Shown here piece by piece: positions 1 through 32,000 of a DNA stretch of 32,000 bases (within the stretch, counting starts at the first letter, position 1; the number at the start of each line of letters is the position of its first letter). The notes beneath the pieces were generated by a model. The model saw nothing but the letters and a program-made list of their open reading frames with translations, was not told the DNA's origin and searched no databases. Source of the DNA: Candidatus Methylomirabilis oxygeniifera (GTDB taxonomy: Bacteria > Methylomirabilota > Methylomirabilia > Methylomirabilales > Methylomirabilaceae); contig FP565575.1 of NCBI GenBank assembly GCA_000091165.1, positions 2,070,001 through 2,102,000 of the forward strand, written 5' to 3'. The position numbers and the translations under genes were made by a program.

Positions 1-501
1 CACGTTGTTAGAGCCGATCCCCGCCTTCATCAATTTGTTGATGGCGTAACCTTCAAAGATCGTTGTTTGCCCCGAGAAGTAGACTGCGACCGACTCCGGA
101 CCGTGCTGTTGAATAGCCTCTTTAAACTTGGAGGCCATGATATCCATCGCCTGAGTCCAGGAGATCTCAGCGAACTTGTTGCCTTGGCGAAGCAGCGGAG
201 CCTTATAGCGGTCAGGGCCATAGAGAATTTTAGGGAGACTATAACCTTTGATGCAGAGCAGGCCACGATTGACGGGCGCCTCTGGATCGCCTTTGACGGC
301 CACCACTTTGCCTTCCCGAAGTCCTACCAGCACGCCGCATCCAACCCCGCAGAAACGACAGGGGCTCTTCTTCCATTCCTCTGCCGTCTCGGCAGCCTCC
401 GCAACCCCCTCGGGGATAGCGAATAGTGCGTCGGGCGAAGTCAGAGCTACGGCGCTTGCCCCGGCTAAGGTCTTTAAAAGCTCTCTACGAGAAAGTTTCA
501 T
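1..501 (-). CDS. napA: Periplasmic nitrate reductase catalytic subunit NapA, first 167 codons (gene continues past the left edge)
   Basis: Absent from the ORF track because there is no stop in the window. My translation from the ATG at 501..499 gives MKLSRRELLKTLAGASAVAL...EEWKKSPCRFCGVGCGVLVGLREGKVVAVKGDPEAPVNRGLLCIKGYSLPKILYG...GIGSNNV. It has a twin-arginine Tat signal (SRRELLK), a CxxCxxxC 4Fe-4S motif and the PVNRG-LCIKGY block typical of NapA. A GAGGG SD lies about 6 nt upstream. Confidence 0.85.
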   Translation of the reverse strand, partial: MKLSRRELLKTLAGASAVALTSPDALFAIPEGVAEAAETAEEWKKSPCRFCGVGCGVLVGLREGKVVAVKGDPEAPVNRGLLCIKGYSLPKILYGPDRYKAPLLRQGNKFAEISWTQAMDIMASKFKEAIQQHGPESVAVYFSGQTTIFEGYAINKLMKAGIGSNNV

Positions 502-548
502 GTTTGGCCCTCAGGTCCGGATTAACTGAACACTGTCATCACGGTCTC

Positions 549-1778
549 TTACATCCCAAATTTGTGCGCCCTGTTGGCGAAAAAGATCCCGGAGGGATGA
601 TCCGCCGGGAACTCTTTCAGCACCTGAAAGGTCGCCGTATCGTACACAACGACTTTGCCGCCGTCCATCAGAGAGACGTACGCAGCTTCTCCCTTTGGCG
701 TAAACTGCGGGTGTGTGGCCCCGGCCCCGGGATTGAGCGTTTTGACAACCTTCATGCTGTCAACGTCAATGACATCGATCAGATCTCCGTTTTTACCGAT
801 AATGTCTACCCATACTTGACGTCCGTCAGGTCGTACCACGGTGTAGAGCGCGGTCCCGCTGATCGGCACGGGGGTGAGCGGCGTCCAGTCGAGCGTGGAA
901 TAGACCAGCGCAACCTCGCGCTTGAGCGCAGGCAGAAAAGCCAACCGCCCAGTAAGAGCCCAGCCTTTGAGATGCGGAATTTTCCACAGTGGAACATCGG
1001 GACCTTTACCCTGCTCGGCCAGAATCGGAGCGACTCGATCGAGCTTCCAGGTATCGAGGAGCCCCATCCAGTTCGAGTCTAAAAAGCCCGCGAGATAGTA
1101 GCGTCCGTCCGGACTGATCAGCGCGTCATACGGCATCTTCCCGACATCGGGAAACTTTCGAATTACGGGAAACTCTTTTTTCCCCGCATCCACCACCCAT
1201 ATGCTGTTGCCGTCCATCAAAGAAAATACGAGGAGGTTGCCGGGGGCATCAACTAACCCCGCCACTCGGGACGGTAATTGCTCTCTGCCCTTTTCACTTG
1301 CGTCCGTGTACAGGGCCGGGATCGTCTTCACCAGTTCCAACGTGTCGGCGTCCAGAATGCGCACCTCGCCTGGAACATAATTACTGAGGGCTACGTACTT
1401 GCCATCCTGGCTAACCACACCGCCGACGGACAATTTCCCTGCATTCACCTGCTTAACAAGCTTCAGAGTGAGAAGATCGATCTTGGAGACTTCGCCTGTG
1501 CGACCGATGACATAGGCGTAGCGCGCGTCCGGGGAGAATTTCACCGTCGCGTGGGTAAGGTTGCCGAGTCCCGAGATGCGCCCCAGCAGTTCGTGGCGGG
1601 AGGAGTCGATGATAAGTACGCTGCCGGCCTGTCGCTCAATGACGACCACCAACGACGCCGTCCCCCACCGCCGCTCATCGGCGCTCGAATGCAGGGGCAG
1701 GCTGAGCGCCAGGAGAATGAGGAATGCCTTAACCGCGAACCGAAATATGCGTACTCGCACGACTGTCTTCCTTTCCAT
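549..1778 (-). CDS. nirF: Heme d1 biosynthesis protein NirF (cd1-type beta-propeller without a heme-c domain)
   Basis: 409-aa ORF with a signal peptide (FAVKAFLILLALSLPLHSSA) and no CxxCH. It is clearly homologous to the d1 domain of the adjacent NirS (for example AGSVLIIDSSRHELL...ARYAYVIGRTGEVSKIDL versus AGQVAIIDGDTKEIV...GRYMYTIGRDGRATMIDL). An alternative start is the GTG at 1760, preceded by GGAAAGGAAG. Confidence 0.8.
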   Translation of the reverse strand: MERKTVVRVRIFRFAVKAFLILLALSLPLHSSADERRWGTASLVVVIERQAGSVLIIDSSRHELLGRISGLGNLTHATVKFSPDARYAYVIGRTGEVSKIDLLTLKLVKQVNAGKLSVGGVVSQDGKYVALSNYVPGEVRILDADTLELVKTIPALYTDASEKGREQLPSRVAGLVDAPGNLLVFSLMDGNSIWVVDAGKKEFPVIRKFPDVGKMPYDALISPDGRYYLAGFLDSNWMGLLDTWKLDRVAPILAEQGKGPDVPLWKIPHLKGWALTGRLAFLPALKREVALVYSTLDWTPLTPVPISGTALYTVVRPDGRQVWVDIIGKNGDLIDVIDVDSMKVVKTLNPGAGATHPQFTPKGEAAYVSLMDGGKVVVYDTATFQVLKEFPADHPSGIFFANRAHKFGM

Positions 1779-2949
1779 TCGTCGATGAGATCCCTAACTC
1801 CTCGTCGCTCAGGTAACAGCTAGGGTCGGACGCCCACAGATCCCCGGTTGTCGCCTCCGCCCTGACTCTCGAGTTGCCGCCGCACAGATCGAGATACGGG
1901 CATTGGGCACAGCGGCCCTTGAGCGCGTGTCGGCGATCTTTCAGGACGCGCATGATCGGATCAGTGGTATCTTCCCAGATCGCCGCAAAACTCCGCTCTC
2001 GAACATTGCCGAGGGTGTAATGTCTCCAAAACGGATCGGCATAGACGTGTCCGAGGCTGTCGATACAGCCCAGAGAGACGCCGGAGCTGTTTCCCCCTCG
2101 GCGCTGCAGGAGCCGAAAGACCGATTGCGCCTTCGCAGGGGCAGACCCTCGTATCTTCAAGTAGAGGTAGACACCGTCGGCATCGTTATTACCGGTGGTG
2201 ACCTCGATCTTGGATCCGCGGCGATGCATATCGACACTCCTCTGGATGAGATAATCGATCGCGCCGCGCCGTTCCTCAGGCGACAGATCGTCATGGACCA
2301 GCCCCGCACCTCGGCCTGAATAGACCAGGTGGGCGAAGTACAGGCGATCTACGTTCTCCTGCTCCGCCAGGTCACACATCGCGGGCAGATCGTGCAGGGT
2401 CCGACGGCACAGTGCAGTCCGTATGCCGACCTTCATCCCTTCATCGCGAGCGTGCCGCAGCCCTTGCAGCGCCAGCGCAAACGAGCCATCCATTCCCCGA
2501 AAACGATCATGGACCGGGCCGATACCATCCAGGCTCACGCCGACATACGTGATGCCGAGGCGCCTCAGCCGCCTTGCGGCTGCCGCGTCGATCAACGTCC
2601 CGTTCGTAGACAACGCACAACGCAATCCAAGATCTTGCGCATGCTCGGCGAGCGTGTAGAGATCCTCTCGAAACAACGGATCACCACCGGACAGAATGAG
2701 CATCGGGATCTTATAGCCGGTGAGATCCGCGATCAGCCGCTTCCCTTCGTCGGTCGTCAACTCATCGGCATAGGCGCGGTCCTGCGATTGGCTGTAGCAG
2801 TGCAGACAATGGAGGTTACAGCGCCGCGTCAGATTCCAGATAACCACCGGCCTTTCCACGGAAGGCGGCAGAGACCATCCATCCTTCTGCGTTGGAGGCG
2901 TCTGAGCGCCTTGAGCGGGCCCGCACAACAGTTCTGTAATCCTCAGCAT
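1729..2949 (-). CDS. nirJ: Radical-SAM heme d1 biosynthesis protein NirJ
   Basis: 406-aa ORF with the radical-SAM cluster motif CNLHCLHCY (CxxxCxxC) and a C-terminal Cys-rich SPASM-like block (CAQCPYLDLCGGNSRVRA). It sits between nirS and nirF. Confidence 0.8.
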   Translation of the reverse strand: MLRITELLCGPAQGAQTPPTQKDGWSLPPSVERPVVIWNLTRRCNLHCLHCYSQSQDRAYADELTTDEGKRLIADLTGYKIPMLILSGGDPLFREDLYTLAEHAQDLGLRCALSTNGTLIDAAAARRLRRLGITYVGVSLDGIGPVHDRFRGMDGSFALALQGLRHARDEGMKVGIRTALCRRTLHDLPAMCDLAEQENVDRLYFAHLVYSGRGAGLVHDDLSPEERRGAIDYLIQRSVDMHRRGSKIEVTTGNNDADGVYLYLKIRGSAPAKAQSVFRLLQRRGGNSSGVSLGCIDSLGHVYADPFWRHYTLGNVRERSFAAIWEDTTDPIMRVLKDRRHALKGRCAQCPYLDLCGGNSRVRAEATTGDLWASDPSCYLSDEELGISSTNGKEDSRASTHISVRG

Positions 2950-3101
2950 TATCTATATTCCATGGCCAAGCGCGGCTTTCTTGAGGCTCTGGCTCTGCTT
3001 CTCCAGGGAAGCCTGCTAGCCCCTTACTCCATACTCAAGCCGACCACCCCGCATCCATCGGCCAACTTTATTATAATAGCGCGCTTTACAATAATATGAA
3101 A

Positions 3102-3141
3102 GACCGCCAGGGTGAGCCGTTCGAGACTCACCCTGGCGGTC
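3102..3141 (-). terminator. Intrinsic terminator downstream of nirS
   Basis: Perfect 15-bp inverted repeat: gaccgccagggtgag (3102-3116) and ctcaccctggcggtc (3127-3141), with a 10-nt loop. It lies 23 nt after the nirS stop. On the minus strand it is followed by TTTCATATTAT. Confidence 0.7.
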
Positions 3142-3163
3142 CATTTTCCACGTGCGACCTTGA

Positions 3164-4804
3164 TTAATAAATATCCTTCACAGTGTTGTAGACGTTAAAC
3201 TTACCTGTCGGCGTGATGATGCGCGGATCGTCGATCCTGGCCTTCTCTTGCAGTGTCTTATCATCATACACGACGATCTCGCTCTTGCCGTCTTTCTTCC
3301 CCCAGACGCTGATCCACACCTCATCCCCGGCCTTATTGAACTCGAAATGCACAGCGCGACCTTTGTCCGATACCTTCCAGCACTTCGGATCTTTCTCCGG
3401 ATTCGCTTTCTCGAAAACGCAGACCTGCTTTTGAATGGCTGGATCGCCATTCAGGGCGTGATCTACCCAGACATTTTTACTCTTCGGGTGCGTCTTGATA
3501 AACAGGCCGCCTCCTCCGAGCGTCTTGAGATCCCTCACCTTTTTCCAGGCAGACTCCTTGTGCTTGGCCGGATCGGTACCGTAAACGGCGATCTTGCCTT
3601 CGCCGAGATGCGGGGTACCATTCACCGGACCGAATTTCGGATCGATCCAGTTGGCGCCACGTCCCGGATGAGGCTTGATTCCGGATTCGAAGATCGCCTC
3701 CAGCTTACCCTTCTCGACGTCGATCACGACCACCTTGTTCGCCATGTTAGCCGCCACCATGAAGTAGCGTTTGGTGCTGTCCCAGCCGCCGTCGTGCAGA
3801 AACTTCTCGCCTTGGATCTGGGTCATCTTGAGGTTCTTGAGATCCGAGTAATCGACAAGCCAGATCAGCCCGGTCTCCTTAATGTTAATGACCCACTCGG
3901 GCTTGAAGTGCGACGCCACGATCGAGGCGACCCGGGGCTCGGGGTGATACTCCATCGTATCGTAGGTCATGCTCCGACTGCTGATGACCTTCAGTGGTTC
4001 CAGCGTGTTACCGTCCGTCACAATAATCTGCGGCGGCCAATAGCAACCGATGACGGCCAGCTTGTCGGTGAAGTCACCGAGCTTACCTTTATACTTACTC
4101 GTATCGATAGAGCGCGCATCGCTGCACGGTTTGATCTCCGCGATCTTATCCGGAACCTTCATCCACAGATCGATCATCGTCGCCCGACCATCACGGCCGA
4201 TAGTATACATGTAGCGTCCCGAAAAGGAACTGCGCGAGATATGGACCGCAAACCCCGTCTTGACCGTGTTGACGATCTCTTTGGTATCGCCGTCGATGAT
4301 CGCCACCTGACCGGCGTCACGAAGGGTCACGGCGAAAAAGTTCTGCCAGTCACGGTTATGTTCTGGCTTCGTGGGTCGCTTATCCGGCGGCACGATCAGG
4401 TTCCAGCTTTTCTTCATATCCGCCATAGAGAGCTCGGGAGGTGTGGGCGGGTCATGCTGGATGTAACGGGCCATCAGGTCGCTTTCGGCGTCGGTGAGAA
4501 TGCCTTGCCGACCCCAGTCCGGCATCCCGCCTCCCGTACCATTCACGATGAACGCTTTCAAAACCGGTGTAGTCAAAGCGCGGGTTTTTGCCGGCAGAAG
4601 CTGCGGACCGGTTGCACCTTTTCTCAAGACCCCGTGACAGCCCGCGCACCGGTCGAAATAGATCTGCTTGGCCGCCTCAAGTTCGCCAGGGGCCAGCGGT
4701 GGAGCCGGTGGAAGCGCCGGCGGCGCCTCCGCAGCCAGAACCGGAACGGTCCATAGCATGCCTAGCGCCACAGTTAACACCGTCAACTTTGTTCTAGTCG
4801 TCAT
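3164..4804 (-). CDS. nirS: Cytochrome cd1 nitrite reductase NirS
   Basis: 546-aa ORF with a signal peptide (LTVLTVALGMLWTVPVLAAEA). The N-terminal domain has a single heme-c site (CAGCHG) and is followed by a ~430-aa d1-type beta-propeller. The SD is AAAGGAGAGGG, ending 2 nt before the ATG. Confidence 0.9.
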   Translation of the reverse strand: MTTRTKLTVLTVALGMLWTVPVLAAEAPPALPPAPPLAPGELEAAKQIYFDRCAGCHGVLRKGATGPQLLPAKTRALTTPVLKAFIVNGTGGGMPDWGRQGILTDAESDLMARYIQHDPPTPPELSMADMKKSWNLIVPPDKRPTKPEHNRDWQNFFAVTLRDAGQVAIIDGDTKEIVNTVKTGFAVHISRSSFSGRYMYTIGRDGRATMIDLWMKVPDKIAEIKPCSDARSIDTSKYKGKLGDFTDKLAVIGCYWPPQIIVTDGNTLEPLKVISSRSMTYDTMEYHPEPRVASIVASHFKPEWVINIKETGLIWLVDYSDLKNLKMTQIQGEKFLHDGGWDSTKRYFMVAANMANKVVVIDVEKGKLEAIFESGIKPHPGRGANWIDPKFGPVNGTPHLGEGKIAVYGTDPAKHKESAWKKVRDLKTLGGGGLFIKTHPKSKNVWVDHALNGDPAIQKQVCVFEKANPEKDPKCWKVSDKGRAVHFEFNKAGDEVWISVWGKKDGKSEIVVYDDKTLQEKARIDDPRIITPTGKFNVYNTVKDIY

Positions 4805-5148
4805 GCCCTCTCCTTTCGTTAAATGGTATCCACAGGCATTCCACGGTTAGCGCGCTGTCAGACCTTACTCGCGACTCCACGTTGACTGCATACCGTTTAT
4901 ACTGCTCAACTGTATGCTTCTGTGACTGGTGAGCCTATTTGACACACTACCAAGCCGCATTGGGGGCCACTATCGCACCGCCAGCGTCCGCCTGTCAAGG
5001 GTTTTCTTGGGCCGGACCGGACAACATATTTCGATTGAAAGCGTCTGGACAGCAATGGTAGGGTAGAGACAGAGCTATACGCCGCTTTTCAGCATACAGC
5101 ACCCGGAGGAACGCGAAGCCGGGAACGGACGAGTCATGGAGATACGAG

Positions 5149-6207
5149 ATGTTTGAGACCATCGAATGGACATCGGCAGGCATGGTCCGGCTTTTGGATC
5201 AACGCCGGTTGCCGGCGGAGGAAGTGTATGTGGAGTGCCGCGATGCGGCGGCGGTCGCGCAGGCAATCCGGTCGATGCAGATTCGCGGAGCCCCGGCGAT
5301 CGGTGTGGCCGGCGCCATGGGCTTGGCGTTAGCGGCGCAGTCGATTCAGGCAAGCAGTTTCGAGGAGTTCGATGCGGAGTTATCGCGCCATGGCGAGGCG
5401 CTGCGCCGGACCCGCCCTACAGCCGTGAATCTGGCATGGGGGATCGAGCGGATGCTGCGGTGCGCTCAGCAGCATAAGGCCCTCCCGATCGCCGAGCTCG
5501 TTGAGGCCCTCATTCGGGAGGCGCAACAGATCCGGGAGGAAGACATCCGGGACAACCGGGCGATCGGCGCATACGGCCAAGGACTGATCCCCGATGGAGC
5601 CGCCGTCCTGACTCACTGTAATGCCGGGGCCCTGGCAACCGCCGGCTATGGAACCGCCCTAGGAGTGATCCGCGCGGCGCACGCGGCCGGGACCAGACTG
5701 TCGGTGTGGGCCGGTGAGACCAGACCGTTTCTGCAAGGCGCCAGACTGACCGCCTGGGAGTTGCAGCAGGACGGCATTCCGGTGACGCTCATCACCGACA
5801 ATATGGCGGGACACCTGATGCAGCGGGGCGAGATCGATCTCGTCATTGTTGGAGCCGACCGGATCGCTCGTAACGGCGACGTGGCGAATAAGATCGGAAC
5901 CTACACCCTGGCCGTTCTGGCGCAAGCGCACGGGCTCCCGTTCTATGTCGCAGCCCCCCTGTCCACTCTGGATCTGTCGCTTCGCGACGGCGAGGCAATC
6001 CCGATCGAGGAGCGCGATCCCAAAGAGGTCACCGATTGGGCCGGTGTTCGGACCGCACCGGTGGGTGTGAGGGCGAGAAATCCCGTCTTCGACGTGACAC
6101 CACACCGCTATATTACCGCCCTGATTACCGATCGGGGCATAGTCCGGTCCCCCTATGACTCAGGCTTATCCGCACTGACCGGGATCGGCCCTTCGGGCAG
6201 GGTATAG
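5149..6207 (+). CDS. mtnA: Methylthioribose-1-phosphate isomerase (eIF-2B alpha/beta/delta family)
   Basis: 352 aa. Motifs: [52 protein letters not shown] upstream. Confidence 0.85.
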
Positions 6208-6240
6208 GGTATAGGGTATGGGGTATAGGGTATGGGGTAG
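6200..6240 (+). repeat. Tandem heptamer repeat (A)GGGTAT x ~6, a G-quadruplex-type motif
   Basis: GGGTATAGGGTATAGGGTATGGGGTATAGGGTATGGGGTAG. Six G3-4 runs are separated by 3-4 nt. The repeat contains the mtnA stop (6205-6207) and the ATG at 6218 of the next ORF. Confidence 0.9.
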
Positions 6241-8524
6241 TCGATACCCTGGATTCTATGCGTTACGTTCTACACACCGCTTGGTTATAATACTCTCCGC
6301 CTTTTTGCTGGTGCTGCTGGCGCCGTTGCACGCCACCGCCCAGGAGGCGTCGGTCGGATCCTTATGGCAAAAGGCGCTCGAACACATCGAGACCAACGAT
6401 AACCAGGCGATACCCCTGCTCGACGATCTGCGCCACCGCGAGGGCTTCTCCAGGGCGCACGAGGCCCACTTCCTCCTGGGTGTGGCGCTATACAGACAGA
6501 AGCAGTGGCAGGAGGCCGCCGACGTATTGGAGGCAGCGGCCGCGCAGGAACCGCTGCTTGGCGACTATGCCCTGCACTATGCCGCATCTGCCTACCAAAC
6601 CCTTGGTCTGAACGCTCAGGCGCTGGCGGTGCTCTCACGTCTGCTTCATGAGCACCCGGACAGTCTGCTCACCGAACGAGCTCGACAGGAGCGTGCACGG
6701 CTCTATCTCGGCGCAAATCAGCTTACGCAAGCCGAGGAGGCATACCGGGATTACCTGGCTCGCGCTTCGAATGAGGCGAGACGGCGAGAGGCGCTACTTG
6801 CACTGGCGGAGATCGCCCTGAAACTTGTCCCCGACCCCGATCGGGGAGCAGATAAACGACGGGAAGCCGACGCGTTGTTACGCGAGCTGTGGCTCAAGCA
6901 TCCGGGAACCTGGGAGGCTGCGCGGGCCGGCGAACTCCTGGCCTCGATGGCGGAGGCGCCGCCCTTCACGGCTGATGAGCAGTTCGAGCGAGCGCTCAGT
7001 CTGTACCGCAGCAGTCAGTACAGCCTGGCAATTACTGCATTTGCGCCCTTCTTAGACGAAGGCTCTCGCCCCTTCGACGGGGGCCAGGACAGGTTTACCT
7101 CGCGCGCAAGACTGTGGAGCGGTATCAGCCATTTTCAACGCCGGGATTACCGCCTGGCCATCAGCCTCTTGTCGCCTATGGGTCAGGACCGCTCGCTGTA
7201 TTCGGCGGAAGCGCTGTACTGGATCGGACGAAGCTATGCCAGAGTTGATGACCGCGAACAGGCTGTCATGGCGTGGACCCGCCTGATCGATATCTACCCA
7301 AACAGCCCCTTCACTGCGGAGTCGCTCTACCTGATGGCGCTCCAGCACATCGACAACAGCCAACCGAAGCGGGCAATACAAACCCTGGATCGGCTCATCA
7401 GAAATTACCAGTCGAGCCGGTTCATCGACGCCGCGTTGTGGGCCCGGGCCTGGATTCATTACAGGCAGTCGGCGCTCAAACGAGCACTCGCCGATTTACA
7501 ACGACTCCAGGCGAGAGGTGCGTCAGATCCGCGATTTCAAGTGCAAGTCCTGTATTGGCAGGGGCGGGTCTTTGAAGGCCTGAAAAAAAGAAAAAAGGCA
7601 ACGGAGACGTACCGGAGGCTGCTCAGTATTCACAGCGACGACGACTATTACGCCGAACAGACGTATCGCCGCCTCAGGACGCTGGGCCAAAGGGCCGCGC
7701 AGACTCGCATGCCTGTCACGAGGCGGGAGGTAGGAGGCGGGAAGCGGTTGGAATCTCCACCCGCCACCCTCCAGCCCATAGCCTGTTCTTCATCCCCTGT
7801 ACCCTGCTCGTCAGGGGTCGCAAAAGCTAGGCTACTCACGGAGTTGAAACTGGGGGAAGAGGCATCGGAGGAGTTCCGGGCTCTCGCCGGGAGGTATGCG
7901 GACGACCGTGGGGTCTTATATGAGGCCTGTAGCGCGTTGCTTGACTTGGGATATCTCGAAAAAGGTGTGCGGATCGCAAAGCGCCTCCTTCGCCCACTGT
8001 ACCTACAAACTCGACCCGCTGAGCCGATACCAGGGTACTGGGAGTGCCTTTACCCGCTTGGATATTGGGAACTGGTACAAGAGCAGAGTGCGCGTTATAC
8101 CCTTGATCCGTACCTGGTGGTGGCACTGATCCGGGAGGAGAGTGCGTTTGGTGAACGGGTCGTATCATCTTCCGGGGCCGTCGGGTTGATGCAACTGCTC
8201 CCCACAACCGCTAACGGCCTGGTCAATAATACGGGAAAACCGGTGGAACCGGTGAAGCTCGACGTACCGCCAACTAATATCGCGCTCGGCACTCGATACC
8301 TGGCAATGATGATCAAGGAGTTCAAGGGCAATCGGGCCAGGGCGTTGGCCGCATACAATGCCGGGCCGAACCAGGTGCGCCGATGGTTAGAACGGTTGGG
8401 GGATCGAGTTGATGATGAGTTCATTGAAGAGATCCCATTCGCAGAAACAAGAGCGTATGTAAAGCGTGTTCTTGGAAGCTATTATCGCTACCGTACGCAG
8501 TATGGCAAAGAATCAGGTGGTTAG
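6218..8524 (+). CDS. slt: Soluble lytic murein transglycosylase (Slt70-like: TPR/superhelical N-domain plus C-terminal SLT domain)
   Basis: 768 aa with a signal peptide (LVIILSAFLLVLLAPLHATAQE). SLT catalytic motifs are present: IREESAFGE, GAVGLMQLLPTTA, AAYNAGPNQV. The start is uncertain because the ATG lies inside the heptamer repeat. Confidence 0.8.
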   Translation: MGYRVWGSRYPGFYALRSTHRLVIILSAFLLVLLAPLHATAQEASVGSLWQKALEHIETNDNQAIPLLDDLRHREGFSRAHEAHFLLGVALYRQKQWQEAADVLEAAAAQEPLLGDYALHYAASAYQTLGLNAQALAVLSRLLHEHPDSLLTERARQERARLYLGANQLTQAEEAYRDYLARASNEARRREALLALAEIALKLVPDPDRGADKRREADALLRELWLKHPGTWEAARAGELLASMAEAPPFTADEQFERALSLYRSSQYSLAITAFAPFLDEGSRPFDGGQDRFTSRARLWSGISHFQRRDYRLAISLLSPMGQDRSLYSAEALYWIGRSYARVDDREQAVMAWTRLIDIYPNSPFTAESLYLMALQHIDNSQPKRAIQTLDRLIRNYQSSRFIDAALWARAWIHYRQSALKRALADLQRLQARGASDPRFQVQVLYWQGRVFEGLKKRKKATETYRRLLSIHSDDDYYAEQTYRRLRTLGQRAAQTRMPVTRREVGGGKRLESPPATLQPIACSSSPVPCSSGVAKARLLTELKLGEEASEEFRALAGRYADDRGVLYEACSALLDLGYLEKGVRIAKRLLRPLYLQTRPAEPIPGYWECLYPLGYWELVQEQSARYTLDPYLVVALIREESAFGERVVSSSGAVGLMQLLPTTANGLVNNTGKPVEPVKLDVPPTNIALGTRYLAMMIKEFKGNRARALAAYNAGPNQVRRWLERLGDRVDDEFIEEIPFAETRAYVKRVLGSYYRYRTQYGKESGG

Positions 8525-8546
8525 GCTAAAGACTGAAGGCTGAAGG

Positions 8547-9752
8547 ATGACGCTGGCAGGCAAAAAGATTGTGCTGGGTGTGACCGGGAGCATCGCCGCC
8601 TATAAGGCTGTCGAGCTGGTGCGGGCGCTTACTGCGGCGGAGGCCAACGTCCGGGTCGTCATGACCGCCTCGGCCCAACGCTTTGTGACCCCCCTGACAC
8701 TGGCCACGCTCTCCCGACAAGCGGTACTGACCGACCAATCGGCTTGGGAGGCTCAGATGCCTCACCTCACCGTAGCACGCAAAACCGATCTGCTCCTCGT
8801 CGCTCCGGCCACGGCCGGCCGGATCGCCAAATTTGCTCATGGGCTCGCCGACGATCTGCTGAGTACCCTCTTTCTGGCCTGCACGCGGCCGGTGGTCCTG
8901 GCACCAGCCATGGACGCGGAGATGTATCGCCACCCCGTCGTCCAGGACAACCTGGCGCGGCTACGGAGCTGGGGAGTTCGGATTGTCGGCCCTGCAACGG
9001 GGGAGTTAGCCTCGGGAGTATGGGGTCCAGGCCGGCTGGCCGAGATCAGCGAGATTGTGCACACCGTCGACGAGATACTCGGTCGGCAGCGCGATCTCAG
9101 CAACGAGGTGGTCCTGATTACTGCCGGCCCGACGCACGAGCCGCTCGATCCGGTCCGCTACCTGACTACCCGCGCTTCCGGCAAGATGGGGTATGCCTTA
9201 GCGGAAGAGGCGGTTATGCGAGGCGCACGCACAATTCTGATCAGTGGCCCGTCCTCCTTGGCGCCACCCCACGGCGCGGAGTGCATCGTGGTCGAGACCG
9301 CCCTGCAGATGCGCACGGCGGTGCTGGATCGGCTGGCTGAGTCGACGGTGATCATCAAGGCCGCCGCAGTCAGTGACTACCGCCCGACTCACCCGGCCGA
9401 GTCAAAGCTCACGAAATGCGATGCGCCCATGATGTTGGAGTTAGCACCAAATCCGGACATCCTGCGCGAGATCGGCACACAGAAGGGGGCGAGGATTGTG
9501 GTCGGTTTTGCGGCGGAAACCGGTGAACTTGTGCAACGGGCTCGCCACAAGCTGTCAACCAAGCACCTCGACCTGATCGTGGCGAACGACGTGACCCAAG
9601 AGGGCGCCGGTTTCGCCTGTGAGACCAATCGAGTGATCATCCTCGATCCGGATGGAGGGGTCGAAGAGCTTCCGCTGCTTCCCAAGCGGCTGGTGGCGCA
9701 ACGGATCCTCGATCGCGTAGTGAGCCTGCGGCAACAGAAAAATAGGGTATAG
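8547..9752 (+). CDS. coaBC: Bifunctional phosphopantothenoylcysteine decarboxylase / phosphopantothenate-cysteine ligase
   Basis: 401 aa. N-terminal flavoprotein motif GKKIVLGVTGSIAAYKAVELVRAL; PAMDAEMY; CoaB half ITAGPTHEPLDPVRYLTTRASGKMG and AAVSDYRP. Confidence 0.9.
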   Translation: MTLAGKKIVLGVTGSIAAYKAVELVRALTAAEANVRVVMTASAQRFVTPLTLATLSRQAVLTDQSAWEAQMPHLTVARKTDLLLVAPATAGRIAKFAHGLADDLLSTLFLACTRPVVLAPAMDAEMYRHPVVQDNLARLRSWGVRIVGPATGELASGVWGPGRLAEISEIVHTVDEILGRQRDLSNEVVLITAGPTHEPLDPVRYLTTRASGKMGYALAEEAVMRGARTILISGPSSLAPPHGAECIVVETALQMRTAVLDRLAESTVIIKAAAVSDYRPTHPAESKLTKCDAPMMLELAPNPDILREIGTQKGARIVVGFAAETGELVQRARHKLSTKHLDLIVANDVTQEGAGFACETNRVIILDPDGGVEELPLLPKRLVAQRILDRVVSLRQQKNRV

Positions 9753-9779
9753 GGTGTAGGGGTTAGGGTATTAGGAGGC
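9744..9779 (+). repeat. Second AGGGTRT heptamer repeat / G-quadruplex-type motif
   Basis: AGGGTATAGGGTGTAGGGGTTAGGGTATTAGGAGG. Four G3-4 runs span 9745-9768. The repeat contains the coaBC stop (9750-9752), and its last unit forms the AGGAGG SD of the UDG gene. Confidence 0.9.
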
Positions 9780-9784
9780 GCAGT

Positions 9785-10519
9785 ATGATTGAAATCGCCG
9801 GTCCCGAGATTGACGAGCTTCGCGAGCTGATCGGTCAGACACGCGCCCACGTTCGCAGGCAGCAACGCTTGGGTGTGGAACGTCTGTACGTCGCGTGGCC
9901 TGAACGCGCGGAGGGGCTTCCTGAACCATCCCCGACGCTTACCAAGGTGCGGGAGACGGTGGGGGAGTGCACGCGGTGCAAGCTGCACAAGGATCGGAAG
10001 CATATCGTGTTCGGGATCGGGAACCCGAAGGCCTGGCTGGTCTTCGTTGGGGAGGCGCCAGGGGCGGATGAAGACGAACAGGGCGAGCCGTTCGTCGGAC
10101 GAGCCGGACAGTTGCTGACCAGGATCATCGAGGCGATGAAGCTGACCCGCGAACAGGTGTATATCTGTAACATCGTGAAGTGCCGGCCCCCGGCCAATCG
10201 CAACCCGGAACCGGATGAGATCGCCGCCTGCGAGCCGTTCCTGGTCGCACAGCTTCAGGCTATCCGGCCGAAATTGATCTGCGCGCTGGGCACCTTTGCG
10301 GCCCAGACGCTCCTGCGCACCAGGGAGCCGATCTCGAAACTACGTGGGCGATTTCACGACTATCATGGGATCCTGGTCCTGCCCACCTTCCATCCCGCCT
10401 ATCTGCTGCGTAACCCGCACGAAAAGAAGACGGTCTGGGAGGACATGAAACTTCTGATGCGGGAGTACGAGCAACTCGGTAACACGCGGCCTCTCGCCTC
10501 AGCGCCAGAATTCTCTTGA
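9785..10519 (+). CDS. udg: Uracil-DNA glycosylase, family 4
   Basis: 244 aa. Motifs: [42 protein letters not shown]. Confidence 0.85.
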
Positions 10520-10572
10520 CGATCCGATCGAGATAACACAATTTAATACACAATACTCGAAGGAGGTGTGAC

Positions 10573-10902
10573 ATGTTCAAGCCTGGATGGTACACGTGGT
10601 GGTACGGCGGCGTCATGACCTGTCTTGCGACCGCCCTATTTCTCTTCCTGTCAGCTTCGGCTGACGCCGGTCTGGTTTCCGGACGCGTCAATGATGCAAA
10701 AGGGACATTTCAGTCCGGAGGAAGTTTCCGCGTAAAAGATTCATCCGGCAAGGTGATCAAAGATTCCGTGAAAACAGATGAGTCGAAAGGGTATAGTCTC
10801 TTCCTGCCTCCCGGTATCTACACGGCGGAGTTCAGCGATGGCAGAAGCGCAGTCATTCAGAGCCATCCGGAGCCGATACGGCAGGACATTCAGTTAAAGT
10901 GA
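10573..10902 (+). CDS. Small secreted protein with a carboxypeptidase-regulatory-like (Ig-like) fold
   Basis: 109 aa. Strong SD (GAAGGAGG), a signal peptide (LATALFLFLSASADA), and then a GRVNDAKG...KTDESKGYSLFLPPGIYTAEF pattern. Confidence 0.6.
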   Translation: MFKPGWYTWWYGGVMTCLATALFLFLSASADAGLVSGRVNDAKGTFQSGGSFRVKDSSGKVIKDSVKTDESKGYSLFLPPGIYTAEFSDGRSAVIQSHPEPIRQDIQLK

Positions 10903-10917
10903 GTGCAGAGGAAGGCC

Positions 10918-11892
10918 ATGCCACCCGATCATGAAGGGGGTTTCAGTCGCGTCCTGCACGTGATCGATACCATAGCCAAACTTGCCACGCCGGTAGCGGT
11001 GATTATCGCGGCATGGGTAGGCGCTCGCCTTGCGAACTCTTTCCAGCAAAGAATGGCGGAAACTACATTGCACAGTCAGCGACAGATTGCGGGCACTACC
11101 CTGCTCAGTGAGCGGGAAAAGGCCGAGAGCGAGCTGCGGGCCTCCATGTTTAACAGTCTCATCAATCCGTTCGTCGGATCCCAGGGTGGCGAGCAGATTT
11201 CTGCCGATCGGGAACAACTGTTGGTAGAGCTGCTGGCTCTCAACTTTCACGAACACTTTGAACTGAAGCCGTTATTCGAGCGCGTAGATCAGAGACTCGC
11301 CAGGGAAGGAAAGCTGGAGGCGCGTAGCGCGTTAAGGTCGATTGCCGATCGAATTATCGATCGGCAGACAGCCGCGCTGAGCAAGGAGGGGAGTAGTAAC
11401 AGCTCAACAGGGGATGGGGCGAGGATTGACGTGTTGACCATTACCGAACCGCCGCGAGCCCCCGGCCAGAAGGCGGTGTTTGAGTTGCTTGCAGCCAACG
11501 AGCAACGACCGTTTCAGATTGTTGGAACATTGAAGGAACCGATCGAGGATCTGAAATCGCCCGATGGAGCCCAGAAAGTCACGATCGTCGTCGATGACGC
11601 CGATTGGGCAAACCAGAAGTTTAAGATCCAATTGCTTATGGTCGGCACCAAGTCCGGCTTGGTGAACTCCAATACGGCATTTACGCTCAGCAGGTTCGAT
11701 TTTCCACTGACCGACAATACCCTCTTTTCAGATGGGAACCGCATCGCGTTGGCTGTCTCAAGCATTCGCGTTGATGGGGTGCTCAAGAGTGCGGCTCTCA
11801 AGTTGATCTGGTTCCCAAAAAATTATTTTACGCCGCGGGAGCGGCCGCTGGATTACGCCGAGTTTCTGAAACTGGTAGGAAAGAAAACATAG
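10918..11892 (+). CDS. Hypothetical membrane-anchored protein
   Basis: The ORF track starts it at GTG 10903. ATG 10918 is preceded by GAGGAAGG. There is one N-terminal TM helix (IAKLATPVAVIIAAWVGARLA). I recognise no family. Confidence 0.55.
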   Translation: MPPDHEGGFSRVLHVIDTIAKLATPVAVIIAAWVGARLANSFQQRMAETTLHSQRQIAGTTLLSEREKAESELRASMFNSLINPFVGSQGGEQISADREQLLVELLALNFHEHFELKPLFERVDQRLAREGKLEARSALRSIADRIIDRQTAALSKEGSSNSSTGDGARIDVLTITEPPRAPGQKAVFELLAANEQRPFQIVGTLKEPIEDLKSPDGAQKVTIVVDDADWANQKFKIQLLMVGTKSGLVNSNTAFTLSRFDFPLTDNTLFSDGNRIALAVSSIRVDGVLKSAALKLIWFPKNYFTPRERPLDYAEFLKLVGKKT

Positions 11893-11949
11893 GGTGTTCG
11901 TAGGTATATCATGCCCAGGCGTGACCATAAGAGAAAGGAGAAGTATAGG

Positions 11950-12645
11950 ATGACAAGAAGGGCGCCAGTCTTTGTTGCTATAGTGCTGAGCTTGGCCCTC
12001 ACGGGATGCCGGATGAAGAGCGATATGAATCTCAAGGCTGCCAAGGTAAGCTCCTCAGCCGTCTACTGCCTCTTCGATCCATCCTGTGCGGTAACCGTCA
12101 TCGACAGTAGTACCACTCCCATCCCGATGCAGGCTGGGGGAACGGCTTTCCTTCAGTCCCGCACCTTCACGGGTAAGCCTGGTACACCGGCGAGCGGTCT
12201 GTACGGGTATGAGTACCGGATTGATCTCGAGAAGGCCGTTCAGACCAAGATTCAGGTCGAGGAGCTCGGTGAGGAGATCACGTACATGCCTTGTCTGCGG
12301 TCTATAACGTTTGAGTTCGGTCCTATCATCGATACCTTGGATTACGATAGCGATGGGAAGGCCGGAGACCTGGCCTATGTCGTGACGAGCGGCGGTCCTG
12401 GAAAGATAGGCCTGGGATCTATAGAGCGGTACCACGGCCTGCTTACGTTTATCTTCGACTCTCCCCTCTGCGTCGGAAGTCCCCAGGGTCAGGGCGATAG
12501 TACCTTCGTCTTCGGCCTTGCCTCCGCAAAGCCGCCGAGGTCCGTCGAGTCAACTATCAAGGAGACAGCCGGTTTGGGCGCGGCATCACCAAAGATGAAG
12601 AAAAATATCAAATACAAAGTGCAGGTCCATGCGCCTCAGATTTGA
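11950..12645 (+). CDS. Hypothetical lipoprotein
   Basis: ATG 11950 follows AAAGGAGAAG. The lipobox is VAIVLSLALTGC. The ORF track offers an upstream ATG at 11911. I recognise no family. Confidence 0.6.
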   Translation: MTRRAPVFVAIVLSLALTGCRMKSDMNLKAAKVSSSAVYCLFDPSCAVTVIDSSTTPIPMQAGGTAFLQSRTFTGKPGTPASGLYGYEYRIDLEKAVQTKIQVEELGEEITYMPCLRSITFEFGPIIDTLDYDSDGKAGDLAYVVTSGGPGKIGLGSIERYHGLLTFIFDSPLCVGSPQGQGDSTFVFGLASAKPPRSVESTIKETAGLGAASPKMKKNIKYKVQVHAPQI

Positions 12646-12836
12646 GGCCAGCCATCAGATGACACAAGCACCTGTGGCGATCAGGCAGAAAATCTGATCT
12701 GGCGCAAGACCCAGGCCGACCGTGGACCGGTAGCGAATAACCGTCACCGGTCTACGGTCGGGAAGCCACCTCCAGGCGGTGCTCGCTTTTACTACAGTCC
12801 TTTACAGATAAAGGCCGCCTCAGCTATAGTCCGGGT

Positions 12837-15437
12837 ATGGCCACCAAAGCCGATCATCTTCTCGCCGACATCGTCCTGCCGGTTCCACCACGAAGAGTCC
12901 TGACGTATACTATCCCGCCCTCCATGCAGCAACAGGCGGATGTCGGCAAGCGAGCACTCGTCCCGCTCGGCCCTCGCCTGGTGACCGGATATATTGTCGG
13001 CCTCGACACGTTCAGTGACCAGCGTTCAGCAACCAGCCGTCAGACTTCAGAGCTCAAGCCGATCGACGCAATCCTGGACATCGAGCCGCTTCTGGATCAC
13101 CACATGCTGGATTTGACGCGCCTGGTCGCGGACTACTATATGACGTCGTGGGGGTCGGTGATTCGAACAGCCCTGCCGCCCGGGATCGATCGCAGTACGG
13201 TCCGTACTGTTCAGCTTGTCGAGCCGCAGGACATGGCTCCGCATGCTGTAAGCGGAGAACAGCTCGCCCAGGAGATTGGATGGTTCGACCCCTCTCAGCA
13301 GCAGATACTGACTACACTGCACGCACAACGCCGGATGTCGCTGGCATCGCTCAAACGGCAATGGCCGAACGAACAGGTTGACCGGCTTATCCGGTTGCTT
13401 GTCAGGCACAACCTGGCAAGGATAGAATATCAGGAACGTCTACCCTCAGTTCGGCCCGTCTTCCGACCCTTGCTCAGCCTGGCGGTCGACCGGGCCGCAG
13501 CGGAGATCGAGTTGGCCGCGCTCCGACGCCGGGCACCGCGACAGGCCTCGCTACTTGATCGGCTGTTGCAATCCGGTGTAGCGCTCACGTCCGCAGAGGC
13601 TGCCATCATTGCCGGCGCCTCCGGGATCCGCAGTCTTATCGCGAAAGGCGTCATCCGCCGCACCACGGAGGAGATCGAGCGATCGCCATGGGACGAGACG
13701 ACTATTGTCACAAGCGCCTGGCCGGAACCCAACTCAGCCCAGCACACGGCAATTCACGGACTCCTGGAGGGACTCTCGTCAGGTGCATTTCTCCCGGCGC
13801 TGCTCTATGGCGCAACGGGGAGCGGAAAAACCGAGGTCTATCTCCGGGTCATCGGCGAGGTGGTACGACAGGGAGGGCAGGCGCTGATACTCGTTCCGGA
13901 AATCGCCCTAACTCCTGTCACTGCCGATCGATTCCGCTCCCGCTTCGGCAATCGGGTTGCGTTGTTGCACAGCGCTCTCTCACCCGGCGAGCGGCTGGAT
14001 CAATGGCGTCGCATCAAGCGCGGACTGGCCGACATTGTCGTAGGCACGCGGTCGGCGGTCTTCGCTCCCCTCTCCCGCCTTCGCCTCATCGTAGTCGATG
14101 AAGAGCACGACGCATCCTACAAGCAGCAGGATGAGCCGCACTATCACGCAAGAGACGTAGCATTGACCAGAGGAGAGATGTTGGGAATTACCGTCCTCCT
14201 CGGCTCCGCCACCCCAAGCTATGAAAGCATTCATCGCGCAAAGGAAGGGGCTTATCGACTGTTTCGACTTCCTGAGCGGGTGGAGGACAGGGCGCTGCCT
14301 CGGATGACACTGATCGATATGCGCGAAGAACGCCTGGCCCGGCATGTTTCAGGCCGGAATGCGCGGCGCGAGGCGCAAAATCCCCCCACCCCCCCTTCAC
14401 AAAAGGGGGGCGCGGGGGGATTTGGAGGACGACAGGCGGAGAAGGGGCCGCTTATTTTCTCCAGGCGGCTGGCGGACGCGATCAAGGAGGTACTGACAAA
14501 AGGGGAGCAGGTCCTGCTGTTCATCAATCGCCGAGGCTACGCCAGGTTGTTACTCTGCCGCGAGTGTGGTTTTACCTTGCGGTGTCCGCATTGCAGTGTC
14601 TCGCTTATCTACCATGCGGTGGATAGCAGGATGCGCTGCCACTACTGCGATTATCGAGAACGGCCGCCGGAACATTGTCCTCAGTGCGGTGGGATTGCGT
14701 GTGGATGGCTCGGATACGGAACACAGCAGGTCGAAGCCGCTGCTCGACTCCTCGTCCCGAATGCATCCATCGTCAGGATGGATCGCGACACCACCAGGCA
14801 ACGGCGCGCACACCAGCAGATTCTCGCGGGCGTCCAGCAGAGGCGCACGCAAATTCTTATCGGGACGCAGATGGTCGGGAAAGGACATGACTTTCCCGGC
14901 ATCACGTTAGTCGGCATCCTCTCCGCGGACGCCTCCATGCAGATCCCGGATTTCAGAGCCGGAGAGCGGACCTATGCGCTGCTCACACAGGTGGCCGGGC
15001 GGGCCGGCCGCGGGAACCGCCCCGGCCACGTCATTGTCCAGACCTATAATCCGGAGCACTATTGCATCCTCGCGGCCCGCAATCACGATTATGAAGCGCT
15101 GTACGCGCTCGAGCGGCCGCTCAGAGAGGAGCGCGGTCTTCCTCCCTTCGGCTTTCTTGTCCTGCTCCTGATCACGTCTTCACATGAGGGGCAGGCACAA
15201 GAAAAGGCTGAGCAACTCGCCGGTCTGCTCCTGGAGCGGGCCGTTTCGCCCCTTACTGTCGAGGGGCCGGCGTCGGCGCCGGTGTATCGATTAAAAGGAC
15301 GCTATCGCTGGCAGATCCTCGCCAAAGGTCCTGACCCGAGTGCGCTGCATAACTGGGTCAAAGAGACGATTGCCCTGCTTCCGCCGTCAGGACAGGCCGG
15401 CATCGACATTGATGTCGATCCGGTCGATCTGTGTTGA
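12837..15437 (+). CDS. priA: Primosomal protein N' (replication restart helicase PriA)
   Basis: 866 aa. Walker A (GATGSGKTEVYL), DEEHD, Cys-rich zinc region (CRECGFTLRCPHCSVSLIYH...CHYCDY...CPQCGG), QVAGRAGR. Confidence 0.9.
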   Translation: MATKADHLLADIVLPVPPRRVLTYTIPPSMQQQADVGKRALVPLGPRLVTGYIVGLDTFSDQRSATSRQTSELKPIDAILDIEPLLDHHMLDLTRLVADYYMTSWGSVIRTALPPGIDRSTVRTVQLVEPQDMAPHAVSGEQLAQEIGWFDPSQQQILTTLHAQRRMSLASLKRQWPNEQVDRLIRLLVRHNLARIEYQERLPSVRPVFRPLLSLAVDRAAAEIELAALRRRAPRQASLLDRLLQSGVALTSAEAAIIAGASGIRSLIAKGVIRRTTEEIERSPWDETTIVTSAWPEPNSAQHTAIHGLLEGLSSGAFLPALLYGATGSGKTEVYLRVIGEVVRQGGQALILVPEIALTPVTADRFRSRFGNRVALLHSALSPGERLDQWRRIKRGLADIVVGTRSAVFAPLSRLRLIVVDEEHDASYKQQDEPHYHARDVALTRGEMLGITVLLGSATPSYESIHRAKEGAYRLFRLPERVEDRALPRMTLIDMREERLARHVSGRNARREAQNPPTPPSQKGGAGGFGGRQAEKGPLIFSRRLADAIKEVLTKGEQVLLFINRRGYARLLLCRECGFTLRCPHCSVSLIYHAVDSRMRCHYCDYRERPPEHCPQCGGIACGWLGYGTQQVEAAARLLVPNASIVRMDRDTTRQRRAHQQILAGVQQRRTQILIGTQMVGKGHDFPGITLVGILSADASMQIPDFRAGERTYALLTQVAGRAGRGNRPGHVIVQTYNPEHYCILAARNHDYEALYALERPLREERGLPPFGFLVLLLITSSHEGQAQEKAEQLAGLLLERAVSPLTVEGPASAPVYRLKGRYRWQILAKGPDPSALHNWVKETIALLPPSGQAGIDIDVDPVDLC
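14378..14423 (+). repeat. Nested C/G-homopolymer palindrome inside the priA coding sequence
   Basis: aaatcccccc (14378-14387) pairs with ggggggattt (14414-14423). cccccctt (14390-14397) pairs with aagggggg (14403-14410). The element encodes NPPTPPSQKGGAGGF. Confidence 0.85.
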
Positions 15438-15446
15438 GCAAGCAGC

Positions 15447-15500
15447 GATCAGCCGTCAGCTTTCAACGTCCTTTGCTGACGGCTGATCATTTGTCTTTTG
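15447..15500 (+). terminator. Intrinsic terminator after priA
   Basis: 14-bp perfect stem: gatcagccgtcagc (15447-15460) and gctgacggctgatc (15475-15488). It is followed by ATTTGTCTTTT. Confidence 0.75.
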
Positions 15501-15504
15501 ACCG

Positions 15505-16329
15505 GTGATGTATTACAGTAGCAACGTCATGGCTAAAATGGTGGGCTGGCGAGAGGCTGATTCGTGGCTTCACAAGGGAGAATCCCTGGATGGCCTTGGC
15601 TCTTCCGATCTGAAAGTCATCCAGAGCCTGACGGGTTTCCGCCATTCGATGGATGCGCTATTGCTGGCGCAGTGGGCCGCGCCGCGATCGACCGACCGGG
15701 TCCTTGATCTCGGCTGCGGAAACGGCGTGATCGCCTTCCTGCTGGCTCATCGACATCCGGAGCTTCGCATAGTCGGGCTTGAGGTTCAGCCCGCCTTGGC
15801 CGATCGGGCCAGGCGGGGAGTGCACCTCAACGGGTTACAGGGCCGCATCGAGATCGTGGAGGGCGACCTCCGTCAGGCCAAAGGGCTGCTACCGATCGCG
15901 GGTTTTGATATGGTTCTCTGTAACCCGCCATATCGAGAGTTGGCCAGCGGACGGCTCAGTCCGGATCCGGAGATCCGACAGGCCAAACATGAGTTGACCG
16001 CCACCCTAGAGGAGGCGATTGCGGCCGTCCGATACCTGCTCGCTCCAAAAGGGCGAGCGTGCCTGATCTACCATGCCTCACGGCTCGTCGATCTGCTGAG
16101 CAGTCTCAGGGCCGTGCGGCTGGAACCGAAGAGATTGCGGTTGGTCCACTCTTACCCCGGCGCCGAGGCGGAACTGAGCTTGGTGGAGGCGCGACGGCAC
16201 GGGCGACCGGGACTGCAGATCCTTGCCCCTCTGTTCGTCTATCAGGCACGAGGCGGCCCTTTATCGCCTGACATGGAAGCGATCTATCGCGGTTTGACCT
16301 TGTCTGAAGTTCGGAGTACAGTCGCATGA
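15505..16329 (+). CDS. trmN6: Class I SAM-dependent N6-adenine methyltransferase, tRNA1(Val) m6A37 TrmN6/YfiC-like
   Basis: SAM-binding motif VLDLGCGNGVIA, catalytic CNPPY, downstream QAKHE. The start is uncertain (GTG 15505, ATG 15508 or ATG 15529). Confidence 0.65.
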   Translation: MMYYSSNVMAKMVGWREADSWLHKGESLDGLGSSDLKVIQSLTGFRHSMDALLLAQWAAPRSTDRVLDLGCGNGVIAFLLAHRHPELRIVGLEVQPALADRARRGVHLNGLQGRIEIVEGDLRQAKGLLPIAGFDMVLCNPPYRELASGRLSPDPEIRQAKHELTATLEEAIAAVRYLLAPKGRACLIYHASRLVDLLSSLRAVRLEPKRLRLVHSYPGAEAELSLVEARRHGRPGLQILAPLFVYQARGGPLSPDMEAIYRGLTLSEVRSTVA

Positions 16330-17183
16330 GTCGATACACCATCGCGCTTGCTCAGATGAACCCGGCCCTCGGCGATCTGGAACGCAATCTTGCTCTGCAT
16401 GAAAAGACGGCCGAGGAGGCGATCGGCCGCGGAGCCGGTCTGCTGATCTGTCCTGAATTGAGTCTGACCGGATACTTTCTCAAAGACATCGTCTCATCCG
16501 TAGCCCTTCCCTTGGCCAGTCCCATTCTCGACAGACTCAGAGACTTGAGCCGTCGTATCGATCTTGTGGTCGGGCTGGTTGAAGAGTCGCCCGAACATCT
16601 GCTCTACAATGCCGCCCTCTATCTCTCCAGGGGCGAGATCCGACACGTCCACCGGAAGGTCTACCTGCCCACGTACGGGATCTTCGATGAGCAACGATAT
16701 CTCGCGGAGGGCAGTCGGATCAGAACATTTCAAGCGGACATCGGTCGATCTGCGATCTTGATCTGCGAGGATATGTGGCATCCATCGGTCGCGTGTATTG
16801 CCTCTCTCGATGGGATGGACATCCTCATCTCGCCCTCCGCCAGTCCGGGTCGCGGGGGTCTTGAGGAAGGTCGCACGTTCGCGAATGCCAGAGCCTGGGA
16901 AACGATCAATCGGGCCTATGCCCAGCTCTTTACCTGCTATGTCCTGTACGCGAATCGTGTCGGTTACGAGGATGGCGCCTGCTTCTGGGGCGGCTCAGAG
17001 GTGATCGCCCCATCCGGCGAACCGGTGGCCAAGGCAGAGTACCTCAGCGAGCAGATCCTGATAGCCGAAATCGACTCGGCAGAGGTTCGGCGGGCCAGAA
17101 TAGTGAATCCGCTGCTTCGAGACGAGCGAATGGATGTCACGCTTCGAGAACTGGAGCGGGTAAAGCGAGAGGTGGCCAGGTGA
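16326..17183 (+). CDS. Carbon-nitrogen hydrolase (nitrilase superfamily), likely glutaminase partner of NadE
   Basis: 285 aa. E-K-C triad contexts: [35 protein letters not shown] overlap with the upstream gene and GTGA overlap with nadE. Confidence 0.75.
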
Positions 17184-18001
17184 TCGCTCCCTCCCTGCAT
17201 TGCGAATTCGTCCAAAAGATTCTGACCGGGTTTATTGGCAATGAGGTCCAAAAGGCCGGTTTCAGCCGTGTCGTGATCGGGCTTTCCGGCGGGGTCGATT
17301 CGGCGCTATCCGCATATCTCGGGGCGAAGGCCCTTGGGGCCGAGAATGTCTGGGCCCTCCTGATGCCGTACAAAACCAGCAGTCCGGAGAGTCGAGAGCA
17401 CGCTGAGCTGGTCGTGAAGCAACTCCGCATCCAATCGGACGTCATCGACATCACACCGATGGTAGACGCCTACTTCGAACGTTTCCCAGAGTCGGATCAC
17501 GTTCGCCGGGGCAATAAGATGGCCCGCGAGCGGATGACGATCCTTTTCGACCATTCCGCTAAGCTGAAGGCGCTGGTTCTCGGCACCAGCAACAAAACGG
17601 AACTACTGCTGGGGTACGGCACACTGTATGGCGATATGGCCAGCGCTATTAATCCCCTTGGCGATCTGTACAAGACCCAGGTTCGGCAACTGGCTTGCTA
17701 CATGGGTATCCCGGAGGCTATCGTCCAAAAGGCGCCCAGCGGGGATCTCTGGGTCGGACAGACCGACGAGGCGGAGCTTGGCTTTAGTTACGAGGAGGTC
17801 GATCGGGTTCTCAATCTGATGGTAGACCGTCGTTACGAAATCCCTGAGATTATTGCTGCCGGCTTCGACGAGCGGTTCGTCCGGGCGGTTCTCGCCAAGG
17901 TCCAGGCCTCCCAGTACAAGCGCCGCCCACCCCTTATCGCCAAGATCTCTGCCCGCACGATTGACCGCGACTTCCGCTATCCCCGCGACTGGGGTAAGTA
18001 G
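17180..18001 (+). CDS. nadE: NAD+ synthetase (PP-loop ATP pyrophosphatase domain)
   Basis: 273 aa. PP-loop [26 protein letters not shown]-terminal KRRPP. Confidence 0.85.
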
Positions 18002-18200
18002 CGGCGCTATCGGATCCACAGCGGATTCATTCCCCGAAGCTTGCTGCAAGTTCGTTATACCGGCGAAAGCCGGTATCTAGAGAACCCGGAGGATTCCCCC
18101 GTATCCAGTGCGGAGCAGGCGTATTGAGCACGGAATGACTGGCCAGATCCCCTCCTCGACAACGCAGGCCTCACGAACCGGTCGGCGGCGAACCCTTTCC

Positions 18201-18752
18201 CTACTTGAAAGCATAGTTTATGTAGACGTGGTACGCTATGAGCAGCAACAACGCCATAGATAATCCGACATGGGCGCTGATCCACACCGGTCTGTACCAG
18301 GGCTTGTGGATTTTGACGATCTGAAAATTGAACAAGCCGGTGAGGAATGCCAGCAACAACGTCAGGCTGAGGATTTCGAGATAGCCGTATCCCAAGGTTT
18401 GGGAATGGCCAAAGAAAAACAACAGAAGCAGAGCGCCAAAAAGTTTGTGGCGACCCATCATGGTTGCGGCATTGCGCTGCTCCCCCTGAGCGCGCTTCAC
18501 GGAAAAACGCCACTGATAAAGAACAAACGCAAACAATCCGAAACCTGTGGCGAGCTTATACGTGTTGTCGTCTTGCAGTCCGGTCAACAAGGTCCACTGC
18601 CACCCGGTCGATTGCTGGACAATCAAAGCCACCAGCAGGAACAGGCCCAGCCAAAAATACCCCTTGGTGGGTACACCGGACCTCAGGCTGTCCGTCAGTG
18701 ACGATTTAAGTCGGTTGAAGCCTTGTATAACGACCAGGCTTTTAACGGGCAA
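18201..18752 (-). CDS. Small polytopic membrane protein (4-5 TM, conserved His), possibly a b-type cytochrome
   Basis: The track ORF 18201..19058 overlaps the upstream gene by 317 nt. I trimmed it to an in-frame TTG at 18752 (another lies at 18758); the first ATG is much further in. The TM segments are hydrophobic and carry His in or near them (FFFGHSQ, ISAHVGL, IAYHVYI). Confidence 0.45.
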   Translation of the reverse strand: MPVKSLVVIQGFNRLKSSLTDSLRSGVPTKGYFWLGLFLLVALIVQQSTGWQWTLLTGLQDDNTYKLATGFGLFAFVLYQWRFSVKRAQGEQRNAATMMGRHKLFGALLLLFFFGHSQTLGYGYLEILSLTLLLAFLTGLFNFQIVKIHKPWYRPVWISAHVGLSMALLLLIAYHVYINYAFK

Positions 18753-19611
18753 CGACAAGAGCGCCCCCTTCTTTGTTCGCTGCTGATCCGGGTTTTGGCT
18801 TGCTTGCCAGTGAGCTGAGCACCGCCAAAGTGTGCGGGGCTGTGCGCCTGGCGATTTCTCCCATGAACACCTCAGAGCTCGGCAGGAAATAACCCTCAGC
18901 CGGCCAGCGTTCGCCAATGGCGGGGGGATTGGCAAATTTCCGCGCCTTTTCAAGATAAGACTCGTAGGCTTCCTTGAAGCCTTGGCGTAAGGCGTCGAGC
19001 GTGCGGAGCAACTCGTCCATGGACACGCTGCCGCTTGGATACATCCACGTGGTCGCACCCATCACATCATTAAGCTTCCAGTCGTGCTTGGGTGATTGTT
19101 CGTGCTTGTTATGGCATTGAATGCAGCCCTCGACGACCGCCACATCACTGAACATGGCGACCTGCATTTGAATGTCGGGCATGAAAAAGAATTGCGGCTT
19201 AAGGGTTTGCTTGACCACCTGGAATTTTTCCAACTGCAGCCCCTCGAAGCGGTTCGCTGAGTTGACGGGATAGTCCGACCCCAGAAACAGGCTGAGCGGC
19301 GTCGGGTTCTTTTCCAGGCTTTTCGCCGTCTCACGTAGAAACAATGCGGGCAAAGGACCGGCCTCTACGTCCGCCTCACGCCAACGCTCGTCGAACTTCA
19401 AACCGGTCTGCTTGCCCGCGCCGACCACTTCCTTGGTCCACATTGCTCTCACCACGTCGTTTTCCGCCTTGAGAATCTCAAACATCCGTTCCACCGGGAT
19501 GGCCGCGTCGGCGGCCTTCTGCTCTTCCAATGGCGGCGGGGCACTGACAAACAGATAGATGCTCAAGGCACCCAGCGCCAGACAGGCGATCCAGAAGTTT
19601 TGTTTAGCCAT
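18742..19611 (-). CDS. Membrane-anchored c-type heme protein, DUF3365/Tll0287-like sensor fold
   Basis: Start ATG 19611 (MAKQNFWIACLALGALSIYLFV) overlaps the upstream stop (ATGGCTAA). There is a single CxxCH (VEGCIQCHNKHE) followed by WKLNDVMGATTW, resembling heme-c PAS-like sensor domains. Confidence 0.55.
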   Translation of the reverse strand: MAKQNFWIACLALGALSIYLFVSAPPPLEEQKAADAAIPVERMFEILKAENDVVRAMWTKEVVGAGKQTGLKFDERWREADVEAGPLPALFLRETAKSLEKNPTPLSLFLGSDYPVNSANRFEGLQLEKFQVVKQTLKPQFFFMPDIQMQVAMFSDVAVVEGCIQCHNKHEQSPKHDWKLNDVMGATTWMYPSGSVSMDELLRTLDALRQGFKEAYESYLEKARKFANPPAIGERWPAEGYFLPSSEVFMGEIARRTAPHTLAVLSSLASKPKPGSAANKEGGALVVAR

Positions 19612-20308
19612 CGTGACCATCCTGTTTTGCTTTGTAGTGAAGGGTTGTCCCATAAGGGGAGGGGCCACCGTCAAAATAGGCGCGGATTTTCTCTTTCGGC
19701 ATTCGCTTGTCGACCGATTTCTCAGTCTTCATGACGTGGTTGCCGTGGAAGTCGTGGCAGCCCAGGCAGGAGTCCCATTGCTTGTCGGCGATCAGGTCCG
19801 CATGGGACACGTCGATGGGATCTTTCTTTAAGCGGGTGTCCTTGTGGCAGTTCACGCAATAGTCGGTCTCCGCCAACGTGACACGCCTCCCCTGGTGCTC
19901 GGCGTGGCAAGAGACACACTGATGGGGACGCAGCTTTTCCCGAGCCTGGCTGAAACGGGGCTCGAGGAAGCGATAGACCGGGTGGCGGTCATTGGGTCGC
20001 TCGTGACAGGCCATGCAGTCCGCATTACCTACGGGAAGCCGTCCGAAGTAGGCGGGCACTTTACGCCAACCAACGGCATGGCGCAGATTGGCCTGAATCT
20101 GCTGGCGGAGGCTGCCTGGTGCGTTTTTATGGCAGGCCGCGCAGGCAAGCTTGCCGTGTCCTGTATTCATGGGTCCTTTCGCATGAAACCACTCCCCGAC
20201 GGGAAGCACGGTAAACGCCAGGATCGCAAATCCCAAACAGAAGCCGATCGCATAGGCGCGGTTTTGCCATTTCCGTGCCCCTCCAAGTTTCGCTCTCATG
20301 GCCGCCAC
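19604..20308 (-). CDS. Membrane-anchored pentaheme cytochrome c
   Basis: One N-terminal TM helix and five CxxCH motifs (CAACH, CMACH, CVSCH, CVNCH, CLGCH). The start is GTG 20308 or ATG 20299. Confidence 0.8.
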   Translation of the reverse strand: MAAMRAKLGGARKWQNRAYAIGFCLGFAILAFTVLPVGEWFHAKGPMNTGHGKLACAACHKNAPGSLRQQIQANLRHAVGWRKVPAYFGRLPVGNADCMACHERPNDRHPVYRFLEPRFSQAREKLRPHQCVSCHAEHQGRRVTLAETDYCVNCHKDTRLKKDPIDVSHADLIADKQWDSCLGCHDFHGNHVMKTEKSVDKRMPKEKIRAYFDGGPSPYGTTLHYKAKQDGHDG

Positions 20309-20419
20309 GTCAAGCTACGCGCCAGAAACTCACGCTGATGCATTAGGCCTTATCATGTCTGTCTACTGTGTAGCTTACCGGTAGCGAAGATGAAACGTCT
20401 ATTCACCCTCCGAATGAAG

Positions 20420-20465
20420 AGGGTGGGGGTGATCCGAAGGCAACCACTTGGCTCACCCCCACCCT
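20420..20465 (-). terminator. Stem-loop downstream of the 95-aa gene (possible terminator or processing site)
   Basis: 13-bp perfect stem: agggtgggggtga (20420-20432) and tcacccccaccct (20453-20465), with a 20-nt loop. There is no clear U-tract. Confidence 0.35.
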
Positions 20466-20497
20466 ATGCTTCCGGCCCTCAAGAGAACTTCTGAGAG

Positions 20498-20785
20498 CTA
20501 CTCGATGACCTCCATAATCCGACTCTGCACATTTGTGGCTAACTCCATGAGCTCGCTACGAAGCGCCTTGCGCTCATCGAGGGCCAAAATCTTATCGAAG
20601 TTGCTGAAGTCGCCGACCTCAATCGTAATGACCCGCTCCAACTTATTCGCCAAGTGGTCCCCATAGATGTGGAACCTCGAGACCCCTTGGTTGGCGAGCC
20701 AGAATTTTTTCATTTTACCGACTAAGAAGGCATCCAATGCGTCTTCTTTTCCTGGTGCGACTTCACACATGATGTGGTAGATCAT
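20498..20785 (-). CDS. Small cytoplasmic hypothetical protein (95 aa)
   Basis: Strong SD (AAAGGAGGAG) 6 nt before the ATG. No signal peptide. I recognise no family. Confidence 0.6.
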   Translation of the reverse strand: MIYHIMCEVAPGKEDALDAFLVGKMKKFWLANQGVSRFHIYGDHLANKLERVITIEVGDFSNFDKILALDERKALRSELMELATNVQSRIMEVIE

Positions 20786-21019
20786 CGTTGCTCCTCCTTT
20801 GACATCGGGTGTACGTTATGGTTGCCTTTCCTCGCCCCTGCACACGTCATCGATCACCCCCTCTCGGGATCAGTGCGTCGAACTGCCGCATACTCATCGA
20901 TCGCTTCGAGTGCTCTTGGGGGGCGCGCCGACTGTCGTCATTGAGTGCGATCCTGACGCACGCCTGCTACTGTAGCACTTAGCCATCATTCAGCGCACCG
21001 CTGCCATTGGGCTTAACGA

Positions 21020-21400
21020 CTATCGTCCTCCGGTAAAGCCTCTGACATAGACAACCAGATCCTTGATCTCGGACTCGGAAAACTTTAGCCCATATGCCGG
21101 CATCCCCCCCTTACTACCCTGCTTAATACTCCTGAAGAGGGCGTCATCGGACCGTGTTTGCATAAAGGCTGAGTTGGTTAAGTCTGGCACCCTAAACATA
21201 AAAAAAAGTGCTAATGCCTGAAACCCATTCCCCTTGCCGCTGGTGCCGTGGCATCTGGAGCATTTTGACTCGAAGTTCGACTGCCCGCTTACCGCACTTT
21301 TCGTCTCCGCGCCGGACGCGGAAGAGGCCCCCACAACGAACAACATCACCATCACGCCTAACCACTGGCAACGGAGCCGGGACAGAAAAAAAACGCGCAT
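21020..21400 (-). CDS. Monoheme class I cytochrome c (c55x-like), periplasmic
   Basis: Start ATG 21400, preceded by GAGGAGGG (the track offers 21445). Signal peptide (LGVMVMLFVVGASSASG), CSRCHG heme site, GGMPAYG distal Met, EIKDLVVYVRG tail. Confidence 0.8.
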   Translation of the reverse strand: MRVFFLSRLRCQWLGVMVMLFVVGASSASGAETKSAVSGQSNFESKCSRCHGTSGKGNGFQALALFFMFRVPDLTNSAFMQTRSDDALFRSIKQGSKGGMPAYGLKFSESEIKDLVVYVRGFTGGR

Positions 21401-21577
21401 CGTAATTGCCCTCCTCTCATCTAAAGGTGTAACCTGTGCGTGCATCGTTTTGTCACTCGTGTATACGTGGTTAGTGCGCTAACTCCATGATACCAAAGGG
21501 TCACGACCGGAACAATGCTTTTAAGCTGTAACGTTCGGGGTCGGATCTCACGTGTGAGGCGTCCGCGTTGACAAAGC

Positions 21578-21618
21578 GATACCTCCCAGCCAGCGCTACC
21601 ACTGTACTGGGAGGTATC
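21578..21618 (-). terminator. Putative terminator downstream of the first qNOR-like gene
   Basis: 12-bp perfect stem: gatacctcccag (21578-21589) and ctgggaggtatc (21607-21618), with a 17-nt loop. It lies 37 nt after the stop and has a weak T-tract. Confidence 0.45.
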
Positions 21619-21654
21619 AGCATGAAGTGTGCTGTGCCTACCTGGATTCTCAGG

Positions 21655-24081
21655 TTAGAATGCCTCGTCGCCGGCCGCCCAAGCCTCCCGCTCCTTCGCC
21701 TTCTCCCTGTCGTAGATGGTCCATTCACCTTCCTCGACGACAGAGGCTTCGCGGACCATCCGCCCTGCTCTTGACAGAATGAAATAGACGAGAGGCAACA
21801 CGCCGCCAAACAGGAAGACCGCGCCGCCGATCGTGCGCATCCACGTCAAGGTAATCCACACACTATCCGTGACGTGCGCCTGTGCTCGGGCAGCCCAAAG
21901 GCCTTCCTTGAAGACGGTTGCAACCTGGTACAGACCGACAGGGAACAAGTCCAACATCATCATCAGCACCAAGCCGACCTGCAACGACCAGAAAATGCCC
22001 TTGATCAGCTTCTCATTCCAGGCAGAGCGCTGGAACAGGTGCTGGCAGGCAAACAGCATACCGGCAATGGCGATGTTACCCTTGACACCGAACATGGCGG
22101 CATGGGCATGGTTGCCGGTGAGGTAGGTGCCGTGCTCATAGTAGTTGACGATGGGCAGGTTGATCAACGAGCCGAAGACACCCGCGCCGAAGATGTTCCA
22201 GAAGTTGACGGCAAGAATGAACGTCCAGACGCCGTCCATCACGAAGCGCTGCTTACCCTCGGCAATGTTTTCATGGGCCTTGGTCCGCTCCGTCCGCATC
22301 TTCCAGGCGTCCAGGGTGATCAACAGCAGCGGCAGCACCTGCATGGTGGAGAAGACGCTGCCCAGTGCGATGATCCCTGTCGGCTTGGCGATCCAGTAGA
22401 AGTTGTGGGAGATCCCGATCAGGGCGGTTACCAGGAACATCATGACGGCCAGGAAGATAACCCGCTCGGCCATCGCCCGGTTGACCAGACCCATCTGCAC
22501 CAGCATGTACCCAACGATACAGGTGGTGAAGACCTCGAAGGTGACCTCAACCCACATGTGAATGTTCATCCACCGCCAGTAGTCGGCGATGGCGAAGTTC
22601 TGCGATGGGGTCATGAACATCCCGAAGAACAGGAACAGCACCATGATACCGCTGCCGTAGAACAGCCAAGCCGGCACTGACCAGAGGTTCTGGCTGGTGA
22701 TCCAGGGCTTCACAGCGCGGAAGATGATGTAGACCCACAGACAGAACGAGGCCAGCATCAGGATATGCCAGAAGCGGCCCAGCTCCAGGAACTCCCAGCC
22801 CTGGCTGCCGAACCAGTAGGCCATGTCGTCGGTCATGTACCCCGTGTGGCCAAGGTAGATGCCGAACAGCGCGCCTGCGCCGACGATCAGACATAGTGTA
22901 AAGAGCAGGTTGATCAGGAACCGCTGGCCGTTCGGCACCTTCGAAATGCGGGGCAGGAAGAAGAGAGTGTAGCCGACCCAGGCCATGAAGAACCAGTAGA
23001 TCTGCACAATGGTATGCCACCCGCGAGTAACGGTGAAGGGGATGGTGAACCCCAATACCGTTGTGGCGATGGCACTACCCGGTCCACCGCCGACGAAATC
23101 TTCGGCGCTCAGGATACCGGCCAGCACCTGCACCAGGAACAGGATGACAGCGAACGCAAAGAACTTATAGGTGGCGCGCTGAGTCGGCCGCACATAGGCA
23201 TCGCCCTTGTTTTCAAGGTCGACCGTGGTGAGCGACCAATCGCGCCCGTTGAACGGCTCGCCGGGCAGGACCTTCATCTCCCCGTAGACGTACAGGACCA
23301 GCATGGTGCCACAGAACAGCACGAAGATCGAGATGAAACTCCAGAGATAGGTCTCGAACGTCGGAGTATTACCGACTAGCGGATCGGGTGGCCAGTTGTG
23401 AGTGTAGGTATAGTCAAAACCCGGCCGATTCGCCCCGGAGACCCAACCTCCCCAGAAGAAATATCCCGCTAGTGCTTTGAGGTCTTCAGGGCTACTGATA
23501 TGATTCTCGATCCTGCCCTTCATGAACGCTTCTTCGTAGGTGGCATCCGTAAACATGCGCGTATAGTGCGTGATCAACTCCTGATACGCAAAGACCTGAG
23601 CCGGATTGATACGGATGATGTTAGCAGCCGCATCATACCCGTTCTCATGGATTTCGCGCTTGACCCTGACCGAGATCATATCGCGATCCGCCTGGGTGAC
23701 GGGACGCTCCTTCGCGATCTCATTTTCGTAGAACTTGCTCATTGATACATAGGTATGGTGTAGTGCTTCAGCGGTGAAATCCGGACCGCGTTCACCGCCG
23801 TCTCCCCAAAAAGAGCCATAGGTCATCAGACCTTTCAGATGAAAGACCTGTTTCCCGCGCTGGATCTGCCACTCGGGGATGACGGTTTCTCCGGTAGATG
23901 ACAAGACATAATTGGTCAATGGCGGAGCTGAGGTATAAGTCCATACACCGAGGGCAACCAACCCAATGACACTGATAACGGTCACGATCAAGGCGTGAAG
24001 CCACCAGTACTTCTTAATCAGCAAGGCTTGGCCGAAGGTCCTATTAGTTTTCCCCATTCCACTACTTGAACTAGATCTCAT
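21655..24081 (-). CDS. nod: qNOR-like heme-copper oxidase with altered active and quinol sites: candidate NO dismutase (downstream copy)
   Basis: 808 aa from ATG 24081, which has an AGGAGG SD 5 nt upstream (the track uses GTG 24102). Architecture: N-terminal TM helix, a heme-free periplasmic domain (no CxxCH), then a 12-TM core. Motifs: RGWH, YWRWMNIHMWVEV, GISHNFYW, STMQVLPL, GNHAHAAMFG. Confidence 0.85.
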   Translation of the reverse strand: MRSSSSSGMGKTNRTFGQALLIKKYWWLHALIVTVISVIGLVALGVWTYTSAPPLTNYVLSSTGETVIPEWQIQRGKQVFHLKGLMTYGSFWGDGGERGPDFTAEALHHTYVSMSKFYENEIAKERPVTQADRDMISVRVKREIHENGYDAAANIIRINPAQVFAYQELITHYTRMFTDATYEEAFMKGRIENHISSPEDLKALAGYFFWGGWVSGANRPGFDYTYTHNWPPDPLVGNTPTFETYLWSFISIFVLFCGTMLVLYVYGEMKVLPGEPFNGRDWSLTTVDLENKGDAYVRPTQRATYKFFAFAVILFLVQVLAGILSAEDFVGGGPGSAIATTVLGFTIPFTVTRGWHTIVQIYWFFMAWVGYTLFFLPRISKVPNGQRFLINLLFTLCLIVGAGALFGIYLGHTGYMTDDMAYWFGSQGWEFLELGRFWHILMLASFCLWVYIIFRAVKPWITSQNLWSVPAWLFYGSGIMVLFLFFGMFMTPSQNFAIADYWRWMNIHMWVEVTFEVFTTCIVGYMLVQMGLVNRAMAERVIFLAVMMFLVTALIGISHNFYWIAKPTGIIALGSVFSTMQVLPLLLITLDAWKMRTERTKAHENIAEGKQRFVMDGVWTFILAVNFWNIFGAGVFGSLINLPIVNYYEHGTYLTGNHAHAAMFGVKGNIAIAGMLFACQHLFQRSAWNEKLIKGIFWSLQVGLVLMMMLDLFPVGLYQVATVFKEGLWAARAQAHVTDSVWITLTWMRTIGGAVFLFGGVLPLVYFILSRAGRMVREASVVEEGEWTIYDREKAKEREAWAAGDEAF
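22000..23269. repeat. Near-identical tract shared with 25287-26553 (paralog homogenisation)
   Basis: By direct comparison, 22000-22099 equals 25287-25386 (100/100). 22271-22835 equals 25558-26122 (564/565; the mismatch is at 22587). 23110-23269 equals 26394-26553 (160/160). The segments in between are visibly diverged. Confidence 0.9.
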
Positions 24082-24376
24082 CGCTACCTCCTGTGGCCAC
24101 ACCTTTTACTGAGGTGGTCACATTCCCATTTCCACTGCTTGTTCTTTTCTTTCCATCCAATCTTTCCATCCAAGTCATCGTTGATGCCTATCGCGTCGGG
24201 GGCGCACGTACTTGGTCGGCAAACCGGAGACCGCGGGTTAGCCGCCCAAAGCCTGATCGACCATCCGGTAACCCTTTGCTCAACCTCTCGATCCACGTCA
24301 TAGGCCTCATGAGCGCACTCCTCCTTGACTCCAGCGCCATCAGCTTACAGTCAAAATGTAGACTCTCCGGCAGGGC

Positions 24377-24415
24377 TTGTAAATTGGATGATCGGCTTAA
24401 TTTTCGATGCAAATG
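24377..24415 (-). promoter_or_regulatory. Conserved upstream element TTGTAAAT-N21-GATGCAWATG (copy upstream of the downstream nod paralog)
   Basis: ttgtaaat (24377-24384) and gatgcaaatg (24406-24415), 296-334 nt upstream of the ATG. Two copies upstream of the other paralog share the same architecture. Confidence 0.45.
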
Positions 24416-24851
24416 CATTAGTCCTGTGGAGTGTAATTGTTGGCCTCAGAACCAGTAAGCCGTGTTAACCACCCGGCGGGACAAATCGGCAGAGGGTCTG
24501 TCCAGGAGGGGTGAGACGACTATCTTTTCAAGTCACTTGCATCGGCCGGGATAAGCTCCAGGCGTTACTATAGAACACCGTTATAGGTATTATAGGACGC
24601 GGTCGACACTAAGTCAAGCGGTCGCGTCCCATAGTGGCCAGATGACCCACGTTAACTCTTCGGCGCGATAATAACAACGTTCTACTTATTCTTATTGAGG
24701 ATGGGGAAGATTTGGAGGGTGTGGAGATTGTCGGGAGAGCGCACTTCGAGCGAGCAAAGGCGTGCATAGGACTACGAAAGCGGTCAGAGGTCAGGCGGGT
24801 ATCCGGCGGCTTGTGCGGCTGGCCAGCCTCAGAAGAAGGGATGGGGGAGCA

Positions 24852-24901
24852 TAAAAAACAATACCCCCCGGCACAACATCTCTGTTGTGCCGGGGGGTAT
24901 T
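24852..24901 (-). terminator. Strong intrinsic terminator after the upstream qNOR-like gene
   Basis: Perfect 19-bp stem: aataccccccggcacaaca (24860-24878) and tgttgtgccggggggtatt (24883-24901), with a 4-nt loop. On the minus strand it is followed by GTTTTTTAT. Confidence 0.9.
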
Positions 24902-24941
24902 GAAAGTGCGTGCTACTTACGTGCAGACTAAGAACGTTAGA

Positions 24942-27374
24942 CTAGAACGCCTCGTCAGAAGCGGCCCAAGCCTCTCGCTCTTTCGCCTTCTCTCTGTCGT
25001 AGATCGTCCACTCGCCCTCTTCAACGACGGCAGCTTCGCGGACCATCCGTCCAGCCCTCGACAGAATGAACCAGCACAGAGGCAGAACACCACCGAACAG
25101 GAAGACCACGCCGCCGATTGACCGAAGCCAAGTCAGCGTGTGCCATACCTCGTTGGTGACGAACGACTGCTGGCGGCCATACCAGAACCCATACTGGAAG
25201 ATGTGGGCGAGCTGATACAGACCGACCGGGAACATATCCATGAGCATCATCATCACGATGCCGACCTGCAGGGACCAAAAGACAGTCTTGATCAGCTTCT
25301 CATTCCAGGCAGAGCGCTGGAACAGGTGCTGGCAGGCAAACAGCATACCGGCAATGGCGATGTTACCCTTGACACCGAACATGGCGCCATGGGCATGGTT
25401 GTTGGTGAGGTAGGTGCCGTGCTCATAGTAGTTGACGATGGGCAGGTTGATCAACGAGCCCATGACACCGGCACCGAAGATGTTCCAGAAGTTGACGGCG
25501 AGGATGAACGTCCAGACACCGTCCATCACGAAGCGCTGCTTGCCCTCAGAAAGGTGCTCATGGGCCTTGGTCCGCTCCGTCCGCATCTTCCAGGCGTCCA
25601 GGGTGATCAACAGCAGCGGCAGCACCTGCATGGTGGAGAAGACGCTGCCCAGTGCGATGATCCCTGTCGGCTTGGCGATCCAGTAGAAGTTGTGGGAGAT
25701 CCCGATCAGGGCGGTTACCAGGAACATCATGACGGCCAGGAAGATAACCCGCTCGGCCATCGCCCGGTTGACCAGACCCATCTGCACCAGCATGTACCCA
25801 ACGATACAGGTGGTGAAGACCTCGAAGGTGACCTCAACCCACATGTGAATGTTCATCCACCGCCAGTAGTCGGAGATGGCGAAGTTCTGCGATGGGGTCA
25901 TGAACATCCCGAAGAACAGGAACAGCACCATGATACCGCTGCCGTAGAACAGCCAAGCCGGCACTGACCAGAGGTTCTGGCTGGTGATCCAGGGCTTCAC
26001 AGCGCGGAAGATGATGTAGACCCACAGACAGAACGAGGCCAGCATCAGGATATGCCAGAAGCGGCCCAGCTCCAGGAACTCCCAGCCCTGGCTGCCGAAC
26101 CAGTAGGCCATGTCGTCGGTCAGCATACCAGTGTGGCCGGCATAAATCCCGAACAGCGCACCGGCGCCAACGAGCACGCACAGCGCAAAGAGTAGGTTGA
26201 TCAGGAACCGCTGCCCGTTGGGTACCTTCGAAATGCGGGGCAGGAAGAAAAGGGTGTAGCCAACCCAGGCCATGAAGAACCAGTAGATCTGGACGATGGC
26301 ATGATAGCTTCGGACGACGCTGAAGGGGATGACGAGTCCGAACGCGCCCAAGATCGCTTCACCCGGTCCACCGCCGACGAAATCCTCGGCGCCCAGGATA
26401 CCGGCCAGCACCTGCACCAGGAACAGGATGACAGCGAACGCAAAGAACTTATAGGTGGCGCGCTGAGTCGGCCGCACATAGGCATCGCCCTTGTTTTCAA
26501 GGTCGACCGTGGTGAGCGACCAATCGCGCCCGTTGAACGGCTCGCCGGGCAGGGACTTCATTTCGCCATAGACGTACAGGACCAGCATGGTGCCAGCGAA
26601 CAGCACGAGGATCGAGAGGAAGCTCCAGATGTACGTCGCGTACGTCGGGAGGTTGCCGGCATCAGGATCATACGGCCAGTTGTGGGTATAGCTGTAGATC
26701 TCGCCCGGTCGATTTGCGCCGGCTACCCAGCCGCCCCAGAAGAAGTAACCCGCCAATCCCTTGATGTCCTCCGGGTTGCTGACATAGCTCTGAATCCGAC
26801 CCTTCTGGAATGCCTCTTCATAGGTGGGATCGGTGAACATCTTGGTGTAATGGTCGACCAATTCATTATACGCAAAGATCTGGGCATCGTTCAGGCGGAT
26901 GACGCCTGCTGCTGCGTCATAACCGTTCTGATGAATCTCTCGCTTGACCTTTCCCGCGATCCCGTCCTTCTCGTCCTGGGTTGCGGGGCGGCCCTGCTCT
27001 TTCTCAATCTGCATCTCATAGTACTTGCCCATGGAGACGAAGGTTCGATGCAGAGCTTCTGCGGTGAAATCCGGTCCGCGCTCTGCGCCGTCACCCCAGA
27101 AGGATCCGTAGAGCATCAGACCCTTCAGGTGAAACACCTGCTTTCCACGATTCATGGAATGCTCAGCAATGACCACGTCCCCTGATTTGCTTACGAAGTT
27201 AACCAGAGGGGGAGCGCCCGCGTAGGTCCAGACGCCGAGAGCAATCAAACCGATGGTGCTAATCGCGGTAACGATCAAAGCATGAAGCCACCAATACTTC
27301 TTGATAAGTAGTACTTGTGCAAATGTCCTCTCGTTCTTGCCCTTTGCTGCAGTTCCGCTGGGATTCGGACTCAT
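24942..27374 (-). CDS. nod: qNOR-like heme-copper oxidase with altered active and quinol sites: candidate NO dismutase (upstream copy)
   Basis: 810 aa from ATG 27374, which has a GGGAGG SD 5 nt upstream (the track uses GTG 27413). It has the same architecture and motifs as the other copy: RSYH, YWRWMNIHMWVEV, GISHNFYW, STMQVLPL, NNHAHGAMFG. Confidence 0.85.
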   Translation of the reverse strand: MSPNPSGTAAKGKNERTFAQVLLIKKYWWLHALIVTAISTIGLIALGVWTYAGAPPLVNFVSKSGDVVIAEHSMNRGKQVFHLKGLMLYGSFWGDGAERGPDFTAEALHRTFVSMGKYYEMQIEKEQGRPATQDEKDGIAGKVKREIHQNGYDAAAGVIRLNDAQIFAYNELVDHYTKMFTDPTYEEAFQKGRIQSYVSNPEDIKGLAGYFFWGGWVAGANRPGEIYSYTHNWPYDPDAGNLPTYATYIWSFLSILVLFAGTMLVLYVYGEMKSLPGEPFNGRDWSLTTVDLENKGDAYVRPTQRATYKFFAFAVILFLVQVLAGILGAEDFVGGGPGEAILGAFGLVIPFSVVRSYHAIVQIYWFFMAWVGYTLFFLPRISKVPNGQRFLINLLFALCVLVGAGALFGIYAGHTGMLTDDMAYWFGSQGWEFLELGRFWHILMLASFCLWVYIIFRAVKPWITSQNLWSVPAWLFYGSGIMVLFLFFGMFMTPSQNFAISDYWRWMNIHMWVEVTFEVFTTCIVGYMLVQMGLVNRAMAERVIFLAVMMFLVTALIGISHNFYWIAKPTGIIALGSVFSTMQVLPLLLITLDAWKMRTERTKAHEHLSEGKQRFVMDGVWTFILAVNFWNIFGAGVMGSLINLPIVNYYEHGTYLTNNHAHGAMFGVKGNIAIAGMLFACQHLFQRSAWNEKLIKTVFWSLQVGIVMMMLMDMFPVGLYQLAHIFQYGFWYGRQQSFVTNEVWHTLTWLRSIGGVVFLFGGVLPLCWFILSRAGRMVREAAVVEEGEWTIYDREKAKEREAWAASDEAF
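25287..26553. repeat. Near-identical tract shared with 22000-23269
   Basis: See the partner feature. The offset is +3287 for the first two blocks and +3284 for the third, because a one-codon indel lies between them. Confidence 0.9.
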
Positions 27375-27621
27375 TGTTACCTCCCGTGGTTCTACCTCAT
27401 TCGAGGTGACCACCTTGCATTGTTATTACCGTGCCGTCTTGAGTTGGGATGATCCCAATTCACCGGGGGCGCCCGCGCTTCGCGAACAGTGCACAGGGCG
27501 CGGGTTTGACGGCAACCGCCTGTTGGAACAGGCGGTGACCCGCTACACTGCTTACCGATTCTCATCATACCGTCCATGGGGAACGCCTCCTCTGCGCCAA
27601 TACTGCGATCCCCTGTAGGCT

Positions 27622-27660
27622 TTGTAAATCCTGCGACTGAATCAATCCGCGATGCATATG
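27622..27660 (-). promoter_or_regulatory. Conserved upstream element, proximal copy (TTGTAAAT-N21-GATGCATATG)
   Basis: ttgtaaat (27622-27629) and gatgcatatg (27651-27660), 248-286 nt upstream of the ATG at 27374. Confidence 0.45.
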
Positions 27661-27690
27661 TACTATACTATTTACTATCCTCAGTGAGAC

Positions 27691-27730
27691 TCGTAAATCC
27701 TGCGATTGACTCAATATGCTGATGCATATG
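27691..27730 (-). promoter_or_regulatory. Conserved upstream element, distal copy (TCGTAAAT-N22-GATGCATATG)
   Basis: A direct repeat of the proximal copy (gtaaatcctgcgaYtgaMtcaat...gatgcatatg) with a 69-bp period. It is bracketed by the perfect 10-bp inverted repeat cctcagtgag (27679-27688) and ctcactgagg (27736-27745). Confidence 0.45.
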
Positions 27731-27944
27731 CACCACTCACTGAGGTTTTAGAGAGATCCCAGGGACGCGAGAGGGTAAAACATATAAAACAGGGTTTACC
27801 CGATCACGCAGTAACCCGACGATCTGTCGGTCGGTCCATGGCGCGGTGCTTATCAAGACTGCGTCCATCAGAACAGTATTCTGATACACAATAGAAGAAC
27901 CGATCCTCACTAGATTTGGCTGTGAATCGCTTCATCCTCGCCCA

Positions 27945-28847
27945 TCACGCTGCCTTATTGGGCTCCTTTGGAGCCCCTGGCGCCTGTCCTGCCTCCGCGC
28001 GAGCCGCAGGCTCCCGCCGTGCAATCTCGTTCACGTAGGCGACAGCCTCCAGTCGTGAGTGAACCTTGAGCTTACTGAAGATGTTCTGGATGTGGTTTCT
28101 CACTGTAGTTTTACTGATGAAAAGCTGCTCCGCGATAGCCGCCGTCGTTGCGCCCGTCCGCATCAGGGTAACAACCTGCAGCTCTCGCCGAGTTAAGTCA
28201 CCGACAGGAGATACGGTCTTTTCGCTCGCCGTAAGTTGAGTCTGAGCCAGTTGTTGCCGAACAAGCACCTCAAGCTGGTGCGCCGCAGTGACATCACGGA
28301 AGAGATGAACAACTGTCGGGGGTTGGTTGTCCTCACAGGGAAGAGCAACACAGCTCACATCGATCCATAGCGGTTTACCCGTCCTCGTCCGAGTAGCCAT
28401 CTCGAAATGCTGGATCAGATCTCCACGGCTCAACGTCATCTTCAGCGGGCAAGGCCACTGACAAAGCTGATTGCCGTTACTATCACGGCCGTTGAAGAAC
28501 TCACGGCATTGCTGTCCGACAACTTGTTGCGCGGAAGCTTCCAGGATAGTTTCAGCGGCTTGGTTGCAGAACAGAATCTCTCCGGTCGGCGCACTGACAA
28601 ACACGCCATCGGCCGTCTCAGCGAAAAGCTTGAAGGCGGCTTCGCGTGGTTCCGTAGGCTGTCCGCTTCCCGGCTCGTTTCGCGAATCCTTTTCATCGAC
28701 TTCATCAACTGCAGGTGTAAGCCGATGCTCGTCTTCGCCGTCTATGCGGTAGTCGACTGCCTCGCCTGTACGGACACCGCCATCACGCCGCAGGCCTGCC
28801 CTGGAAATTCGCACCGAACGTTTCGGTCCGTTGCCTGAATGCGCCAT
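27945..28847 (-). CDS. PAS-domain LuxR/FixJ-family transcriptional regulator
   Basis: 300 aa. The central PAS-like region (DGVFVSAPTGEILFCNQAAETILE...LWIDVSCVAL...VVHLFRDVTAAHQLE) carries five Cys. The C-terminal LuxR HTH is LTRRELQVVTLMRTGATTAAIAEQLFISKTTVRNHIQNIFSKLKV. No good SD, so the start is uncertain. Confidence 0.75.
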   Translation of the reverse strand: MAHSGNGPKRSVRISRAGLRRDGGVRTGEAVDYRIDGEDEHRLTPAVDEVDEKDSRNEPGSGQPTEPREAAFKLFAETADGVFVSAPTGEILFCNQAAETILEASAQQVVGQQCREFFNGRDSNGNQLCQWPCPLKMTLSRGDLIQHFEMATRTRTGKPLWIDVSCVALPCEDNQPPTVVHLFRDVTAAHQLEVLVRQQLAQTQLTASEKTVSPVGDLTRRELQVVTLMRTGATTAAIAEQLFISKTTVRNHIQNIFSKLKVHSRLEAVAYVNEIARREPAARAEAGQAPGAPKEPNKAA

Positions 28848-29089
28848 AGTTTTAATATAAAGTCCTCATTACGACCTGTCAAGCCGAAAAAAGGGGATAC
28901 AGATCCGCACGTATTTGCAAGGCTGACCCGATGCCTGGTACGCACGACCGGATCAGCACGGGTAATGGGGTCGGGCTTGTGACAGATACAGTGTCGCCGC
29001 TCCGCGCGACCGTCACTTCTGCCAAGGCGTATTTCATCGTTATGTTGCCGGAGGTGCGGCTGCGAGCCCTGGGAGACCGAAGAAAACGC

Positions 29090-29118
29090 TTGACAGGGGA
29101 TGCGGGCTGTGCGATAGT
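29090..29118 (+). promoter_or_regulatory. Possible sigma70-type promoter for the porin gene
   Basis: TTGACA (29090-29095), 17 nt spacer, GATAGT (29113-29118). About 180 nt upstream of the ATG. Sequence match only. Confidence 0.25.
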
Positions 29119-29295
29119 GACGCCCATCCTAAGGTCTAAGGCCCCACTGCAAGTCCGCACGGAGGTTAGGAAGCCCGCGTACGCCAAGCTAGAGATGGTC
29201 TCATCGGGGCGGGGTTGCTTCAGAGCCCCGCATCAGCAAAGCGCTCTGAATTCAGGAGCGCCGTGGTTAACCTAAAGAGCAGAGGGAGGGGGATC

Positions 29296-30819
29296 ATGGC
29301 TCAAAGAGGGTGGTGGATTCGTGGTGCCGTTGTGGGCAGTGCTTTACTGCTCGCTCCGGTTGGGGCGTGGGCCGACAAGCTCACGGATCTCGAGCAGGCC
29401 TTTGATGCGCAGCAGAAGTCGTTGCAGCAGTTGCAACAGGAGATGCAGCGGCTGCGGCAGGAGCGATCCGCGCAACAGGAAGATGTCACCAGGCGCGTGA
29501 TGGAGGTAGAAAAGAAGGCTGCAGAGGCCGCGGCATCGGCATGGCAAGTCGGATTTGATCCTTGGCCAGGGAAAGGCTTCTACGTGAAGTCGACCGACGG
29601 CCAGCACCGACTGAGTATCGGCGGGTACGTGCAAACCTTGGCGCAAGTCGAGGCATCGCGAAATGAAGAGGATGTCGACTCAGCAGACAAGTCGGCAGCG
29701 ATCAATCGACATAGGGCCAGCACCTTGAAGCTGCACCGCGTCAGGCTCCACTTTGATGTTCAACTCTTCAAGGACTTTGGTCTCCACATCAACCCGGAGT
29801 TCGTCGGCCCCACCGATACCAAGGGCAGCGGACCCTCCAGCACCACACGGATCGAAGCGGCGTTTGGTCACTACACGTATGCCCCCTGGTTGAGGGTAAA
29901 GGTGGGGCAGTTCAGGGACCAGTACGCGCTCGAGAACGGCTCGGTCCCTCAGGACCTGTACTTCGCCGCTCAGCGGTCGTTTATCACCAGAGCGCTGTCT
30001 CCAGACCTGCAGATGGGTCTCATGCTCTTCGGTGGGACGAAGCTCGCCGACATGCTGCCCATCTCCTACAGCGTGGGCGTCTATAACGGTTGCGGCCGGG
30101 TCGATCAGTGCACCACCGATAACGACGGCGATAAGGAGTATACCGGTCGAATCACCATTGCGCCCCCGATGCCGATCGGGAATCTCACCGTCGGCGCCAA
30201 CGCCGATTTCCGCACCTTCAACAATAAGAAGGGTGGCGCTCGCGACCTTGCGACGAATCCCGTCGCCGGCACCAACTACCACCGCTTCAACCCGACCAGC
30301 GTGTTGGGCGACCTCTTCGGGGGTGACGGTAACGGCACGAGCATGAACGGCTTCCGGATCAACGGCGACCGCACCACGACCGGTGCCGACTTTGTGTATG
30401 ACCTCTACCCGATCATCCTGACGGGTGAGTTCCACTACGCCTCCCAGGAGCGCGACGGATTGGGCACGGGCAGCAACGTCAATCTCGATGATCTCCGCAT
30501 GATGGGTGGCTATGGAACCGTCGGCTATTGGGTCTTCGGCAACAAACTGAAGGGCCTGCTGGTCAACGGCCGCTACGAGCACCTGCGGGTCGACGATACG
30601 AAGGGCAATTTCACAGCGGCTGCCGGTACTAATGAGCAGACGTTGAGGGTGCGCGTCGGCACCATGGGCGCAACCTGGTATGTCAACCCCAACATCTTCG
30701 TCCGGGCTAACTACGTGCTTACCGACGTCAACCCGGGGAAAAACTTCTTTGGGGTGAGCAACAATACGCAAGGCGAGTTGACCCACCAGGGAATCGCCGA
30801 GGCGGTATTCAAGTTCTAA
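29296..30819 (+). CDS. Outer-membrane porin, OprO/OprP (phosphate/anion-selective) family-like, with an N-terminal coiled coil
   Basis: ATG 29296 follows GAGGGAGGGGG (the track starts at 29215). Signal peptide (AVVGSALLLAPVGAWA), coiled coil (LEQAFDAQQKSLQQLQQEMQRLRQE), beta-barrel-like alternating pattern, and a C-terminal ...AVFKF. Confidence 0.7.
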   Translation: MAQRGWWIRGAVVGSALLLAPVGAWADKLTDLEQAFDAQQKSLQQLQQEMQRLRQERSAQQEDVTRRVMEVEKKAAEAAASAWQVGFDPWPGKGFYVKSTDGQHRLSIGGYVQTLAQVEASRNEEDVDSADKSAAINRHRASTLKLHRVRLHFDVQLFKDFGLHINPEFVGPTDTKGSGPSSTTRIEAAFGHYTYAPWLRVKVGQFRDQYALENGSVPQDLYFAAQRSFITRALSPDLQMGLMLFGGTKLADMLPISYSVGVYNGCGRVDQCTTDNDGDKEYTGRITIAPPMPIGNLTVGANADFRTFNNKKGGARDLATNPVAGTNYHRFNPTSVLGDLFGGDGNGTSMNGFRINGDRTTTGADFVYDLYPIILTGEFHYASQERDGLGTGSNVNLDDLRMMGGYGTVGYWVFGNKLKGLLVNGRYEHLRVDDTKGNFTAAAGTNEQTLRVRVGTMGATWYVNPNIFVRANYVLTDVNPGKNFFGVSNNTQGELTHQGIAEAVFKF

Positions 30820-30947
30820 TCTAGGAATTGATGGCAGGTTCTCCCGAAGCTCACCAGGCGCAGAGTTCGTATGGGAACGGCACTTGGTGAGCTTCGGCAA
30901 TCTGCTAACGCAACAGTCTTGAGTCGAGGAAGGAAGGAGATCTTATC

Positions 30948-31199
30948 ATGAAGTTCATCACGTTAGCCAAGGTGAGGCCTGGCGCATGGTCCAGGCTGAC
31001 CAGCGAGCTTCCTGCTGCCTGCTATGAGGGGATGAAGTGGGCGTACGTCACCTACGGCCAATATGATGTGGCGTTCGAATGGGAAGCGAAGGATTTGGAA
31101 ACAGCAAATAAGGTCATGAAGCATATGGCCGGATCCGACCTTCTGGCATCTGAGACTTTGGTCGTCGCTTCGACGCTGAAGGAATTCGGCCAAGTCTAG
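30948..31199 (+). CDS. GYD-domain protein
   Basis: 83 aa. GGAAGGAGA SD. The core YVTYGQYDVAFEWEAKDLETANKV matches the GYD-family signature. Confidence 0.6.
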   Translation: MKFITLAKVRPGAWSRLTSELPAACYEGMKWAYVTYGQYDVAFEWEAKDLETANKVMKHMAGSDLLASETLVVASTLKEFGQV

Positions 31200-31230
31200 C
31201 CACTATTCCCAGAACTTTAATCTGATCCCC

Positions 31231-31266
31231 GCAATAAACGCAATCCACGCGATAGGCGCAATCGAC
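31231..31266. repeat. Four tandem 9-mers of consensus GCRATNNRC
   Basis: gcaataaac / gcaatccac / gcgataggc / gcaatcgac, starting 32 nt after the GYD gene stop. Confidence 0.7.
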
Positions 31267-31413
31267 GCCTCAAGATTTTGACCACCCACTGCACCGCGCG
31301 CCGTACCAGTCGCTTTCTTTTCGTACCGAACGTATCAAACGACCTCTTACGCCTTCCTACTACCCCCTAGACTCCTAGAGCGTTGGACCGCCCTAAAACC
31401 GCAGAAGTTAGGC

Positions 31414-31442
31414 TTGACAAACTTATGGGAGCGATTTATCCT
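31414..31442 (+). promoter_or_regulatory. Possible sigma70-type promoter with a long leader to the FtsH-like gene
   Basis: TTGACA (31414-31419), 17 nt spacer, TATCCT (31437-31442). Sequence match only. Confidence 0.3.
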
Positions 31443-31692
31443 GGCTACGTATGGCGTAGCTCCTGTAGGTAATCACCGGGAGTAAACCAGAGAGGCGTAG
31501 AGTGTGCCCCTCTTGTCGGCTTCCCTAACTGAACGTGGACATACTGATGAGAAAGAAAGGGTGGGCTGGCCGGTACGCGGGGATTAGTATGAGAGACTTT
31601 CGCTTAGAAAGGTGTTATGCGTCTTGTATGACGTCCCGGATTTTTGGTGCACGGTTTCAGTACGTCCGGATAACACAAAGGAGGTTATTGCC

Positions 31693-32000
31693 GTGAACAA
31701 GCGTTACCTGAAGGTTGCGGGTGTGGTCGCCCTGATCCTCGTGGTCACGGCCGTAGCCTTTCTACCGTTCTATTGGAATCCCAAGAAAGCTTCTAGTCAG
31801 GTGATCTTCAGTGACTTTATAGACCTAGTGGAAAAGGGGGAGCTCGCCGGAACGGTGATCTTCAACGAAAACAGCCACACCCTTTACTTCCATATCGCTT
31901 CAGGACAGCACCTGCGGACAGTGTACAGCAAAGAGGCTACCGCATCTCTACAAGAGCTGCTGAAGCAGAAGGGCGTCCACTTTGCTGTTGAGCCACAAAG
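31693..32000 (+). CDS. ftsH: FtsH-like membrane protease, N-terminal part (runs off the right edge)
   Basis: Not in the ORF track. GTG 31693 follows AAAGGAGG. My translation is VNKRYLKVAGVVALILVVTAVAFLPFYWNPKKASSQVIFSDFIDLVEKGELAGTVIFNENSHTLYFHIASGQHLRTVYSKEATASLQELLKQKGVHFAVEPQ. This shows a TM helix followed by an FtsH-type periplasmic domain pattern. Confidence 0.55.
   Translation, partial: MNKRYLKVAGVVALILVVTAVAFLPFYWNPKKASSQVIFSDFIDLVEKGELAGTVIFNENSHTLYFHIASGQHLRTVYSKEATASLQELLKQKGVHFAVEPQ

What the first reader, a model, noticed from the sequence alone, without database searches (positions are those of the whole stretch)
21655..27374. Tandem qNOR-like paralogs with a remodelled catalytic centre and no quinol site: candidate NO dismutases
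Two adjacent minus-strand genes have the full quinol-dependent NO reductase (NorZ/qNOR) architecture. Each has an N-terminal TM helix, a periplasmic domain without CxxCH, and a 12-TM heme-copper-oxidase core.

The heme ligands are retained (R-x-W/Y-H; N-H-A-H-x-A-M-F-G). The first FeB block is also retained (YWRWMNIHMWVEV; His codon at 22558-22560 and 25845-25847).

Both copies differ from what I recall as conserved in canonical qNORs (Neisseria/Geobacillus type: G-T-L-H-H-L-Y, S-A-L-E-V-V-P-L, T-A-H-Y-T-V-E-G):
1. The helix-VII His-His pair reads GISHNFYW, i.e. His->Asn (AAC at 22402-22404 and 25689-25691).
2. The helix-VIII Glu reads STMQVLPL, i.e. Glu->Gln (CAG at 22339-22341 and 25626-25628).
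3. The stretch that supplies the quinol-binding His/Glu reads (S/G)AEDFVGG (23086-23106 and 26370-26390).

An NO-binding HCO enzyme with no quinol electron entry and an altered non-heme metal and proton path is what has been hypothesised for NO dismutase (2 NO -> N2 + O2) in NC10 nitrite-dependent methanotrophs. To my knowledge that activity has never been shown with isolated protein. nirS, the NO source, is in the same window, and no nosZ or norC is present.
Basis: partly seen in the sequence, partly recalled or inferred. Interest (0 to 1): 0.95.

Follow-up and report, generated by a model that had tools for sequence, protein, structure and literature searches.

The report
Known putative NO dismutase genes

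Summary
Two minus-strand genes (21655-24081 and 24942-27374) encode full-length qNOR-type proteins. Both keep the heme ligands, two FeB histidines and Glu512. Both have His560->Asn and Glu581->Gln, and both lack the quinol ligands His328, Glu332 and Asp746 (G. stearothermophilus numbering).

The finding is not new. The proteins are identical to CBE69496.1 and CBE69502.1, which are DAMO_2434 and DAMO_2437 of Ca. Methylomirabilis oxyfera. Ettwig et al. 2012 (PMC3413370) described the same substitutions in these genes and proposed NO dismutation. NOD is now a named heme-copper-oxidase family and a widely used marker gene.

In my 142-sequence alignment the Asn/Gln signature marks a clade with 100/100 bootstrap support.

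NO dismutation (2 NO -> N2 + O2) remains the best-supported function, at roughly 0.55. A reductase that makes N2O is the main rival.

By-products that I did not find reported:
- Gene conversion keeps the catalytic cores of the two copies identical.
- A conserved small upstream ORF with an invariant RAPP ribosome-arrest motif precedes each nod gene in Methylomirabilis.

The parts
21655..24081 (-). nod copy A = DAMO_2434 (CBE69496.1), 808 aa, putative NO dismutase
   Evidence: Exact match to CBE69496.1 on the 2,752,854-bp M. oxyfera contig. Pfam PF22085 + PF00115. AF2 pLDDT 82, TM 0.85/0.91 to qNOR 3AYF.
24942..27374 (-). nod copy B = DAMO_2437 (CBE69502.1), 810 aa, putative NO dismutase
   Evidence: Exact match to CBE69502.1. 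Pfam PF22085 + PF00115. E 4e-130 to 3AYF.
22402..22404 (-). Asn560 codon (AAC) replacing the third FeB histidine in copy A. The equivalent in copy B is 25689-25691.
   Evidence: Asn in 121 of 122 NOD-type sequences; His in all 20 canonical qNORs.
22339..22341 (-). Gln581 codon (CAG) replacing the catalytic-site Glu in copy A. The equivalent in copy B is 25626-25628.
   Evidence: Gln in 122 of 122 NOD-type sequences; Glu in 20 of 20 canonical qNORs.
23086..23106 (-). AEDFVGG stretch in copy A where the quinol ligands His328 and Glu332 of qNOR are replaced by Glu and Gly. The equivalent in copy B is 26370-26390.
   Evidence: These two positions vary within the NOD clade. Asp746 is also replaced by Gly.
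22558..22560 (-). Retained first FeB histidine (His508) in copy A. The equivalent in copy B is 25845-25847. Glu512 and His559 are also retained.
   Evidence: Invariant in all 141 sequences compared (121 NOD-type + 20 canonical).
22271..22835 (-). Catalytic-core tract that is nucleotide-identical between the paralogs except for one base (exact runs of 316 and 248 nt). The copy B equivalent is 25558-26122. Further identical runs lie at 23110-23269 and 22000-22099.
   Evidence: The flanks are about 56-78% identical. The same mosaic pattern is seen in two other Methylomirabilis genomes.
24859..24902 (-). Intrinsic terminator (20-bp stem followed by a T-run) directly after the DAMO_2437 stop codon
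   Evidence: Conserved in L001 and L003.
27392..27577 (-). Upstream small ORF of DAMO_2437 (61 aa, with SD GGAGG) carrying RAPP at residues 35-38 (codons 27464-27475): a candidate ribosome-arrest leader peptide
24188..24310 (-). Upstream small ORF of DAMO_2434 (40 aa) carrying RAPP at residues 35-38 (codons 24197-24208): a candidate ribosome-arrest leader peptide
27620..27733 (-). Two tandem ~44-nt conserved elements (27690-27733 and 27620-27663) containing an ATGCATATGCAT-type palindrome. The second overlaps a TTTACA-N17-CAGTAT promoter-like site (27600-27628). One related copy lies upstream of DAMO_2434 at 24376-24420, with promoter-like site 24355-24383.
   Evidence: The function as a regulator-binding site is inferred only.
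27945..28847 (-). PAS + LuxR-type (GerE) transcription regulator directly upstream of the nod pair, co-oriented with it
   Evidence: Pfam. The adjacency is conserved in L001, L003, L085 and L086.
21020..21445 (-). Monoheme c-type cytochrome (141-aa ORF) directly downstream of DAMO_2434, with no terminator detected between the two genes
   Evidence: It is CcoP-domain/c552-like, and NorC is not among the hits. It is absent from L001 and from nearly all nod loci outside Methylomirabilis.
3164..4804 (-). nirS (cytochrome cd1 nitrite reductase), the NO source. Neighbouring genes: a NirJ-like radical-SAM gene at 1729-2949 and a d1-domain gene at 549-1778.
   Evidence: Pfam Cytochrom_D1 E 1e-128 plus a cytochrome c domain.

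Best explanation
The two genes are DAMO_2434 and DAMO_2437 of Candidatus Methylomirabilis oxyfera. They are the founding members of the NOD family, a clade derived from quinol-dependent NO reductase.

Shown here:
- Each protein has the qNOR fold: an N-terminal TM helix, a heme-c-less cytochrome-c-like periplasmic domain and a 13-helix heme-copper-oxidase core.
- Each keeps the ligands of heme b and heme b3, two of the three histidines of the non-heme metal site, and Glu512.
- The third metal histidine is Asn and the nearby Glu581 is Gln.
- All three polar quinol ligands are lost.

Inferred mechanism, following Ettwig et al. 2012: NO made by NirS reaches the binuclear heme b3/non-heme-metal centre. 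With no route for external electrons, two NO molecules are rearranged to N2 + O2. The O2 then feeds particulate methane monooxygenase.

Expression, inferred from sequence: the two copies are separate transcription units. Each has a conserved leader with a RAPP-motif small ORF, and both lie downstream of a conserved PAS-LuxR regulator. Their catalytic cores are kept identical by gene conversion.
For: Identity. The proteins match CBE69496.1 and CBE69502.1 exactly, and PMC3413370 lists those accessions as DAMO_2434 and DAMO_2437.

Fold. E 5e-129 to qNOR 3AYF over residues 38-775. AF2 pLDDT 82, pTM 0.85, TM 0.85/0.91 to 3AYF.

Active site and quinol site. In 142 sequences, all 122 NOD-type proteins keep H508/E512/H559 and have Q581; 121 have N560 (one has Thr) and 97% have G746. 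Positions 328 and 332 vary freely, as expected for a site that has been lost. All 20 canonical qNORs have the His-His-Glu metal-site signature and His, Glu/Asp and Asp at the quinol positions in nearly all.

Phylogeny. The clade has 100/100 NJ bootstrap support, with at least 50% identity inside it and at most 34% to canonical qNORs.

Selection. Strict conservation of the altered site across many phyla, together with gene conversion of the core in three genomes, argues for a selected activity and not for decay.

No cis-encoded electron partner. There is no NorC and no conserved cis-encoded cytochrome partner across about 80 loci.

Literature. Whole cells form labelled O2 from 18O-nitrite and bypass N2O. 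[quoted passage not shown]
Against: No purified or heterologously expressed Nod has been shown to make O2 and N2, and no structure exists.

The low-spin electron-transfer heme b ligands are strictly retained. A redox-neutral dismutation would not obviously need them.

A 2024 preprint notes that foraminifera expressing Nod produce N2O (citing Woehle 2018).

In one metagenomic locus (L087) a nod with the full signature sits in a gene string with a diheme cytochrome c and nosZ.

Organisms without nod (N. maritimus, P. aeruginosa) also make O2 from NO, so O2 production by cells does not by itself point to Nod.

Glu at the His328 position in the Methylomirabilis lineage could in principle still form hydrogen bonds.
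Confidence: 0.55

Rival explanations
1. The proteins are still NO reductases that make N2O (2 NO + 2 e- + 2 H+ -> N2O + H2O) but take electrons from a donor other than quinol at the canonical site. Candidates are a soluble c-type cytochrome docking on the periplasmic domain, or a quinol bound elsewhere. A related variant is that they yield N2O plus O2, not N2 plus O2.
For: The heme b ligands His356 and His660 and Glu512 are invariant, so the electron-transfer cofactor is kept.

A monoheme cytochrome c gene follows DAMO_2434 with no detectable terminator, and this adjacency recurs in L003, L004, L083 and L084.

In L087 the gene order is nod, diheme cytochrome c, nosZ.

Foraminifera expressing Nod are reported to produce N2O. 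Several divergent HCO active sites are compatible with NO reduction (PMC11214002).
Against: The cytochrome c neighbour is missing in L001 and L085 and in nearly all nod loci outside Methylomirabilis. It is not NorC-like.

The M. oxyfera culture produces no appreciable N2O, and N2O is bypassed as an intermediate, although these are the most abundant NOR-like proteins in the cell (PMC3413370).

The proton-relevant Glu581 is replaced in every member. M. oxyfera also carries a canonical qNOR, DAMO_1889, for ordinary NO reduction.
Confidence: 0.27
2. The proteins bind NO but are not the O2-forming catalyst. They could serve as NO scavengers or buffers, as sensors, or as subunits of a larger complex, with another unidentified enzyme making the O2.
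For: O2 production from NO occurs in organisms that lack nod. More than a decade has passed without a demonstrated activity. The very high abundance would suit a buffering role.
Against: A complete two-heme plus non-heme-metal catalytic scaffold is under strict purifying selection, and the same two substitutions are fixed in every member. That fits a catalytic site tuned for a specific reaction better than passive binding. No alternative candidate enzyme is known in M. oxyfera (PMC3413370).
Confidence: 0.13
3. The genes are inactive relics of qNOR, meaning decaying paralogs, or the near-identity of their cores is an assembly artefact.
For: Key catalytic and quinol-binding residues of qNOR are lost. 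The genome was assembled from an enrichment metagenome, and the identical core tracts could in principle be collapsed reads.
Against: Both ORFs are intact. The altered residues are fixed across 122 sequences from many phyla. The literature reports very high transcription and protein abundance. The same mosaic identity pattern appears in two further independent assemblies, each with its own lineage-specific differences.
Confidence: 0.03

Closest known systems
NOD family (putative nitric oxide dismutase; Ettwig et al. 2010/2012; HCO-superfamily family 'NOD' in Murali et al. 2024)
   Same: Everything matches. The two proteins are the type members DAMO_2434 and DAMO_2437. The substitutions H560N and E581Q, the lost quinol site, the qNOR fold, and the genomic context with nirS are all as published.
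   Different: Nothing differs for the enzymes themselves.
Quinol-dependent NO reductase (qNOR/NorZ; G. stearothermophilus 3AYF, N. meningitidis 6L3H, A. xylosoxidans 8BGW)
   Same: Single-polypeptide architecture, 14 TM helices, and a heme-c-less periplasmic domain. The heme b and b3 ligands, two FeB histidines and Glu512 are shared. TM-score is 0.85/0.91.
   Different: The third FeB His is Asn, Glu581 is Gln, and His328/Glu332/Asp746 are lost. Identity is only 26-34%. The NOD proteins form a separate clade with 100/100 bootstrap support.
Cytochrome c-dependent NO reductase (cNOR, NorBC; P. aeruginosa 3O0R)
   Same: The catalytic subunit core fold and a binuclear heme b3/non-heme-metal centre (E about 1e-26; TM to target 0.85).
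   Different: There is no separate NorC subunit and no heme c site. The N-terminal domain is fused. The neighbouring cytochrome c is not NorC-like.
RAPP-type ribosome arrest peptides (ApdA, ApdP, CruR; PMC10951233, PMC7897499, PMC9426467, PMC12992588). This comparison concerns the leader ORFs only.
   Same: A small ORF with its own SD lies directly upstream of the regulated gene. The Arg-Ala-Pro-Pro motif is invariant at peptide level despite synonymous codon changes, and conservation stops right after the motif.
   Different: The downstream gene is nod, not a Sec/YidC, TonB-dependent or Cu-related gene. The peptide has no signal peptide or TM segment, and only about 35 residues precede RAPP, so the whole nascent chain would sit inside the exit tunnel. 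Arrest itself has not been tested.

Membership tests
NOD (putative NO dismutase) family | qNOR-type single polypeptide: N-terminal TM helix, cytochrome-c-like domain without CxxCH, and an HCO core | tested here: met
   Pfam PF22085 + PF00115. No CxxCH. Full-length alignment and fold match to 3AYF.
NOD (putative NO dismutase) family | Heme b and b3 histidines and two of the three non-heme-metal histidines retained | tested here: met
   His356, 508, 559, 658 and 660 plus Glu512 are aligned and invariant.
NOD (putative NO dismutase) family | Third non-heme-metal His (His560 in G. stearothermophilus) replaced by Asn | tested here: met
   AAC codons at 22402-04 and 25689-91. Column check.
NOD (putative NO dismutase) family | Active-site Glu581 replaced by Gln | tested here: met
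   CAG codons at 22339-41 and 25626-28. Column check.
NOD (putative NO dismutase) family | Quinol-binding residues (His328, Glu332, Asp746) absent | tested here: met
   The residues are Glu, Gly and Gly in both copies.
NOD (putative NO dismutase) family | Phylogenetic placement in the NOD clade, apart from canonical qNOR | tested here: met
   NJ bootstrap 100/100, with an identity gap of at least 50% inside against at most 34% outside. The sequences are identical to the type members.
NOD (putative NO dismutase) family | Catalyses 2 NO -> N2 + O2 | not testable with these tools
   This needs enzyme assays. The literature states that no characterisation exists.
Canonical qNOR (NorZ) | His3-Glu non-heme iron site plus the conserved Glu581 | tested here: not met
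   His560 is Asn and Glu581 is Gln.
Canonical qNOR (NorZ) | Quinol-binding His328 and Asp746 | tested here: not met
   They are replaced by Glu and Gly.
cNOR (NorBC) | Separate membrane-anchored heme-c subunit NorC encoded next to norB | tested here: not met
   The adjacent cytochrome c matches CcoP/c552/c6-type proteins, and NorC is not among the PDB hits at E<=1.
RAPP-type arrest peptide (leader ORFs) | Small same-strand ORF with SD directly upstream of the regulated gene, and a RAPP motif conserved at peptide level | tested here: met
   Found in 11 leaders, with RAPP at residues 35-38. The 8 leaders examined codon by codon use four Arg codons, three Ala codons and several Pro codons; three further leaders carry the peptide.
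RAPP-type arrest peptide (leader ORFs) | Translation arrest at the motif that controls downstream expression | not testable with these tools
   This needs toeprinting or reporter assays. The specific model of RAPP codons pairing with the nod SD held in only 1 of 8 leaders.
RAPP-type arrest peptide (leader ORFs) | N-terminal signal or TM segment, as in Sec/YidC-monitoring arrest peptides | tested here: not met
   The peptides are short and hydrophilic or basic, with no hydrophobic segment.

The most novel reading that the evidence does not exclude
The enzymes are known, but their control may not be. In Methylomirabilis each nod gene is preceded by a conserved leader ORF of about 40-60 codons with an invariant RAPP ribosome-arrest motif at residue 35-38 and no localisation signal. 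This would be a cytosolic, tunnel-confined arrest peptide governing expression of the putative O2-forming enzyme. It might respond to a small molecule or to the redox/NO state, or act through Rho-dependent attenuation as CruR does. In parallel, recurrent gene conversion keeps the catalytic cores of the two copies identical while their periplasmic domains and C-terminal parts diverge.
Probability: 0.4. Interest if true: 0.5.

Novelty: already known. Interest (0 to 1): 0.2.

Why it matters
NO dismutation would be one of very few biological routes to O2 and a fourth fate of NO in the nitrogen cycle. It bears on methane and N2O budgets and on ideas about oxygen before photosynthesis.

That importance belongs to the published hypothesis, not to this rediscovery. 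The open step is still biochemical proof.

The by-products found here could help that work:
- The leader ORF with its RAPP motif and the long structured leader may influence attempts at heterologous expression.
- The list of clade-specific residues (including W505M next to the FeB histidine) gives targets for mutagenesis.
- The nod-nosZ locus L087 points to an organism in which the N2O-versus-O2 question could be examined.

Tried and rejected
1. RAPP codons as an anti-SD. I tested whether the Pro-Pro codons of RAPP pair with and sequester the nod Shine-Dalgarno, as in SecM/MifM-type leaders. MFE and base-pair probabilities supported this only for the DAMO_2437 leader (2.2 of 4 nt) and gave about 0 in the other seven. 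Rejected as a general mechanism.

2. The RAPP leader as a general feature of nod genes. Among 76 nod loci with enough upstream sequence, only Methylomirabilis-type loci have it. Three unrelated hits equal the antisense background of 3/76. RAPP alone is not rare in this GC-rich window: 8 occurrences in six frames against 4.4 +/- 2.4 in shuffles.

3. The downstream cytochrome c as a NorC equivalent. Not supported, and the adjacency is not conserved outside Methylomirabilis.

4. Known RNA families. There were no Rfam matches at gathering threshold anywhere in the window.

5. A characterised or solved Nod. None was found in literature searches or in PDB sequence and fold searches.

6. NCBIfam. It gave no meaningful family for either protein.

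7. The near-consensus sigma-70 promoter at 24617-24589. It lies in a segment absent from L001. A weaker TTTACA-N17-TACATT site at 24383-24355, next to the conserved element, is the more plausible promoter for DAMO_2434.
Full report
**1. What is there**

The region holds two co-oriented minus-strand ORFs. From their annotated ATG starts they are 21655-24081 (808 aa) and 24942-27374 (810 aa). They are 82% identical to each other at protein level.

Pfam finds the NorB cytochrome-c-like domain (PF22085) followed by the heme-copper-oxidase subunit I domain (PF00115) in both. Neither protein has a CxxCH motif.

Every coordinate in the finding checks exactly:
- His CAC at 22558-60 and 25845-47.
- Asn AAC at 22402-04 and 25689-91.
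- Gln CAG at 22339-41 and 25626-28.
- AEDFVGG at 23086-106 and 26370-90.

**2. Is the motif registration right?**

Yes. phmmer against PDB sequences aligns protein A end to end with G. stearothermophilus qNOR 3AYF (E 5e-129) and with A. xylosoxidans qNOR.

In G. stearothermophilus numbering, both copies:
- retain His355, His651 and His653 (heme b and b3 ligands), and His508, Glu512 and His559;
- have His560->Asn and Glu581->Gln;
- have His328->Glu and Glu332->Gly;

An AlphaFold2 model built on a 52-sequence alignment is confident (pLDDT 82, pTM 0.85). It superposes on 3AYF with TM 0.85/0.91. All top hits are qNORs, followed by cNOR NorB and cbb3 oxidases.

The model has 14 hydrophobic helices, one N-terminal and 13 in the core.

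**3. Whose genes are these?**

Protein A is identical to CBE69496.1, and protein B is identical to CBE69502.1. Both lie on a 2,752,854-bp contig of Candidatus Methylomirabilis oxyfera.

Ettwig et al. 2012 (PMC3413370) list these accessions as DAMO_2434 and DAMO_2437. That paper states that in these proteins:
- one coordinating histidine is consistently replaced by asparagine;
- a glutamate near the catalytic centre is replaced by glutamine;
- a proper quinol-binding site (His328, Asp746) is lacking.

[quoted passage not shown] NOD is now treated as a named family of the heme-copper-oxidase superfamily (PMC11214002) and nod is a widely used marker gene. The finding is therefore an accurate rediscovery of a known hypothesis, in the very genome where it arose.

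**4. Independent tests of the family-level claims**

I combined four sets of sequences in a 142-sequence alignment:
- 118 close homologs from the 5.8-billion-protein search;
- 20 full-length representatives from the exhaustive 50%-cluster search;
- two solved qNORs;
- the two window proteins.

All 122 proteins with the altered site keep H508/E512/H559 and have Q581. Of these, 121 have N560 and one has Thr, and G746 is present in 97%. Positions 328 and 332 vary freely (E, T, M, N, F, I, L, V, S and G, S, K, R and others), which is the signature of a site no longer under selection.

All 20 distant full-length representatives have the canonical His-His-Glu metal-site signature and, in nearly all, His, Glu/Asp and Asp at the three quinol positions.

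The Asn/Gln proteins form one clade with 100/100 neighbour-joining bootstrap support. Identity is at least 50% inside the clade and at most 34% to canonical qNORs. One representative, P0125 (44% identical), has Asn/Gln but retains His328, so it looks like a deep-branching intermediate.

Four further columns separate the clades: I363F, L469V, W505M (three residues before the FeB ligand His508) and G553A.

**5. Status of the functional claim**

[quoted passage not shown] - My searches for purification, heterologous expression, cryo-EM, or any 2025-2026 characterisation found none.
- The PDB copy holds no NOD-type chain.

The evidence for dismutation remains physiological. Labelled O2 forms from 18O-nitrite, N2O is bypassed, and these two proteins are very abundant while the canonical qNOR DAMO_1889 is weakly expressed.

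**6. Mechanism and rivals**

I rate NO dismutation as the most likely function, at about 0.55. The reasons are the complete loss of the quinol site, the absence of NorC, the lack of any conserved cis-encoded cytochrome partner across about 80 loci, the strictly fixed altered metal site, and the whole-cell data.

The main rival, at about 0.27, is an N2O-forming reductase with another electron donor. Four observations support it:
- The electron-transfer heme b ligands are invariantly retained.
- A monoheme cytochrome c gene lies directly downstream of DAMO_2434 with no detectable terminator.
- N2O production is reported in Nod-expressing foraminifera.
- In L087, a nod 77% identical to DAMO_2434 with the full signature is followed by a diheme cytochrome c and a bona fide nosZ.

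A non-catalytic or accessory role (about 0.13) and a relic or artefact (about 0.03) are less likely given the conservation.

**7. Things found on the way**

(a) Gene conversion. Nucleotide identity between the paralogs is mosaic. It is about 56-78% in the 5' third (codons 1-280) and the 3' end (codons 721-818). Exact identical runs of 316, 248, 160 and 100 nt cover the catalytic core.

In two other Methylomirabilis genomes the same pattern holds. In the core, paralogs within a genome are as similar as or more similar than orthologs between genomes, most clearly at codons 561-600 (0.99-1.00 against 0.93-0.96). In the flanks the order is reversed. This indicates recurrent gene conversion and is unlikely to be an assembly artefact of one genome.

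(b) Transcription units. A 20-bp-stem terminator follows DAMO_2437 (24859-24902) and is conserved in the other genomes. Each nod gene has its own conserved leader. A PAS-LuxR regulator is conserved upstream of the pair.

(c) Leader ORFs. Each leader contains a small ORF with its own SD whose peptide carries an invariant Arg-Ala-Pro-Pro motif at residue 35-38. I found it in 11 leaders: two in the window, two each in L001 and L003, and one each in L004, L032, L084, L085 and L086.
- In the 8 leaders examined codon by codon, the motif is encoded by four different Arg codons, three Ala codons and several Pro codons.
- Substitutions are enriched at third codon positions.
- Conservation ends right after the motif.

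RAPP is an established ribosome-arrest motif (PMC10951233, PMC7897499, PMC9426467). A 2025 survey found RAPP/RGPP small ORFs upstream of many gene classes, including nosZ, but its text and supplements contain no entry for NO reductase, cbb3-type oxidase or Methylomirabilis.

The leader ORF is decayed or absent in three Methylomirabilis-like leaders (L005, L081, L086 copy B) and in all other phyla. The peptide has no localisation signal. A model in which the RAPP codons mask the nod SD failed. How the leader would act is therefore unknown.

**8. Verdict**

- Observation: confirmed.
- Interpretation: supported as a candidate assignment, and identical to the published one.
- Novelty: already known.
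- Interest as a discovery: low.
- The leader ORF and the gene conversion are modest, apparently unreported additions.

Noticed in passing
window 27392-27577 (-) and 24188-24310 (-); also L001, L003, L004, L032, L084, L085, L086: Each nod gene in Methylomirabilis is preceded by a small ORF with its own SD. Its peptide (pattern M..M.WIDKQ..G..PGR.G..R..R.L....E.RAPP) has an invariant RAPP ribosome-arrest motif at residue 35-38. The motif is kept through synonymous codon changes, and conservation stops right after it. I found 11 copies. It is decayed in L005, L081 and L086 copy B, and absent outside this lineage. I did not find it reported.
   Followed up: partly
window 22271-22835 vs 25558-26122; also 23110-23269 vs 26394-26553 and 22000-22099 vs 25287-25386: The two nod paralogs share exact nucleotide-identical runs of 316, 248, 160 and 100 nt over the catalytic core, while their flanks are only about 56-78% identical. 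In two other genomes the core is likewise as similar or more similar between paralogs than between orthologs, most clearly at codons 561-600. This indicates recurrent gene conversion.
   Followed up: partly
window 27620-27733 (-) and 24376-24420 (-): Conserved ~44-nt elements with an ATGCAT(A/T)TGCAT palindrome followed by ATTGAGTCAAT-like and CGCAGGATTTAC sequences. There are two tandem copies upstream of DAMO_2437 and one upstream of DAMO_2434, each next to a TTTACA-N17 promoter-like site. They are candidate binding sites for the adjacent PAS-LuxR regulator or for an NO/O2-responsive factor.
   Followed up: no
window 27386-27413 (-) and 24093-24121 (-): A hairpin (GTGGNCACC...GGNAGANCCAC) lies immediately 5' of the nod Shine-Dalgarno in all leaders. 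The consensus has 8 pairs, 2 with compensatory changes. Its role is unknown.
   Followed up: partly
L087:4001-10237: In a metagenomic contig, a nod gene 77% identical to DAMO_2434 with the full Asn/Gln/AEDFV signature is followed by a 74-aa ORF, a diheme cytochrome c and a bona fide nosZ. It is preceded by a type II DMSO-reductase-like molybdoenzyme set (with an EB_dh subunit). This was the only nod-nosZ adjacency in the 84 loci scanned. It is relevant to the question of whether the product is N2O or O2.
   Followed up: partly
P0125 (representative library, 781 aa): A protein 44% identical to DAMO_2434 has the Asn560/Gln581 site and Gly746 but retains His328. It branches at the base of the NOD clade and may be an evolutionary intermediate between qNOR and NOD.
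   Followed up: no
window 18201-21445 (-): Downstream of DAMO_2434 lies a co-oriented cluster: a monoheme cytochrome c, a 95-aa ORF, a multiheme cytochrome c (paired CxxCH), a Tll0287-like protein and one more ORF. The cluster is present in L003, L004 and L084 but missing from L001 and L085, where nod is followed directly by the NAD synthase gene. It is therefore an accessory cluster, not an obligatory partner.
   Followed up: partly
L004 and L032: Contigs carrying Methylomirabilis-type nod genes (97% and 82% identical, with the same leader ORF) are binned in public MAGs labelled 'Patescibacteria group bacterium' and 'Peptococcaceae bacterium'. These are probably binning errors.
   Followed up: no

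What the first reader, a model, noticed from the sequence alone, without database searches (positions are those of the whole stretch)
22000..23269. Mosaic of nucleotide-identical blocks between the two paralogs: gene conversion over the catalytic core
Three blocks are identical or nearly so at the DNA level:
- 22000-22099 versus 25287-25386: 100/100.
- 22271-22835 versus 25558-26122: 564/565. The single difference, at 22587/25874, gives Ala versus Ser.
- 23110-23269 versus 26394-26553: 160/160.

The intervening segments, the 3' ~345 bp and the 5' ~800 bp differ at many synonymous and non-synonymous sites, and one codon indel lies between blocks 2 and 3. Abrupt identity boundaries inside otherwise diverged paralogs are the classic footprint of recent gene conversion.

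The 565-bp block encodes exactly the helices that carry the unusual His/Asn, Gln and FeB-block residues. The atypical active site is therefore being kept identical in both copies, while the periplasmic N-domain and the C-terminal helices diverge.
Basis: seen in the sequence. Interest (0 to 1): 0.65.

Follow-up and report, generated by a model that had tools for sequence, protein, structure and literature searches.

The report
Gene conversion between twin nod genes
The two neighbouring genes for the putative oxygen-making nitric oxide dismutase of the methane-eating bacterium Methylomirabilis oxyfera keep overwriting each other's catalytic middle section, while their ends, one short internal segment and one amino acid stay different.

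Summary
The longest identical run is 316 nt, against at most 85 nt in 10,000 permutations.

The genes are the known tandem nod paralogs of Ca. Methylomirabilis oxyfera, probably DAMO_2434 (A) and DAMO_2437 (B), on the minus strand.

Gene conversion is well supported:
- Paralog dS is 0 in the blocks but above 1 in the flanks.
- Ortholog dS in the same core is 0.15-0.42, so nucleotide-level constraint does not explain the identity.
- With tandem pairs from three other Methylomirabilis genomes, flank trees separate an A clade from a B clade. Core trees pair the two copies of each genome.
- Identical runs differ between genomes.

New details:
- The single Ala/Ser difference inside the 565-bp block is kept in 6 of 7 two-copy genomes.
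- A ~60-nt part of the segment between blocks 2 and 3 is only about 55% identical in every full pair.
- Both point to selection limiting conversion.

Two other assemblies of the same strain differ from the window only in which paralog's version fills the segments between blocks. This is either ongoing conversion or assembler collapse, and I could not decide which.

The mechanism is known. I found no earlier report of it for nod.

The parts
21655..24081 (-). nod copy A (808 aa from the ATG at 24081; the ORF extends to a GTG at 24102). Probably DAMO_2434. A qNOR-like putative NO dismutase.
   Evidence: Pfam finds PF22085 and PF00115. The product is 100% identical to P0001, which lies on a 2,752,854-bp contig. 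The His560Asn and Glu581Gln substitutions are seen in the alignment to 3AYF. The identity with DAMO_2434 is inferred from gene order and together with PMC10989891.
24942..27374 (-). nod copy B (810 aa from the ATG at 27374; the ORF extends to a GTG at 27413). Probably DAMO_2437. It lies upstream of A in the direction of transcription, with a start-to-start spacing of about 3.29 kb.
   Evidence: Amino-acid identity to A is 83.6%, matching the 84% published for DAMO_2434/2437 (PMC3413370). A Logan contig, L089, reproduces it at 100% over 3008 nt.
22000..22099 (-). Block 1 in copy A (= 25287-25386 in B), 100/100 identical. It encodes AMFGVKGN...EKLIK, just after the HAH heme-ligand motif.
   Evidence: In 5 of 7 two-copy genomes A and B are identical over all 100 nt, and L084 and L085 differ at one and two sites. 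The block differs between genomes at 1-9 synonymous sites.
22100..22270 (-). Island I1 in A (= 25387-25557 in B): 16 differences in 171 nt. It carries paralog-specific residues (NIA vs HLS, F vs M, G vs N, A vs G).
   Evidence: Most of the differences are shared with the orthologs in L001, so they predate the oxyfera/L001 split.
22271..22835 (-). Block 2 in A (= 25558-26122 in B), 564/565 identical. It encodes the FeB His/Glu, His-Asn and Gln catalytic motifs.
   Evidence: There are 0 synonymous differences over about 126 synonymous sites. The core tree pairs the paralogs by genome.
22585..22587 (-). Ala codon in A (GCC) versus Ser codon in B (TCC, 25872-25874). This is the only difference inside block 2. 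It aligns with Ala499 of G. stearothermophilus qNOR, nine residues before the FeB/ZnB ligand His508.
   Evidence: A has Ala and B has Ser in 6 of 7 two-copy genomes (oxyfera, L001, L080, L082, L084, L094). The codon in oxyfera A combines the A-type first base with the B-type third base.
22836..23109 (-). Island I2 in A (= 26123-26393 in B): 60 substitutions plus one codon indel. The most diverged part (about 23020-23079) is only 54-56% identical in every full pair. It encodes the stretch just before the heme b ligand His (GSAIATTVLGFTIPFTVTRGWH in A, GEAILGAFGLVIPFSVVRSYH in B).
   Evidence: Eight of the ten codons with disjoint A/B amino acids in the central region fall here.
23110..23269 (-). 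Block 3 in A (= 26394-26553 in B), 160/160 identical.
   Evidence: At sites where the L001 copies differ, oxyfera carries the L001-B state at 8 sites and the L001-A state at 1. This suggests B was the donor here.
24859..24902 (-). Strong hairpin (20-bp stem, 12 G-C pairs) followed by a T-run, 40 nt after the stop codon of B. A likely intrinsic terminator that separates the two transcription units.
   Evidence: The transcript-like contig L089 ends at 24911, just before it.
24589..24617 (-). Promoter-like site TTGACT-17-TATAAT (11 of 12 matches) about 500 nt upstream of the ATG of A.
   Evidence: This is a consensus match only, and the region as a whole has no excess of such sites.
27622..27733 (-). 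Two copies of a conserved upstream motif, TGCAT-N-TGCATC ... GATTTAC(A/G)A, ahead of B. A third copy lies ahead of A at 24377-24418.
   Evidence: (family D4). The motif is conserved upstream of nod genes in L001, L080 and L082. Its function was not tested.
27945..28847 (-). PAS + LuxR/GerE-type regulator gene immediately upstream of B. It is syntenic in all related loci.
   Evidence: Pfam; synteny.

Best explanation
The window carries the two tandem, same-strand nod genes of Ca. Methylomirabilis oxyfera. These are qNOR-like putative NO dismutases.

The duplication is old. It predates the split of the Methylomirabilis species sampled here, and the N-terminal roughly 260 codons and C-terminal roughly 115 codons have diverged to saturation at silent sites. 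The central roughly 1.3 kb is repeatedly homogenised by intrachromosomal, non-reciprocal homologous recombination (gene conversion) between the two direct repeats, which lie 3.29 kb apart.

The inferred mechanism is as follows. A break or stalled fork in one copy is repaired from the misaligned other copy. Heteroduplex and mismatch correction then copy the donor sequence into the recipient. Because recombination needs runs of near-perfect identity, the most conserved part of the protein (the catalytic helices) is where exchange starts and ends. Each event restores the homology that allows the next one.

The process is bounded in two ways. The diverged ends offer too little homology. Selection also removes convertants that lose paralog-specific residues: the Ala/Ser site, the core of island I2, and several residues of I1.

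In the oxyfera lineage the last events postdate the split from its closest sampled relative (L001). They ran in both directions and left three perfectly identical blocks.

What is shown: the mosaic, its significance, the collapse of silent divergence, the phylogenetic incongruence, and the conserved exceptions. What is inferred: the molecular mechanism (RecA-type recombination) and the role of selection at the exceptions.
For: - **Mosaic.** The blocks are exact and non-random.
- **Silent divergence.** Between A and B, pS is 0.77 in the N-terminal part and 0.62 in the C-terminal part. It is 0 over about 126 synonymous sites in the core.
- **No nucleotide-level constraint.** In the same core, dS between orthologs is 0.15-0.21 (oxyfera vs L001) and 0.37-0.42 (vs L080, L082). 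Silent sites there are free to change between genomes.
- **Quartet sites with L001.** 288 sites support orthology overall. In the main core (columns 1261-1800) 9 sites support the within-genome grouping against 1 for orthology, and 21 such sites exist in total.
- **Trees.** In the flanks the oxy+L001 ortholog pairs and the B clade have 100% bootstrap (A clade 36-71%). In the core, oxyfera A+B has 100%, L080 A+B 100%, L082 A+B 84%, and oxyfera+L001 form a four-sequence clade at 100%.
- **Tract limits differ by genome.** The longest identical run is 316 nt in oxyfera, 104 in L001, 230 in L080, 134 in L082 and 837 in L083.
- **Block 1.** Genome-specific synonymous variants are shared by both copies; 5 of 7 pairs are fully identical.
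- **A robust independent case.** L001 is a single k141 contig that spans both copies with no exact repeat longer than 104 nt. Repeat collapse cannot explain its high core similarity.
- **Agreement between assemblies.** Four assemblies of the oxyfera sequence (window, L088, L090, L089) never disagree inside the blocks. They disagree only at true A/B differences, which argues against hidden differences in the blocks.
- **Both copies are functional.** In the flanks dN/dS is 0.03-0.17.
Against: - No reads are available, so perfect identity of the blocks in the real chromosome is not directly verified.
- This locus is demonstrably error-prone in assembly. Two other assemblies of the same strain carry different versions of the islands. 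Many MAG contigs break inside the core.
- Some of the within-genome identity in L080, L082 and L083 could be inflated by repeat collapse, since their assemblers are unknown.
- Selection at the Ala/Ser site and in island I2 is inferred from their persistence across genomes, not measured.
- No recombination genes or donor/recipient intermediates were examined.
Confidence: 0.86

Rival explanations
1. Assembly artefact. The identical blocks arise because short-read assembly collapsed two merely similar paralog segments into one consensus and wrote it into both copies.
For: Other assemblies of the same strain (L088, L090) show exactly this kind of both-copies-identical outcome in the islands. Contigs of several MAGs start or end inside the core. 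The published M. iodofontis Nod had to be stitched from two contig ends (PMC10989891).
Against: The window assembly resolves a single-base difference in the middle of block 2, and it keeps both island types. The B sequence is reproduced 100% by an independent Logan contig, and the A sequence by L088. Four assemblies agree at every block position but disagree at the true differences. L001 spans both copies without long exact repeats and still shows 93-99% core identity against 60-75% in the flanks, with the same phylogenetic signal.
Confidence: 0.06
2. Purifying selection or a nucleotide-level constraint (for example an overlapping RNA or an antisense ORF) keeps the catalytic core identical, without any exchange between the copies.
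For: The core is the most conserved part of the protein. Long antisense ORFs overlap it (21874-22680 and 25140-25967).
Against: Silent sites in the core differ freely between orthologs (dS 0.15-0.42), yet not at all between the paralogs of one genome. Genome-specific silent variants are shared by both copies. Rfam finds nothing in the window. Constraint cannot make paralogs group by genome.
Confidence: 0.02
3. A recent duplication, or recent replacement of the middle of one copy by lateral transfer from another strain, followed by fast divergence of the ends.
For: Any recent copying event produces identical stretches.
Against: The ends form deep A and B clades shared by at least four genomes, with saturated dS. 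So the duplication is old. Import from another strain would make a copy resemble a foreign ortholog, not its own neighbour. The same region is homogenised independently in every genome.
Confidence: 0.03
4. A sub-question rather than a full rival. The differences between the window and the L088 and L090 assemblies are real, recent conversion events segregating in enrichment cultures: A to B over at least 1007 bp in L088, and two opposite events in L090.
For: All 80 (L088) and 64 (L090) differences are swaps to the other paralog's sequence. They lie exactly between the identical blocks, and nothing else differs in 13-18 kb. Pre-existing identical blocks are the expected anchor points for such events.
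Against: L090 needs two events in opposite directions with no accompanying point mutation. Graph-based or hybrid assemblers can pop such 'bubbles' and write one branch into both copies. A transcript-like contig from a separate sequencing run still carries the window-type B. Both variants erase residues that are conserved in other genomes.
Confidence: 0.3

Closest known systems
The two putative NO dismutase genes of Ca. Methylomirabilis oxyfera, DAMO_2434 and DAMO_2437 (Ettwig et al. 2012, PMC3413370; Versantvoort et al. 2018, PMC6094997)
   Same: These are those genes. The product is 100% identical to a protein on a 2,752,854-bp contig. Amino-acid identity between the copies is 83.6%, against the published 84%. 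The His-to-Asn and Glu-to-Gln substitutions and the loss of the quinol-site residues are all present.
   Different: The papers I could search describe two 'highly similar' paralogs and two nod clades. None mentions a nucleotide-identity mosaic, gene conversion or concerted evolution.
Gene conversion between the duplicate tufA/tufB genes of Salmonella and E. coli (Abdulkarim and Hughes 1996; recalled from memory, not checked here)
   Same: Two old bacterial paralogs evolve in concert through recombination-dependent, non-reciprocal exchange.
   Different: The tuf genes lie far apart in inverted orientation and are homogenised over nearly their whole length. Here the copies are tandem direct repeats 3.3 kb apart. 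Only the central roughly 1.3 kb is homogenised, and the ends and a few internal sites stay paralog-specific.
Near-identical multiple copies of pmoCAB/amoCAB operons in methanotrophs and ammonia oxidisers (recalled from memory, not checked here)
   Same: A key catabolic membrane metalloenzyme is present in duplicate in a C1/N-cycle specialist, and the copies are kept alike within a genome.
   Different: There, whole operons are nearly identical. Here the result is a partial mosaic that preserves two distinguishable isoforms.
Observation that both M. limnetica nod copies cluster together rather than in the DAMO_2434 and DAMO_2437 clades (Zhu et al. 2019, PMC6636425)
   Same: It concerns the same gene pair. 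It is the pattern expected from conversion within the amplified region (primers at positions 684-1706), which overlaps blocks 2 and 3.
   Different: It was reported as a phylogenetic placement without a mechanism. I did not identify or analyse the M. limnetica pair by name.

Membership tests
Putative NO dismutase (Nod) subgroup of qNOR-like heme-copper oxidases | qNOR architecture: an N-terminal cytochrome-c-like periplasmic domain without heme c, fused to a COX1-type core | tested here: met
   Both copies match PF22085 (E 1e-44 and 2e-46) and PF00115 (E 2e-48 and 2e-49). Neither has a CXXCH motif. The best solved relative is G. stearothermophilus qNOR 3AYF, E 5e-129.
Putative NO dismutase (Nod) subgroup of qNOR-like heme-copper oxidases | One FeB-ligand histidine replaced by asparagine (His560 in 3AYF numbering) | tested here: met
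   GISHNFYW aligns with GIGHHYYY of 3AYF. The motif is present in both copies. The criterion comes from PMC3413370.
Putative NO dismutase (Nod) subgroup of qNOR-like heme-copper oxidases | Catalytic-site glutamate replaced by glutamine (Glu581 in 3AYF numbering) | tested here: met
   FSTMQVLPL aligns with FSALEVIPL. The motif is present in both copies.
Putative NO dismutase (Nod) subgroup of qNOR-like heme-copper oxidases | Quinol-binding residues of qNOR (His328, Glu332, Asp746 in 3AYF) not conserved | tested here: met
   In the alignment these positions are Glu, Gly and Gly in copy A. I counted residues by hand from that alignment.
Putative NO dismutase (Nod) subgroup of qNOR-like heme-copper oxidases | Catalyses 2 NO -> N2 + O2 | not testable with these tools
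   According to PMC6094997 this has not been shown biochemically for any Nod.
Gene conversion / concerted evolution of paralogs | Runs of identity with sharp limits that exceed chance, given the overall divergence | tested here: met
   The longest run is 316 nt, against at most 85 nt in 10,000 permutations. The longest run of silent-site identity is 160 codons, against at most 42.
Gene conversion / concerted evolution of paralogs | Silent-site divergence collapses inside the tract while orthologs still differ there | tested here: met
   In the blocks, paralog dS is 0 and ortholog dS is 0.15-0.42. In the flanks, paralog dS is above 1.
Gene conversion / concerted evolution of paralogs | Phylogenetic incongruence: paralogs group by genome inside the tract and by ortholog outside it | tested here: met
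   NJ bootstrap values and quartet site counts.
Gene conversion / concerted evolution of paralogs | Non-reciprocal transfer: the donor stays unchanged and the recipient is overwritten | tested here: inconclusive
   In L088 and L090, B carries A's sequence while A is unchanged (apart from one site in L090). These may be assembly artefacts.
Gene conversion / concerted evolution of paralogs | The repeat structure is confirmed on single DNA molecules | not testable with these tools
   No reads are available. The only support is indirect, from agreement between four assemblies.

The most novel reading that the evidence does not exclude
Conversion at this locus may be frequent enough to be seen on laboratory time scales. 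The three assemblies of one strain would then be three real haplotypes: the window type, one with island I2 overwritten, and one with the whole 1270 bp overwritten. On this reading the nod pair is a dynamic locus that keeps generating chimeric enzymes, and selection keeps restoring a small set of isoform-defining residues (Ala/Ser nine residues before the FeB histidine, the helix before the heme b histidine, and a few in I1). Those residues would mark what differs functionally between the two dismutases. They would give a ready list for mutagenesis of an enzyme whose chemistry is still unproven.
Probability: 0.3. Interest if true: 0.6.

Novelty: new member of a known kind. Interest (0 to 1): 0.45.

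Why it matters
- **Marker-gene phylogeny.** nod is used as the marker gene for oxygenic denitrifiers. The common amplicon (positions 684-1706) and the NC10 qPCR amplicon (840-1012) of PMC6636425 lie largely in the homogenised region. Trees from them mix orthology with within-genome exchange. This can explain why the two copies of some species cluster together.
- **MAG assembly.** The repeats explain why MAGs of Methylomirabilis so often have broken, missing or stitched nod genes. Contig ends fall inside the core, and the M. iodofontis Nod was joined from two fragments. Published sequences may therefore be A/B chimeras.
- **Candidate isoform residues.** The few positions that resist homogenisation across genomes are a short, evidence-based list of residues likely to distinguish the two isoforms of an enzyme that has never been characterised biochemically.

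Tried and rejected
- **Anchor search in metagenomes.** I searched JGI metagenome contigs for a B-specific 30-mer next to block 3, to find more assemblies of the strain. There were no hits.
- **Conserved pattern from block 1.** This gave only 5 loci, one of them already held. They added one more B copy, partial A copies and two single-copy genes.
- **Source of the other assemblies.** Searching the papers for the accession numbers of L088, L089 and the MAGs found nothing. The sequencing platform of those assemblies stays unknown.
- **Deletion by-product.** I looked for the expected by-product of unequal crossing-over, a single B-5'/A-3' hybrid gene. The single-copy genes found are A-type throughout (L086, L092) or B-type throughout (L095).
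- **Dimer helix idea.** I tested whether island I2 is the 'dimer-stabilising TMII' of qNORs. By the numbering of PMC7201271, TMII is the helix right after the periplasmic domain, about residues 246-270 here. I2 is the next helix, so I dropped the idea.
- **RNA families.** An Rfam scan of the whole window found nothing.
- **Promoter and terminator scan.** It showed no excess of sites. Only the hairpin after B is individually convincing.
- **A dN/dS error.** My first dN/dS run on the core used ranges that were out of frame and gave nonsense. I redid it in frame.
- **Unavailable paper.** PMC5288823 (Zhu et al. 2017) is not held in the library.
Full report
**What is there**

The window has 57.6% G+C. 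It carries two long minus-strand ORFs, 21655-24102 and 24942-27413. From their conserved ATG codons they encode 808 aa (copy A, 21655-24081) and 810 aa (copy B, 24942-27374). Both have the qNOR architecture: PF22085 plus PF00115. Their best solved relative is the Geobacillus stearothermophilus qNOR 3AYF (E 5e-129).

In that alignment both copies carry the published hallmarks of the putative NO dismutases:
- His560 is replaced by Asn (GISHNFYW).
- Glu581 is replaced by Gln (FSTMQVLPL).
- The quinol-site residues His328, Glu332 and Asp746 are replaced.

These come; the criteria are from PMC3413370.

Copy A is 100% identical to a database protein that sits on a contig of 2,752,854 bp. The two copies share 83.6% of their amino acids, against the 84% published for DAMO_2434 and DAMO_2437. 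So the window comes from Ca. Methylomirabilis oxyfera and these are its two known nod genes. A is probably DAMO_2434 and B probably DAMO_2437, inferred from gene order and together with PMC10989891.

**The observation**

The three blocks are exactly as reported: 100/100, 564/565 and 160/160. The single mismatch, at 22587/25874, is the first base of an Ala (A) / Ser (B) codon.

Over the whole gene pair there are 417 differences in 2418 aligned sites. The longest identical run is 316 nt, against a mean of 34 and a maximum of 85 in 10,000 shuffles. Restricting the test to codons that encode the same amino acid removes protein-level constraint as an explanation. Silent differences then occur in 1 of 243 codons inside the blocks and 171 of 371 outside (p=5e-45).

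By the Nei-Gojobori method, pS is 0.77 in the first 780 nt, 0.62 in the last 375 nt, and 0 over about 126 synonymous sites in the core.

One refinement: similarity is raised across all of 22000-23311. The stretch between blocks 1 and 2 (island I1) has 16 differences in 171 nt. The stretch between blocks 2 and 3 (island I2) has 60 substitutions and a codon indel in about 274 nt.

**Comparative test**

A scan of one genome per species, plus exact look-ups of homologous proteins, returned tandem nod pairs from other Methylomirabilis genomes:
- L001: 97% amino-acid identity, mislabelled 'Patescibacteria'.
- L080 and L082: full pairs.
- L083, L084, L085 and L094: pairs in which one copy is cut by a contig end.
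- L086, L092, L095 and L087: single-copy relatives.

Every two-copy genome shows the same picture. Identity between A and B is about 55-80% in the ends and 85-100% in columns about 781-1000 and 1261-2100 of the alignment. The exactly identical runs differ by genome: 316 nt in oxyfera, 104 in L001, 230 in L080, 134 in L082 and 837 in L083.

Neighbour-joining trees of the ends pair the oxyfera and L001 orthologs and recover the B clade at 100% bootstrap (the A clade at 36-71%). The duplication therefore predates these species. Trees of the core pair the two copies of each genome (oxyfera 100, L080 100, L082 84). They also unite all four oxyfera and L001 sequences (100).

In the oxyfera/L001 quartet, 288 sites support orthology overall. 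In the main core (columns 1261-1800) 9 sites support the within-genome grouping against 1 for orthology, out of 21 such sites in total.

In the blocks, dS between the oxyfera paralogs is 0. Between oxyfera and L001 orthologs it is 0.15-0.21, and against L080 and L082 it is 0.37-0.42. Silent sites in the core therefore change freely between genomes but not between the copies of one genome. This excludes nucleotide-level constraint. It also dates the last oxyfera events to after the split from L001.

Block 1 shows the effect at single-site resolution. Each genome has its own synonymous variants there, and they are shared by both copies; 5 of 7 pairs are identical over all 100 nt. In the diverged ends both copies are under purifying selection, with dN/dS of 0.03-0.17.

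**What limits the tracts**

The one difference inside block 2 is not random. A has Ala (GCN) and B has Ser (TCC) in oxyfera, L001, L080, L082, L084 and L094, which is 6 of 7 two-copy genomes. The surrounding sequence is homogenised in all of them.

In oxyfera A this codon is GCC, while the A copies of the other genomes have GCG or GCA. It therefore combines the A-type first base with the B-type third base. Converted sequence abuts this nucleotide on both sides. The simplest reading is that convertants which lose this residue are removed by selection. The site aligns with Ala499 of 3AYF, nine residues before the FeB/ZnB ligand His508.

Likewise, about 60 nt of I2 (around 23020-23079) are only 54-56% identical in all four full pairs. 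This stretch encodes the helix just before the heme b ligand histidine. Eight of the ten codons in the central region with disjoint A and B amino acids fall in I2.

Several block limits in the window coincide with A/B differences that are conserved across genomes: columns 991, 1833 and 2003, corresponding to 23109, 22270 and 22100. So the mosaic reflects both where homology suffices and where selection tolerates exchange.

The direction of transfer is mixed. Block 3 and much of block 2 carry B-type states, but sites such as columns 1629 and 1794 carry A-type derived states. Most I1 differences are shared with L001 and are therefore older than the blocks. The history is layered rather than a single event.

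**Is it an assembly artefact?**

This had to be taken seriously, because the locus is clearly hard to assemble. Contigs of L024, L073, L083, L084, L085 and L094 start or end inside the homogenised region.

More strikingly, two other assemblies of apparently the same strain differ from the window only in the islands:
- L088 (ENA ERZ24907703, 93 kb) matches window 13655-32000 perfectly except for 80 positions. All of them lie in copy B, at 25387-25557, at 25874 and at 26123-26393. All change B to the A sequence. In L088, A and B are therefore identical over one run of 1270 nt, corresponding to A coordinates 22000-23269.
- L090 (GCA_009026205.1, 90 kb) matches 18942-32000 perfectly except that I2 of B is A-type and that A carries B's Ser base at 22587.

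These may be real conversion haplotypes. They may equally arise when a graph-based or hybrid assembler pops the island 'bubbles' and writes one branch into both copies. L090 would need two opposite events with no other mutation. A transcript-like contig from a separate sequencing run (L089) carries the window-type B at 100% over 3008 nt. I therefore lean towards artefact (about 0.7) but cannot decide.

Either way, the window version is the least collapsed one. Its B-type islands are orthologous to B in other genomes, so they are real. All four assemblies agree at every position of the blocks and disagree only at true A/B differences, so hidden differences inside the blocks are unlikely. L001 gives independent support. 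It is one k141 contig spanning both copies with no exact repeat above 104 nt, so collapse cannot explain its mosaic.

**Mechanism**

The best explanation is recurrent, non-reciprocal homologous recombination between two direct repeats 3.29 kb apart. It starts and resolves in the long runs of identity offered by the conserved catalytic core, and each event restores the homology for the next. It is blocked by the diverged ends and filtered by selection at a few isoform-specific sites. The pattern is shown. The enzymology (RecA-type strand exchange and mismatch correction of heteroduplex) is inferred from general knowledge of bacterial gene conversion.

**Local context**

- B is preceded by a PAS-LuxR regulator gene (27945-28847).
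- B is followed by a strong hairpin terminator (24902-24859).
- A has a promoter-like site at 24617-24589.
- A conserved motif lies upstream of both genes.

The two copies therefore look like separate transcription units.

**Comparison with what is known**

The genes and their unusual active site are already described (PMC3413370, PMC6094997). Gene conversion between bacterial paralogs is a known process.

Full-text searches found no paper that combines 'gene conversion' with 'nitric oxide dismutase', and nothing relevant for 'concerted evolution' with Methylomirabilis. The nod marker-gene paper notes, without explanation, that both M. limnetica copies cluster together (PMC6636425). Conversion would explain that.

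I therefore rate this as a new member of a known kind. It is solidly supported and of practical importance for nod phylogenies, primer design and MAG curation. It also gives a short list of candidate isoform-defining residues. It is not conceptually surprising. Interest 0.45.

Noticed in passing
window 24911-27918 (minus strand); locus L089: The Logan contig L089 (run ERR13927278) begins with an Illumina adapter fused directly to window position 27918. It ends at 24911, just before the hairpin terminator at 24902-24859. It looks like a monocistronic nod-B transcript with a leader of about 544 nt. A k=31 assembly could only cross the 316-nt repeats if B reads far outnumbered A reads, as they would in RNA-seq.
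   Followed up: partly
window 27691-27733, 27622-27663 and 24377-24418 (minus strand); also L001 5992-6103 and 9248-9289, L080 4564-4606, L082 4484-4525: A conserved motif, (G/A)TGCAT-N-TGCATC, about 20 nt, then GATTTAC(A/G)A, lies 250-350 nt upstream of both nod start codons. There are two copies before B and one before A. It is conserved in related genomes. It may be an operator plus a -35 element for the adjacent PAS-LuxR regulator, but this was not tested.
   Followed up: partly
L073 (Ca. Methylomirabilis sp. bin48, contig end at 7294); L024; L083-L085; L094: Many MAG contigs start or end inside the homogenised nod core. L073 belongs to the M. iodofontis MAG. Its published Nod was joined from two contig-end fragments through a 26-residue overlap (PMC10989891), so it may be a chimera of the two paralogs.
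   Followed up: partly
L001 (DATMXF010000229.1): This contig is deposited as 'Patescibacteria group bacterium'. It carries the Methylomirabilis nod tandem at 97% amino-acid identity. It is almost certainly mis-binned.
   Followed up: no
L086, L092, L095: Some close relatives have only one nod gene at this locus. It is A-type throughout in L086 and L092, with the PAS-LuxR gene directly upstream in L086. It is B-type throughout in L095. I found no B-5'/A-3' hybrid that would mark a deletion by unequal crossing-over.
   Followed up: partly
window 18055-21445 (minus strand): Downstream of nod A lies a cluster of a small cytochrome c (21020-21445), a multiheme cytochrome (19604-20308) and a Tll0287-like protein (18742-19674). 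The cluster is present in oxyfera and L082-L085. It is absent in L080 and L086, where the NAD synthase gene follows nod directly.
   Followed up: no
window 23311-23313 (A codon 257) / B codon 260: There is a fixed Cys (A) versus Ala (B) difference in the helix right after the periplasmic domain. That helix corresponds to the 'dimer-stabilising TMII' of qNORs (PMC7201271). Whether the two Nods form homo- or heterodimers is unknown.
   Followed up: no
window 21874-22680 and 25140-25967 (plus strand): Long antisense ORFs of 268 and 275 aa mirror each other across the two nod cores. They are most likely by-products of the G+C-rich coding sequence on the other strand, and they are duplicated because the core is.
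   Followed up: no
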